A stretch of 60,426 bases of DNA from Acholeplasmataceae bacterium (GCA_012718985.1 JAAYBG010000025.1:1-60426), one strand, 5' to 3'. Counted from the first letter of the stretch, positions 1-60,426 are shown. Numbers and translations: made by a program. Notes: generated from the sequence alone by a model not told the origin.

Positions 1-104
1 ACTACTGGTTGATCATCATCTGGATCTTCTTCAACTGGTTTGTCACAACCTATGAATACGAACAACAGTGTTAGTACTAGCAAAAATGCTATCCATTTTT
101 TCAT
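1..104 (-). CDS. lipoprotein, N-terminal fragment (gene runs off the window start)
   Basis: Reverse complement reads GGAGG, 6 nt, ATG (102-104), then MKKWIAFLLVLTLLFVFIGCDKPVEEDPDDD. This is a signal peptide with lipobox FIGC. It is not in the ORF track because the window edge truncates it. Confidence 0.55.
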   Translation of the reverse strand, partial: MKKWIAFLLVLTLLFVFIGCDKPVEEDPDDDQPV

Positions 105-249
105 TTCATTCCTCCTTAAAATGTAAAATCTTGACGAGCTTTCTCTTTTGAGTTTTGCTCTTTTTATACTCTATAATTCTATCATAGTGAAAACGATTTA
201 TCAAGATTTTTCTTTTATATCAAATAAAAAATGTTGGTTTGCACCAACA

Positions 250-777
250 TTAACTATCTTTATCATCGTAACTGTCTTCTTCATCATCTTCTGCGTCAAT
301 CTCATAAGTTTTATTTTCTCTGTCGTCTTCATCATCTTCGTCATAATATCCGCCAGAACGCAATTCTTCTTCGATTTCGTCAGTAGCTTCTTCCTCATCT
401 TCGTCTTCGATATCTTCTTCGTTTTGTTCGCCAGCGATATTGTATTCTATTTCGTCGCTCAATTCATTTTTGATTACGTCTTCATCATCGCTATAGATGT
501 CTTCTGCATAATTTCCTTCTTTATCAAGAAAACTAGATGGTCGACGATTTTTCAAATCCCAAAGTTTTACCCCTTTTTTTTCGCTACAACAAATGAACAA
601 ACCGCTTAGCATGAAATCCATCTGAAATTGTGTTCGATATTTATGTTCATCTTCAGGTTTAATTCCTTTAATTTCAAAAACTTCTTTACATATTTTAGCC
701 AGAGGTTGTTCTTTTCTTTTTGATTTCATGACTCGGAAAGCAATTTCTATTAGCGAATCATTATTATTGTTATTCAT
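250..777 (-). CDS. rpoE: DNA-directed RNA polymerase delta subunit
   Basis: N-terminal HARE-HTH-like region (SLIEIAFRVM...GVKLWDLKNR) followed by a long D/E-rich acidic tail. Start moved to the internal ATG (MNNNNND) preceded by GGAGGGAAACAA. Confidence 0.8.
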   Translation of the reverse strand: MNNNNNDSLIEIAFRVMKSKRKEQPLAKICKEVFEIKGIKPEDEHKYRTQFQMDFMLSGLFICCSEKKGVKLWDLKNRRPSSFLDKEGNYAEDIYSDDEDVIKNELSDEIEYNIAGEQNEEDIEDEDEEEATDEIEEELRSGGYYDEDDEDDRENKTYEIDAEDDEEDSYDDKDS

Positions 778-836
778 TTGTTTCCCTCCATTTAATATTC
801 GTATTATACACCTTTTATCTTTGTTTTTCAAGTGGT

Positions 837-1574
837 TTATTTCTTATTTTTTTGAGCAACGCTTGCAACAATTTCTTTGTAAGCAATCAAATCAGTTCTA
901 TCAATATTTAATGGCGTTATTGCTATATAGTTATGGTTGATGGCATAAACATCTCCATCAACATTTTTCTCTTCCAAATCGAAACGGGGTTTACCTCTTT
1001 GAAAATATTCCCCATTCTCATAAACAAAATGAGAGTCATAATGTGTATACCCTTGCTTTGCAACCTTAATTCCCTCTACTTTACGGGGAAAATTAACATT
1101 TAAAACATTTGTTTTTTCTAATAATTTGTTTGAAAAAATATATTCCATAACGATATCAAAATAAGCAATTACACCTTCATACCCTTGATAATGACTAGAA
1201 AAAGCTATTCCCTTTTTCCCAACCAAAGCTCCTTCGCTAGCTCCCGCCACTGTTCCCGAATAAAAAATATCGTCTCCCAGATTAAACCCACAATTAATTC
1301 CAGAAAAAACAATATCAAAGTCTTCTCGCAATCCATAGGCTGTGTAGCGGACGCAATCTGCTGGTGTTGAATCAACGGTGTATGTTTTTACACCAGGAAA
1401 AATATTGCTTTCAGCAATTTTAATTCCCCTTCGAACACAAATAGAATGGCTGTTTGCACTTTGCTCATATAGTGGTGCCACAACAAAAATATCTCCATAT
1501 TTTTTTGCTTTCTCAACTAATATTTTTAGTCCTTCTGATTGAATTCCATCATCATTAGTAATTAATATTCTCAT
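837..1574 (-). CDS. surE: 5'/3'-nucleotidase SurE
   Basis: MRILITNDDGI...GINCGFNLGDDIFYSGTVAGA signature. The ATG overlaps the upstream TGA stop (ATGA), so the start is 1574 rather than the TTG at 1580. Confidence 0.85.
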   Translation of the reverse strand: MRILITNDDGIQSEGLKILVEKAKKYGDIFVVAPLYEQSANSHSICVRRGIKIAESNIFPGVKTYTVDSTPADCVRYTAYGLREDFDIVFSGINCGFNLGDDIFYSGTVAGASEGALVGKKGIAFSSHYQGYEGVIAYFDIVMEYIFSNKLLEKTNVLNVNFPRKVEGIKVAKQGYTHYDSHFVYENGEYFQRGKPRFDLEEKNVDGDVYAINHNYIAITPLNIDRTDLIAYKEIVASVAQKNKK

Positions 1575-2554
1575 AACCAACCTTCTTCACTAGCTTTAAA
1601 TTTTTCTAAAACTTCATCAGCATCTTTTACTAACTGTTTTATTTCTCTACCGTTATAAACAACTGCTCCCGAGGCGTTTGCATGCCCGCCACCACGATAT
1701 TTATTTGCTAACTTGTCAATCGCAACAAAACGAGAACGAATTCTTACACGAATGGTTTTATCTTTTTGCTCGACAAAAATAATCCATATCAAACTATCTT
1801 TTACTGAATCAAGGCTATTAACCAAAGCCGCTGCATCTTCTGGTGAAATGTTATATTTTTTCTGCATTTTATTTGTAACATATACATAAAGAACACCATT
1901 TGGTGTTGATTTAAATTTTCTAAAAACATCGCCTTGTAATTTAAGAGAGGCAATATCTTTCAGATATAGATTTGCATAGATTTTTTCTAAATCCAAGTCA
2001 TAATCTAATAGGATTGCTGAAAGTCTTAAAACTTTTGCGGAAACACCTCGATATCTAAACCTTCCCGTGTCTGTTGCTATTCCTACATATAAGGCCTGTG
2101 CTGCCTTTTGATTCATTTGAAGAATATCCCTATTTTCCTCATATAACTCTGTAATAATACAGGCTGTCGCTGGCATATCTTCATCGACATAATTGATTGT
2201 ACCAAAATCTTCAACTCTTATATGATGGTCTATTTTTATGATTTCTTTTCCTGATTTATAATAAGGATTGTCGATACGATCGCTATTAGCTGTATCAACA
2301 ACAATCACTAAAGCATCTTTGTATTCTTCTTCTGGTAGTTTTTCATCTTCTAAAGATAAAAAACTCAAGTACTCTGCTGTTTGATACCCTATACTATAAA
2401 TTTTTTTGTCCGGAAAACTAATCCTTAAAATCTCCCTTAATCCTATCGTAGAACCCATGCAATCACCATCTGGTCGAACATGACGACAGATAATAATTTT
2501 TTCATAAGCGATTATTTTATTTAAAATTTGTTTTCTAATTTCTTTATTTTCCAT
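1571..2554 (-). CDS. DHH/DHHA1 family phosphoesterase (NrnA-like oligoribonuclease/pAp phosphatase), copy 2
   Basis: HVRPDGDCMGS, DTAN, KIDHH and GGGHANASG motifs. Confidence 0.75.
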   Translation of the reverse strand: MENKEIRKQILNKIIAYEKIIICRHVRPDGDCMGSTIGLREILRISFPDKKIYSIGYQTAEYLSFLSLEDEKLPEEEYKDALVIVVDTANSDRIDNPYYKSGKEIIKIDHHIRVEDFGTINYVDEDMPATACIITELYEENRDILQMNQKAAQALYVGIATDTGRFRYRGVSAKVLRLSAILLDYDLDLEKIYANLYLKDIASLKLQGDVFRKFKSTPNGVLYVYVTNKMQKKYNISPEDAAALVNSLDSVKDSLIWIIFVEQKDKTIRVRIRSRFVAIDKLANKYRGGGHANASGAVVYNGREIKQLVKDADEVLEKFKASEEGWL

Positions 2555-3494
2555 AGTTTTCCTCTAAGATGAGATTGTCTAAATCTTCTAGCATTTGATC
2601 CGCTTCTTCAAACGATTTTAAACTAGCTCCACTTGCTCCCTTATGACCTCCACCGCCATACTTTGTTGCGATGGTGTTAATATTATATTTATTTGATCTT
2701 ATTTCTGCAACCACAACATTATTTTCTTCATCTTCTGTAAAATTAACCCAAATATCAATTCCTTTAATTCCTGCCATTGTATTAACCATTGTTCGTGAAA
2801 CAGAGTAGAAGTCAATTCCCAAATTTTTTAAATCTTCTTTCGTTGTTTTGATATAAGCAACATTATTTTTTGTTAATTGAAACCGAAGAACAAAATTCGC
2901 TCTCAAACGCACCGTTTCTAAATCGTCAGAATATAAATTGTTATATACCTCTGTCATGTTGAATTTTGTTTCTAATAATTTAGCCGCTGTCAAGAATGTT
3001 CTAGAAGTTGTTGATTCATAACGAAAACGACCGCTGTCAGTTACGATTCCTGTATATAATGCTTTTGCCGCACTTTCTGTCATTTTTAATTTCATCTTGA
3101 AAATAATATCAGCAACTAATCCCGCACAACTTTCATATTCAGTATCTACTATTGCTATATCTCCATAGGATTCTTTATAAATATGGTGATCTATTTTAAT
3201 TATATATTTTGCCATTTTATATCGATCATCGCTTATCATAAACGCTTCTGAGGTATCAAGAATAAACACTAAAGCATCTTTGTAAAGTTTATCTTCAATA
3301 ACATCCATTTCGCCAATGAAATTATATCTTTCCGTTTGATCTCCAACAGCAAACACTTTTTTTCGTGGAAACGTTGCTTTAATCGCTTCTTTCAAGCCGA
3401 TTTGGCTACCTAGTGCATCACCATCTGGCCGCAAGTGGCGTTGTATGATGATTGTATCATGTTCTTTTATTGCTTTTAATACTTTATTGAACAT
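2544..3494 (-). CDS. DHH/DHHA1 family phosphoesterase (NrnA-like), copy 1
   Basis: HLRPDGDALGS, LDTS, KIDHH and GGGHKGASG motifs. Overlaps the downstream paralog by 11 nt. Confidence 0.75.
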   Translation of the reverse strand: MFNKVLKAIKEHDTIIIQRHLRPDGDALGSQIGLKEAIKATFPRKKVFAVGDQTERYNFIGEMDVIEDKLYKDALVFILDTSEAFMISDDRYKMAKYIIKIDHHIYKESYGDIAIVDTEYESCAGLVADIIFKMKLKMTESAAKALYTGIVTDSGRFRYESTTSRTFLTAAKLLETKFNMTEVYNNLYSDDLETVRLRANFVLRFQLTKNNVAYIKTTKEDLKNLGIDFYSVSRTMVNTMAGIKGIDIWVNFTEDEENNVVVAEIRSNKYNINTIATKYGGGGHKGASGASLKSFEEADQMLEDLDNLILEENYGK

Positions 3495-3573
3495 AATTAT
3501 CTCCTTCTCGTCAATACAACATTATATCATAGAGCGCTTATTTTCAAAACTTTTTTTGTTTTTCTTTTTAAGT

Positions 3574-4092
3574 CTATTCAAATTGTATATATTGAATTAA
3601 TTTATTTGCTAGAATTCCAATAATAATACTCGTTATCAGTGACACCAACAACAGAATCGCTCCGTAACTGATGACTATTTCGCCTAATTGATATAGAAAT
3701 GCCACCACCAATAACTGTGTCACAATATGTAGCACTCCACCTACAACACTAATTCCTACTGCTGTTACTCTATCCTTCAATTGCTTATGCAATAAATACA
3801 TTCCTAAAAAACTAACGAGGGAAGCACTAAAACTTATAATGAATGTTACGGGACTTCCTAAAATGAGTCCTACTAAAAAAGATTTCATGATAACAAGTAA
3901 AAGTGTTCGCTTAAAATCTTGCTTATAAATTGAAAAGAGAACAATAATATTCGCAAGTCCTATTTTTGCTGTTGGCAAAAATGAAAAAGCGATTCGCGAT
4001 ATAAGGCCATCAATATAAGATAGGATTGTCGCCAATGCAACTAAGATTGCTAGTAGTATGATTTCCCGGGTTTTCTTTTTTCTTGCCGTCAT
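3574..4092 (-). CDS. Gx transporter family membrane protein (formerly heptaprenyl diphosphate synthase component I-like)
   Basis: Polytopic 172-aa protein with a PTAKIGLANIIVLFSIY segment typical of this family. Confidence 0.55.
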   Translation of the reverse strand: MTARKKKTREIILLAILVALATILSYIDGLISRIAFSFLPTAKIGLANIIVLFSIYKQDFKRTLLLVIMKSFLVGLILGSPVTFIISFSASLVSFLGMYLLHKQLKDRVTAVGISVVGGVLHIVTQLLVVAFLYQLGEIVISYGAILLLVSLITSIIIGILANKLIQYIQFE

Positions 4093-4177
4093 TTTTTTAA
4101 CCTCTGATACATTTTATCACATTTATTGCTTTTTATAATAACATTTTATATAATAATTACAAATAGGAGGAAACGAT

Positions 4178-4582
4178 ATGTGTATATTTTGTAAAATCGT
4201 AAACGGAGAAATTCCTGCTTATAAAGTCTATGAAGATTCTGACTTTCTCGCTTTTTTAGATATCTCTCAAGCGACTATCGGTCATGTTTTAGTAATCCCT
4301 AAGGTTCACCGCGAAACAATCGTTGATTTAGAGGAAGAGAATAAAATTTTTGCCGTTGTAATAAAACTAGCAAAAGCTATCAAAACTTTACCACAAGTAG
4401 AAGGCATTAATATTTTAAGTAATAATGGTCCTGTTGCTGGACAAACCATCAATCATTTTCACATTCATATTATCCCTCGCTACATAGATGATCAAATGCA
4501 AATTAAATTTAGCGAGAACAAATTAAGTCCAGAAAAATTGACCTTATTATCTAATCAAATCAAAAAAAAGAGCAGCGTTTAA
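4178..4582 (+). CDS. hit: HIT family (histidine triad) nucleotide hydrolase
   Basis: CIFCKI N-terminus and HFHIHIIPR histidine triad. GGAGG RBS upstream. Confidence 0.85.
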   Translation: MCIFCKIVNGEIPAYKVYEDSDFLAFLDISQATIGHVLVIPKVHRETIVDLEEENKIFAVVIKLAKAIKTLPQVEGINILSNNGPVAGQTINHFHIHIIPRYIDDQMQIKFSENKLSPEKLTLLSNQIKKKSSV

Positions 4583-4611
4583 GGTGTTCCAATAGGGATT
4601 AACTAAAAAAA

Positions 4612-4658
4612 TAAAAACCATACTCAATGAGTTTAATAGCTCAAAGGATATGGTTTTT
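4612..4658. terminator. hairpin between convergent hit and the 290-aa gene (large loop)
   Basis: AAAAACCATA...TATGGTTTTT arms flanked by A and T tracts. The loop is about 25 nt, so this is weak. Confidence 0.3.
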
Positions 4659-4669
4659 TACAGACTTTT

Positions 4670-5542
4670 TTAATTATTGATTCCATTTAACAGATTTTCC
4701 TTTAGAGAGCCGCCCGAACCACTCAAGAAGAAATTTCCTGTACAGCATAACCAAATCATTCTGTCAAATTTATAAATAGTTAATTTTCGATGTCTACATT
4801 CGCTTTTTCTTATTTGATTTACGATATCGATTATATCATCTATACATTCATATGCACGATCTTTGTTAGAGTTTTTTTTATAATAATCCAGGGGATATCC
4901 TTTATACTTTGCTATTACTTCCATTATATGGACATCGGGCTTTGGCAAATCAAAATTAGAATCCAATTCCTTTAAAAAATCACAACATAATGCTACGGAA
5001 AAGCCATGTTTAAAATTATCCAACAAATAATCTATTAGCATACGGAAATCATGTTTTTGATAGTGTAAATTTAAGTCTTTTAAAACAGCTTGTTTATCAG
5101 CAAACCTAGAAAAATATATAGCACCATCTATAATAGTGTTTGTGAATCTTTTAATTATTGTATCTGGTTTCTCACTTTTTTCTGTTGACCATTGTAACCC
5201 TTTTCTAAATTCTTTAACAAGAAGGTTTGCTGATTTTTCATGGTTTTTGTCGTTTGGATTAATTTTATAAAATGAAATAATTTGACTAGGAGAAAAATCT
5301 TTTAATGTTGACTTGATAAAATCGAAGTTTTTATTGAATTTAATAATCCCGCTAATAATTGTGGCGTTTTGTGCATGTAAAATATATTGTGCATAAATTT
5401 GCTCTATACCGCTTAATGATGATATTTTATCATTTAATAAATCTGTATTGCTGAAATAATCCTCTAAATTATTAATATTATATAAATCTGCTAATTTTCT
5501 TAGATTATCATTTAAATAATTATAAAATTCTAATTCATTCAT
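4670..5542 (-). CDS. hypothetical protein, possible HhH-GPD-like (DNA glycosylase-like) fold
   Basis: 290 aa. FSVALCCDFLKEL...LPKPDVHIMEVI resembles the helix-hairpin-helix plus D-x-H-v segment of HhH-GPD proteins. C-terminal FDRMIWLCCTGNF resembles the lD..lWl.Gs end of that superfamily. By eye only. Confidence 0.35.
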   Translation of the reverse strand: MNELEFYNYLNDNLRKLADLYNINNLEDYFSNTDLLNDKISSLSGIEQIYAQYILHAQNATIISGIIKFNKNFDFIKSTLKDFSPSQIISFYKINPNDKNHEKSANLLVKEFRKGLQWSTEKSEKPDTIIKRFTNTIIDGAIYFSRFADKQAVLKDLNLHYQKHDFRMLIDYLLDNFKHGFSVALCCDFLKELDSNFDLPKPDVHIMEVIAKYKGYPLDYYKKNSNKDRAYECIDDIIDIVNQIRKSECRHRKLTIYKFDRMIWLCCTGNFFLSGSGGSLKENLLNGINN

Positions 5543-5555
5543 ATTAAATGCTCCT

Positions 5556-6407
5556 TTATTTTATCCTATTTTCTAAAGATATGCCTTTGATATCAAACCA
5601 ATTCTTAGGTCCACTTACAGATTGACCAGAACAGAAGTTAGCTGCACCTGATGGGCTTCTAAATAAAATATCATCAGTTGTAACATTATTGGCTATTTTA
5701 TCCGAATACTTTTGTCTAATGATAGGTAGTTTTTCTTTCCATCTTTCAGCAAATTTATCTTCGGTATTTAATTGGCTACCTCGGAGTAAAACAAATCCCT
5801 CGTTTGTAACAATACCTTTTGCAGTTAATCTACTAAAAGAATAGGTATAAACATTATTATCAATGTTTTTCTTTTCCTTCTTTGAGATGATTGGCTCTAA
5901 CACTTTATAGCCTAATATGTTTAAAATGATAGAAGCATTTTTTACAAACAAATTCATATCTGCTTGATCTTCTTCGGATAGTTTTGCAGGATTTGGTGTA
6001 TTTCCGTTTTTAACCATGTATCTTTTTGCTTGTTGAGATAATTTAGTGAATTTGTTTTCAAGATAATTTAACTCAGTTGGGCCAAGAGGAGAATCACCAG
6101 TAGAAACAAATATAACACAAGTTTTCCAATCAGTTATTTGATTATGAGGTTCTTTTATGCGATATAAGACACCTTGTCCGTTTTGTCTAATGTTTCCTTG
6201 ACCGATATAAACAACATCGTTGTCATCTTCATCATATCCAAATAAGAAATAAACGCCTGCTGACTTTAAGATTTCAATATTTTCACTTTTTGTTAAGTCT
6301 GAAGATGGTATTTTATATCCACAACCATTCCATCCAGAAGAAAAGCTACATTTAATTCTTCCGGTTGGATCTCCATCCATTAAAAATAATTTAATTGTTG
6401 TTTGCAT
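5556..6407 (-). CDS. GIY-YIG nuclease family protein with C-terminal DUF4357-like domain
   Basis: N-terminal TIKLFLMDGDPTGRIKC. GVYFLF-x12-VYIGQG (GIY-YIG), downstream R and ELNYLENKF. C-terminal FRSPSGAANFCSGQSVSGPKNWF (DUF4357-like). Start set at the ATG (MQTTIK) after AGAGGTG. Confidence 0.7.
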   Translation of the reverse strand: MQTTIKLFLMDGDPTGRIKCSFSSGWNGCGYKIPSSDLTKSENIEILKSAGVYFLFGYDEDDNDVVYIGQGNIRQNGQGVLYRIKEPHNQITDWKTCVIFVSTGDSPLGPTELNYLENKFTKLSQQAKRYMVKNGNTPNPAKLSEEDQADMNLFVKNASIILNILGYKVLEPIISKKEKKNIDNNVYTYSFSRLTAKGIVTNEGFVLLRGSQLNTEDKFAERWKEKLPIIRQKYSDKIANNVTTDDILFRSPSGAANFCSGQSVSGPKNWFDIKGISLENRIK

Positions 6408-6450
6408 TATATCACCTCTATACACTTAGTCTAGGTAATCTACCTACTCT

Positions 6451-6840
6451 TTAATCAGAGAAAGCTAGCTTTCTATCATTAATATATTCTGGCTTTATTT
6501 TATTAATTGTTGTTATTTGTTTTACAAATACTACATCATCGATGTTCAATTCGTTTGAAATAAATACTTTACCTTTTTCAAACCAAATTAACCCTCTATC
6601 GAATAATTTATGGTGGTTTTCGCACAATCATATTCCACTATCACCTCTGTAGGAAGTTCAAATTTTCTATAAAAATTCAAGTTAGTCCTTTTTCTAATTG
6701 ATGCTACTGGATAAATATAAGCAGCTTGTACAATATTATCAATTATTTAACCACATAGCGCACAGCACTTTTCACCATTAAATTTAGCTAATAGATTATA
6801 AATAAATTTAGGACTGAGAAGTTTATCTTCAACTGCTTTT
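6451..6840 (-). pseudogene. decayed HNH_2-type (type IV restriction-like) HNH endonuclease remnant
   Basis: Minus-strand translation gives ...FNGEKCCALCG*IIDNIVQAAYIYPV... and then, in another frame, NHHKLFDRGLIWFEKGKVFISNELN...SD*. It has an in-frame TAA, Y in place of the catalytic H (AAHI to AAYI), a -1 shift in an A-run (GCGAAAACC), and no start codon. Confidence 0.6.
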
Positions 6841-6841
6841 T

Positions 6842-7204
6842 TTATAATACATAAGTGATAAATAACAACCAACTAATATTTGATGCAAGTCCTATTGCGG
6901 CAACAATAATTGTGATAGTTGATAGTTTGTGCTTATGTTTTATGCTTTCTATCACTGTGAAAATCAAAACGAGTAATCCTAAAATAATTCCACTAACAAT
7001 TAACGTTTTATTAATGGGAATTAACGATATAATTACTGATAAAAAGCCAATTAATAAGCTTATTTTCCCTGGAATCTTTGCAGATGGCAGATTTTGTTGT
7101 TTCTTAGTTTCTGCTTCTTCTAATTTTGGTGTTGTTCTAAAACCACAATAGGGACAATAGTTTGCTGTTTCTGAAATTTCTGCGTTACAATTCTTACAAA
7201 TCAT
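6842..7204 (-). CDS. zinc-ribbon domain membrane protein
   Basis: N-terminal CKNC...CPYCG zinc ribbon followed by three hydrophobic spans. Confidence 0.6.
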   Translation of the reverse strand: MICKNCNAEISETANYCPYCGFRTTPKLEEAETKKQQNLPSAKIPGKISLLIGFLSVIISLIPINKTLIVSGIILGLLVLIFTVIESIKHKHKLSTITIIVAAIGLASNISWLLFITYVL

Positions 7205-7208
7205 CTTA

Positions 7209-8603
7209 CTACCTCTTACTATATTCTCTCGTTAATTTCTCGAAAAAACTTACCCCTTTGGCTAGCGAATTAAGTGAAACATATTCATTATTAGTTTTAC
7301 GATTAATCTTCGCATTGTGAGAGTAATAAAGGGGTGAAAATCTTATTACATTATCGCTAACTCGGTCATATTCACGATTTTCTGATATTGAAGTAATAAT
7401 CCATGGTGCAATGTAAATATCATCGAAATTATCTTTTATTACTTTAGTCACAGTTTTATATGCCTTTGTCTTTGTGCTGGTAATTCTTGTTCCTTCTTTG
7501 CTGGCAATCATCTCGTATTCCACGCTATATTTCAACATATACTTATCAATAGCACACAACACTTCCGCAACATTATCATGGTTAGCTAATTCAAAAACGA
7601 CATCCACATAATAATCGGTATCATTTTCTAAAACCTCACCTACTCGCGCCTGAGTCTTTAAAACTCGTGAAAGTTCAACTTGGTCATTATCTAAAAATCG
7701 TTTTATTAGACCACGAAAAACAAGTGAATTGCTATAAATGATTCGATTAGAAAAAGTCATGTCTCGAGCGATGGCTTTGATTGTCATCCGGGTTTGTTTA
7801 TCAATTTTTGCTTTGAATACTTGACTACTAGAAATCTCAAAAATAAAGTTTTGAAGTCTCGCTTCTCCTTTGGCAGCTTTACTCGTCTTAAAACGGAATG
7901 TTACTTCTCCTGTAACACCAATACCGATAAAAGCATAATGACTTCTTAATCCTGAAGAAATGGGATCCATAATTCCGCTTCCTTCTTCAATAATCAAATC
8001 AAAAAACTTACCTTCACGCAAGAACTTGTCAATGATTTTATCTTCTCCTTCGCGGCTATCTTCATCGTCTTTTGTCATAACTATTGTCAAGTTATTATTG
8101 AGAACTTTATCTTCTCTTAAAACATTTTCAATCGCTTCAAGGATAACAAACAACAAAGCTTTAGCGTCATAAGTTCCACTACCATATAAGTGCTTTTGTG
8201 TCATATATGGTTCTTCTAATATAATTTTGCTATCTATATGTGTAGCATATAAAATATTAGGGGCTCCTTCTATTTTTCTTTTATACGTGAAAACAGCATT
8301 ACCATCTATTCTTTCTTTGTCGAAATTCTGATGAATTAAGGGGTACTCTTTTTTTAATTTTTCGCGGAATTCATGATACTGTTCTGCCGTTTCATTGCTT
8401 GTTGTTGCAATTCTCACCAGTTCTTCTAATTTCTTCCCATAACTAAAACGGACATTTTTATCAACATCGTTTTTAGGCAATATTTTTATGTCTTTGTTGC
8501 ACAAAATTAGTGCTTTTATTAAACATATAAATAAGATTACTAAAATTACACAAAGCACTATTGATGTAACTATTCCTATGTCCCTAAAAAAATTTAAAAA
8601 CAT
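7209..8603 (-). CDS. membrane-anchored M20-family peptidase-like protein
   Basis: N-terminal TM helix. ATHIDS (HxD), LYGSGTYDAKA (GrGa.DdKg-like) and TKDDEDSREGE (DEE-like) motifs, partly degenerate. Confidence 0.5.
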   Translation of the reverse strand: MFLNFFRDIGIVTSIVLCVILVILFICLIKALILCNKDIKILPKNDVDKNVRFSYGKKLEELVRIATTSNETAEQYHEFREKLKKEYPLIHQNFDKERIDGNAVFTYKRKIEGAPNILYATHIDSKIILEEPYMTQKHLYGSGTYDAKALLFVILEAIENVLREDKVLNNNLTIVMTKDDEDSREGEDKIIDKFLREGKFFDLIIEEGSGIMDPISSGLRSHYAFIGIGVTGEVTFRFKTSKAAKGEARLQNFIFEISSSQVFKAKIDKQTRMTIKAIARDMTFSNRIIYSNSLVFRGLIKRFLDNDQVELSRVLKTQARVGEVLENDTDYYVDVVFELANHDNVAEVLCAIDKYMLKYSVEYEMIASKEGTRITSTKTKAYKTVTKVIKDNFDDIYIAPWIITSISENREYDRVSDNVIRFSPLYYSHNAKINRKTNNEYVSLNSLAKGVSFFEKLTREYSKR

Positions 8604-8676
8604 ATATTTCTCCCCTTTTGGTAATACTTATTATACTAGTTTAACATAATTATGTCAAATATCTTATCACACAAAC

Positions 8677-8709
8677 AAAAGACGAGATTGGTCTTAAATC
8701 TCGTCTTTT
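8677..8709 (-). terminator. intrinsic terminator of the ABC operon
   Basis: 13-bp stem AAAAGACGAGATT / AATCTCGTCTTTT with a 7-nt loop. On the minus strand it is followed by TTTTGTTTG. It overlaps the stop codon at 8708-8710. Confidence 0.7.
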
Positions 8710-11230
8710 ATATATCGTATTTAGAAATAATTTCTGCTGGTGTTTTTCTTAAAAGTTTCCCTATTGGTAATAGTCCTACTGCAAAGTTAACTGCCCAAAT
8801 AAACACCAAGGCAAGGATTGCCAAAAACCAATTGTAACTAATAAATGATGAAAAAATTAATTTTTTTGAGAGCTTACTCAAAATAATTGATCCTAAAACA
8901 TATCCTATCATCGAACTAACCAATGTGAGCAATAAAACTTCCGAAACAAAAGTTTTATAAATATCCACTTTTTTAATTCCCAAAGCACGATAAACACCAA
9001 TCTCGTAGATTCTCGTTATCAACCTTGAACGCATTAAAAAGTATAAAAAGATTAGCGATGTTACTACCATAATGATAGAGAAAATCAATAATGTTGTTGT
9101 TGTCCTTGTTTTCGTTGCCATATAACTTTCAAAATCGTTTTGATAATTATCAACAAAAACCAAGGATTTCTCTTCCAAGTATTGCTTTGCTCGTTCTTTG
9201 TCATCAGTTAGAAAAGAAACAGTTCCTGCTGAAGAGTAGATATCTAAAATCATAGATTCGACATTTTCTACAACAACTAAAGCCCCATTCTTCGCTTCAT
9301 ATGTGCCAACAATCGTATATTCAACTTGGTCATCAGCGGAAAATTTAATTTTATCTTTATTCCCTGTTAAGCTATTTTTAACTGCTTCGTAATAGTCATC
9401 TCGAAGAAGTATTTCTTTATCTTTTAATTCAAGCCCTTTAGTTGTGTGTGTGCTTCCTATGAGAGTTTTATATTCAGCAATATCTAAATTATTTAAATAA
9501 TTTACTATATATAAACTTGTTGTTGGAAAATCAACCTTTCCTCCCACCGAATACAATTTATCATAAATTTTTAAATTTTGAATTGCCAGCAAGTTTATTA
9601 AGTCATCATCTGCATAAATATTAGGATTATTTGTATCAGTTATTCCTACTATTTTACCAACATCTACTCCCGATTTTGTGCAAGTCAACCCTAAATATTT
9701 TTTATAGTCTTCTTTTTTGCTTACACTTCCCCCTGCTTGAAGAAGCATATTATAACCAAAGATATCCTTTGCAGTGAGATTATCAATAATCCATTTATCA
9801 ATGACAATTCCTTCCTCGCCTTCCAATTGATAAATATAATCTTTTTCTTTCAACAATTCTTGAGAAACCGTATTATAAGAATATACATGAAACATTGTAT
9901 CTGTTGTCTGTTCATAAAGATCAAATCTAAACGAATCTATTGTTTGACCATATCCGCCACTGTAAAACCGTTCTACTTGTAATTCTGTTTGCATTTCAAG
10001 AAGTTCCCCAATAGTTAATTTTTTATCGGAAACGACTTCTACCATTCGTCGATCACTATTTAAAAATTCCCCTTCATTAACTTCGGTTGCTTTTGAAAAT
10101 GTAGCAAAAGAAAGCACTACTAGTATCGCCGACAAAAACATTGTGAATAGCAATAATTTTTGTTTGGCTTGTAAGGTATTTAGGTATGAAAATGCCATTT
10201 TTAACGTGTCTTTTAGTTTTATAACATTACGGCTTTTTTGTTTTTTTAGTTTAGGCAAATGATACTCAAAATTTTCCAACGTTTTTTTAGTAATAACCGG
10301 TTTATAAGTATCCTGAATTTTAATTTCATCGTTTTCTTCAATAAATTTAATTGGAATATTCTTATCATCACTTGCGATATAAAAAGTATTATTATGAAAA
10401 ATTACATTCAGTTTTAACTGTTCCTTTTTTTCTTGAAAAAAGTAATTAATATTAACATCACGATAACGAATTTCTTCCTTGTTATATTCTTTCAAGTAAA
10501 TATTTCGGTCTTGATTCGCTATTAGTTCTGTCAGGTTTCCTGTTTTATTATCCCGATCGTTGACAATTTTACCATCTAAAATTTCAATAATCCGATCTCC
10601 ATAAAACTCGGCTAATCTTCTTTCGTGTGTTACTAAAACTACCAAGCATTCTTCCGATATTTTTTTAATGATGTTCATAATTTGCGTCGTGTTTTTTTCA
10701 TCGAGATTTCCTGTCGGCTCATCGGCAATTACAACATCAGGACTTTTTACTAATGCTCTAGCAATAGCAACGCGCTGTTGTTGTCCCCCGGATAATTGCT
10801 TAGCTTTTCTCTTTTTATATTTTTCCATTCCAACTGCTTTTAAAGCATATTCTATTCTTGAAGCCGATTCCGTTATATCCACACCGAGCATCGTTAATAC
10901 AAGTTCTAAGTTTTTACCTACAGAAATATCTTCGATTAACCCATAATTTTGAAAGATATATCCTACTTTCTCACTTCTTATTTCATCCCATTTTTTTGCG
11001 TTATACTTTTCAATAACCACATCATTAAAAGTTATTGTTCCGCTTTCTACACTATCAAGTCCTCCAATGGCGTTTAGAAGTGTTGTTTTTCCACAGCCTG
11101 ATGGTCCATAAAAGCAAACTAACCCTTTTTCAGGTAAGGTTAATGTTACATTGTTAATTACGTGGATTTCATTGCTTTTCTTTTTATTATAATATTTGTT
11201 TACTTTGTTTAATTTAATCATCTTTTTCAC
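8708..11230 (-). CDS. fused ABC transporter ATP-binding/FtsX-type permease protein (MacB-like)
   Basis: N-terminal GPSGCGKTT Walker A, LSGGQQQRVAIARAL signature and VIADEPTGNLD Walker B. Then a TM helix, a large extracytoplasmic domain and a C-terminal FtsX-like TM bundle. Confidence 0.8.
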   Translation of the reverse strand: MKKMIKLNKVNKYYNKKKSNEIHVINNVTLTLPEKGLVCFYGPSGCGKTTLLNAIGGLDSVESGTITFNDVVIEKYNAKKWDEIRSEKVGYIFQNYGLIEDISVGKNLELVLTMLGVDITESASRIEYALKAVGMEKYKKRKAKQLSGGQQQRVAIARALVKSPDVVIADEPTGNLDEKNTTQIMNIIKKISEECLVVLVTHERRLAEFYGDRIIEILDGKIVNDRDNKTGNLTELIANQDRNIYLKEYNKEEIRYRDVNINYFFQEKKEQLKLNVIFHNNTFYIASDDKNIPIKFIEENDEIKIQDTYKPVITKKTLENFEYHLPKLKKQKSRNVIKLKDTLKMAFSYLNTLQAKQKLLLFTMFLSAILVVLSFATFSKATEVNEGEFLNSDRRMVEVVSDKKLTIGELLEMQTELQVERFYSGGYGQTIDSFRFDLYEQTTDTMFHVYSYNTVSQELLKEKDYIYQLEGEEGIVIDKWIIDNLTAKDIFGYNMLLQAGGSVSKKEDYKKYLGLTCTKSGVDVGKIVGITDTNNPNIYADDDLINLLAIQNLKIYDKLYSVGGKVDFPTTSLYIVNYLNNLDIAEYKTLIGSTHTTKGLELKDKEILLRDDYYEAVKNSLTGNKDKIKFSADDQVEYTIVGTYEAKNGALVVVENVESMILDIYSSAGTVSFLTDDKERAKQYLEEKSLVFVDNYQNDFESYMATKTRTTTTLLIFSIIMVVTSLIFLYFLMRSRLITRIYEIGVYRALGIKKVDIYKTFVSEVLLLTLVSSMIGYVLGSIILSKLSKKLIFSSFISYNWFLAILALVFIWAVNFAVGLLPIGKLLRKTPAEIISKYDI

Positions 11231-13387
11231 CTATTCGACTTTCAAATTAACTAGTAAAGAGTTTTTCATTAATAATTTATTGTATCTTCTTGCTATCAAA
11301 TAACCAAATAGCATATTGGCAATAAAAATAATAATATAATAATCCACCTTCAATGCATTTAAAAATGTTCTCGCAAATTCGCCTTCCATATTTCTTTGTA
11401 AGAGAACAAACGTAATGGCAACAATAATATATGAGAATAGAAAACATAACAAAATTTCTATTTGGCTCATTTTCCTAATACTATTCGCATCAATTCCTAT
11501 CGTCCTAAAAATAGTATAATCCTTTTTCTTACTTAACATAATCGTTTTAATCACAAGATAAGCAATGATATAAACAACAATAATAATGGGCGCAAACGCA
11601 AATATAGAATAAATAACTAAAATAATAGTCTCAAGCAATGAAAAACTACTACTATTATCATAAGGAGAAAATACATAATAACCCTTCAAATTCTCTATTT
11701 GACGGATTACCTCGTTATAGTAATCATGGGAACGAACATTTAGTGTTAATTGGTTTGTTTCTGTTGTGATATATAAAGCAGCCAATTCATCGCTGATATA
11801 GATTGTTGAATTATAATCTTCGGTATAAATAATCGTGACTTTTATATCATTAAAATAATAATTCGTTCCTTCTGTCCCAAAATTTCCTCGCGAAATTTTT
11901 ACTTGATTTCCCACCAAACTTGAATCGACAGTGGCATCTACGGAAAATTCAACTATTTCTCCTGAATTATCCGTATAGGTTATTTTATTTTTATTAATAT
12001 TAATGGAAAAATCTTCATAATAAGTGTCAAATATACTAGAAGAAACATACATGTAATTTAAATAGTCATCAAGATTTGGTTCGATAATTCCTGTTATAAC
12101 TACCTCAGTTAAATAGGTACTTGGGCCATAACTGTTTTTTCCTGGCGTCCCATATAAATATACGGTTTTTCCTAGCAGACTTTCCGCCTCTTTTTTTGTA
12201 AAGCTATTACAAACAATGACTTCATTATCTTTTGTTGGAAGCGTGCCGTATTTCAAGTCTTTTTGGCTGATTGTATCTAGTAAAAGGGGATAATATCTTT
12301 CCATTGAAAAGTTTATTTCCTTCTTTTCACTAAAATATATCGGTTGGTCTAAAATTACGCTATATTTTACAAGTGAATCAACATAACGTAAATTTGTAAA
12401 TGTTTCTATTTCTTCTGTTGTAAAATTATTTTGGTCTTTTTTTATTACGATTAATCTCTCTTCATAATTATTTGGAAAATAGTTGTTTGTCGATTCTCCG
12501 CGAAGAAATCCGCCAAATAATCCATCAACAGCAAAAAAAGACATAAAAACAAGAAATACTATTATCGTTACAGCTAGAGAAACCATCATAAGTAGTCCTG
12601 TTTTTTGCGGTTGTGATTTTAAATTTTTGTTGGCTAGAATTAGTGATTGGGGAATCCTTTTACGTTTTGCTTCAATCCTGAAATTTCTTGATTCTTCAAC
12701 ATCAATTTCCTTTTTTATTTCTTTGTCTTCAACAATTTCTCCATCAAATAAACGAATTATCCGATCAGCGTATATTTTTGTTTCTTCATAATTATGAGAT
12801 ACGACTATCACTAGCTTTTCTTTTGAAATTTCATATAATAATTCAAAGATTTGCTTTCCGCTTTTACTATCTAGGTTTCCAGTAGGCTCATCAGCAGCTA
12901 TGATGCTACTATCTTTAGCCAAGGCTCTGGCAATCGCTAACCTTTGCTTTTCTCCACCTGATAGTTTTGTTGCTTTATGGCGAACATGGTTAGTTAATCC
13001 TACTTTTTTTAATAAAGCTAAAGCTCTTTTCTTCCGTTCTTTTGCTTTTAGATTTTGAATAATTAATGCTGTTTCAACATTTTCTAAAACAGTATAGCTA
13101 TCGATAAGATTATAATTTTGGAAAATAAAGCCTACGCTTTTTCGCCGGTATTCTTCCCAATCGCTGTCATCAAAATAAGATGTTTCTTCACCATTAATAT
13201 ACATTTCACCTTCTTCATAGGTATCTATTCCACAAATTACATTCAACATTGTCGATTTTCCTGAACCGCTTTCGCCAGTCAAAACAATAAATCCTTTGTT
13301 TGGTAATTCTAGATTAACCTTTCTTAAACCTAAGGTAACCATTCCTTCACTATGATAATATTTAGAAATATTCTCTAGTTTTATCAT
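11231..13387 (-). CDS. fused ABC transporter ATP-binding/FtsX-type permease protein (MacB-like)
   Basis: GESGSGKST, LSGGEKQRLAIARAL and IAADEPTGNLD motifs with a C-terminal FtsX-like permease. Its stop abuts the start of the next gene. Confidence 0.8.
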   Translation of the reverse strand: MIKLENISKYYHSEGMVTLGLRKVNLELPNKGFIVLTGESGSGKSTMLNVICGIDTYEEGEMYINGEETSYFDDSDWEEYRRKSVGFIFQNYNLIDSYTVLENVETALIIQNLKAKERKKRALALLKKVGLTNHVRHKATKLSGGEKQRLAIARALAKDSSIIAADEPTGNLDSKSGKQIFELLYEISKEKLVIVVSHNYEETKIYADRIIRLFDGEIVEDKEIKKEIDVEESRNFRIEAKRKRIPQSLILANKNLKSQPQKTGLLMMVSLAVTIIVFLVFMSFFAVDGLFGGFLRGESTNNYFPNNYEERLIVIKKDQNNFTTEEIETFTNLRYVDSLVKYSVILDQPIYFSEKKEINFSMERYYPLLLDTISQKDLKYGTLPTKDNEVIVCNSFTKKEAESLLGKTVYLYGTPGKNSYGPSTYLTEVVITGIIEPNLDDYLNYMYVSSSIFDTYYEDFSININKNKITYTDNSGEIVEFSVDATVDSSLVGNQVKISRGNFGTEGTNYYFNDIKVTIIYTEDYNSTIYISDELAALYITTETNQLTLNVRSHDYYNEVIRQIENLKGYYVFSPYDNSSSFSLLETIILVIYSIFAFAPIIIVVYIIAYLVIKTIMLSKKKDYTIFRTIGIDANSIRKMSQIEILLCFLFSYIIVAITFVLLQRNMEGEFARTFLNALKVDYYIIIFIANMLFGYLIARRYNKLLMKNSLLVNLKVE

Positions 13388-13510
13388 ATATTTTCCTCCG
13401 AATTATGATTTATCATATCACAATTTATTGCTTATAGCAAATAGTGATTTATAAGAAAACAAAAAAGCTATTCACATTGAACTTAACCAATTTATATAGC
13501 TTTTTTTCTT

Positions 13511-14278
13511 TTACAAATTATTAAAATATTTAACCGATTTACGTAAATCTTCGCTACTTTTTACTTCTAAAACAACATATGCCTTATTTTTTTCTGCTTC
13601 CCTTTTGAACTTGCTAATATCGATTGTTCCTTCCCCCAGAGCTAAATGACAAGTTTTACGATTTCCATCATGGATATGATATTCTTTAAATTTGATTGGC
13701 GTGGTTTGTAATACTTTTTGAAGTCGGTCTCCATCATTATTATCGTGTCCAATATCATAATTGAAATCAAATCCTTCTTTCCATAGTTCTACGTATGTTT
13801 TTTGAATGTGATGAGGAACATATACATTTTCTAACACTAAATCCATATGATTGCGCTCGCATATTTCTCGAGCTTGATGGAGCCTTTGTTTGATATTTTC
13901 AATATAAGTAGTATATTCCTTTTCATATATATAGTTCTTTTGACCAGAAATTGTTACAATAGGACCTTCATTTATATGAATATTGATCAGTTTGATTTTT
14001 GCTTTTGCTCCTAAAGTCGCATATTTTTCTAATAACAACATATAAGCATCCACAACTTCTGGATAAGATGCAAAATCTGCTTCATCATAAAAATGTAAGG
14101 TCGCTTCTAAGTGATTTGTAATTAATAAATGATTTAATTCTTCAGGATTTTCTAATTGTTGGCGGCAATAACTGAAATTTAGATTCAATTCTATAAAATC
14201 TAACCCCAATGCTTTCGCCAATTCTATGTTTTCCAAAACCGAATTATATTCATATAATACTGGCATTCCAACTTTCAT
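13511..14278 (-). CDS. sugar phosphate isomerase/epimerase family (xylose isomerase-like TIM barrel) protein
   Basis: 255 aa with LGLDFIELN, LVLENV and HIHD-type motifs of the AP_endonuc_2/TIM-barrel family. Confidence 0.5.
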   Translation of the reverse strand: MKVGMPVLYEYNSVLENIELAKALGLDFIELNLNFSYCRQQLENPEELNHLLITNHLEATLHFYDEADFASYPEVVDAYMLLLEKYATLGAKAKIKLINIHINEGPIVTISGQKNYIYEKEYTTYIENIKQRLHQAREICERNHMDLVLENVYVPHHIQKTYVELWKEGFDFNYDIGHDNNDGDRLQKVLQTTPIKFKEYHIHDGNRKTCHLALGEGTIDISKFKREAEKNKAYVVLEVKSSEDLRKSVKYFNNL

Positions 14279-14286
14279 ACTTCGTC

Positions 14287-15453
14287 CTACTTTACTATTC
14301 TTATTCTAATAACATCAGCAATTTCTTCGATTAATTTATAAATCTCTAAAATATCCGCTCCATCGATATCTAAAATAGTATATGCAATATCTTTTAATGA
14401 TTTATTTGTCATATTAGCAATATTCCCTTTGTGAAGATTGATGACAGAGGTAAATTTATTAATCATGCCGGGAACGTTTTTATGATTTATCGTAATTCGG
14501 TTTTGCGAAGCACAAATTCCCGCATCAACATTTGGATAGTTGACTGAATTATTAATATTTCCATTTTCCAAATAATCTATTATTTGTCTTACTGCCATTT
14601 GCGCACAATTGTCTTCTGCTTCTCCAGTTGATGCCCCTAAATGAGGAATGGCAATTACATTCTTCATGTTCGCCGTTTTTGCATTAGGGAAATCCGTTAC
14701 ATAACGTTTTACTTTTCCCTCTTTGATTGCTTTTTCTAAATCATCATCATTGACAACTAAATCACGAGCAAAGTTTAACAAAACAACACCTTTTTTCATT
14801 AATGTAAAAGCTTTTTCGTTAATCATTCGCTTTGTTTCTTCCGTAAGAGGTACATGAAGGGTAATATAATCACATTCCTTATAAATATCCTCAATCTTCT
14901 TCACATAAATAATATCTCGTGATAAATGCATTGCATTATCGATGGAAAGAAATGGATCATATCCGTAAACATCCATTCCCAAATCAGCACAAGCGTTGGC
15001 TACTAAAACACCGATTACGCCAAGCCCGATTACTCCTATTTTCTTGTTCATGATTTCTGTTCCTGCAAACTTGTTTTTTTCTTTTTCAACAAGTTTATCA
15101 ATATCAAGAACATTTTTATTTTCGTTTACGAAACCAATGCCTCCTATAATATCACGGGCCGCCAATAACATTCCCGCTAGAACTAATTCTTTTACACCAT
15201 TTGCATTTGCTCCAGGAGTGTTAAAAACAACAACTCCTTGATTGGCAAACTTTTCTAAGGGAATATTGTTTACTCCAACGCCTGCTCTAGCAATGGCTAC
15301 TACTCGATTAGGGATTTTTAATTCGTGCATAGAAGCACTACGAACCAGAATAGCATCTGCATTATTCATGTCTTCAACTATTTGATAACTATCAGGAAAT
15401 AATTTCATTCCTTTTTCAGAAATATTATTCAAACATAAAATTTTTTTATTCAT
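14287..15453 (-). CDS. serA: D-3-phosphoglycerate dehydrogenase
   Basis: 2-hydroxyacid dehydrogenase motifs (GVIGLGVIG NAD site, HLGAST) plus a C-terminal ACT-like domain. Overlaps serC by 4 nt. Confidence 0.8.
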   Translation of the reverse strand: MNKKILCLNNISEKGMKLFPDSYQIVEDMNNADAILVRSASMHELKIPNRVVAIARAGVGVNNIPLEKFANQGVVVFNTPGANANGVKELVLAGMLLAARDIIGGIGFVNENKNVLDIDKLVEKEKNKFAGTEIMNKKIGVIGLGVIGVLVANACADLGMDVYGYDPFLSIDNAMHLSRDIIYVKKIEDIYKECDYITLHVPLTEETKRMINEKAFTLMKKGVVLLNFARDLVVNDDDLEKAIKEGKVKRYVTDFPNAKTANMKNVIAIPHLGASTGEAEDNCAQMAVRQIIDYLENGNINNSVNYPNVDAGICASQNRITINHKNVPGMINKFTSVINLHKGNIANMTNKSLKDIAYTILDIDGADILEIYKLIEEIADVIRIRIVK

Positions 15454-16532
15454 AGGTTTTCCTCTTCGAACTTCTTCATAAAAGCGACAAGGCTCTTTAC
15501 TCCTTCGATTGGCATAGCGTTATACAAACTTGCCCTCATGCCCCCAACCAAACGATGACCTTTTAAATTGATTAATCCTTGTGCTTTCGCTTCCTTAATA
15601 AATTTTTCATTTAATTCTTCTTTATCTGTAACAAAAGTAACATTCATAATAGAACGACTATCTTTTCTAACCGGAGACTTAAACATCTGACTTTGGTCTA
15701 AATAATCGTAGAGTATTTTTGCTTTCTCTTGATTTATTTTTGCTCTTTCAGATAATCCACCCCGATTAAGCAACCATTTAAACACTTTACCGCAAATATA
15801 TATCCCATATGCAGGTGGTGTATTATACAAAGATTTATTGTCACTGTGAATTTTATATCGCAGCATTGTTGGTGTAGAAGGATATACCACTTCCGTGATT
15901 AAATCCTCTCTGATAATGACAATAACGACTCCTGCAGGTCCCACATTCTTTTGTGCTCCAGCGAAAATTAATCCGTATTTGTTTACATCAACTGGTTCAG
16001 ATAAAAAACAAGAAGATTGATCAGAAACCAATACTTTTTCTTTTGTATTGGGAAGTTGCCAATATTTTGTTCCATAAATGGTATTGTTCTCACAAATATA
16101 AACATAATCAGCTTTTTCGCTCACGTTTAGATTGTTCACAGCGGGAATATAACTAAAGTTTTTGTCTTCGCTGCTCGCTATTACATTTGCTTTTCCATAT
16201 AACTTTGCTTCAGCATAAGCTTTTTTTGCCCAGACTCCCGTCAAGATATAATCTGCTTCTTTATTCTTCATCAGGTTCATGGGAATCATTGCAAATTGTT
16301 GACTTCCTCCCCCTTGTAAGAAAAGAACTTTATAATTGTTCGGAATATTCATTAATTTTCTTAAATTTTCTTCCGCTTCTTCTAATATCATCTCATAATC
16401 TTTGCTTCGATGACTCATTTCCATAACCGACATTCCGGTGTTTTTATAATTCAACATTTCTTCCGCGGCTTCTTTAAGCACCTCAACAGGTAACATTGCA
16501 GGCCCAGCAGAAAAATTATAGACTCTTTCCAT
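15450..16532 (-). CDS. serC: phosphoserine aminotransferase
   Basis: YNFSAGPAMLP N-terminus, QGGGSQQF, NTIYGT and KNVGPAGV motifs. Confidence 0.85.
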   Translation of the reverse strand: MERVYNFSAGPAMLPVEVLKEAAEEMLNYKNTGMSVMEMSHRSKDYEMILEEAEENLRKLMNIPNNYKVLFLQGGGSQQFAMIPMNLMKNKEADYILTGVWAKKAYAEAKLYGKANVIASSEDKNFSYIPAVNNLNVSEKADYVYICENNTIYGTKYWQLPNTKEKVLVSDQSSCFLSEPVDVNKYGLIFAGAQKNVGPAGVVIVIIREDLITEVVYPSTPTMLRYKIHSDNKSLYNTPPAYGIYICGKVFKWLLNRGGLSERAKINQEKAKILYDYLDQSQMFKSPVRKDSRSIMNVTFVTDKEELNEKFIKEAKAQGLINLKGHRLVGGMRASLYNAMPIEGVKSLVAFMKKFEEENL

Positions 16533-16563
16533 TTTTTTCTCCGTTTCTTCTTCATATAGTAAG

Positions 16564-16598
16564 GACAGCTATTTTCTTAATAGCTGTCTCTTTTTTTT
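16564..16598 (+). terminator. strong hairpin plus T-tract, oriented for the plus strand
   Basis: 10-bp stem GACAGCTATT / AATAGCTGTC with a 5-nt loop, followed by TCTTTTTTTT on the plus strand. On the minus strand the tract becomes a leading A-run. Confidence 0.5.
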
Positions 16599-18036
16599 AC
16601 TTTAAATATTGATAAATTGTTTGCACCATTACTCCAGTAGCACCATAAAATTCTTTGTAACCAGGAGAGGTATGGAATGCTGTACCAGCAATATCCAAAT
16701 GGAGCCATTTTGTTTTTTCTTCAATAAAATTTTCTATGAAGGCTGCTGCTCCGCTCGCCCCCATGTTTCTTCCTGTTGAGTTGGTAAGATCCGCAACTTT
16801 ACTAGAACGCACTTGTTTTTTAATATGCTCTGTGATTGGCAATTGCCAAGTGCTTTCCCCAGTCTTGAGAGATATTTCTAAGAATTTGTTTATTTTTTCT
16901 TGGTCGTTACCAAAAATTCCTGTCGTGTATTCCCCCAAAGCAACAACGCAAGCTCCTGTTAATGTTGCAATATCAATGACTTCTTTACTTCCCTCTTTTT
17001 GAGCGTAATAAACGGCATCGGCAAGCGTCAATCTTCCCTCTGCATCGGTTGATACGATTTCAATTGTTTTTCCATTCATCGCGGTAATAATATCATCTGG
17101 AAGTAGCGCTTCCCCATTGATACGATTGTCTGTTGCACAAATGACTACAAGCACGTTGACTTTCACTTCGTTTTTTACCAGGCTTTCAAGGACTCCAAGA
17201 ACGGTTGCCGCTCCTGCCATATCGCATTTCATGGTATTCATCGATGTTTTAATACTGTATCCACCAGTATCATACATAATTCCTTTGCCGACCAAAGCAA
17301 TTGGTTCTTTCCATTCCTCAAGACCTTGATATTTAATTGCTATTAATCTCGGTTCACAAGTTGAGCCCTTATTAACCGCCAGGAAAGCACCCATTTTTAA
17401 TGCTTCTATCTGCTTTTTATCAAATATTTGAATCGTCACTTTCTTGCTATCCAGTGTATTGACTAAATCTTGGGAATAGTTCGCTAATTCTATGGCAGAT
17501 AATGCATTATACGGCTTGTTCACTAAATCTCTCGTGTTATCGATTGCTACTGCGAGATTCATCGCTTCAATCGCCGTTTGTTTTATCTCGTGTTTTGTAA
17601 CCAATTCCCAACTAACATCGTTTTCTATCTTTTTGGAAAGAAATTCATCGTATTTGTAATTGTAATAATGAACATTTAGAATAAAATTAAATGCTGCTTC
17701 CTGAACATCAAGATTGCCGATAAAACTATCGAAATCGATAATAACCTCTTTCCCCAAAGCACTATTAATATTCTTAGTTGCCTCTTTCATTTTTTCTTGG
17801 GAATATTTTTCTTTTTCTCCTAAACCGATGATATAAATAACTTTGTTTTTTATTTTAGAAAGCGTTGTGATTTTATTTACTTCTCCAAGTTCCAATTTAA
17901 CAAGTTTGTTTTTAATTAATTCTTCAATATCATGATCAAGAAGATGATCAATTTCTACTTTTTGATCAATGAACAACCCCAATACCAACGGTTTTTCACT
18001 ATCGCTTTTTTGTGAGCATATATTTATATCTAGCAT
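16597..18036 (-). CDS. pepA: leucyl aminopeptidase (M17)
   Basis: VGKGIMYDTGGYSIK, MKCDMAGAA and STDAEGRLTLADA signatures. Confidence 0.85.
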   Translation of the reverse strand: MLDINICSQKSDSEKPLVLGLFIDQKVEIDHLLDHDIEELIKNKLVKLELGEVNKITTLSKIKNKVIYIIGLGEKEKYSQEKMKEATKNINSALGKEVIIDFDSFIGNLDVQEAAFNFILNVHYYNYKYDEFLSKKIENDVSWELVTKHEIKQTAIEAMNLAVAIDNTRDLVNKPYNALSAIELANYSQDLVNTLDSKKVTIQIFDKKQIEALKMGAFLAVNKGSTCEPRLIAIKYQGLEEWKEPIALVGKGIMYDTGGYSIKTSMNTMKCDMAGAATVLGVLESLVKNEVKVNVLVVICATDNRINGEALLPDDIITAMNGKTIEIVSTDAEGRLTLADAVYYAQKEGSKEVIDIATLTGACVVALGEYTTGIFGNDQEKINKFLEISLKTGESTWQLPITEHIKKQVRSSKVADLTNSTGRNMGASGAAAFIENFIEEKTKWLHLDIAGTAFHTSPGYKEFYGATGVMVQTIYQYLK

Positions 18037-18046
18037 ATTTCCTCCT

Positions 18047-19324
18047 CTATCTTATTATATCTACACCCATATATGGAATAAGCACTTCGGGTACTTTTAT
18101 TGACCCATCTGCTTGTTGATAATTTTCCATAATCGCCACCAATGTTCTTCCCACTGCTAAGCCTGAACCATTTAATGTATGAACATATTCCAACTTAGCA
18201 TCTTTATCGCGTTTTGTTTTAATATTTCCCCGACGAGCCTGATAGTCTTCCGCATTAGAAATACTACCAATTTCTCGATATGCATTTTGACTTGGTAACC
18301 AAACTTCAATATCGTATGTTTTAGCCATACCAAAGCCCATATCACCACTACAAAGAGAAACAACATGATAAGGCAATTTTAATTGTTTTAAAACTTCTTC
18401 TGAATCCAACAACATTTTTTCAAGCTCTTGATAAGAAGATTCAGCGGTTGTTAATTTGATTAATTCCACCTTATTAAATTGATGTGTTCTGATTAATCCC
18501 CGTGTGTCTCTTCCTGCACTACCTGCTTCGGAGCGAAAAGCCATCGTATAACTACAATGATAGATTGGTAATTTCTCGAAACTGATGATTTCGTTGCGAT
18601 ACATATTAATTGTCGGCACTTCCGCCGTCGGGTTTAAAAACCAATCTCCATTTCCGTTGCTTAATTTAAAGGCATCTTCTTCAAACTTTGGTAGTTGCCC
18701 TGTTGCTATCATACTTTCTCGATTTACGATATATGGAGGAATGATTTCTGTATAGCCGTGTTTATTGCTATGTAAATCCATCATAAATGCGATTAAAGAT
18801 CGCTCTAATCGCGCTCCTAATCCCTTATAAACAACAAATCTGCTTCCGGTAATCTTTGTTGCTCGTTCAAAATCAAGGATATCTAATTTTTCCCCTAATT
18901 CATAATGTGCTTTTGGTGTAAAATCAAATTTTGTTGGTGTTAAATATCTGCGTATTTCTACGTTTTCAGTTTCATCTTTGCCAATAGGAACTGATTCGTG
19001 GAGGATATTAGGTGTTATCAATAAAGAATAATTAATTTCTTTTTCTAAGCGATTCACCATTTCATCTAATGCGGCAATTTCTTCGCCGATATGAGCTACA
19101 CTTGCCAATACTTCCGTTGCATCTTTCTTTTCACGTTTCAATTGGCCGACTAACTTGCTTTTTTCGTTTCTTTCTTTTTTTAAGTTCTCCACTTTAATTA
19201 GCAACTCTCTTTTTTCTTCGTCCTTCGCCTTTACTTCGCGTAAATAACTGAAGTCTTTTTGTCTCGTTGCCAATTTTGTAATTATTTCTTCCACATTTTC
19301 TCTAATTAATTTAATGTCAATCAT
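18047..19324 (-). CDS. serS: seryl-tRNA synthetase
   Basis: MIDIKLIREN N-terminal coiled coil. Class II motifs (FRSEAGSAGRDTRGLIRTHQF, GSGLAVGRT). Confidence 0.9.
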   Translation of the reverse strand: MIDIKLIRENVEEIITKLATRQKDFSYLREVKAKDEEKRELLIKVENLKKERNEKSKLVGQLKREKKDATEVLASVAHIGEEIAALDEMVNRLEKEINYSLLITPNILHESVPIGKDETENVEIRRYLTPTKFDFTPKAHYELGEKLDILDFERATKITGSRFVVYKGLGARLERSLIAFMMDLHSNKHGYTEIIPPYIVNRESMIATGQLPKFEEDAFKLSNGNGDWFLNPTAEVPTINMYRNEIISFEKLPIYHCSYTMAFRSEAGSAGRDTRGLIRTHQFNKVELIKLTTAESSYQELEKMLLDSEEVLKQLKLPYHVVSLCSGDMGFGMAKTYDIEVWLPSQNAYREIGSISNAEDYQARRGNIKTKRDKDAKLEYVHTLNGSGLAVGRTLVAIMENYQQADGSIKVPEVLIPYMGVDIIR

Positions 19325-19569
19325 CTTTTCCTCCTATAAAACAATAAAAGCCCTCACATATAAAAAATATATGTAAGGGACGAATTTCTCCGCGGTACCA
19401 CCCTAGTTAGATTCTAGTATCTCGCTTAAACAATTGATAACGGTAATTAACCGGAAGTTTTGCTTCTCCTCCAAGGTAGATTCTAAAGTTTGCATCTTGA
19501 TTTTCACCAGCCATCAAGTCTCTTAAATGCCTTTTCTTTATACTAAGCCTTATCATTGGTTATTTAATT
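19325..19569 (-). promoter_or_regulatory. T-box leader (tRNA-sensing riboswitch) of serS
   Basis: Minus strand carries AGAGA, a GGTGAAA distal motif, GAA-TCT-A (specifier Ser codon TCT at 19478-19480) and the T-box AGGGTGGTACCGCG (plus strand 19391-19404). A terminator TCCCTTACATAT...ATATGTGAGGGCTTTTATT follows. Confidence 0.85.
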
Positions 19570-19575
19570 ATGCCT

Positions 19576-19604
19576 ATTATATATGCTTTGATTTACTTTG
19601 TCAA
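19576..19604 (-). promoter_or_regulatory. consensus sigma-A promoter for the serS leader
   Basis: Minus strand has TTGACA (19599-19604), a 17-nt spacer and TATAAT (19576-19581). Confidence 0.75.
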
Positions 19605-20116
19605 ACATTATTCCCCTTTTCCACAAATTTCACCAAGTCAATTAGGTTATCAATTGTGGTCTTTACGATGACAATCTCCCAAAAACTTAACAATATAAGA
19701 ATCACAATAGCAATATTTGGATGTTTCTTATCCAACCAAAAATAAGAAATATAGGCTGTTATTAAATCTATCGCATAGGGAACAAGAACAATCTGATCAA
19801 TTTTAAATTTTTCATATGCTTTAACAATCGTAACATTTTGTTCTAGTTTGCTATCGTAATCTTTTGTTATGAACAACACTTTTTTATTAATGATAAGCGT
19901 TAATAGTATTGCCAGTGCAAAACCTCCGCTTTTTAACACAACATAAAGTGTATTGACAAAAGAAACGCCTCCTAAATAGATAATATAAATGCTTTCTGTA
20001 CAAAACCAATTAACCCCTAGAAAAAATGTTAAAGCCGGAATTGTTATGATGATGATAATCATAATATAAATACCATAAAGGGCAAAAAGCCCTTTATTTT
20101 TTCTCGATTTTATCAC
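19601..20116 (-). CDS. hypothetical polytopic membrane protein
   Basis: 171 aa with 4-5 hydrophobic spans. Overlaps the gyrA stop by 4 nt, so it is probably cotranscribed. No recognisable family. Confidence 0.5.
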
Positions 20117-22728
20117 GATTTTTCCTTATCTTCCTCATCACGAAAGACGTAATCTTCATCATAGGTGAATCCTTCATTATCTTCCTCTGAATCGTTTTCG
20201 CCTTCTTCGCTTCGTGGAACAATCGCCATAGAAGATACGCTATGACCTTCGTTCAATTTGATAATACAAACTCCTTGAGTATCTCTTCCTACAGTCAAGA
20301 TTTGGTCGAGGTGAGTTCTGATAATCATTCCTTTGTCGGTAATGACTAATAAATCTTCATCTCCTCGTACTGTTGATAAAGAAATCATTTTACCATTCTT
20401 AGCGGTTATATTTAATGCTTTTACTCCTTTACCACCACGGACCTGGACTCTAAACGCATCAACATTGGTTCGTTTTCCATACCCTTTTTCGGTTACGATT
20501 ACAATTTCGTCTCCATCTGTATTAACAATGGCCATTCCTACCATCTGTTCGCCATCTTCTACTTTTAACCCTCTGACTCCTGCAGCAATTCTTCCCATTG
20601 GGCGAATATCTGATTCGCTGAACCGAATTGCTTTTCCATTAGAAGCCCCTAGAATAATGTCTTTTTCTCCATCGGTAACGGAAACTTCGAACAACTCGTC
20701 ACCATCATTTAAAAGGATTGCTTTAATTCCGTTTGTTCTGATGTTACTGAATTCGGAAATTTCTGTCTTCTTTACAATTCCTCGACGAGTTGCAAACAAT
20801 AAGTAGCCATCATTCTTTTCTTCTTCTTTCACATTTACAACCGCTGCTAATTTTTCATTTTCATCAAAATTTAAAATATTAACAATCGGTAATCCTTTAG
20901 CGATACGACTCGAAATCGGAATTTGGAACGCTTTTAGACGATATATTTTCCCGAAGTTACTGAAGAAAAGCAAGGTGTCGTGGGTTGAGGTAAATAGAAC
21001 TTGGTCTACATAATCCGCATCTGAAATTTTAGCTCCTGTAATTCCTTTACCCCCACGATTTTGAGCACGATATGTGTCTACTGTCATTCTCTTTACATAT
21101 CCTTTATTTGTAACGGTGATAATAACATCCTCTACGGGAATCAAATCAGCGTCTTCAATCACTAGATCATCACTTAGGCTAATTTCACTATTCCGTGCAT
21201 CGCCGAATTTTTCTTTCATTTCGGTTAATTCACCAATGATGATTTCTAGTTTTTTACCCTGGTTCTTCAGGATTTCTTTATACTCGCTAATTTCTCGTTT
21301 CAATGAAGCTAATTCTTCTTTTAACTTATCAATTTCCAATCCTGTTAAACGTTGTAGCTTCATATCCAGAATTGCTTTTGCTTGTATCTCGGTTAAGTTG
21401 AATGCTTCGATTAAGCCCTTCACCGCATCTTCGGTTGTCTTAGAGCGTTTAATTAGCTGAATAACGGCATCAATATTCCCTAAAGCGGTTAGTAATCCTT
21501 CTACTATATGTGCTCTGGCTTCTGCTTTTTCTAAATCGTATTGTGTTCTTCTAGTGATTACTTCAATTTGGTGTTCTAGATAGCATTCCAATACCTCTTT
21601 TAGATTAAGTACTTTCGGTTGCCCTTTATCCAGCGCTAAAATATTAACCCCAAATGTCGATTGTAATTGGGTATGCTTGTATAGATTGTTTAAAACAACA
21701 TTAGGATTAGTATCGCGACGTAATTCAACTACAATTCGCATCCCTTTCCTTGTAGATTCATCTTGCAATCCTGTGATACCTTCAACTATTTTTTCATTAG
21801 CAATGAAGGCAATTCTTTCTATTAATTTTGTTTTATTTACTTGATAAGGAATCTCGGTTATGATAATTTCTATTTTCCCGTTTTCTAATTCTTTAATCTC
21901 GCATTTCGCCCGAATTGTAATGGTGCCATTTCCTGTCATGTAAGCTTTTCTTACTTGACTAAGGCCCATAATACATCCTCCTGTTGGGAAATCGGGACCT
22001 TTGATATGGTTCATTAATCCTTCAATAGATATGTCCGGATTTTTTATTAAGGCAAGAATTCCATCGATTACTTCGCTTAGATTGTGAGGCGGAATATTCG
22101 TTGCCATACCAACAGCAATTCCTGTTGCTCCATTTACGAGGATGTTCGGGAAGCGACAAGGTAAAACAACCGGTTCTTTTTCGCTTCCATCGTAGTTATC
22201 TTGAAAGTCAACAGTGTTTTTTCCTAAATCACGAAGCAATTCCATCGCAATTTTGCTCATTCTTGCTTCTGTATAACGCATTGCCGCTGCTCCATCACCA
22301 TCAATAGAACCAAAGTTACCTTGGCCATCAACCAGAGGATATCGGTAACTAAAATTTTGTGCCATTCTCACCATCGAGTCATAAATAGCAGAATCTCCAT
22401 GAGGATGATACTTACCCATAACATCTCCGACGATTCGTGCTGATTTTTTATACGGTTTATCCGATCCAACGCCTAATTCATCCATCGCAAATAGAATACG
22501 ACGATGAACTGGCTTCATTCCATCACGAACATCTGGTAGTGCACGTGCTACAATTACGCTCATGGCATAACTTAAGAAAGAAGTCTTCATTTCTTTGGTT
22601 AAATCGATTTCTTTCACTCCGCCTAAGTGATGACCATCAACGACATGATCAATGACTTCTGTATCTGCTTCTAAGTTTTCTTCTTTTTCTTCTATTTCTG
22701 AAAGTGTTTTTTCAGTTTCTTTTTCCAC
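20113..22728 (-). CDS. gyrA: DNA gyrase subunit A
   Basis: [35 protein letters not shown] and C-terminal beta-pinwheel repeats. GTG start after GGTGGTG. About 40-aa N-terminal extension and an acidic tail. Confidence 0.95.
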
Positions 22729-22740
22729 CCGTTACACCAC

Positions 22741-25727
<2,987 letters not shown>

Positions 25728-25744
<17 letters not shown>

Positions 25745-25955
25745 CGTCTTTACCTATAAGAAACTTCTTTTTATCAACAATCACGGCAAATCCATTATAT
25801 AGTTTTCGCCCTCTTCGTTGCTCCGCCTCGCCATTAACCAGTACTATCTGGTCTTGCAAGAAAGCTTTTGCCTGTGATCCACTATCAATAACACCTACAT
25901 ATTTTAAAAACTGACCTAAGGTGATATATTCTGTTTTTATTGTGATTTTAGTCAT
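25728..25955 (-). CDS. yaaA: S4-domain RNA-binding protein YaaA (RlbA-like)
   Basis: 75 aa. ITLGQFLK...VLVNGE...RRGRKLY matches the B. subtilis YaaA pattern. Overlaps the recF start. Confidence 0.8.
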
Positions 25956-25982
25956 ATTTTTTCCTTCTTAATTATTATGTAT

Positions 25983-26011
25983 ATTATACCATAAACTCTT
26001 GCTTTTTCCTA
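25983..26011 (-). promoter_or_regulatory. extended -10 promoter for yaaA-recF-gyrBA
   Basis: Minus strand has TGGTATAAT (-10 at 25983-25988 with TG), a 17-nt spacer and a weak -35 TAGGAA (26006-26011). It lies about 25 nt upstream of the yaaA RBS. Confidence 0.5.
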
Positions 26012-26624
26012 GTCTTTTTTTTACTTTTTTTGAACTCTTTTGATTTTTAGCCCTTTTTTTCGCCTGTAATCGCTTTTTTTGCTTATTTTTTATTCGCCTT
26101 TACTTTTTCATGAAAAAAACGAAAATAAAGCCGTTTTCCCCGCTGCTCTTTTTTCCGTTGTTTTTTATACATAAATAAGTATATATGGTTATCTTTGTCC
26201 TGTCCCTTTTGATTTAGTTTCTTTTGAGTTGATAATTCTGTTGATAATCCTTATGTATATACCTATATAGGTAAATATTTATTTTTCTAGGCTTATTTTA
26301 AAAGGTGTTAAAAATAATTTAATCTTTTTTGTAGCTATGTTTTTCTCATAAGGATGTATGGTTTTACTTATATCCATAAATACTTATTAAATATTTATTT
26401 TCTTTTTTCATCTGTTAGGTTGTTTTTCTTTAGATTATACCTATTTAACGATAGCTTTGTTTTGTTTTTTAAGATCCTTTTTAGAGAAACAACAAATTTC
26501 TGGATAAGCGTTCTTATCGGATTGTTTTATTTATTGATGTATATATGTATATAAATATGATAATTTTCTTTTTCGACGCTTTTTCTGTGCCTATATGCCG
26601 TAGATAGCTCTCGCTTTATCGTCA

Positions 26625-27035
26625 ACATTTATTTATATATGTATATATGTGTAACTTTATTTAACTTTTCTACATATGATGATGTATCCATTCCCCTTGT
26701 TTAAACCATCTTTTCCCTTGCATATTTGAAATTATCTCTCAAAACAAGAAAAAAACTTGTTAATCAGTAAGTTTCTTTCTTGTTTTTATTATCTTTCGCA
26801 CGATTTCCTTTACACATTTACTTATATATGTATATATGTGTGACTTTATTTAACTTTACCGTACATGATGATGTATCCATTCTCTTGTTTAAACTATCTT
26901 TTCGCTTGTCTGTTTGAAATTATCACTCAAAAAAAAGAAAAAGACTTGTTAATTAATAAATCTTCTTCTTGTTTTTCTTATCAATAGCCGATTTCCTTTA
27001 CATATTTACTTATATATGTATATCCATACATACAA
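26625..27035. repeat. tandem direct repeat, about 188-189 bp unit, about 2.2 copies
   Basis: Unit A 26625-26813, unit B 26814-27001 and partial unit C from 27002. A and B align along their full length by eye with scattered substitutions and small indels. Each unit starts with the iteron. Confidence 0.85.
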
Positions 27036-27819
27036 ATGCTTCTTTTCCTCGCCCTTTTTACAAATTTATATACTCTTTGTTTTAATTTTAATCTTTTCTT
27101 TTTACTTAAAAACAAATTAAAAACGCCTTCGTGCTAGATTTCCTGTTAAAAATGATATTTAATGAACTTGATTTTGTGATTTTTTGTTAAAATATGGATA
27201 TACACATCTGTTTTTATGGCAAAAAGCAACCGCTTTTTATCCTTTAATAAATATTTACATAAATACATATAAAGTCTTGATTTCCTTTCGTTTCTATTAT
27301 ATAATATGTGCATAAAGATAATCATCCAGGTTGGGATGGCTTTTTTGCTCTTGTTTTTCTAAACAAAACGAAAAAACGAAATCTTTTTTTGTTATATCTG
27401 ATCGCAACAAAACAACACTAATACGCATTTACATATATATGTATTTATTCTTATACATATATATTTATTTGTTTGTTTATTTATATACTTATTTATTGCG
27501 CTTTCCGTCGCACATCTACCGAAAAACAGGCCAAAAAACGGTTTTTACCTCTTTTTAAAGAGAATTTTTACCCCTTAAAATTTTTTGTGCGTTGTTTTCA
27601 ACGACCCACCCCTAATAACTTTACCTATTTTTGTATAAAAACGATTTAAAACGAAATTTATCGGCGTTTTAATGGGGTTGTATTTTTGGTTTAAAACTTA
27701 AGGACTTTAGAGGAATAGGTTTTCTGGTTTTTGTCGTTACTTTTCCCTGTCGGCCTAGGGTTAAACGACTAAAAATCTCTTTTTTCTTTCCTAAAAAAGA
27801 GTAAAAAAGCAAAAAATAC

Positions 27820-27839
27820 ACATATATACATATATATGT
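27820..27839. promoter_or_regulatory. 20-bp near-perfect AT palindrome upstream of the RHH gene (candidate operator)
   Basis: ACATATATACATATATATGT; the two half-sites match at 9 of 10 positions. Confidence 0.5.
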
Positions 27840-27842
27840 AAA

Positions 27843-27890
27843 TATGTTTTTGTTTTTGTATGTTTTTATGTTTATATGTTTTTGTGTATA
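27843..27890 (+). repeat. three tandem 16-bp direct repeats (TATGTTTTT core)
   Basis: ATGTTTTT begins at 27844, 27860 and 27876, exactly 16 bp apart. The array ends about 12 nt before the AAGGAGG RBS of the RHH gene. Confidence 0.7.
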
Positions 27891-27915
27891 TATTTATAGC
27901 AAGGAGGTTGACACA

Positions 27916-28128
27916 ATGAACAGATCATCATTCCCGTTTCAAAAGCGAGAAAATCCTTTAGCGCCTGCTACTAAACAAACGCGCGCCAGCGAGAAAGAGA
28001 AGTACACAGCTGTTATGGAAAAAGAATTACGAGTAAGGGTTAAGATTGCTGCTGCTAAGAAAAGTTTACAGTTTTCACAGTATATTGAAGAAGCGGTTCT
28101 TGAAAAACTAGAAAGAGAGGGCTTATAA
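27916..28128 (+). CDS. ribbon-helix-helix (CopG/Arc/ParG/omega-like) DNA-binding protein
   Basis: AAGGAGG, 8 nt, then ATG at 27916. 70 aa with a basic, probably disordered N-tail, then YTAVMEKELRVRVKIAAAKKSLQFSQYIEEAVLEKL (beta-strand, helix, helix pattern). Its stop overlaps the ParA start (TAATG). Confidence 0.65.
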   Translation: MNRSSFPFQKRENPLAPATKQTRASEKEKYTAVMEKELRVRVKIAAAKKSLQFSQYIEEAVLEKLEREGL

Positions 28129-28913
28129 TGTCTGTTGTTTCTACTTTTTGTAAGAAGGGTGGCGTCGGCAAAAGCACTTTTATTGGTTTTTTAGCGCATT
28201 ATTACGCTACTTTAGGGAAAAAGGTTTTAATTATTAGTGCCGATGACCAAAATAGTATCTTTAAAATCTTCGGTGTAGAAGAGAAAATCTTCGATACTAA
28301 TGATAATTATTTAGAATTTTGGTTAGCAGGACATGCTGAACTAGGAGATATTTTAATAGAAGCCAGAGAAAACCTCTATTTAATTAAAACTTTAAATACC
28401 GACAAACTTTCTATGAAGCTAACTTTAGAAAGAAGCCAAGAAAAAATAATAAAAAAATTAATTGTTGATTGCTCTAGCTACTTTGATTATATTTTTATCG
28501 ACTTTCCACCATCAAGCAATCGCTTAACGGAGATTTTATTAGATTTTAGTCATCATATTTTGATTGTTGTCGGCTTAGATAGCCTCGGATTAGGTGGTTT
28601 TTTCAATACAATTCAATATTTTATCGATAATGATATTGATTTAACAAAAATTAAGTATGTTTTACCCAACGGATACAGCAAAAATAGAAGGGCTCCTAAG
28701 GTTTCTTTAGAAAAATTACAAGAACAAGCAAAAGAATTCACCAAATCGGCAACTGTTCTTCCCGCTTTGCAAGAGAAATCTATTATTAAAAACCTTCAAG
28801 CAGAAGGAATTAGCGTTTTTGATGTTACTTCTTTAGAACGTTATGATCAAACAAACAAAGATTTGTTACAAAAAGACCTATTAGAATTGTTTAAATTAAT
28901 AAATTTAGAATAA
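28128..28913 (+). CDS. parA: ParA/Soj-family partition ATPase (small, type Ib-like; deviant Walker A)
   Basis: KKGGVGKST deviant Walker A at residues 9-17 with no N-terminal HTH extension. ISADDQNS and FIDFPPS (Walker B-like). 261 aa. Confidence 0.8.
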   Translation: MSVVSTFCKKGGVGKSTFIGFLAHYYATLGKKVLIISADDQNSIFKIFGVEEKIFDTNDNYLEFWLAGHAELGDILIEARENLYLIKTLNTDKLSMKLTLERSQEKIIKKLIVDCSSYFDYIFIDFPPSSNRLTEILLDFSHHILIVVGLDSLGLGGFFNTIQYFIDNDIDLTKIKYVLPNGYSKNRRAPKVSLEKLQEQAKEFTKSATVLPALQEKSIIKNLQAEGISVFDVTSLERYDQTNKDLLQKDLLELFKLINLE

Positions 28914-28940
28914 AAAAAGAGTTTTTCGACTCTTTTTTTT
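28914..28940. terminator. bidirectional terminator between convergent parA and dnaN
   Basis: AAAAGAGT / ACTCTTTT stem with loop TTTTCG, flanked by an A-run and a T-run. Confidence 0.6.
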
Positions 28941-28941
28941 A

Positions 28942-30066
28942 TTATGATACTCTTACTGGCAATATTAATTGAATTAAATTACGATCGTATTCTCCTGTGA
29001 TAATAAATGGTCTTACTTCTCCAGTAAAATGCACCGTTACTTCCGTAGAATCAAATGATTTGATCGCTTCTAAAAAATATTTTGAGCTGAAAGCGATTTG
29101 GAAAGGAACTACATTGCTACATTCAATTGGATTTAGTTCTTCTTGTGCCGCACCGATTTCATTGGTTGTTGAAGCAATCTCCACGGTTTTATCGCTGTTT
29201 AACGTCAATTTTATAATGTTAGAAGAATCCATATTAGTAAATACAGCTGCTCTTTCGATTGCTGAAATGAGCTCGTTTTTGTTAAATTTTATGCTGGTTA
29301 AGAATTCTGTAGGAATTAAACTGTTTGTATTTGGGAAAGTCCCGTCAATTAAGCGAGTTTGATATAACAAATTCTTGTATTTAAACAACGCTTTCGTATG
29401 GCTTATGTGAATCTCCACAAGAGTTTCACCTTCATCGACGATTTTATTTAGTTCATCCAAGCTTTTTCCTGGAATTACTACCTTTATTTCTGGATAATCG
29501 ACATTAAATTTAAGTTGTTTTTTCGCTAATCGATAACTATCTGTTGAAACAACTTCTAACAAATTCCCTTGAGAAGTAACAGAAACTCCTGTTAATATTA
29601 CTCTTGACTCAGATAAAGAAACCGCAAAGGTTGTTTTTCTGATTAATTGTTTTAAGTTAATCGCATCTAAAGTAAGAAATGTTGGTGAATCTGCAAAAGA
29701 TATTATAGGATAATCATCTTTAGAAAGAACATTTAGGGTGAAATTACTTTTATCTGCTAATATTTTAATGGCGTTGTCTTCAAAAGACTCAAAATATATT
29801 TCTTTCGCTTCGGTTTTCTTTACTAGTTCAATTAAATATTTTCCCGGTGCTATGAAAGTCCCCTCTTCTTCTATTTTCACATGTTTTTTATCATCAATAC
29901 ATGCTTGAATAGAAATTTCACTGTTCGATGCTGTTAGTAATATTTTATTATCAACAACATCAATTTTAATTCCTGTTAAGACAGGCATTTGCGCTTTAGT
30001 AGATAAAGCTTTGCTAACTGAAGTTAAGTTTTGCAACAATAGATCTCTATTAATTGTAAAAATCAT
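28942..30066 (-). CDS. dnaN: DNA polymerase III beta sliding clamp
   Basis: 374 aa. MIFTINRDLLLQNL...MPVLTGI..., three-domain length and position downstream of dnaA. Confidence 0.9.
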   Translation of the reverse strand: MIFTINRDLLLQNLTSVSKALSTKAQMPVLTGIKIDVVDNKILLTASNSEISIQACIDDKKHVKIEEEGTFIAPGKYLIELVKKTEAKEIYFESFEDNAIKILADKSNFTLNVLSKDDYPIISFADSPTFLTLDAINLKQLIRKTTFAVSLSESRVILTGVSVTSQGNLLEVVSTDSYRLAKKQLKFNVDYPEIKVVIPGKSLDELNKIVDEGETLVEIHISHTKALFKYKNLLYQTRLIDGTFPNTNSLIPTEFLTSIKFNKNELISAIERAAVFTNMDSSNIIKLTLNSDKTVEIASTTNEIGAAQEELNPIECSNVVPFQIAFSSKYFLEAIKSFDSTEVTVHFTGEVRPFIITGEYDRNLIQLILPVRVS

Positions 30067-30116
30067 AAAAGGCTCCTTTATTATTTATCTTTATTTTTTA
30101 TTTTTATTATTAAGAA

Positions 30117-30133
30117 TGTGTAAAAGTGGAAAA
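30117..30133 (-). promoter_or_regulatory. two adjacent DnaA-box-like 9-mers in the dnaA-dnaN spacer
   Basis: Minus strand has TTTTCCACT (30125-30133) and TTTTACACA (30117-30125), each 7/9 to TTATCCACA. They are followed toward dnaN by about 45 bp of nearly pure A/T. Confidence 0.4.
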
Positions 30134-30136
30134 CTG

Positions 30137-31534
30137 TTATTTTTCAATGCTTTTTAGTAAAATTTCAATATCGTTCTTAACTAGAGGGTCATTTTGTTGC
30201 ATAAAAACAATTTTATCGATTCCATAAGAAACCGTAGCATGATCTCTGTTTCCGAAAGCTTCTCCTATCGTTTTTAATTGAATATTAAATTTATCGCGCA
30301 AGAGAAACATTGCAACATGACGAGCATAAGCAATTTTTTGCTTGCGTGACTGAGAAGTTAGGTCTGAAACGGCAATTTTGTAATAATTAGCAACAATATT
30401 TTTTGTTTGTTCAATTAATTTAGAAGAGGAAGAAACATTTTTTAGATCTTTTTCTTTAGGAAGAGTATTCTCTAAGGCGATTAACATGTTTTCTACAGTG
30501 AAAGGAATGTTTAAACAAATACAATAGGTAACAAAGCCCCTCAAAGCTCCTTCCAAATCACGAATATTGTTAGGAAAATAATCAGCTAAAGCATCTAAGA
30601 CCTCTAAAGGAACATCGCTAGGATCTTTAATTAATGTAGAGAGCTTGCTTTTTAAGATATTAACCCTTAAATTTTTGTCAGGATGTTTAATATCTACTGA
30701 AAGCCCCCAATTAAAGCGAGACCGTAATCTAGGCATGATGTCTGTAAGTTCGTTTGCGGGTTTATCAGAAGTGATAACAATTTGTTTGTTTAAACCGATA
30801 AGATGCTCGAAGACTTTAAAAAACTCTTCTTGTGACCATTTTTTTGATTGAAGAAATTGGATATCATCGATTAAAAGAACATCTACGTCTCGATATTTGG
30901 AATAAAAAGATTCTATTCTTTCAATACTGTCTCCAGAACCTTTCTTTTTATTTGTTGCGAGGAAGTAGTCTTCAGCAAATTTTTGACTGCTTGCGTAAAG
31001 AATTTTCGAATCGATTTTATTATCGAGAATATAGTTTCCTATAGCAGACATTAAATGTGTTTTCCCTAATCCTACATCACCAAAAATATATAAAGGGTTA
31101 TACATTTTTTCAGCAGATTCAGCAGATTCGGCAGTTTTCATCGCCGCGATGAAAGCAAAGCGATTGCTTTCTCCAACTTCAAAGGAGTTAAAAGTAAAGG
31201 TTGGAGATAAAGTACGTGTAGCATAGCTTAATTCTGGTGTTTGTAGAGGTTCTTTTGATTGTTCCTCCAACTCTTTTTCAATATCAGCTTTAGTAACAAA
31301 TTTGAATTTTATGAGTTCATCAGAAAGTTTAGCTACTAATTTATTGAGCTTATCAACATAGAACTTCTCAATTCTAAACTTATCAAAAGAACGGGCGACT
31401 GGAATATAAATATATCCACCTTCAGCCTTGTAAATTTCGGTTAATTCCGCAAACAGGGAATTAAAATCATCCTCATTTATTTCTTCTTTAAGCATATTGA
31501 GAGTTTCTTGCCACAATGTGATAGGACCGCGCAT
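30137..31534 (-). CDS. dnaA: chromosomal replication initiator DnaA
   Basis: GDVGLGKTHLM Walker A, LLIDDIQF, C-terminal DNA-binding domain (ARHVAMFLLRD...FGNRDHATV). Start set at the ATG (MRGPITLWQ) preceded by GAGAGGGG. Confidence 0.93.
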   Translation of the reverse strand: MRGPITLWQETLNMLKEEINEDDFNSLFAELTEIYKAEGGYIYIPVARSFDKFRIEKFYVDKLNKLVAKLSDELIKFKFVTKADIEKELEEQSKEPLQTPELSYATRTLSPTFTFNSFEVGESNRFAFIAAMKTAESAESAEKMYNPLYIFGDVGLGKTHLMSAIGNYILDNKIDSKILYASSQKFAEDYFLATNKKKGSGDSIERIESFYSKYRDVDVLLIDDIQFLQSKKWSQEEFFKVFEHLIGLNKQIVITSDKPANELTDIMPRLRSRFNWGLSVDIKHPDKNLRVNILKSKLSTLIKDPSDVPLEVLDALADYFPNNIRDLEGALRGFVTYCICLNIPFTVENMLIALENTLPKEKDLKNVSSSSKLIEQTKNIVANYYKIAVSDLTSQSRKQKIAYARHVAMFLLRDKFNIQLKTIGEAFGNRDHATVSYGIDKIVFMQQNDPLVKNDIEILLKSIEK

Positions 31535-31621
31535 AAAAAAACCCCTCTCATTTATTCCATACACAAATGATACCATAAAACAGAAAAATAATAAATAGAA
31601 AAGTGAAAAAACTTTTCAACA

Positions 31622-31637
31622 TTCCACATGTGGAAAA
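31622..31637. promoter_or_regulatory. palindromic DnaA-box pair upstream of dnaA
   Basis: TTCCACATGTGGAA palindrome (31622-31635). TGTGGAAAA (31629-31637) is the complement of TTTTCCACA, 8/9 to consensus. Confidence 0.5.
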
Positions 31638-31744
31638 AAAGGGGAATAAAAAAGGCAGTTTTCCTAATTCTTTCCCTAAGTAGAAATGTGGGAAGAAAAA
31701 CTATATATAATATAGAAAGAGAAATTAACAAAAAGAAAAAAATA

Positions 31745-31772
31745 TTGCAATAAAAATAATTTATGGTAAAAT
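31745..31772 (+). promoter_or_regulatory. promoter for the 324-aa gene
   Basis: TTGCAA (31745-31750), a 16-nt spacer ending in TGG, and TAAAAT (31767-31772). Confidence 0.55.
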
Positions 31773-31796
31773 ATTATCAGCATTAAATTAAAAAGA

Positions 31797-32771
31797 ATGG
31801 AGGCAGTAAACAAGAGTTTACTGGTTGGAAAAATGGAAAATCTAAAGGCAAAAAAACAAGAAGGCAAAAAAGAAAAAAGCAGCGGAATTTTTAGTTTCCC
31901 TAGCAAATTAAATAACATAACAATTATTTTAATCATATTGGCTTATGCTGTTGTTGCTTTTTGGGCGTTGCTTAGCTTTTTCCCAGAATACAATTATGTG
32001 GTAATTCCAGAATATAAGCATGTAGAATATAACTATGAAGTAGCCCCATATATTAAATCAACCAACGTTATAACCAAAAGCGGAACAGGGGAAATAGCTG
32101 TGAAGCATTCCTATACAGCGTATATTTATAATAACTATTCAACTGCTTTGAATAATGTCAGTTTTCAATTCAGCGGATTAACCAACGAAAACACAATGGA
32201 TTATATCTCTGGCATTGATTATTGGAGTTCAACAAGTGCCCCAACCATTCATACTATGATGAGTAACCAGTCTGTTAGTGGCGGGGGATATCAAAAATTA
32301 TTTGGGAAAATTCAATATCATTATAAAAGAAGCGAAGAAGAGATTCTTAAGAGGACAGTAACATTTGGTGAAGAAATCATTAAATTAAAGAAAAGCGAGC
32401 TTAATAGTTCGAAATTCACCGATAAAACAGATATTTTAGGAAAAATTAATTTTTCTGTAAAGGCAAACGAACCGATTAGTGATTCAACAAACTATACGAT
32501 TACCAACACGATTAACTTTACTAATCCTAGTGAGAGGTTCCACTTCGATTTTCAAGCTTTCATTGTAACAAGCGATAAAGAAATATATCCTATTGGAGGA
32601 TTATATAACTATTACTACTTCTCTACAGTAGATACATCAATAGCTATGACAAGCAAAGCAAATAAAACAATTGATATCGAATATATCTATATTAAGGGTT
32701 TTTATACCGACGCAAACAATTTAAAAACAGAAATTTTATACAAGATTGACTTTAAAGATATCTTGATATAA
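31797..32771 (+). CDS. hypothetical membrane-anchored protein (N-in single TM, Y/N/T-rich ectodomain)
   Basis: Basic N-terminus, one TM helix (ITIILIILAYAVVAFWALLSFF) and about 260 aa of beta-rich-looking sequence. No motif recognised. The start is uncertain (31797 or the ATG 36 nt downstream). Confidence 0.55.
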   Translation: MEAVNKSLLVGKMENLKAKKQEGKKEKSSGIFSFPSKLNNITIILIILAYAVVAFWALLSFFPEYNYVVIPEYKHVEYNYEVAPYIKSTNVITKSGTGEIAVKHSYTAYIYNNYSTALNNVSFQFSGLTNENTMDYISGIDYWSSTSAPTIHTMMSNQSVSGGGYQKLFGKIQYHYKRSEEEILKRTVTFGEEIIKLKKSELNSSKFTDKTDILGKINFSVKANEPISDSTNYTITNTINFTNPSERFHFDFQAFIVTSDKEIYPIGGLYNYYYFSTVDTSIAMTSKANKTIDIEYIYIKGFYTDANNLKTEILYKIDFKDILI

Positions 32772-32785
32772 AAGAAAAAAAGTAT

Positions 32786-32814
32786 TTGACTTAAAAATTT
32801 GATTGTAGTATAAT
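32786..32814 (+). promoter_or_regulatory. sigma-A promoter of rpmH
   Basis: TTGACT (32786-32791), a 17-nt spacer and TATAAT (32809-32814). Confidence 0.75.
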
Positions 32815-32848
32815 GTACAAGCATGGTTTAGTATAGGAGGTGCTCTCT

Positions 32849-32983
32849 ATGAAAAGAACATACCAACCAAACAAAAGAAAACACGCCAAAACACATGGAT
32901 TTCGTGCTCGTATGGCAACTGTTGGTGGAAGAAGAGTCTTATCTAATAGACGTAGAAAAGGTAGAAAACAATTAACAGCATAA
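32849..32983 (+). CDS. rpmH: 50S ribosomal protein L34
   Basis: Below the ORF-track cutoff. GGAGG RBS, then [44 protein letters not shown] (44 aa). Confidence 0.95.
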
Positions 32984-32988
32984 AAACC

Positions 32989-33031
32989 AGGACCACTCGT
33001 ATGTCAACAATGATTAGGAGTGGTCTTTTTT
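32989..33031 (+). terminator. hairpin plus T-tract between rpmH and rnpA (partial terminator/attenuator)
   Basis: Stem AGGACCACTC / GAGTGGTCTT, a 19-nt loop and TTTTTT. Confidence 0.5.
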
Positions 33032-33050
33032 GTTGCTGATTGGAGGGAAA

Positions 33051-33395
33051 ATGAATAGGAAATACAGTTTAAAAAAAAGCTATGAAATAGAAAAAGTGAT
33101 GTCTTTGAAAAAAAGTGTAGGAAATAGATTTTATACAATTTATTATCAACAAAGCGAAGGCGAAATGAAAATAGCAATATCGGTTTCTAAAAAAGTTGGC
33201 CGTGCGGTTATTAGAAATTATGAAAAAAGGGCTGTAAGAGAGATTATTAGAAAAAACAAAAAAGAATTGATAGGAATCAAGGCTTTAATCATTATAAAAA
33301 GGTTAGCAGTAGAGTTAACGTTTCAAGAAAAAGACGACAGTTTAAGTAATTTGTTTAGTAAAATATTGAAGGAGAAAAAAAATGAACAAAAATAA
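33051..33395 (+). CDS. rnpA: ribonuclease P protein component
   Basis: Basic 114-aa protein after rpmH (KKVGRAVIRNYEKRAVRE, an RNR-like motif). ATG follows GGAGGGAAA; the upstream TTG start in the track is rejected. Confidence 0.85.
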   Translation: MNRKYSLKKSYEIEKVMSLKKSVGNRFYTIYYQQSEGEMKIAISVSKKVGRAVIRNYEKRAVREIIRKNKKELIGIKALIIIKRLAVELTFQEKDDSLSNLFSKILKEKKNEQK

Positions 33396-34350
33396 ATGGA
33401 AATATATTATTGCTGCAGTATTAATTGTGGGATTATTTTTCTTAAGTGGCTGCAGAAAGCAAGAAGCAGAAATAGTTTACCAACCAATATATGGCTTCAA
33501 GTTCCCTTCGTGGGATTTCTTAGTTTGGCCGATGACCATGTTAATGTGGGGGTTGGGGAAAACAATTGCCTTTGGTAATTATGGTGTCGCAATTGTTTTA
33601 GCAACAATAGTTGTGAGAACTGCAGCTTGGCCGATTTATGCCAAGTCTAACGATATGTCATTAAAAATGCAATTAGTCGGACCTGAACAAGCAAAGATTG
33701 AAGCAAAATACGCTGAAAAGACAGATCAAGAGAGTCAACAAAGAAAACAAATGGAAATGATGCAACTTTATAAAAAGTATGGAATTGGACTTAGTGGATG
33801 TTTGATGCCGTTTTTACAATTGCCAATCTTTATTTCTTTCTTTGAAACATTAAGAAGAATCCCCTCAACAACAACGACATACTTAATAGAAAACCCAGAA
33901 GTTGCTACTAAATTAGGGATTGTGAAATTACCAATTGACTTTGATTTTATGAATACAACAATTTTGGGAATAGATTTGTTTAAGGATAAAAGCATGGGGG
34001 GATGGCAAGAGATTGGAATATATATTCTTGCGGGATTAGTAGGATTAACACAATTAGGAAGCCAAATTTTACTAACAAAAAGACAAGAAAAGCAAAAAGA
34101 AAGCATGCAAGCAAGTCTTCCAGCATATCGTCGTCCAGAAAAAACAGAGCAACAAAGGCAAACAGAAACGATGATGAAAGTCATGATGTATGGAATGCCG
34201 ATAATGATGGTTATATTTATTATAACAAGTCCAGCAGCGTTGGGTCTTTATTGGTTTGTTGGTAATATTTATTCTACTTTCCAAAGTTATATTGGAAGTA
34301 AATCAAGTAGCGCAAGACTTGAAAAATTAAGAATCAAGATGAAAAAATAA
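33382..34350 (+). CDS. yidC: membrane protein insertase YidC (lipoprotein type)
   Basis: Lipobox LSGC, YGVAIVLATIVVRT and MQLYKKYG motifs, basic C-tail. Confidence 0.88.
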   Translation: MNKNKWKYIIAAVLIVGLFFLSGCRKQEAEIVYQPIYGFKFPSWDFLVWPMTMLMWGLGKTIAFGNYGVAIVLATIVVRTAAWPIYAKSNDMSLKMQLVGPEQAKIEAKYAEKTDQESQQRKQMEMMQLYKKYGIGLSGCLMPFLQLPIFISFFETLRRIPSTTTTYLIENPEVATKLGIVKLPIDFDFMNTTILGIDLFKDKSMGGWQEIGIYILAGLVGLTQLGSQILLTKRQEKQKESMQASLPAYRRPEKTEQQRQTETMMKVMMYGMPIMMVIFIITSPAALGLYWFVGNIYSTFQSYIGSKSSSARLEKLRIKMKK

Positions 34351-34364
34351 GGAGATTTATAGTA

Positions 34365-34982
34365 ATGAAAACAAAAATATATGAAGTAAAAACTATAGCT
34401 GAAGCAAAGGAACTAGCGATAAAGGATTTTGGCGTTAGTGAAGAAAATTTTGAAATCAATATTCTAAAAGAAACAAAGGGTTTTCTAGGAATTGGTGGAA
34501 AACTTGAAGTTGAAGTTAAAGTTATAACTAATGGCGTTGCTAAAGCAAAAGAATATATTCAAATGATTTTAAATACAAACGGAATCGAAGGGTTTATAGA
34601 AAAGAAAGAACGAGAAGGTAGCGTAGAGTTTAGCATTGATGCTGGAGAATATAATGGCTATTTAATCGGGAAAAACTCAAGAAATTTAATTGCATTACAA
34701 ACATTAGTTTCCATTATTGTAAACAACTATTGTGAGAAAGATGAAATTAAAACAGTATTAGTTGATGTTGGCGGATATAAAAAACGTCGCGAAAAAAATA
34801 TCGAGAGCATGGCTGTTGAGTACGGTAAACAAGTTGCCAGAACAAAGCACCCCGTTCGTTTAGATGGATTAAATGCTTATGAAAGAAAAATAATTCACAA
34901 TAAATTATCTTCATGGAAGGATGTAAAAACATATTCTGAGGGAGAAGAACCAAATAGAATTCTTGTTATCGAAGCAAAATAA
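34365..34982 (+). CDS. jag: RNA-binding protein Jag/KhpB (Jag_N, KH, R3H)
   Basis: Position after yidC. GYLIGKNSRNLIALQ (KH GxxG-like) and ERKIIHNKL (R3H). Confidence 0.85.
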   Translation: MKTKIYEVKTIAEAKELAIKDFGVSEENFEINILKETKGFLGIGGKLEVEVKVITNGVAKAKEYIQMILNTNGIEGFIEKKEREGSVEFSIDAGEYNGYLIGKNSRNLIALQTLVSIIVNNYCEKDEIKTVLVDVGGYKKRREKNIESMAVEYGKQVARTKHPVRLDGLNAYERKIIHNKLSSWKDVKTYSEGEEPNRILVIEAK

Positions 34983-35007
34983 AAAAAGGGAGAGAGTCCC
35001 TTTTTTT
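34983..35007. terminator. bidirectional terminator between jag and fic
   Basis: AAAGGGA / TCCCTTT stem with loop GAGAG, flanked by A and T tracts. Confidence 0.6.
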
Positions 35008-35016
35008 CTATATTAT

Positions 35017-35667
35017 TTACCCTTTTATGTCAATAAAATCCATAAAAGGAAGGATATTCTTGTTTACTTTAAATTCTTCTAAGCAAGCAAAGTATTTATC
35101 TTTTTTGTTATAGTCAAGAATGACAGGATCGAAATTGTTTTTCAACAATTGATAATTAAGTACAATACGCGCACATCTACCATTTCCATCTAAGAAAGGG
35201 TGGATTTTCATTAGTTGTAAATAACTAAAAGCAATTTGTTCCTTAATGTTATCCGTAGGAGTGTTGATGGTATCAAAGTACTTCTTCATACGATCATAAA
35301 CTTTGATATGGCTTGGGGGTGTATGATTAGATCCCCTAACAGAAATGTCTACATTACGATAAAGGCCGCCAATGCCTAAATCCTTCATTATAATTTCATG
35401 TAAATCTTTTAATTTGTTTTCGGTAAAAGCTTCTTCTTTTTCTAATAAATCTAGTATAAATAAAAAGCCGTTAAGATTGTTGTTCACAATAGTCACTTTG
35501 TTTTTTTCAATGTCAGTACTATCTCCATTGATAATTCTTGCTACTTCATCAAGGGAAACGACACTTGTTTCAAAAGAGATAGAATTATAAATAAAATCAA
35601 TTAAAAAATTAACAGTGATTTTTTTAGATGCTTCACTATGCATGCTCGATAAGTTGAAAGCAATCAT
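35017..35667 (-). CDS. fic: Fic family protein (putative AMPylase)
   Basis: Canonical HPFLDGNGRCAR Fic motif. N-terminal SISFET resembles the inhibitory (S/T)xxxE(G/N) helix with T at the last position. AAGGAGGGG RBS. Confidence 0.85.
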   Translation of the reverse strand: MIAFNLSSMHSEASKKITVNFLIDFIYNSISFETSVVSLDEVARIINGDSTDIEKNKVTIVNNNLNGFLFILDLLEKEEAFTENKLKDLHEIIMKDLGIGGLYRNVDISVRGSNHTPPSHIKVYDRMKKYFDTINTPTDNIKEQIAFSYLQLMKIHPFLDGNGRCARIVLNYQLLKNNFDPVILDYNKKDKYFACLEEFKVNKNILPFMDFIDIKG

Positions 35668-35878
35668 ATTAACCCCTCCTTTATCTTAGGTAATTCATTA
35701 TACCACGAAAGAAAAATAAAAGGAAGTAATATAACAAATTAAATGTGACAATAATAAAAACAAAGATAAGGAAAAAGCAAAATAAAAAAAGATATTTGGT
35801 GAAGGAAATGAGTAAAATAATTGAGAAAAAAATGAGTTTATGCTATTATGAATATGGTAAACAAGCAAAGGAGAAAAT

Positions 35879-37537
35879 ATGACAGATATTGAAATCGCCC
35901 ACAGTGTTAAAATGAAGACAATAAAGGAAATAGCGAAAAAATTTCAAATAAAGGAAAGCATGCTTGATTATTTTGGTAAATATCGTGCAAAGCTGGATTA
36001 TCAAAAGATTCACCAAACAAAAAGAGGGAAATTAATTCTTGTTTCTGCTATCACTCCTACACCGGCAGGAGAAGGAAAGACAACCGTTAGTATAGGATTA
36101 AGCGATGCTATTAATTTAAGAGGAAAAACTTCGATATTAGCGCTTAGGGAGCCTTCGTTAGGTCCTGTTTTTGGTTTAAAAGGGGGAGCAACTGGGGGCG
36201 GATATGCTCAGGTAATCCCGATAGAAGACATCAATTTGCATTTCAATGGTGATTTTCATGCGATCACAACCGCAAATAATCTTTTGTCCTCTTTGATTGA
36301 TAATCATTTATATCAGGGGAATGCTTTAAATATTGATGAAAACAGAATAGTTTTCAATCGTTGTTTAGATTTAAATGACCGTGCATTAAGAAATATCGTC
36401 GTTAGTAATGGCGGAACAAAAAAAGAAGTTTTACGGAAAGAAAAATTTAATATTACCGCAGCAAGTGAAATTATGGCCATTATGTGCTTATCTAAAGATA
36501 TTCACGAATTAAAAGAAAACTTAGCAGACATTACAGTTGCTTATGATAAAGAAGGGAAAGCCGTTACAGCAAGAGATCTCAATGCTCATCATGCAATGGC
36601 AATTCTTCTGAAAGAAGCTCTAAAACCAAATGTTGTTCAGACGCTTGCTGGTAATTTAGCATTGATTCATTGTGGACCTTTTGCCAATATTGCTCATGGT
36701 TGTAATAGCATTATAGCTACAGAATCGGCGATGAGCTTGGGTGAATATACAGTAACGGAGGCAGGTTTTGGAGCTGACTTAGGGGCGGAGAAATTTCTTG
36801 ATTTAAAATGCAGAAAAATAAATATCATGCCAAATGCTGTAATTATAGTTGCCACGGGCAGAGCTTTAAAAATGCATGGAGGAATCCCTAAAGAGGAATT
36901 GACAATTGAAAATGTAGAAGCGATAAAAAAAGGTGCAGAGAATTTAATTAAACATATCAAAAACATGACAACAGTCTTTGGATTACCAACGATAGTTGCT
37001 ATTAATAAGTTTAGCAGTGACACAAATCGAGAACTAGAAACAATAAAAGAGATTGTCGCTACGCAAAAGGTAAAAGCAGTTGTTGTTGAGGTGTGGAGTA
37101 AAGGTGGCGAAGGAGCTTTAGAACTTGCAGATGAAGTGATAAAACTATGCGAGAAAGAAAAGAAAACCCAGTTTGTTTATGATGTAACAGACAGCCCGGA
37201 AACCAAAATAATGAAGATAGCCACTAAAATATATGGTGCAAAAGCAGTAAAATACTCTGAAGAAGCAAAAGAAACATTAATAGAAATTGAAAAGAGAAAG
37301 CTTAATGAGCTTCCTGTTGTGATTGCCAAGACACAATATTCTTTAAGTGATAATCCAAAATTATTGGGAGTTCCAAAGGAACATGAATTGACGATAAAGA
37401 GTATAGAAATTAGGACAGGAGCGAAAATGATTGTAGCAATCGCCGGAGATATGCTATTAATGCCAGGATTAGGAAAAGTGCCGGCCGCCGAAAACATGAG
37501 AATAGATGATAAGGGGAACATTTCAGGATTATTCTAA
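35879..37537 (+). CDS. fhs: formate-tetrahydrofolate ligase
   Basis: 552 aa. PTPAGEGKTT P-loop, EPSLGPVFGLKGGATGGGY and final GLF. Confidence 0.92.
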   Translation: MTDIEIAHSVKMKTIKEIAKKFQIKESMLDYFGKYRAKLDYQKIHQTKRGKLILVSAITPTPAGEGKTTVSIGLSDAINLRGKTSILALREPSLGPVFGLKGGATGGGYAQVIPIEDINLHFNGDFHAITTANNLLSSLIDNHLYQGNALNIDENRIVFNRCLDLNDRALRNIVVSNGGTKKEVLRKEKFNITAASEIMAIMCLSKDIHELKENLADITVAYDKEGKAVTARDLNAHHAMAILLKEALKPNVVQTLAGNLALIHCGPFANIAHGCNSIIATESAMSLGEYTVTEAGFGADLGAEKFLDLKCRKINIMPNAVIIVATGRALKMHGGIPKEELTIENVEAIKKGAENLIKHIKNMTTVFGLPTIVAINKFSSDTNRELETIKEIVATQKVKAVVVEVWSKGGEGALELADEVIKLCEKEKKTQFVYDVTDSPETKIMKIATKIYGAKAVKYSEEAKETLIEIEKRKLNELPVVIAKTQYSLSDNPKLLGVPKEHELTIKSIEIRTGAKMIVAIAGDMLLMPGLGKVPAAENMRIDDKGNISGLF

Positions 37538-37549
37538 AGGGGGAAAAGT

Positions 37550-38899
37550 ATGAATGACACAATTGCAATGATATCAACGCCACTAGGAAGCGGGGGAATA
37601 TCTATTATAAGAATCAGTGGTCAAGAAGCGCTAATTATTGTTAATAAATTGTTTAGAGGTAAGGATTTGTATAAGGTTGCTTCTCATACGATTCACTATG
37701 GTCACATTGTCGACAAAAACGAAGTGATTGATGAAGTTCTTGTCAGTGTCATGAAGGCTCCCAAAACATATACCCGCGAAGATGTTGTAGAAATAAGTTG
37801 CCATGGAGGGGTTTTTGTTACCAATAAAATCCTAGAAATGCTTTTGGTGATGGGAGCTAGATTAGCAGAACCAGGAGAGTTCACCAAAAGAGCTTTTCTA
37901 AATGGTCGCATCGATTTAACTCAGGCAGAATCTATTATGGATATTATAGAAGCAAAGACAAAAACAAATTTGAAAATAGCGAATTTGGGATTAAGAGGCG
38001 ATGTAAAGAGATTAATAGATGATTTTCGTAGTCGTTTATTAACTTGTATGGCAAAAATAGAAGTTAACATTGATTATCCAGAATATGAAGATGAAGAACA
38101 AATTACCATTGAAATATTAAAACCAACTATGGAAGCAATGAATGAGGAGCTCGAAAGCATTCTCAACAAATGCGAAACATCTCGAATTATCAAAGAGGGA
38201 ATTAAAACAGTTATCATAGGAAAACCCAACGTAGGAAAGTCTAGTTTACTAAATGCTCTTCTACGTGAAGAAAAAGCAATAGTTACGGATATAGCGGGAA
38301 CAACTAGGGATATTGTTGAAGGAAAAGCGAATATAGGAGGAATAATTCTCAATTTAATTGACACAGCAGGGATAAGAGATTCAAGCGATGTTGTTGAAAA
38401 GATAGGAATTAAAAAAACAAAAGAAGCGATTAATATGGCAGATCTTATTATTCTTGTTTTTGATAACAGTACTTTGCTTGATGATTATGACCATAAATTA
38501 TTAGAGTTAACAGAAGATAAGAGGCGGATCATTGTTATTAATAAACAAGATTTACAATCAAAAATTAATTTATCTGAAATAAAAGACTATATTTTATTGT
38601 CCTCGTTTAATGAAAAAGATATTGAAAAACTTGAAAACAAAATAAAAGAAGAGTGTATAGTAGGAAACATCAACGAAATGGATGCATCTTATATCGGTAA
38701 CGCTCGGCAGGTTGCAAAATTGAAACAAGCCAAAAAAGCCATTGAAGATAGTTTACAATCAATTAAAGAAAAAATGCCAATCGACATTGTTTCTATCGAC
38801 ATTAAGGCAGCGTGGCATTATTTAGGCGAAATAACAGGAGATGTTGCAAACGAAAGTTTAATCAACGAATTATTTTCCAAGTTTTGTTTAGGAAAATAG
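37550..38899 (+). CDS. mnmE: tRNA modification GTPase MnmE
   Basis: DTIAMISTP N-terminus, GKPNVGKSSLLNAL G1, DTAGIR G3 and C-terminal FCLGK. Confidence 0.92.
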   Translation: MNDTIAMISTPLGSGGISIIRISGQEALIIVNKLFRGKDLYKVASHTIHYGHIVDKNEVIDEVLVSVMKAPKTYTREDVVEISCHGGVFVTNKILEMLLVMGARLAEPGEFTKRAFLNGRIDLTQAESIMDIIEAKTKTNLKIANLGLRGDVKRLIDDFRSRLLTCMAKIEVNIDYPEYEDEEQITIEILKPTMEAMNEELESILNKCETSRIIKEGIKTVIIGKPNVGKSSLLNALLREEKAIVTDIAGTTRDIVEGKANIGGIILNLIDTAGIRDSSDVVEKIGIKKTKEAINMADLIILVFDNSTLLDDYDHKLLELTEDKRRIIVINKQDLQSKINLSEIKDYILLSSFNEKDIEKLENKIKEECIVGNINEMDASYIGNARQVAKLKQAKKAIEDSLQSIKEKMPIDIVSIDIKAAWHYLGEITGDVANESLINELFSKFCLGK

Positions 38900-38916
38900 A
38901 AAAAATAACTATAAAT

Positions 38917-38946
38917 AAAAAGAAGCCTTACGACTTCTTTTTTTCT
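38917..38946. terminator. weak AT-rich hairpin between mnmE and the SPFH gene
   Basis: AAAAGAAG / CTTCTTTT stem, an 8-nt loop and a T-run. Confidence 0.35.
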
Positions 38947-38990
38947 TTATGATAAAAAATAGTTAAAAACTGGTGACTTTAATTACCATG

Positions 38991-39935
38991 CTATTTTTCT
39001 TTTACAATTTCAGCAAGAGAAGTAGCTAAACCAGCAATTCCTTGAAGGTTTGAAGGGACGATAATTTTCGTTGCTTGACCTTTAGATACCTCAGCTAAGG
39101 CTTCCAAAGACTTGATTGTCAATACAGCATTATCAGCACCGGCTTTCTTGATTAGTTCAATACCTTTTGCTTTTGCTTCTTGTAATTCCAATATAGCTTG
39201 TGCTTCACCTTGCGCTTTAAGAATAGCGGCAGCCTTTATACCCTCTGCTTCTTCAATCAATGCTTGACGTTTTGCTTCAGCTTGTAAGATAGAAGATTGT
39301 TTAATCCCTTCTGCTTGAAGAATGGAAGACCTTTTTTCTCCCTCGGCACGAAGGATTGCTTCACGACGTTCACGCTCAGCGCGCATCTGCTTTTCCATAG
39401 CGTCGCGAATATCTTTTGGTGGAAGAATATTTTTTAATTCTACACGATTTACTTTAATTCCCCAAGGGTCAGTTGCGATATCTAAGGTTTCGCGCATTCT
39501 AGCATTGATTAAATCACGACTTGTTAGCGTTGCATCTAACTCTATTTCACCAATGATATTACGAAGCGTGGTGGCAGTCAGTTTTTCAATCGCGTAAATT
39601 GGATTATCGACACCATAAGTATAAGCTTTAGGATCTGTAATAGTAAAAAATACTACTGTATCAATTTGCATTGTAACATTATCCTTTGTAATAACGGGTT
39701 GAGGATCAAAATCCATAACCTGTTCTTTTAAAGAAACTTTCTTGGAAATACGATAAAATATTGGTGTTAAAAAATGAATGCCTGTTCCCCATGTTGTATG
39801 GTAAGCACCTAATCGTTCAACAACGTAAGCATTTGCTTGAGGAACGATTTTAAAACTTGAAGCAAAAATGATAACGATAATTAAAATAATAATTCCCAGG
39901 ATGATTACTAATCCTGGATTAGCAGCTAAAAACAT
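38991..39935 (-). CDS. SPFH/band-7 (stomatin-like) protein
   Basis: N-terminal TM, a band-7 core (VVERLG...ITKDNV...DIRDAMEKQMRAERE) and a repeated AEG..R/QSSILQAEG coiled-coil tail. Confidence 0.85.
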   Translation of the reverse strand: MFLAANPGLVIILGIIILIIVIIFASSFKIVPQANAYVVERLGAYHTTWGTGIHFLTPIFYRISKKVSLKEQVMDFDPQPVITKDNVTMQIDTVVFFTITDPKAYTYGVDNPIYAIEKLTATTLRNIIGEIELDATLTSRDLINARMRETLDIATDPWGIKVNRVELKNILPPKDIRDAMEKQMRAERERREAILRAEGEKRSSILQAEGIKQSSILQAEAKRQALIEEAEGIKAAAILKAQGEAQAILELQEAKAKGIELIKKAGADNAVLTIKSLEALAEVSKGQATKIIVPSNLQGIAGLATSLAEIVKEK

Positions 39936-39956
39936 TTTTCTTTCCTCCTTTTTAGA

Positions 39957-40424
39957 TTATAAAATTTCAATATTTGATTGATCGTTTATTTTTGACACAA
40001 CAGCTTTGTTGCCGCTAACGGCATTAATTAATACTTTTTCTCCCACTTCAACAATCACGGCCTCGTTACAAATCGCGCGCCAAGTGTTGTTGTCTACTTT
40101 AATTTCCCCTACTTCATCAGGAAAAATAGTTTTAGTTACTTGTCCTACCATGCCAATTATTTTGTCGGTATTTGTCCTGATAATTTCTTTGTTCATCATT
40201 TTTCTTGTTAGAGGTTTTGTTAAGAAGAGCAAAGCAATTGAAGAGCCAAAAAACACTAAAATTTGAATTAAAGGGTCAAGCGGAATAGCAGCACAGATAA
40301 GTGCGATTAAAGATCCAAGACAAAACCAAATTGTTGTAACATCTGCGGTCCCTAATTCAATAATTAAGGTGATAATAAAAATTAAAGCCCAAATTAAAAG
40401 CATTACCCAATGGAACCACTCCAT
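39957..40424 (-). CDS. NfeD family membrane protein
   Basis: Three TM helices plus a C-terminal OB-like domain (GEIKVDNNTWRA). Sits upstream of the SPFH gene, as is typical. Confidence 0.75.
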   Translation of the reverse strand: MEWFHWVMLLIWALIFIITLIIELGTADVTTIWFCLGSLIALICAAIPLDPLIQILVFFGSSIALLFLTKPLTRKMMNKEIIRTNTDKIIGMVGQVTKTIFPDEVGEIKVDNNTWRAICNEAVIVEVGEKVLINAVSGNKAVVSKINDQSNIEIL

Positions 40425-40801
40425 TACTCTATTTCCTCCTCTAAATATATTTTTAAGTACTTGTTACTCTCATCCCAACTACAAGGAAACTTGTATAATT
40501 TTTGTTTTTCAAAATCCATTGAAAAGAATTCGCATATTTTTTTCACAAGTCCCTTACCATTTATTCTTCCATAGCTAGGTTTTATTGAGATATCATGTAA
40601 ATCTATTGAAGAATAATTACCTAGTTTTGCTTCTTCTTTGTTTAATGCTTTTATCAATAAAATGTTTTCTTTTTTATTGAACCCAATCAAGGTAGCAAAA
40701 GCATTTTTAAAGTAAGAACTGGCAACTGTATTTAAAGTAATGTTAGTCTCATAAATTGTTACGACACCTTGCAAATTTTTAGAAAACCACTGTATTTCCA
40801 T
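40424..40801 (-). CDS. hypothetical protein (125 aa), translationally coupled to nfeD
   Basis: TAATG overlap with the NfeD start. AGGAGAAG RBS-like sequence upstream. No recognisable motif. Confidence 0.5.
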   Translation of the reverse strand: MEIQWFSKNLQGVVTIYETNITLNTVASSYFKNAFATLIGFNKKENILLIKALNKEEAKLGNYSSIDLHDISIKPSYGRINGKGLVKKICEFFSMDFEKQKLYKFPCSWDESNKYLKIYLEEEIE

Positions 40802-41015
40802 AACACTTCTCCTTTCATAATCATATTATATTATATTATTCAAAAAAATACAATAGATATTTTAAATATTTTTAAAAATACATTAACAGTTGTTTTACGA
40901 AATAATCTAATAAAATTTAAAACGAAAAGTTTAGAACAAAAATAGGTTATTTCTTGTATAAAAAAACAGCAAAGAATAAAAAATGAATTATTAAACCGAT
41001 TACTGAAATAAAATA

Positions 41016-41044
41016 TTGAAAAAAAGATAAATCCATGCTATAAT
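41016..41044 (+). promoter_or_regulatory. consensus-like promoter for the 41072 gene
   Basis: TTGAAA (41016-41021), a 17-nt spacer and TATAAT (41039-41044). Confidence 0.7.
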
Positions 41045-41071
41045 ACCTCAGATATCTAAAAGGAGACTCGT

Positions 41072-42040
41072 ATGAAAAAAATTATTATTCTTATCATAGC
41101 AATCATATTACCATTAGTCGGAGCATTTATGATCGGCTGGTATGGTATTGCTGTTAGATATGAACCAGAAAAAAACACCGCTGTAGCTTCTTTATTTAAA
41201 AACTACTTGAATAAGGGAGTGATAACCAGCGAAGGAAGAATTAAAAACTATCGCCAATTTGAAAATTATTATTATGATGAAAATCCATTATACATAGAAA
41301 CAATAGAAAACGAAGCAGGAAACCCTTTATTTACGCTAGCTATTTATCGCGCTTACTATTACTATCAACCAAGTGTTGATGATGAAGTCCAAAAAAAGGT
41401 AAAATTTGAAGTCTTTATTTACAATGTGAATTACAACTTAGTAAAGGACTACTTTACTTTAGACGATAGAACAATTATCGATGAAGCAAAGATGCCTAAA
41501 TTTAGTCTAACCTTTACGCCAACGAACGGAAAAGATCCTTTTTCAATAACATTAACGACTGGAAGCGATGTCATGATTCAAGATTATGATTCAGTTCCAG
41601 AGTGGGCAGATAAAGCGGAAACAACAAGAAATTACGTTCAATCTAGCATTATAAGAGTTACTCAAACGCCGGCATTAGCTAAGTTTTCTGCCGATGTCAA
41701 TATTAAAGTTACAGCAACATTAGAGATTACAGGAACAGATTCAGCAACAACAAAACTACCAACAGATAAACCATTGGCAGAATTTTATTTAGCGGATTTC
41801 GAAAGCGATATTGATGAAATTGATACAACTGATTATTTGAAAGGCTTCCGTGATCCTTCTGTTGTGAAAACGTTCAAAAATGCAGGATACCATTCATGGT
41901 TATTTAAAAAATATTTGTGGTGGCAAGGATTGATTGCAATCGTCCTTGTAGGAATTGTCACAGGAACATTTTATTTGGTTTGGACTGCAGAAGACCAAAA
42001 AGCAAAAACAACCGTAAAAAGCATTAAGAAAAAGAAATAG
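41072..42040 (+). CDS. hypothetical bitopic membrane protein
   Basis: N-terminal and C-terminal TM helices flank about 260 aa with no recognised motif. GGAGA RBS. Confidence 0.55.
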   Translation: MKKIIILIIAIILPLVGAFMIGWYGIAVRYEPEKNTAVASLFKNYLNKGVITSEGRIKNYRQFENYYYDENPLYIETIENEAGNPLFTLAIYRAYYYYQPSVDDEVQKKVKFEVFIYNVNYNLVKDYFTLDDRTIIDEAKMPKFSLTFTPTNGKDPFSITLTTGSDVMIQDYDSVPEWADKAETTRNYVQSSIIRVTQTPALAKFSADVNIKVTATLEITGTDSATTKLPTDKPLAEFYLADFESDIDEIDTTDYLKGFRDPSVVKTFKNAGYHSWLFKKYLWWQGLIAIVLVGIVTGTFYLVWTAEDQKAKTTVKSIKKKK

Positions 42041-42070
42041 AGATTGCAGTTAGAGCAATCTTCTTTTTTT
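42041..42070 (+). terminator. intrinsic terminator
   Basis: AGATTGC / GCAATCT stem, a 7-nt loop, then TCTTTTTTT. Confidence 0.6.
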
Positions 42071-42082
42071 GAAGGAGAGTAT

Positions 42083-42895
42083 ATGGAGATTAGAGAAATA
42101 GAAAGAGCACTAATCAAGCGATATCGAAGCAAGATCTATTCAAAATTCGTAAAAGCGATTGAAGATTATCAATTAATTAAAGAAAACGATAAAATAGCAG
42201 TTTGCATCTCTGGCGGAAAAGATAGTCTTGTCATGGCCAAATTGTTTCAAGAGATTAAAAGGCACGGAAAAATAAAATTTGATGTTAGTTACTTGGTGAT
42301 GAATCCAGGTTTCAACAAAGAAAACTTATTGCGATTAAAAGAAAACGCGGATAAACTGGAGATTCCGATTGTGATAAAAGAATCAAACATTTTCCATGTA
42401 TCCCAGTTGTTGGGAAAAGATCAGCCTTGTTATCTATGTGCAAAGATGCGTCGTGGATTCTTATATGATTTCGCAAAAGAACAAGGATGTAATAAAATTG
42501 CACTAGGTCACCATTTCAATGATGTCATTGAAACAACACTATTGAATGTTTTGTATTCAGGGACATTTAAAACAATGATGCCCAAATTGAAGTCAACAAA
42601 TCATTTAGGAATGGAATTAATTAGACCGATGGTTTATATTGAAGAAAAAGATATTCGTAATTATATTGAGTTTTGTGGGATAAAGGCTATGAATTGCGGC
42701 TGTAACGTGGCTAATAATGAATTGCCATCAAAACGCAAGGAAATAAAAGAAATCATAAAGAAAATAAAAAAAGATTTCAAGGATGTCGATAAATGCATTT
42801 ATGCTAGTGCAGAAAATGTCAATTTAAATTGTGTCATGCAATGGAAATTAAAGGATAAAAAATATAGCTTTCTTGATTATTATGACGAAGAATGA
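42083..42895 (+). CDS. ttcA: PP-loop ATPase, tRNA 2-thiocytidine biosynthesis TtcA-like
   Basis: SGGKDS PP-loop, CYLCAKMRRG and CGC cysteine motifs. Start set at the ATG after GAAGGAGAG. Confidence 0.7.
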   Translation: MEIREIERALIKRYRSKIYSKFVKAIEDYQLIKENDKIAVCISGGKDSLVMAKLFQEIKRHGKIKFDVSYLVMNPGFNKENLLRLKENADKLEIPIVIKESNIFHVSQLLGKDQPCYLCAKMRRGFLYDFAKEQGCNKIALGHHFNDVIETTLLNVLYSGTFKTMMPKLKSTNHLGMELIRPMVYIEEKDIRNYIEFCGIKAMNCGCNVANNELPSKRKEIKEIIKKIKKDFKDVDKCIYASAENVNLNCVMQWKLKDKKYSFLDYYDEE

Positions 42896-42986
42896 TTTAT
42901 GAAAAAGCATATACAAAAAAACATTTGTTTTTAAAAGCACTTGTGCTATAATAAATTATAATAAAAAAAATATAGAGGAGGAAAAT

Positions 42987-45620
42987 ATGTCTGTAAAAAA
43001 ATATGTCTTTATGTTTACCGAGACCGACGAAACGATGCGCAATCTTTGCGGTGGTAAGGGAGCCAATCTAGGTCAAATGACGAAATTAGGATTACCTATA
43101 CCACAAGGTTTTACGGTAACAACAGAAGCATGTACTTATTATTATCAAAATTCTGAAAAACTCTCTGAAGGAATTATTGAAGAAATCAACATAGCTTTAG
43201 AAAAACTTGAGAAAGTCACAGGAAAAAACTTTGGTGACCCTCAAAACCCATTATTAGTATCAGTCAGGTCTGGTGCACGCGTATCAATGCCAGGAATGAT
43301 GGATACTATTCTAAACTTAGGATTAAACGAAACAGTAGTGGCAGGGTTAGCAAAAAACACTCAAAATCCAAGATTTGCCTACGACTCATATCGCCGTTTC
43401 ATTCAAATGTATTCTGATGTGGTTATGGGTTTAGCTAAGAGTAAGTTTGAAGAAATCATCGATAGGATGAAAAAAGAGAGAAAGATCCAACAGGACACAG
43501 AATTTTCAGCTGAAGATTTTAAGGAAATGACAAAAGCATTCAAAGCATTTTATAAACAGGAATTAAAGGAAGACTTCCCTGATAATCCTAAAGATCAACT
43601 ATTTGGGGCAATTAATGCTGTATTCCGTTCATGGGAAAACCCAAGAGCAAACTATTATCGTAAGATGAACAATATTCCTTCAGATTGGGGAACTGCAGTA
43701 AATGTTCAATCTATGGTATATGGAAATATGGGAGATAATTCAGGAACAGGCGTAGCATTTACAAGAAATCCAGCAACAGGTGAAAACAAACTATATGGAG
43801 AATACTTAATTAATGCACAAGGTGAAGACGTTGTTGCGGGAATTAGAACTCCATCAGAAATTGAAACATTACAAGAGATTATGCCAGATGCCTATAATCA
43901 ATTTGTTGAATTATCACTAAAATTAGAGAATTATTTTAATGATATGCAAGATATTGAATTCACAATTGAAAATGGGAAACTATATTTATTACAAACAAGA
44001 AGTGGTAAAAGAACTGCTCAAGCAGCGTTAAGAATTGCCGTAGAAATGTTTGAAAGCGGTATGATTACTAAAGAAAAAGCGTTGATGCTAGTCCAACCAC
44101 AACAACTTGATAATTTATTACATCCACAATTTGATCAAGTAGCAATTAAAAAAGCGCGTTCAATAGGAGAAGGCTTACCAGCATCTCCAGGGGCAGCTTG
44201 TGGTCAAATCGTATTTAATGTTAATCAAGCATTAGAAGAAAAAAAGAAGGGCAACAAAGTTATTCTTGTTAGATTAGAAACATCACCAGAAGACATTGAA
44301 GGAATGGATGTATCAGAAGGAATATTAACTGCTCGGGGAGGAATGACTTCACACGCAGCGGTAGTTGCTCGTGGTATGGGAAAATGTTGTGTTTCTGGGT
44401 GTAAAACACTGGAAATATATGAAGAAGAAAATTATTTATTGATAGGGAAAGAGAAACTAGTTAAGGGAGATTGGATAGCTTTAGATGGATCAACTGGGCT
44501 AATCTATGGTCAAAAAGTGGCGACAGTTCCTGCTGTTATTTCTGGTAATTTTGAAAAATTCATGAATTGGTGTGATGAAATAAGAAGATTGAAAGTAAGA
44601 ACAAATGCGGATACACCAAAAGATGCAAAACAAGCGAGAATATTTGGTGCAGAAGGTATTGGTTTATGTAGAACTGAACATATGTTCTTCGAAGCTGATC
44701 GGATTAAGGCAATGAGAGAAATGATTATTGCTGATACTCAAGAACAACGACAAAAAGCACTAGAAAAATTATTACCAATGCAAAGAAAAGATTTCGAAGA
44801 ACTATTTGAGGCCATGGGTAATTATCCAGTGACAGTTCGTTACCTAGACCCACCACTACATGAATTCTTACCAACCAATGAAGCAGATATTAAGGAAATT
44901 GCTGAAGAATTGAAAGTTCCTTATCACGATTTAGTGGCTAAAATTGAATCATTACATGAATTTAATCCGATGATGGGGCATAGAGGATGTCGTTTAGCTG
45001 TTTCTTATCCAGAATTGGCAGAAATGCAAACAAGGGCAGTTATTGAAGCATACATTAATGTAAAGAAACGCAATCCAGAATACAGTGCAGCACCAGAAAT
45101 CATGATTCCATTAGTCGGCGATGCAAAAGAACTAAAATTCATTAAAAACATTGTAGTAAAAACAGCAAATCAAATTCTTGATGAAAATCATATGAGTGTT
45201 GACTATAAAGTAGGAACAATGATTGAAATACCAAGAGCAGCTGTTCTAGCAGATGAAATAGCAGAAGAAGCTGAGTTCTTTAGTTTTGGAACAAACGATT
45301 TAACGCAAATGACATTTGGCTTTAGTCGCGATGATGCTGGCTCATTCCTTACCCAATATTATGAGCGAAGAATCTATGAATCAGACCCATTTGCCCGAGT
45401 AGACCAAAAAGGTGTTGGGAAATTAATTAGAATGGCAGTAAAACTAGGTAGAGAAGCAAAACCGAACTTGAAACTAGGAATTTGTGGTGAGCATGGTGGT
45501 GAACCTTCTTCTATTGAGTTCTTTGATGAAGTAGGACTTGATTATGTTTCTTGCTCTCCATATCGAGTTCCAATCGCTCGATTAGCAGCAGCACAAGCGA
45601 CAATCAAATCAAAAAAATAA
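42987..45620 (+). CDS. ppdK: pyruvate, phosphate dikinase
   Basis: 877 aa. GGKGANLGQM, GGMTSHAAVVARGMGK (catalytic His) and GICGEHGG motifs. Confidence 0.93.
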   Translation: MSVKKYVFMFTETDETMRNLCGGKGANLGQMTKLGLPIPQGFTVTTEACTYYYQNSEKLSEGIIEEINIALEKLEKVTGKNFGDPQNPLLVSVRSGARVSMPGMMDTILNLGLNETVVAGLAKNTQNPRFAYDSYRRFIQMYSDVVMGLAKSKFEEIIDRMKKERKIQQDTEFSAEDFKEMTKAFKAFYKQELKEDFPDNPKDQLFGAINAVFRSWENPRANYYRKMNNIPSDWGTAVNVQSMVYGNMGDNSGTGVAFTRNPATGENKLYGEYLINAQGEDVVAGIRTPSEIETLQEIMPDAYNQFVELSLKLENYFNDMQDIEFTIENGKLYLLQTRSGKRTAQAALRIAVEMFESGMITKEKALMLVQPQQLDNLLHPQFDQVAIKKARSIGEGLPASPGAACGQIVFNVNQALEEKKKGNKVILVRLETSPEDIEGMDVSEGILTARGGMTSHAAVVARGMGKCCVSGCKTLEIYEEENYLLIGKEKLVKGDWIALDGSTGLIYGQKVATVPAVISGNFEKFMNWCDEIRRLKVRTNADTPKDAKQARIFGAEGIGLCRTEHMFFEADRIKAMREMIIADTQEQRQKALEKLLPMQRKDFEELFEAMGNYPVTVRYLDPPLHEFLPTNEADIKEIAEELKVPYHDLVAKIESLHEFNPMMGHRGCRLAVSYPELAEMQTRAVIEAYINVKKRNPEYSAAPEIMIPLVGDAKELKFIKNIVVKTANQILDENHMSVDYKVGTMIEIPRAAVLADEIAEEAEFFSFGTNDLTQMTFGFSRDDAGSFLTQYYERRIYESDPFARVDQKGVGKLIRMAVKLGREAKPNLKLGICGEHGGEPSSIEFFDEVGLDYVSCSPYRVPIARLAAAQATIKSKK

Positions 45621-45626
45621 AAAAAT

Positions 45627-45657
45627 AATCCCTAATTTAAATTGGGGATTTTTCTTT
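45627..45657. terminator. terminator shared by convergent ppdK and the 244-aa gene
   Basis: AATCCCTAAT / ATTGGGGATT stem (one G-T wobble), loop TTAA, then TTTCTTTTT. Confidence 0.65.
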
Positions 45658-46366
45658 TTAAAACGTATAGGATGGCAAGCCACAAAAGTTCAATAAACAC
45701 CACAAAACAACCGATAATAATGCCGGCATCCATAAATAATTTCACATCAAGAATTGTTGTGAGCATTAAATTATTAACCCCAGGCAATTCAGGATAATTG
45801 GAGACATAACTAAAGAAGGCATCGTTGAATTTTTGTTCATCAGGAAAGATAACGCGATGGAAAAAAGTAAAAGCACTATCAAAATCAACAAAGGCATAAA
45901 CAGCAAAGGCAAAACAAATAAGTAAGATAATAGCTATTGTAAACGCACTATATTTAAATAGAAGATGTTTAAGGCGATGATAATTTAAGATAATATATAA
46001 TATAGAAAGAAAAAGCAAGAAAAGACAAATAAGGGCTATTTTACTACCATTAACATAAAGGTCTTTTACATCTTGCATGTGGTAAATGGCTTGATTAGAA
46101 AAAACAGGAGTGTCGTCTATTACAACTTGCATATCGTTTGTTTTATCTGCTAAGAAACGGATAATTGTATTTGCAATATTATCAAGTTCTGTTTGGCTAT
46201 AACCCGATTCTTCAACGGTGTTATTTTTTTCAAATTCGTATAAATAAAAAGATTTTGATAAAGTGATGGGAACAGTAATAGCCCAAACAGCAACAATTAA
46301 TAAGAATAGATTAGTGAAGATAATGATAAGTTTATCGATTGTTTTCATAACAAAACCTCGCAACAA
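45632..46366 (-). CDS. TIGR01906/DUF1461-like integral membrane protein (Lit-like)
   Basis: N-terminal TM, an ectodomain with YHMQDVKDL (H..DVK motif as I recall it for this family), then 3-4 C-terminal TMs. Confidence 0.4.
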   Translation of the reverse strand: MLRGFVMKTIDKLIIIFTNLFLLIVAVWAITVPITLSKSFYLYEFEKNNTVEESGYSQTELDNIANTIIRFLADKTNDMQVVIDDTPVFSNQAIYHMQDVKDLYVNGSKIALICLFLLFLSILYIILNYHRLKHLLFKYSAFTIAIILLICFAFAVYAFVDFDSAFTFFHRVIFPDEQKFNDAFFSYVSNYPELPGVNNLMLTTILDVKLFMDAGIIIGCFVVFIELLWLAILYVLKRKIPNLN

Positions 46367-46476
46367 TTATAATATATAGAAATAGATATGTAAAGAAAAA
46401 GTAGGATAGTTAAAAAAACTATAAAAAGCAAAATATGGTATAATAACGTATTAAATAAGAATTCAAGGAGACAGAA

Positions 46477-47604
46477 ATGAAGAAAACATTGAGTTTATTG
46501 TTGGTGTTGATTTTAATTCTCGTTGGGTGTGGGAATACTACGACTAGTTTAAAATTAGATGATAGAGGATATGCCATTGAAACAAATGAAAAATATATTA
46601 GTCGACAAGAAGAAGATGCTGTAATTAAAAATGTAATTTTATTGATTGGTGATGGAATGGGTGCTAATCAGGTTGAAGTTTCCCGACGGGTATTATTAAA
46701 AGAAAAAGAAATCTTCGATTTAGACAAGGCAGAATATAAAGCCGAAATCATTACTTCTTGCCTAAACAATGATGTTACGGATAGTGCAGCAGCAGCGACA
46801 GCCTTTGCAACAGGAGTAAAGACTAATTATGAAGTTGTCGGAAAAGACAAGGAAGGAAACGATTTAAAAACAATTCTTGACTACGCTCAGGAAGCGGGGA
46901 TGAAAACAGGAATCATTACAGATAAAGGTTTAGATGATGCAACTCCAGCTGCATTTTCAGTTCATTTAGAAAATCGATATTTATTACAAGATAGCATCCC
47001 AACGCAACAGATTGATAGTGGAATTGATATTTTTATGGGAGGAAATGTAGCAAGATACCTCGATTTTGCTGAAGCGATACAAGCAAAAGGGTATGAATTT
47101 ATTACTACAAAAGAGGGTTTGTTGAATACGAAGGCAAAAAAAATATTTGCTGCTTATTCTTCTGGAAGAATGATGAATCAAGCAAGTGATGTGCCGACAT
47201 TGGCAGAAATGACAAACAAAGCAATTCAAGTTTTATCGCAAAACAAACGAGGATTCTTCTTAATGGTTGAAGCCGGGCAAATCGATAATCGATGCGGAGA
47301 AGGTGACATCATAAAAATGGCTAAGGCAGTGCAAGAATTGGATAAGGCATTAAGAGTGGCATTAAATTTTGCTCGCAGCAACAAAGAAACCTTAGTGATT
47401 GTTTTGGCGGATCACGAAACCGGAGGGTTGGTGATTGGAGAAGGGGAACCAGATATCACATGGTTTACCGAAGCAACGCGATATCATACAGCGGTTAATG
47501 TTCCCTTATACGCATATGGGACAAGAAGCAGTTTTTTTGCTGATAAAATACTAGATAATACAGAGGTTTTTGAAATATTAATGATGCTATTAAATTTAAA
47601 GTGA
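46477..47604 (+). CDS. alkaline phosphatase family lipoprotein
   Basis: Lipobox LVGCGN. DGMG, TDSAAAATAFATGVKT (active-site Ser) and LADHETGG motifs. Confidence 0.8.
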   Translation: MKKTLSLLLVLILILVGCGNTTTSLKLDDRGYAIETNEKYISRQEEDAVIKNVILLIGDGMGANQVEVSRRVLLKEKEIFDLDKAEYKAEIITSCLNNDVTDSAAAATAFATGVKTNYEVVGKDKEGNDLKTILDYAQEAGMKTGIITDKGLDDATPAAFSVHLENRYLLQDSIPTQQIDSGIDIFMGGNVARYLDFAEAIQAKGYEFITTKEGLLNTKAKKIFAAYSSGRMMNQASDVPTLAEMTNKAIQVLSQNKRGFFLMVEAGQIDNRCGEGDIIKMAKAVQELDKALRVALNFARSNKETLVIVLADHETGGLVIGEGEPDITWFTEATRYHTAVNVPLYAYGTRSSFFADKILDNTEVFEILMMLLNLK

Positions 47605-47636
47605 AAAAAAGTACTGTCTAACGAACAGTACTTTTT
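47605..47636 (+). terminator. intrinsic terminator
   Basis: AAAGTACTGT / ACAGTACTTT stem, a 7-nt loop and a T-run. Confidence 0.7.
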
Positions 47637-47681
47637 AGAATAGATAGGTTAAACATTTTAATGTAAAGATAGGCTGTCAAA

Positions 47682-47706
47682 AATTCTAATGATTATCATT
47701 AGAATT
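47682..47706 (-). terminator. perfect 25-nt palindrome overlapping the asnS stop codon
   Basis: AATTCTAATGA-TTA-TCATTAGAATT. On the minus strand it is followed by TTTG. Confidence 0.5.
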
Positions 47707-49084
47707 CACAATTTTTTGGTGTTCTTGGAAATGGAAGAACATCACGAATATTTTCTACACCTGTTACATACATAATTAATCGTTCGAATCCTAGACCAAA
47801 ACCAGCATGTTTTGTTCCTCCGAATTTTCTTAAGTTAATATACCATTGCATTTCTTCAATAGGAATGTGCATTTCTTTCATCCTATTTAACAGCATATCA
47901 AGGCGTTCTTCTCTTTGACTACCGCCGACTAATTCTCCGCTTCCAGGAACGAGCAAATCAACAGCAGCAACAGTTTGTTGATCATCATTTAGGCGCATAT
48001 AGAAAGCTTTGATTTCTTTTGGCCAATTGATGACGAAAACAGGACCTTTAAAATACTCATCAGTTAAATATTTTTCATGCTCTGTTGATAAATCATCGCC
48101 ATATTCTAAGCGGTTATCAAATTTTTTATTAGAATTTTTAATAATTTCAATTGCTTGACGATACTCACAAATGCTAATTTTTGAAGTGATTAACTCCTGC
48201 AATTGTTTTATTTTTCCAGGGCAAACAAATTGTTCGAAAAATTCCATTTCATCTTTAGCGTTTTCTAGGATATAACCAATTACATACTTAAGCATAGCCT
48301 CAACAAGATTCATATCATCGGTTAAATCAGCAAAAGCAATTTCAGGTTCGATCATCCAAAATTCTGAAGCATGACGTTGAGTGTTTGAATTCTCTGCTCT
48401 GAAAGTAGGTCCAAAGGTATAGACCTTTTTGAAAGCAAGCGCGAAGGTTTCGGCCTCTAATTGGCCAGAAACAGTAAGGTTAGCTGCTTTTCCGAAAAAG
48501 TCTTTTGAATAATCTACTTTTCCGTTTTCTTTTGGGAGATTCTCTAAATCGAGTGTTGTTACTTGAAACATTTGTCCTGCTCCTTCACAATCGCTAGCTG
48601 TTATGATTGGAGTGTGAACATAAACAAACTCTTCTTTTCTAAAAAAATCATGAATAGCATAAGCCAATAAACTGCGCACTTTAAAAACCGCATTGAAAAG
48701 AGATGTTCTTGGACGTAAATAAGCTTGTTCTCGTAAAAATTCTCGTGAATGGCGTTTTGGTTGAATAGGATAATTTTCAGGAGAATCTCCTTCTAATAAA
48801 ATACTCTTAGCATGAAGCTCAAAAGCTTGTTTTGCATTAGGTGTTAAAACGACAACACCTTGAACAGTTAAGGCACAGCCAACTCTAAATTTAGAAATCT
48901 CTTCGAAATGATCAATGTTTTTATCGTAAACGATTTGAATATTATTCACGGTAGATCCATCATTTAAATTTATAAAACCAAATTCTTTTTGACTTCGATT
49001 TGTCCTAATCCATCCTTGAAGGATTACTTCTTTTCCGATAAAATCTTTTGTTTGTTTTGTTAATGCACTAACACTGGTTTTCAT
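47699..49084 (-). CDS. asnS: asparaginyl-tRNA synthetase
   Basis: GWIRTNRSQKEFGFINLNDGS, FRAENSNTQRHASEF, GGSQRE and the C-terminal FPRTPKNCEF ending. Start at the ATG after AAAGGAGGAAAAT. Confidence 0.88.
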   Translation of the reverse strand: MKTSVSALTKQTKDFIGKEVILQGWIRTNRSQKEFGFINLNDGSTVNNIQIVYDKNIDHFEEISKFRVGCALTVQGVVVLTPNAKQAFELHAKSILLEGDSPENYPIQPKRHSREFLREQAYLRPRTSLFNAVFKVRSLLAYAIHDFFRKEEFVYVHTPIITASDCEGAGQMFQVTTLDLENLPKENGKVDYSKDFFGKAANLTVSGQLEAETFALAFKKVYTFGPTFRAENSNTQRHASEFWMIEPEIAFADLTDDMNLVEAMLKYVIGYILENAKDEMEFFEQFVCPGKIKQLQELITSKISICEYRQAIEIIKNSNKKFDNRLEYGDDLSTEHEKYLTDEYFKGPVFVINWPKEIKAFYMRLNDDQQTVAAVDLLVPGSGELVGGSQREERLDMLLNRMKEMHIPIEEMQWYINLRKFGGTKHAGFGLGFERLIMYVTGVENIRDVLPFPRTPKNCEF

Positions 49085-49332
49085 ATTTTCCTCCTTTAAT
49101 ATAAAAAGTCCTTGAAATATTTCCAAGGACTGTTATTGCAGCGGTACCACCTTAGTTTCATATAAAAATATGACCCTCAATTACTTATAACGTTAGCTAA
49201 ACGGCTGGTTCTACTTTATTTCTTCCAGCAGCTCAGAGTGTTCTTTCACCAAGTTTTATAATGGGTTTCCACTATCACCATCTCACTAAAATAAAATTAA
49301 TGGGTACTTTTCTCTTCATAGCCTATTTGATT
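49085..49332 (-). promoter_or_regulatory. T-box leader of asnS
   Basis: Minus strand has GAAGAGAAAAGTACC (AGAGA/AGTA), the T-box AAGGTGGTACCGC (plus strand 49141-49153) and the terminator ACAGTCCTTGGAAATATTTCAAGGACTTTTTA. An AAC triplet sits at 49240-49242 in the candidate specifier loop. Confidence 0.8.
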
Positions 49333-49338
49333 GTGAGT

Positions 49339-49367
49339 AGTTTATCACAAGGTTAATAGAAAGTCAA
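49339..49367 (-). promoter_or_regulatory. promoter for the asnS leader
   Basis: Minus strand has TTGACT (49362-49367), a 17-nt spacer ending in TGA, and TAAACT (49339-49344). Confidence 0.55.
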
Positions 49368-49379
49368 ATCATTGATAAA

Positions 49380-50081
49380 CTATCTACGATTTCTAAAGAA
49401 ACTAATATCGATTACTTCAACCTTTTTACGATTACCTAAACCTAAAAGTTTATCAATTCCATAATAGATATATCCAATAACTAGATTAACAAAAATTAGA
49501 ACTACAATATTTTGCAAGACTGGGAATATTCCTAAATTATCCAAATTGATAAATTCATAAGGAAATCGCTCCCCTGTAAGATATGGATTTCCAATCCTTG
49601 AATACACAAAGATAACAATTCCATATAAGAACAAATAAATTAGGGAAAACAAAGGTCCCGCCCAAGTTTGTGCCCCCTTTTTATCAAATAGAAAGTAATC
49701 AATTAGAAAACCGATAGGGATTATAAAATGAATGATTAGGTCCTTAATACCCAAAACATCATAACCAGGAGTCTCCAAATTGATAAATTCAGGAAGAAGG
49801 ATAAAAGCATATACCAGGCAAGTGATAGAGATAGCAATCATTGCCAGAGATTTCAATTTATATATTCCTGATGAAAAATCCTTTTTGAAGATAAATTCTT
49901 TCACTAACATATATAATAAAATTAATACACAGAAAATATTGGTTTGAATTGTGTAATAAAGAAACATTTCCGGAACGAAAGTTCCTTCTTGGTCAAAAAC
50001 ACTGAGAAGAATTCCGGCAATTCCCAGTGAAAACAGAATAAAGCGATAAATAAAAATCACTAATTTATTATCAATTCGCAT
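49380..50081 (-). CDS. hypothetical polytopic membrane protein (about 6 TM)
   Basis: 233 aa, hydrophobic throughout. Family not recognised with confidence. Confidence 0.5.
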   Translation of the reverse strand: MRIDNKLVIFIYRFILFSLGIAGILLSVFDQEGTFVPEMFLYYTIQTNIFCVLILLYMLVKEFIFKKDFSSGIYKLKSLAMIAISITCLVYAFILLPEFINLETPGYDVLGIKDLIIHFIIPIGFLIDYFLFDKKGAQTWAGPLFSLIYLFLYGIVIFVYSRIGNPYLTGERFPYEFINLDNLGIFPVLQNIVVLIFVNLVIGYIYYGIDKLLGLGNRKKVEVIDISFFRNRR

Positions 50082-50195
50082 AACTTCACCCCTTTTATTT
50101 TAGCATAAATAAATACAAATGCAAACAATTAAGAAAATTTGTATTTTAAAACGGATAAAAATTTGCTATAATATTAATACTGGCGGGGGACCAAT

Positions 50196-51992
50196 ATGTT
50201 TTTACCAATCAGTAAAAAAGAATTAATAGAGAGAAACATTGAAATAGTAGATTTTGTTTTGATAACTGGGGATGCATATGTTGACCATCCTTCTTTTGGA
50301 ATAGCAATTATTTCTCGTGTCTTAGAAGCCCAGGGGTATTCAGTGGCTATTTTAGCTCAGCCCAAGTGGGAGATTGATGAAGACTTCCTTCAGTTCGGCA
50401 AACCAAAATTAGGATTTTTGATAAGTTCTGGTAATCTAGATTCAATAGTTAATCATTATACGGTAAGTAAGAGACGAAGAGAAAAAGATAGTTACTCTCC
50501 AGGAGGAAAAATCGGACTAAGACCTGATTATGCAGTAATTGTATATAGCAATATTATTCGCAGATTGTTTCCAGATAGCCCGATCATTTTAGGTGGAATA
50601 GAGGCCTCTTTAAGAAGACTGGCACACTATGATTACTTACAAAACAAATTAAAAAAATCGATTTTAATCGATTCAAAAGCAGATATCATTTGTTATGGAA
50701 TGAGCGACCAAACGATTGTCGATGTAGCTGAGGCCTTAAAAAGCGGTTTAAAAATTGAGGATATTATTTATTTAAGAGGAACGGTTTGGAAAACAAAAGA
50801 AAAGATATTGATACCGAGCAACCATATTTTTCTACCAAGTTATAAAGAAATCAGTAAAGATAAATTAAAATATGCTGAGAGTTTCAATATTCAATACAAT
50901 AATACGGATGCTATTAATGGAGATGTTTTGGTTGAAGCATATGATGATGGTTATATTATTCAAAATCCAGCAGCACTCCCTCTTACCAGAGAATATCTAG
51001 ATTGGGTATATAGTTTACCTTACGAAAGAACTTACCATCCTATCTATCAAGAACCAATTCCCGCTATTGAAGAAGTAAAATTCAGCATTGCCATTAATCG
51101 AGGATGTATGGGAAGTTGTTCTTTTTGTGCACTAACGTTTCATCAGGGGCGAATAATTCAGTCAAGAAGCAAAGAGTCGGTTGTTGAAGAGGCGAAAAGA
51201 ATTATTTCTGATAAGGAGTTTAAAGGATATATTCACGATATTGGTGGGCCTACTGCTAATTTTTACATTCGGGCTTGTAGTGCACAAGAGGAATTTGGTG
51301 CATGTAAAAACAAAAAATGTTTATTCCCGGAAAAGTGTAAAAATTTAGTTGTCTCTCACAAAGAATATTTAGAAATTCTTAGGTCTGTAAGATCATTAGA
51401 CAAAGTGAAAAAAGTATTTATTAGAAGTGGAATTAGATATGACTATTTAATATATGATAAAGACGACGAATTTTTTGAAGAATTGGTGAAATACCATATA
51501 TCAGGACAATTGAAGGTCGCTCCTGAACATGTAAGTTCGCGCGTGCTTGATTATATGCAAAAACCTCACTTTGATTTGTATGAGAAGTTTACAAAGAAAT
51601 ATGGTGAACTCAATCGTAAATATGGAAAAAAACAATTCCTTGTTCCTTATTTAATGAGCAGCCATCCTGGCTGTGAATTAGGCGATGCCATTGAACTAGC
51701 AGAATACCTACATAAAAATAAAATTCGTGTTGAGCAAGTACAAGATTTTTACCCAACACCGGGAACATTGTCAACTTGTATGTATTATACTGAAGTAGAT
51801 CCACGGACAATGAAAAAAATATATGTTGCGAAAACAGGACATGAAAAAGCAATGCAAAGAGCATTAATGCAATATAATAAGGAAAGAAACTATGACCTTG
51901 TTAGAGAAGCTTTAATAGTCGGTGACAGGAAAGATTTGATTGGCAATGGTAAAAAATGTTTAATCAAATATAAAAAAACATTTAATAAATAA
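50196..51992 (+). CDS. ygiQ: YgiQ family radical SAM protein (UPF0313)
   Basis: N-terminal [17 protein letters not shown] and [15 protein letters not shown], the Fe-S cluster motif characteristic of YgiQ. Confidence 0.85.
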
Positions 51993-52036
51993 TATCAATA
52001 TGGTATAATGATAAAAAATAGAGGAGATGAAAGGCG

Positions 52037-54823
52037 ATGGCATACAAAGCTTTGTATAGAACATATAGACCACAAAACTTCAGCGAAGTCATTGGTCAAG
52101 AAGTGATTGTTAAAACTTTGCAGAACTCGATTGATACGGGTAAAATAAGCCACGCTTATTTATTCAGTGGTCCTCGTGGAACAGGAAAGACAACCATTGC
52201 AAGAATATTCGCAAAAGCATTGAACTGCGAAGAGGGTCCAACAAGTGAACCTTGTGGCCGATGTGTTTCTTGCCGGGAAATCGCCGAAAGCAATAATCCC
52301 GATGTTATTGAAATCGATGGTGCCAGTAACACTGGAGTGGATGACATTCGTGAGATTAGAGAAAAAGTTAAATTTTTACCTGGGGGTTCAAAATATAAAG
52401 TTTATATTATTGATGAAGTACATATGTTAAGCCAAAGCGCCTTTAACGCTTTGCTTAAAACATTAGAGGAACCACCAAAACATGTAATTTTTATTCTAGC
52501 AACAACAGAACAACATAAAATATTACCTACTATTTTATCGAGATGTCAAAGATTTGACTTTAAATCTTTAACGGTGAATGAAATAGTTGGCTTAATTACT
52601 CGCGTAGCTGATGAAGAAAATATCAAGATTACCAAAGAAGCGAAGATTGCAATTGCTGAGAGTGCTGAAGGTGGAATGCGGGATGCACTAAGTTTTCTAG
52701 ATCAAGCAATATCATTAAGCGATGATGAGATTACAATTGAAGAAGTGAACAGCGTAACGGGAAATTTAAGTTATGACAAAACGATTCAAATTGCTAAATT
52801 TTTCGAAACAAAAGAAATAGGTCAAGCATTAAAAACGGTCAATGAATTAATTAACTTAGGAAAAGAAGTTAGTAAAATAGTAAATGCTTTATTGCAATTT
52901 TATCGAGATGTCTTGATGTATCGCAATGTAGACACATCGTTATTTTCGCGCTATATTTTTCAAAAAGAAGAATTCAAAGAATTTGTTGCTACCGTAAGCA
53001 TCGAGAAAGTTTTTTATTATATTGATGTTTTAAGCGATGTGCAAGCTAAAATCAGATTATCAACAACTCCTCATATCTACTTAGAAGTTGCACTAATCAA
53101 GATGATTAATGTTAGCGGGGAAGATTTAAATCTGATTAAAAAAATTAGCGAATTGGAAGAGAAACTTAACAATTTGAATTTAACAAACACTCAACCAACA
53201 CCTGCGGCTTTTTCTTCCAACGGAAACACAGAAAAAATATTAGTAATGGAAGAAAAAATTAATCGCGTTATTAATGAATTGAGTAAAATGGAACTACCTC
53301 AAATTATTCAAAAAGTAAAGGAACTGACAGCAGAAACGCCAAAAAGCAATTATGGATTTGCTGATGATATAAGAAAAGATTTGCTGAAAATCAAGGAAGA
53401 TGTTGAATTACTGAAAGTAACTTCCTCTAATAATAGTAATAACAATGAAGATATCTATGAGAATTTGCAAGAGCGAATGGAGATAGTAGAACAAAGAATT
53501 AAAAACACTCAAAAAACAGAAATAGACTATCAAGAGCTTGCGAAAAAAGCAAAGGAAATGATATCCCAAGAAAAACAAGAAATAAAAATAGATTATGAAT
53601 TAATTGTGGATAAGGTTTTGGAAGAAATAAAACAAACCATGCCATCCACACAAAAAGAGATCGATTATCAAGAAGTTATCAATAAAGTCGAAGAGCTTAT
53701 TCAGGATAGAGATAATGAGGGAGAAAGAAATGAGATAGTTTCTAAAATCCTCGAAGAAAAAACAAAAGATTTAAGAATCGAAGAACGTTTGGAATACCTC
53801 GAAGACAAGGTAAGTCGCTTGCTTTCAGGGGCATACGCTAGTCAAACAATTGGTGGGAAAAAGACGCAAGGAAAAGTTAACGATAACCAGATAGTTTTAT
53901 TCGGACACGATTTAGTTGGTGTTGACGATATTGACAAGCGTGCAGATAAAGAGAAATTTGATTTTGGTGAATTAAACAAGGAACCAGAAAAGACGATTGA
54001 AAAAGTTCAAGAAAAAATAGAAAGTAAACCTTTTGAAGCTCCTTCGATTACACCAGACCCAGTAAAACAACCAATATTCAGGGAAGAAATTAATATTGAA
54101 AAGCCTAGATCGCAAATAGTAATCACAAAGCCAGCAGAGCCTAAAGAGGAAGCGAGCATTGGAATATTTTCTGCTGAAAGCCAGGCTTTGAATGAGAAAT
54201 TAAATGCTGAAAAGAAAAAAATAGAAGAAAACATCATCTCAAGTAAAGAAACAACATTAAAAACAGAAGTAAGAGCGGCAATGGAAAAACCTTTACGCTA
54301 TGAAGATCTGGATGAATTTGAAAGATATGATATTAAAGTGGTTGAAAGAATACTAAACAACTCTCAAGAAAAGAAAAAAGAAAGCAAAGAGAGATTGGTT
54401 AGGATTAAAGAACAATGGGAAAACATTAATAAACACTCTTCTTATGAAAAACAAAATATTACGGAAGTATTATCAGAAGGAGAAGTCGTTGTTGTTGGTG
54501 ACAATGAAATTATCATAGCTTTTAAGAGCGCAGCAATTTGTAACCAAGTGATGAGAAGACCATTTAGAAGAGAGGCAATCAACGTTATTCGCGATTGTCT
54601 AGGTAGCAAGTATATCTATTTAGCACTACCATGGAATATATGGCTTGATAAGCGTAAGGAATATGCAGACCAATATTACATGGGTTCAAGGCAACCAAAA
54701 CTAAAACCAATTGATGATCCTTCATTGAATGTTGGCTTCGAGAAAGAGGTTATTAAACCCGAAGAGGAACTTGTAGGAAATTTAAAAGAAATTTTCGGAA
54801 ATTTAGTGGAAAGAAAAAAATAG
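52037..54823 (+). CDS. dnaX: DNA polymerase III subunit gamma/tau, unusually long (928 aa)
   Basis: YRPQNFSEVIGQE, GPRGTGKTT, zinc module CGRCVSC, IIDEVHML and SRCQRF. A long K/E-rich middle region and a distinct C-terminal domain follow. Confidence 0.9.
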   Translation: MAYKALYRTYRPQNFSEVIGQEVIVKTLQNSIDTGKISHAYLFSGPRGTGKTTIARIFAKALNCEEGPTSEPCGRCVSCREIAESNNPDVIEIDGASNTGVDDIREIREKVKFLPGGSKYKVYIIDEVHMLSQSAFNALLKTLEEPPKHVIFILATTEQHKILPTILSRCQRFDFKSLTVNEIVGLITRVADEENIKITKEAKIAIAESAEGGMRDALSFLDQAISLSDDEITIEEVNSVTGNLSYDKTIQIAKFFETKEIGQALKTVNELINLGKEVSKIVNALLQFYRDVLMYRNVDTSLFSRYIFQKEEFKEFVATVSIEKVFYYIDVLSDVQAKIRLSTTPHIYLEVALIKMINVSGEDLNLIKKISELEEKLNNLNLTNTQPTPAAFSSNGNTEKILVMEEKINRVINELSKMELPQIIQKVKELTAETPKSNYGFADDIRKDLLKIKEDVELLKVTSSNNSNNNEDIYENLQERMEIVEQRIKNTQKTEIDYQELAKKAKEMISQEKQEIKIDYELIVDKVLEEIKQTMPSTQKEIDYQEVINKVEELIQDRDNEGERNEIVSKILEEKTKDLRIEERLEYLEDKVSRLLSGAYASQTIGGKKTQGKVNDNQIVLFGHDLVGVDDIDKRADKEKFDFGELNKEPEKTIEKVQEKIESKPFEAPSITPDPVKQPIFREEINIEKPRSQIVITKPAEPKEEASIGIFSAESQALNEKLNAEKKKIEENIISSKETTLKTEVRAAMEKPLRYEDLDEFERYDIKVVERILNNSQEKKKESKERLVRIKEQWENINKHSSYEKQNITEVLSEGEVVVVGDNEIIIAFKSAAICNQVMRRPFRREAINVIRDCLGSKYIYLALPWNIWLDKRKEYADQYYMGSRQPKLKPIDDPSLNVGFEKEVIKPEEELVGNLKEIFGNLVERKK

Positions 54824-54832
54824 GAGAGAAAG

Positions 54833-55147
54833 ATGAATCAACAAGCATTAGTGAAAAAAATTAAAAAAATGCAAGAAGAAATGGTAGCAACGCAACAAGA
54901 AATTGACAATACAATATTTTATGCTTCTAGCGGAGGAGTAGTAAATGTTGAAGTTTTAGGGACAAAAGAAATTGCTGCGATTAAGATATCAGAAGAATTT
55001 ACAGTTGAATCGCACGATGATTTTGAGATGTTGTCAGACATGATTGTTGCAGCTTGCCAAAAAGCGTATAAGGAAATAGAAAAACTAACCAAAGAAAGAA
55101 TGCAAAAGTATAATGATATGCTAGGTGGGTTTGGTGGTTTTTTCTAG
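54833..55147 (+). CDS. ybaB: nucleoid-associated protein YbaB/EbfC
   Basis: 104 aa, located between dnaX and recR. SGGGVVNVEVLG motif. Confidence 0.85.
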   Translation: MNQQALVKKIKKMQEEMVATQQEIDNTIFYASSGGVVNVEVLGTKEIAAIKISEEFTVESHDDFEMLSDMIVAACQKAYKEIEKLTKERMQKYNDMLGGFGGFF

Positions 55148-55153
55148 ATAAAG

Positions 55154-55753
55154 ATGATGAGATATCCTAGTTCACTAACGAAATTAATCGAAAATTTTCA
55201 AATGTATCCTGGCATAGGTCCTAAAACAGCAGAAAGATTAGCGCTGTTTACTATTCAAAAATTATCTTCGGATAAAGTAAAATCATTCAGTGACTCATTA
55301 AAAGAAGTATTGGAAAAAATCAAAAAATGTGAAATTTGTGGAAATATAACGGAAGGTGCATTATGCGATATTTGCAGTTCACCAACGAGAGATGATATAC
55401 TAATGGTGGTGGAAAGCGTTAAAGATGTTCTTGTTTTTGAAAAAACGAATCAATATAATGGCAGATATCATGTCCTCGGGGATTTGATTTCTCCATTAAA
55501 CGGAGTTTCTCCTGAAGATATCAATTTAAAAACATTGATTTCTCGGGTAGAAAAAGAAAAAATAAGAGAAATAATAATAGCGACTAGTGCTAATATTGAA
55601 GGGGAAATGACAGCACTTTACATAAAAAATATTTTTGAAGGAAAAGATGTTTCTATAACAAGAATAGGTTACGGACTACCGGTGGGTGGGGATATAGAGT
55701 ATGCTGATGAAGTAACATTAATAAAATCATTAGAAGGAAGAAAAAAGTTATAA
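55154..55753 (+). CDS. recR: recombination protein RecR
   Basis: YPGIGPKTAERLA HhH, CxxC...CxxC zinc finger and a Toprim domain. Confidence 0.9.
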   Translation: MMRYPSSLTKLIENFQMYPGIGPKTAERLALFTIQKLSSDKVKSFSDSLKEVLEKIKKCEICGNITEGALCDICSSPTRDDILMVVESVKDVLVFEKTNQYNGRYHVLGDLISPLNGVSPEDINLKTLISRVEKEKIREIIIATSANIEGEMTALYIKNIFEGKDVSITRIGYGLPVGGDIEYADEVTLIKSLEGRKKL

Positions 55754-55783
55754 TTATAGAGGAGATATAGAGGAGAAAAAAAT

Positions 55784-56035
55784 ATGCAACTTATCATTGA
55801 CTTTTTTACAAACATGGACAACAAAGTAGAAGTATTTATTAAGCCAATTATGGATTGGTTAACAGCTTTTTTTGAAAAAGGCGGGTATTTTGTTTTTTTA
55901 GTAGTAGGAGCTTTTGTAGTAATTTTAGTATTAGCAGGTATAATAGGAATGTTGAAAAAAGCAAAATTTTTGTTCTTTTTATTCTTATTTATCGCTGCAG
56001 TTGCTTACTTATTGTGGCATTTTGTAGTTTTATAA
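55784..56035 (+). CDS. small membrane protein (83 aa, 2 TM)
   Basis: GGAGGAGAAAAAAAT precedes the ATG. Two hydrophobic helices. Confidence 0.5.
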   Translation: MQLIIDFFTNMDNKVEVFIKPIMDWLTAFFEKGGYFVFLVVGAFVVILVLAGIIGMLKKAKFLFFLFLFIAAVAYLLWHFVVL

Positions 56036-56042
56036 TAAAAAC

Positions 56043-56080
56043 AAACTCTTAAGGTGATTCTTAAGGGTTTTTGTTTTTTA
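56043..56080 (+). terminator. intrinsic terminator
   Basis: 11-bp stem AAACTCTTAAG / CTTAAGGGTTT (one wobble), a 6-nt loop, then TTGTTTTTT. Confidence 0.7.
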
Positions 56081-56261
56081 AAAGTTGTTAATAAAAAATA
56101 AAGGAAAATATCATTTAGAAAAAACTTTTATTTTTTTAAAAACAGATAATAAAGGAGAAAACAAAGGTAATATTAAGTACGTTTTTTTAAATAAGACTTT
56201 TATTATTTATTGAAAAATGTTATAATTAGATGTAAAAATAGTGTGATAAGGAGTTCTAGAG

Positions 56262-57371
56262 ATGGAAGAAAACAAAAACATACAATCAGCAGAAAGTGTT
56301 CAAAAAGGCATTGAAGTCACCTTAAAAAACTTGACAAAAGAATTTACGGATAAAACAGGAAAAATAACTGTTGCAGTAAATGATTTTAGTGTCACTATCC
56401 CTGCCGGGAAATTAATAGGATTACTTGGACCTTCGGGATGTGGAAAATCAACAACTCTTTATATGATTGCAGGACTACACAAACCAACTGGAGGAAGCAT
56501 TTTCTTTGATAATGAAGATGTTACACTATTACCACCAGAAAAAAGAGGAATCGGTTTGGTGTTTCAAAACTATGCTTTATACCCTCATATGACGGTAAAA
56601 CAAAATATATTATTTCCTTTAGAAAATTTAAAAATCCCAAGAGCAGAAGCGCTAGCAAGAGCTCAAGAAATGGCTGAATTGGTTCACATTGGTGAACTTA
56701 TGGAAAGAAAGCCAAGTCAATTAAGTGGTGGACAACAACAGCGAGTTGCTATTGCTAGAGCACTAGTAAAATATCCAAGAGTGTTATTGTTGGATGAACC
56801 GCTTTCAAATCTGGATGCAAGATTAAGACTTCAGACAAGGGAAGAAATTAAACGAATTCAAAGAGAAACAGGAATCACAACCGTGTTTGTTACTCATGAC
56901 CAAGAAGAAGCAATGAGTATTTCTGATGCAATTGTGGTGATGAATGAAGGAATTGAACAACAAATGGATCATCCTCAAAAGGTATATGATGAACCAGTGA
57001 ATTTGTTTGTGGCAAAATTTTTAGGAAATCCACCAATCAATGTTATTGATGGAAAAATACAAGATAAAAAATTAGTATTAAGTGATGGAACTCTTATCGA
57101 TGATAATATCGATTTCGAAAATCAAGAAGTTTCTATTGGCATTCGACCTGAGTTCTTTGAGATTAATGAAAAAGGTAAAATTGAAGCAACAGTAGAATTA
57201 GTTGAGCATATTGGTAGAGATAATATGATTATTAGTCGTATCAAAAACTACGATAAATCTTTCAGAGCAATTGTTCCTAGTGGATTAGGAATTGTACCAG
57301 GAGCAAAGATTAAGTTTAGTTATTCTAAAATCTTTGTCTTTAATAAAGAGACAGGAAGGAGACTAATCTAA
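56262..57371 (+). CDS. carbohydrate ABC transporter ATP-binding protein (MsmK/UgpC/MalK-like)
   Basis: GPSGCGKST, LSGGQQQRVAIARAL and LLLDEPLSNLD motifs, with a C-terminal TOBE-like regulatory domain. Confidence 0.85.
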   Translation: MEENKNIQSAESVQKGIEVTLKNLTKEFTDKTGKITVAVNDFSVTIPAGKLIGLLGPSGCGKSTTLYMIAGLHKPTGGSIFFDNEDVTLLPPEKRGIGLVFQNYALYPHMTVKQNILFPLENLKIPRAEALARAQEMAELVHIGELMERKPSQLSGGQQQRVAIARALVKYPRVLLLDEPLSNLDARLRLQTREEIKRIQRETGITTVFVTHDQEEAMSISDAIVVMNEGIEQQMDHPQKVYDEPVNLFVAKFLGNPPINVIDGKIQDKKLVLSDGTLIDDNIDFENQEVSIGIRPEFFEINEKGKIEATVELVEHIGRDNMIISRIKNYDKSFRAIVPSGLGIVPGAKIKFSYSKIFVFNKETGRRLI

Positions 57372-58267
57372 TGTTAGAGTACAAGAAGGATGGTTGGAAA
57401 GCGGCAATATCGTTAGCTCCGGCTATGATACTGTTAGCTGTCTTTACGTTTTGGCCAATCTTAAATGCTTTTAGAATGGCGTTTATGAACGACTACAGTA
57501 TGTCGAGTGGTAAATGGGATGGAATAGGAATTCGAAACTTTATCTATATCTTCAAAGACCCCACTTTTTGGACGGCATTAAAGAATACTTGCATCATGGT
57601 TTTTATTTCAGTACCAATTACGATTATTCTCGGCTTATTCATCGCGGTTGGGTTAAACTCAATAAAGAAATTACAAAGTACATTTCAAACAATTTTTTTC
57701 TTGCCTTATGTTACAAACACAATAGCATTAGGTTTAGTATTCGGAGCAATGTTTCATCAATATGATGGGTTTATTAATCAATTATTCAATAAAAATATAA
57801 GTTGGATTGGTGCAGGAGCATCTTATACCAATGCAATGATTGTTTTAATGATTTATACAGTTTGGAATGGATTGGCATTTAAAATAATTGTGTTTTTATC
57901 AGGACTTCAAAGTATAGATAAGCAATACTACCAAGCGGCGCAAATAGATGCAACACCAAGAGGCAGAGTATTTAGGAGAATTACAGTTCCACTACTATCA
58001 CCCATGATTTTATACATTACAATCACTTCATTAATTGGGGCATTCAAAGCCTATAGTAGTGTTATTTCTATTTTTGGTACTGGTAAATATGGACCAGGCT
58101 CTGATCCAAAGTTATTAATCACTATCGTTGGTTATGTTTATGAAAAATTGTGGGCTTCAGGAGTTCCACTAGGAGAAGCTGCTGCGGGAAGCTTGATTCT
58201 ATTTGCAATTATATTAGCAATCACGCTTGTTCAACTTCAAGTTGGCAAGAAACGTGTTCATTATTAG
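57371..58267 (+). CDS. carbohydrate ABC transporter permease (MalF/UgpA-like)
   Basis: 6 TM with an EAA-like loop (YQAAQIDATPRGRVFRRITVP). Confidence 0.8.
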   Translation: MLEYKKDGWKAAISLAPAMILLAVFTFWPILNAFRMAFMNDYSMSSGKWDGIGIRNFIYIFKDPTFWTALKNTCIMVFISVPITIILGLFIAVGLNSIKKLQSTFQTIFFLPYVTNTIALGLVFGAMFHQYDGFINQLFNKNISWIGAGASYTNAMIVLMIYTVWNGLAFKIIVFLSGLQSIDKQYYQAAQIDATPRGRVFRRITVPLLSPMILYITITSLIGAFKAYSSVISIFGTGKYGPGSDPKLLITIVGYVYEKLWASGVPLGEAAAGSLILFAIILAITLVQLQVGKKRVHY

Positions 58268-58276
58268 GAGGTTGCT

Positions 58277-59191
58277 ATGAATCATTCAGAATTATTTTTA
58301 GATCCAAAACAAATGAAAGTCTATAAAACAAAGAAAATATTGTTTTCAATAGTCTTGTATTCTTTTCTTATTTTGGTTGCTTTATTCATTATCATTCCGT
58401 TTTATTATATGTTGGTCACTTCTTTAAAAACTGTTGAGGAAATCAATTCCGATCAATTCATCTTTTTCCCAAGATCATGGATGTGGGAAAACTATTCAGA
58501 ACTATTTACCAACAAAAACGGAACAATAACAAAAGGAATATCGTTATGGACTATGTATAAAAACACCATAATAGTAGCGGTATTAACAACAACGGGGACA
58601 ATTATTACTGTTGTTTTATCCGCTTTTGCCTTTGCAAGATTGAACTTTAAGGGACGAGAATTGATTTTCAGTATTTTATTAATGACAATGATGATTCCAG
58701 GAGAAATTTATGTCATTACTAATTATCAGACAATTGGTTCGTTGGGATGGAGAAATACCTATCAAGCATTGGTTTTGCCCTTTGTAACTAGCGTGTTTTA
58801 TACTTTCTTCTTACGTCAAACTTTCAAACAAATACCAAATGAACTGTATTTAGCAGCAAAAGTTGATGGAACAAGTGATTTTGGATATTTGATTAAGATA
58901 ATGATTCCTATCGCTAAAGCGACAATCATCACGATTATTATTTTGAGCATGATAGGAACTTGGAACGCCTATGTGTGGCCAAGTTTGGTAACAAATGATA
59001 AATCAATGTATCTAGTTAGTAACGGTTTATTGGAAATGTTTAAAGGAAAAGTCGAACAATCGGGACCAGATTCTATCTTAAATGTGCAGATGGCAGGGTC
59101 AACGATGGTAACAGTTCCGTTGTTGATTGTGTTTATATTATTGAGAAAATATATCATGAGTGGCGTTTCACGTAGTGGTATTAAAGGTTAG
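58277..59191 (+). CDS. carbohydrate ABC transporter permease (MalG/UgpE-like)
   Basis: 6 TM with an EAA-like loop (LYLAAKVDGTSDFGYLIKIMIP). Confidence 0.8.
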   Translation: MNHSELFLDPKQMKVYKTKKILFSIVLYSFLILVALFIIIPFYYMLVTSLKTVEEINSDQFIFFPRSWMWENYSELFTNKNGTITKGISLWTMYKNTIIVAVLTTTGTIITVVLSAFAFARLNFKGRELIFSILLMTMMIPGEIYVITNYQTIGSLGWRNTYQALVLPFVTSVFYTFFLRQTFKQIPNELYLAAKVDGTSDFGYLIKIMIPIAKATIITIIILSMIGTWNAYVWPSLVTNDKSMYLVSNGLLEMFKGKVEQSGPDSILNVQMAGSTMVTVPLLIVFILLRKYIMSGVSRSGIKG

Positions 59192-59246
59192 TTAACAAAG
59201 CAAAAAAGCTTGTTATATAAAATAAAATATTAGAAAGGGAAGAAAA

Positions 59247-60426
59247 ATGAAAAAATTTTTAATCTTATTGATTGTTTTAGTTGGTGCAATCGCATTGACA
59301 GGATGTAAGAAAAATGTATTTGATGCGGAATTTGAAATTATTTCTGTTGCTGATTTAAAAGCTGAACAAGAAATTAACATCAGTTTCAGAGTTCCATCAG
59401 GCATCATTTCTACAGCACTTACCACATTATTAGAGGACTTTAAAATTGAATGGCCTAATATTAATGTAGAATTGATTGCTGAATCTGGTGGCTACGGAGA
59501 TGTCCGCAAATTGACAATTCTTGATTTAAACAATGGAATTGGACCAACAATGGTGATTGGATACCCAGACCATTTTGCTGAGTACTTTTCAGGAAATCAT
59601 TTAATTAATTTGCAAAACTTTATTGAAAGCGACCTTGAGGGAGTTGGTGAAGATGATGACTTCGTATTATCTGACTTCTTAGAATCATATTTAAATGAAA
59701 ATAGAATTGCGGATGAAGGCGATGATTTATATGGGTTACCATTTAACAAATCAACTGAAGTCATGATTTATAATAAAACTTTCTTCGAACACATGAATTA
59801 TACAGTTCCTACAACATGGGATGAAGTGAAAACATTATCAAAGAAGATTCTTGTTGATGTTGCCGCAGGAAAAGCAGACAATGTGATTGTTTTTGGCGAA
59901 GGAGAAAAGAAACCTTCACAATATCTTGCTGATGGAATGTTTGTTCCAATCGCTTATGACTCAACAAGTAACGCAATCATTACTGCTAGCCGTCAATGGG
60001 GTGGAACTTATACAGAAAGAGAAAACATTGAGAAAGGATACGCAGTATTTAATAATGATAAAGTAAAAGAAGCGTTAACCTTCTTCCAAGGAATGGCAAA
60101 TGATGGTTTGTTTGCAGTTGCTGAAACTTTTGGTGAGAGCTATGCTTCGAATGCATTTAAATTAATCAAATGTGTAATGACGATTGGTTCTAGTGCTGGT
60201 GTTGGTTACAACGTTCCCGAAGGAAACAAATTTCAAATTGGTGTAGCACCAATTCCTTATCGTGATGCTAATGCAAAATATGTTATTCAACAAGGAACCA
60301 ACATTGCAATTTTGGGGCAATCAACAAATATTCAACGTTCTGCTGCATGGCAACTAATTAGATTTTTACTATCAAGTGAAAACACAGCAAAATTCGCCAT
60401 GGCAACAGGCGGATATTTACCAGTTA
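59247..60426 (+). CDS. ABC transporter extracellular solute-binding lipoprotein (partial, runs off the window end)
   Basis: GAAAGGGAAG RBS, then MKKFLILLIVLVGAIALTGCKK lipobox. An open frame continues to the window end with family-1 SBP character. Absent from the ORF track because there is no stop. Confidence 0.75.
   Translation, partial: MKKFLILLIVLVGAIALTGCKKNVFDAEFEIISVADLKAEQEINISFRVPSGIISTALTTLLEDFKIEWPNINVELIAESGGYGDVRKLTILDLNNGIGPTMVIGYPDHFAEYFSGNHLINLQNFIESDLEGVGEDDDFVLSDFLESYLNENRIADEGDDLYGLPFNKSTEVMIYNKTFFEHMNYTVPTTWDEVKTLSKKILVDVAAGKADNVIVFGEGEKKPSQYLADGMFVPIAYDSTSNAIITASRQWGGTYTERENIEKGYAVFNNDKVKEALTFFQGMANDGLFAVAETFGESYASNAFKLIKCVMTIGSSAGVGYNVPEGNKFQIGVAPIPYRDANAKYVIQQGTNIAILGQSTNIQRSAAWQLIRFLLSSENTAKFAMATGGYLPV

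Follow-up and report, generated by a model that had tools for sequence, protein, structure and literature searches.

A candidate type Ib-like partition module between dnaN and yaaA, beside oriC, in uncultured Mollicutes

Introduction

Partition of bacterial chromosomes is generally attributed, almost without exception, to clamps of the ParB CTPase that load at parS and then slide, and adaptors of the ribbon-helix-helix (RHH) type are regarded as a plasmid solution that is also archaeal. The origin region of an Acholeplasmataceae bacterium raises the question of whether an RHH-based system can serve a chromosome. In a 60,426-nt stretch of its DNA (the window), dnaN and yaaA are 2,986 bp apart (25956–28941), and the interval holds genes for an RHH protein and a ParA ATPase beside a long tract that is free of genes. 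An earlier, sequence-only reading of the window described this interval as an insert that splits the origin operon and proposed a segregation or origin-positioning function. Here we ask what the interval contains, how it came to lie there, and which of its possible functions the evidence favors.

Results

Layout of the dnaN-yaaA interval

The spacing and every reported coordinate were verified. The interval is bounded on the left by yaaA (25728–25955, minus strand), which encodes an S4-domain protein (TIGR02988 YaaA_near_RecF, 9e-28; PF13275, 1e-24) and is the first gene of yaaA-recF-gyrB-gyrA, and on the right by dnaN (28942–30066, minus strand). Sequence inspection places an extended −10 element, TGGTATAAT, on the minus strand at 25983–25991 (read from 25991 to 25983). 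It is conserved as TGTTATAAT in relative L010, in agreement with the proposal that the yaaA operon has a promoter of its own.

The only credible genes in the interval are, as had been claimed, those for the RHH protein (27916–28128, 70 aa) and ParA (28128–28913, 261 aa), both on the plus strand and so opposite to dnaN and yaaA, and the RHH stop codon overlaps the ParA start (TAATG). Public gene calls make the RHH protein 94 aa long (P0121) because they take as its start an ATG within a repeat array; the ribosome-binding site AAGGAGG supports a start at 27916, which we prefer. At the convergent junction between ParA and dnaN, inspection revealed a hairpin between A and T runs (28914–28937) that is probably a bidirectional terminator. 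We found no integrase, transposase, relaxase, or Rep gene in the interval, again as described.

The arrangement is conserved across a clade

We examined 98 related loci (18 from genomes or assemblies and 80 from metagenomes). The order dnaA-dnaN-(ParA←RHH)-gap-yaaA-recF-gyrBA was present in every related locus that extends far enough, including 16 of 16 from genomes or assemblies, and it holds down to 47% DnaN identity; the relatives have a gap of 0.8–3.0 kb at the dnaN-yaaA position. Among the metagenome loci, the RHH gene was adjacent in 75 of 76, dnaN was convergent in 59 of 64, and yaaA was present in 29 of 29. The single RHH exception has a spacing slightly above the cut-off, and the five dnaN exceptions either do as well or are truncated. 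The idea of an insert that splits the operon in this strain must therefore be abandoned: the feature is ancestral and clade-wide, with the RHH-ParA block conserved at this site and the spacing not filled with ordinary genes.

Searches for close copies of the module on mobile DNA gave none. The best plasmid and phage matches to ParA are at most 33% identical, and IMG/VR contained no relative of the module. Conserved synteny, together with the plasmid, phage, and IMG/VR searches, led us to reject a recent mobile insertion. Judging by these loci, the module is carried by a large clade of uncultured Acholeplasmatales-like Mollicutes, and the comparison supports vertical inheritance without recent mobility. 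The earlier description of the module as dedicated to the chromosome is upheld to the extent that it is fixed in the related loci and not recently mobile.

A conserved ParA/MinD-type ATPase

ParA has a deviant Walker A motif (KGGVGKS, residues 10–16) and no N-terminal HTH domain. As anticipated, it matched the AAA_31 (8e-23) and CbiA (8e-9) profiles. K9/K10-G-G-V-G-K15 is invariant across 29 homologues, and the Walker A and B invariants are intact. Its best PDB sequence match is Helicobacter pylori Soj (7e-8), Soj models lead its fold matches, and delta (2oze) is among its best matches by both sequence and fold. It is about 29% identical to Bacillus subtilis Soj, for which an approximate query sequence was used. 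The profile alignment with Soj stops at residue 175, before Soj R189, a residue for non-specific DNA binding. By fold, the protein is a generic ParA/MinD ATPase that lies about as far from Soj as from delta, McdA, MinD, and BcsQ (TM 0.6–0.75), and no curated equivalog cut-off was reached in the profile search, so its assignment to partition rests on context.

The family has a mean column identity of 78%, and in related loci in which DnaN is 69% and DnaA 55% identical, ParA is 77% identical. This level of conservation bears on the idea that the locus is the decaying remnant of a partition locus from an ancient integrated plasmid or ICE, without present function. The architecture resembles that of plasmid type Ib loci, and the nearest ParA homologues outside the family are on Bacillota and Fusobacteriota plasmids (27–31% identity); both observations favor this idea. 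However, a remnant would be hard to reconcile with a position that is fixed in the related loci across deep divergence, with a ParA that is better conserved than DnaA and DnaN and retains its catalytic invariants, and with the lack of both mobile-element genes and mobile copies; we consider it highly improbable.

An RHH adaptor with a conserved N-terminal peptide

The RHH protein consists of a conserved basic peptide (residues 1–14), a variable linker (15–28), and the RHH domain (29–70). It matches Pfam 56B_RHH at 3e-5 with 24.1 bits, which is under the gathering score of 27.2, and PDB entry 2kel (SvtR) at 8e-6. In the structure model, a disordered stretch of low pLDDT (residues 1–35) is followed by two helices, and a beta region is also present; nearly all Foldseek matches to it are RHH proteins (such as Arc, CopG, RHH antitoxins, and AmrZ), with probabilities of up to 0.98. 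The adaptor thus has a predicted ribbon-helix-helix fold.

Within the N-terminal motif PFxKRxNP, F8, K10, R11, and P14 are invariant in the alignment, as is the beta-strand KYTAxM, and the linker varies from 10 to 60 aa in the family. The motif was found in 49 of 63 family representatives and the beta-strand in 62. By sequence, this combination of a basic N-terminal peptide, a variable linker, and an RHH domain with its invariant beta-strand is how centromere-binding proteins of type Ib systems are built. In one variant, P0278, whose gene adjoins a family ParA, the family peptide is replaced by GLGKGLDSLI, the canonical N-terminal peptide of ParB. This swap points to the N-terminal peptide as an exchangeable module for ParA contact.

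A gene-free field of phased TATG boxes

The AT-rich tract between yaaA and the RHH gene (25956–27915, 26% GC) far exceeds every other ORF-free stretch of the window in length; the median stretch outside ORFs of at least 100 aa is 82 bp. The claim that it lacks a credible ORF is confirmed: its ORFs are of at most 75 aa, of low complexity, and not conserved. When stop-to-stop segments of at least 20 aa were compared with the gaps of distant relatives by tblastn, no conserved ORF was found, and the matches were scattered and non-colinear, being produced by translated repeats.

The recurring AT motif of the sequence-only reading is also real. Twelve of the 18 window matches to ACATATATATGT (two mismatches or fewer) fall within the gap, and TATG-N4-TATG pairs occur 7 times against an expectation of 0.08 ± 0.29 (2000 dinucleotide-preserving shuffles, none of which reached 7). 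In 35 independent metagenome gaps, the pairs have a density of 3.49 per kb, versus 0.098 per kb in the flanks. Spacings between TATG on the same strand peak at 8, 16, 24, 32, and 40 bp, and those on opposite strands at 6, 14, and 22 bp and at 10, 18, and 26 bp. These are tetramer boxes phased at 8 bp and not iterons of the replication type, as they had first been called.

The boxes form about 10 clusters, and we regard the field as a candidate regional centromere. From the yaaA side, the clusters are CATA-N10-TATG (26166–26192), one with the palindrome ACCTATATAGGT (26248–26283), TATGGTTTTAC...CCATAAATAC (26332–26383), a unit type shared with relatives L005–L010, and one at 26527–26564. A 189-bp tandem duplication follows (26625–27023; 2.1 copies, 86% matches), each copy of which holds a TATATATGTATATATGTGT box pair (26634–26654 and 26823–26843). 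Further clusters lie at 26997–27037, at 27254–27274 (CATA-N4-CATA), and at 27425–27468, the last with the perfect palindrome ACATATATATGT. The longest array (27816–27898) has two inverted and about eight direct TWTATGTT units immediately 5′ of the RHH ribosome-binding site. An array stands directly 5′ of the RHH gene in 11 of 11 aligned loci, and the one at 27816–27898 is a candidate for the operator and the centromere core.

Among close relatives, the gap is indel-rich and about 66% identical at the nucleotide level, versus about 90% for the genes; despite this divergence, gap length and box arrays persist. In the most distant subgroup (ParA at most 60% identical), synteny is kept and TATG pairs are few. 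The subgroup has other periodic units and an RHH beta-strand of KYTSTM or KFTSVM, which is suggestive of covariation between the beta-strand and the box sequence.

Conservation of the gap could also reflect an unannotated small RNA or micro-proteins and not protein-binding repeats. One single-copy element, about 110 bp long (27575–27690, plus strand; core CTAATAACTTTACC...AAAACGATT), keeps its position and orientation and includes a G/C block that switches strand among lineages, and a promoter-like and a terminator-like sequence are paired at 27277–27348. A sigma-70 promoter scan of the region did not rise above shuffle expectation. The sole Rfam match in the gap at E ≤ 1 was sau-5971 (27.5 bits versus a gathering score of 90, E = 0.15), which we take as chance, and RNAalifold gave no consensus structure for the conserved element when 11 sequences were used; from 7 sequences it predicted nothing beyond two short hairpins of low energy. 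As there is also no conserved ORF, and as most of the gap diverges rapidly with indels while the phased boxes persist, we think a hidden gene very unlikely to account for the conservation.

The field is distinct from oriC

The gene-free field could instead be part of the replication origin, either an auxiliary oriC or an iteron origin with an unknown initiator. It is AT-rich, repeat-rich, and next to dnaN, and the cumulative GC skew has its minimum at 27–28 kb. However, the resolution of the skew is only a few kb, and skew alone cannot separate 27 kb from 30–31.6 kb. The DnaA box TTATCCACA (one mismatch or fewer) occurs in the gap at 0–1.8 per kb, which is background, in 14 of 14 loci; upstream of dnaA it reaches 4–17 per kb in 12 of these (L001 and L006 have none), with densities of 9–17 per kb in most loci, and DnaA boxes are also enriched in the dnaA-dnaN spacer. 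In the window, the cluster upstream of dnaA (31577–31796, minus strand) includes a TTTTCCACATGTGGAA palindrome, and the dnaA-dnaN intergenic region (30067–30136, minus strand) holds a DnaA-box-like TTTTCCACT, then TAA trios (TAATAATAA) and an AT-rich run, and is likely to be the unwinding part of oriC.

As DnaA boxes lie on either side of dnaA and the gap shows no enrichment in them, we conclude that oriC is conventional and that the gap is not oriC. With box density at background and no Rep gene, we rejected the gap as oriC or as an iteron origin, and any origin function for the field is very improbable. The partition-type module sits 2–4 kb from oriC.

No ParB or parS was found around the origin

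In the window, tblastn with B. subtilis Spo0J (an approximate query) gave no match at E ≤ 10, which bears out the claim that the 60 kb contain no ParB/Spo0J gene. No ParB homologue was found in the 98 related loci, no GERRxRA motif in any six-frame translation of the window, its extensions, or those loci, and no ParB family member among the called genes of the ±10 kb extensions. The window, its extensions, and the 98 loci also lacked parS; the 16-bp palindrome TGTTNCACGTGAAACA had only three matches, each with three mismatches, which is chance level. The earlier label of ParB-independent thus applies only within the roughly 80 kb that surround oriC and in the 98 related loci. On one short related contig (L104), a canonical soj adjoins a variant of the RHH gene.

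Discussion

We consider it rather probable that the interval is a vertically inherited, type Ib-like chromosomal partition-type module beside oriC that works as follows. Dimers of the 70-aa RHH protein would bind with cooperativity to the clusters, in which TATG boxes stand 8 bp apart in direct and inverted orientation. As the bound clusters are spread over the 1–3 kb field, the field would become a large nucleoprotein "regional centromere." As the longest array sits on the promoter and ribosome-binding-site region of RHH-ParA, binding there would also autoregulate the operon. The flexible N-terminal peptide PF-x-KR-x-NP, on its variable linker, would contact the ParA-ATP dimer and stimulate its ATPase, and nucleoid-bound ParA would pull or position origin-proximal DNA by a diffusion-ratchet mechanism. 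The type Ib-like architecture that had been recognized earlier (arrays of repeats beside genes for an RHH adaptor and a small Walker ParA) is borne out by our analysis, from which we infer box binding, ATPase stimulation, autoregulation, and a role in segregation. Its probable role is to segregate the origin of the chromosome, or to position it, and to do so without a ParB encoded nearby.

Another explanation is that the RHH protein is a mere autorepressor of its operon, that the ParA-like ATPase acts outside partition (for instance in control of DnaA and initiation, or in positioning another cargo or the division site), and that the boxes are regulatory or titration sites. The generic ParA/MinD fold, for which no curated family cut-off was met, would be compatible with this, as would the proximity to dnaA-dnaN (B. 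subtilis Soj regulates DnaA) and the overlap of the longest array with the operon's own upstream region. On the other hand, about 10 clusters across 1–3 kb far exceed the needs of an operator, a conserved basic N-terminal peptide on a flexible linker is typical of ParA-stimulating adaptors and not of plain repressors, and the swap to a ParB peptide in P0278 points to ParA contact. Partition and control of initiation can also coexist. We regard this explanation as unlikely, although it deserves serious consideration.

A broader claim can be attached to the partition reading: that an RHH-based, Ib-like ParA system replaced the canonical ParB-CTPase/parS system in this clade, with a 1–3 kb regional centromere of 8-bp-phased TATG boxes beside oriC, and that it is the first machine in bacteria to segregate a primary chromosome by means of an RHH centromere-binding protein. 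We advance this only tentatively and would not be surprised if it proved wrong; if true, it would provide a bacterial counterpart of archaeal SegAB. If the partition reading itself is true, primary chromosomes are within the reach of the type Ib mechanism, and an anomalous 1–3 kb non-coding tract in streamlined genomes is accounted for. A compact three-part system (a 70-aa adaptor, a 261-aa ATPase, and 8-bp boxes) would then be available for reconstitution and minimal-cell engineering. With the RHH variant that carries a ParB peptide, the idea that ParA-activating peptides are exchanged as modules can be put to the test.

Among the closest known systems are the plasmid type Ib loci, such as TP228 ParF-ParG-parH and pSM19035 delta-omega, which use a diffusion-ratchet mechanism, as does archaeal SegAB. 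ParG sites are tetramer boxes with 4-bp spacers, and omega sites are 7-bp heptads. The module shares with these loci a small ParA without an N-terminal DNA-binding domain, a small RHH protein with a basic flexible N-terminal tail, and short direct and inverted boxes at fixed spacing in an array upstream of their own operon. In contrast to them, it is chromosomal, fixed at dnaN-yaaA, and vertically inherited. In classical partition loci parA precedes parB, and ParA also leads in the nearest plasmid loci; here the ATPase gene comes second, after that of the adaptor. Type Ib plasmids carry box fields of about 0.1–0.2 kb in the operon's upstream region, whereas the field here spans 1–3 kb with about 10 clusters. 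ParA is only about 22–30% identical to any plasmid ParA, and the TATG box and the PFxKRxNP motif are specific to the dnaN-yaaA family.

The Agrobacterium VirC1-VirC2 pair also combines a ParA/MinD-type ATPase with an RHH protein and repeats; VirC2 binds the "overdrive" repeats, and the pair acts in relaxosome and T-DNA processing beside a T4SS. The present locus lacks a relaxase, a T4SS, and border repeats, and the match to the VirC1 model is negligible (E = 0.026). A VirC1/VirC2-like relaxosome accessory and a toxin-antitoxin pair were ruled out, as no relaxase, T4SS, or toxin was found and the ParA ATPase motifs are intact. Archaeal SegAB is likewise a chromosomal ParA-like ATPase with a small DNA-binding partner, which binds specific sites near the operon and reportedly has an RHH-type fold. 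SegA (7dut) is among the fold matches of ParA, but only as the 39th (TMq 0.60), with no specific sequence relationship detectable, and SegAB belongs to another domain of life and differs in gene order and site architecture. With Soj-Spo0J-parS, the module has in common a ParA-type ATPase, a candidate origin-proximal centromere, and a location near oriC; it differs in that the partner is an RHH protein and not an HTH/CTPase ParB.

Organization and Conservation of the Origin Region

Gene calls and inspection of the sequence agreed with the sequence-only reading at every gene position. On the minus strand, gyrA (20113–22728), gyrB (22741–24678), recF (24668–25744), and yaaA (25728–25955) lie to the left of the module, and dnaN (28942–30066) and dnaA (30137–31576) lie to its right. 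The genes for the RHH adaptor (27916–28128, 70 aa) and ParA (28128–28913, 261 aa) are on the plus strand and share the sequence TAATG, in which the RHH stop overlaps the ParA start. A hairpin with flanking A and T runs (28914–28937) lies between ParA and the convergent dnaN. The extended −10 element that had been assigned to yaaA as its own promoter is TGGTATAAT (25991–25983, minus strand). On the other side of dnaA, the usual rpmH-dnaA neighborhood is split by an open reading frame of 324 aa (31797–32771, plus strand) that has no Pfam domain; it is 25%–87% identical in clade members L001–L014 and missing from loci L015, L017, and L020.

The module had been described as an insert, and a comparison of synteny had been proposed. 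A DnaN-based scan of species-representative genomes yielded 17 related loci in MAGs of uncultured “Bacilli,” Acholeplasmatales, and Tenericutes; digesters and guts were the main sources. The order dnaA-dnaN-(ParA←RHH)-gap-yaaA-recF-gyrB-gyrA, with a gap of 1.3–2.2 kb, was found in every genome or assembly locus that reached far enough, down to 47% DnaN identity, and two further divergent members found by protein look-up have the same gene order. A metagenome scan with a ParA profile gave 80 loci (54%–100% identity). Among these, an RHH gene adjoins ParA in 75 of 76 (the sole exception has a spacing slightly above the cutoff), dnaN is convergent in 59 of 64 (the exceptions are truncated or have a spacing slightly above the cutoff), yaaA is present in 29 of 29, and the gaps span 0.84–2.98 kb. 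Locus L024 (Ga0116147_1000002, 231 kb) is identical to the window. Searches of plasmid and phage ParA proteins returned best matches of at most 33% identity, and a search of IMG/VR returned zero relatives. The clade-wide synteny and the lack of close plasmid, phage, or IMG/VR copies argue that the module is ancestral and chromosomal and did not arise by recent insertion; the description of it as an insert was not upheld. In mid-range comparisons ParA is more conserved (77% identity) than DnaN (69%) or DnaA (55%), and the proposal that the module is an inert plasmid remnant is hardly credible.

The Gap Contains Phased TATG Boxes

The gap between yaaA and the RHH gene (25956–27915) has a GC content of 26% and is by a wide margin the largest ORF-free tract of the window, in which the median stretch outside ORFs of at least 100 aa is 82 bp. 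As previously claimed, it contains no credible ORF: those present are of low complexity and no longer than 75 aa, and we consider hidden genes within the gap very unlikely. In close relatives the nucleotide identity of the genes is ~90%, whereas that of the gap is ~66%, with hundreds of indel columns. Most of the gap sequence therefore drifts, while its presence, its length, and its box arrays are retained.

The recurring AT motif of the sequence-only reading was resolved into tetramer boxes, TATG or CATA according to strand, with an 8 bp phase and the unit T-W-T-A-T-G-K-W. Twelve of the 18 matches to ACATATATATGT in the window (at most 2 mismatches) are inside the gap. The window contains 7 TATG-N4-TATG pairs, as against 0.08 in dinucleotide shuffles, and none of 2000 shuffles reached 7. 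The boxes form ~10 clusters within the gap; the longest (27816–27898), with 2 units inverted and ~8 direct, is separated by 3 bp from the RHH ribosome-binding site. In 16 related gaps, distances between TATG boxes on the same strand peak sharply at 8, 16, 24, 32, and 40 bp, and those between boxes on opposite strands peak at 6/14/22 and 10/18/26 bp. The pattern recurred in 35 further, independent metagenome gaps (3.49 pairs per kb, compared with 0.098 per kb in the flanks). A 189 bp tandem duplication at 26625–27023 (2.1 copies, 86% identical) carries one box cluster per segment, which suggests turnover of the array by unequal recombination; an A/T-rich inverted repeat (AAAACAAGAAAAAAACTTGTTAAT...) is duplicated along with the box pair.

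A distant subgroup (ParA identity at most 60%) keeps the synteny and has few TATG pairs, with other periodic units instead. These loci (L015, at 12302–13647, L017, and L074–L103) are gut associated and have gaps of ~1.3–1.5 kb; that of L015 contains 5–6 copies of ACTTTTAATTTAAAAATA in place of TATG-N4-TATG pairs, and those of the gut group L078–L103 contain TATTT at 8/16 bp spacing. The RHH β-strand in this subgroup is KYTSTM or KFTSVM, and the shift of β-strand and box together may reflect co-variation of reader and site.

The gap also contains a conserved single-copy element of ~110 bp (27575–27690, core 27612–27646), which precedes the RHH start by ~300–370 bp, in constant orientation, in the 9 related loci that match the core pattern. 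It includes a pure G/C block of 10–11 bp that switches strand from one lineage to another (CCCACCCC, GGGGGTGGGG, CCCCCGGGGG). We found no Rfam family, consensus fold, coding capacity, or clear promoter in this element. Elsewhere in the gap, ~15 bp separate a near-consensus promoter-like sequence, TTGATT-17-TATAAT, from a downstream hairpin that, with its T run, resembles a terminator (27277–27348, plus strand). The pair could specify a very short transcript or be due to chance; promoter-like sites around it are no more numerous than expected from shuffles.

Location of oriC

DnaA boxes (TTATCCACA, at most 1 mismatch) are concentrated upstream of dnaA (2–5 per ~200 bp in most loci), and the dnaA-dnaN spacer (~70 bp) contains about one in most loci. 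In the gap, by contrast, they occur only at background density in all 14 of 14 loci, which rules out the gap as oriC; that it serves as an auxiliary origin element is highly improbable. In the spacer of the window, TTTTCCACT is followed by TAATAATAA trios and these by an AT run, and a TTTTCCACATGTGGAA palindrome lies upstream of dnaA. The cumulative GC-skew minimum at 27–28 kb fits an origin within a few kilobases and does not discriminate between the candidates. Within 26000–33000, the skew of the minus-strand genes dnaN and dnaA is close to zero, whereas the genes to their left are strongly skewed, and the skew switch therefore lies 2–4 kb to the left of the DnaA-box clusters.

The Region Lacks Detectable ParB and parS

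The absence of ParB/Spo0J from the 60 kb window, claimed in the sequence-only reading, was borne out. A Spo0J query had no match at E ≤ 10 in the window and none in 18 + 80 related loci, and the GERRxRA motif was absent from all six-frame translations of 107 sequences. A search for parS gave no match closer than 3 mismatches, which is the chance level. On the rpmH side (33030–38899), the genes are rnpA-yidC-jag-Fic-FTHFS-mnmE, followed by unrelated genes; the Fic-domain gene (35017–35667, minus strand) is followed by that for formate-tetrahydrofolate ligase and then by mnmE. As mnmG, rsmG, noc, soj, and spo0J were not found after mnmE, the usual origin-proximal soj-spo0J site of Bacillota is missing here. 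The 10 kb adjoining the window on either side contain only housekeeping genes.

The RHH and ParA Proteins

Both proteins were compared with profile HMMs, as had been suggested. The RHH protein matches SvtR/56B (2kel, 8e-6) and an Arc-like PHROG, and Pfam 56B_RHH only below the gathering score. In its structural model, residues 1–35 are disordered and are followed by helices 36–48 and 53–68; nearly all Foldseek matches to the model are RHH proteins. The orthologs share an N-terminal peptide, PF-x-KR-x-NP (invariant F8, K10, R11, and P14), a variable linker of ~10 to 60 residues, and an RHH domain with the invariant β-strand K-Y-T-A-x-M. The family is small and discrete (60 clusters at E ≤ 1e-10 when 1.84 billion representatives were searched with its profile). 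Among the top 63 representatives, 49 have the N-terminal motif and 62 the β-strand, and several without the motif look like mis-called starts or truncated sequences. The public gene call for the window's RHH protein (P0121, 94 aa, 27844–28128) starts at an ATG within the TATG array, and repeat sequence in translation accounts for its additional 24 residues (MFLFLYVFMFICF...); the ribosome-binding site and conservation support 27916 as the start.

One family member, P0278, has MATKKGGLGKGLDSLI, the canonical ParA-activating peptide from the N terminus of ParB/Spo0J, in place of the family peptide and fused to the family RHH domain. Its locus (L104, positions 1–859 of the 859 bp contig ENA ERZ28653801 scaffold_448889) contains, in order, a canonical soj represented by its 3′ end (the part encoding the C terminus), P0278, and the 5′ end of a family ParA. 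P0278 is either a natural domain swap or, on so short a contig, an assembly chimera. If it is not a chimera, it would argue that the RHH N-terminal peptide is a ParA-contact module.

ParA matches AAA_31 (8e-23) and CbiA, and many ParA/MinD models weakly; it reached no cutoff of the curated NCBIfam models. Among proteins of solved structure, it comes closest to H. pylori Soj (7e-8), a mycobacterial ParA-like protein, pNOB8 ParA, and pSM19035 δ (2e-6). The AlphaFold model (pLDDT 82, pTM 0.85) superposes equally (TM ~0.6–0.75) on Soj, δ, a Borrelia plasmid ParA, McdA, MinD, BcsQ, and FleN. The family matches and the even superposition across ParA/MinD proteins indicate that ParA is a genuine deviant Walker A ATPase with a subfamily of its own. 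A regulatory or other role for ParA seems unlikely.

Comparison with Known Partition Systems

By analogy and from its sequence features, the module probably positions or segregates the DNA around the origin, and the RHH protein probably autoregulates the operon; we infer binding of the RHH protein to the boxes, stimulation of the ATPase, and segregation alike. Some Mycoplasma genomes carry orphan ParA genes adjoining dnaA. To our knowledge, no RHH adaptor has been described in a partition system of any bacterial primary chromosome.

In its anatomy the module resembles type Ib loci (ParF/ParG/parH and δ/ω): its ParA is small, its RHH adaptor carries a basic peptide on a tether, and its short phased boxes, both direct and inverted, include an array in the DNA upstream of the operon itself. 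Its overall anatomy also resembles that of archaeal SegAB. Unlike type Ib loci, however, it is chromosomal, it is fixed within the origin gene cluster, its gene order is reversed, its box and peptide are family specific, and its site field is 10–20 times larger. Given the shared anatomy and these five differences, we class the module as one that would work like a type Ib system while standing outside the plasmid families.
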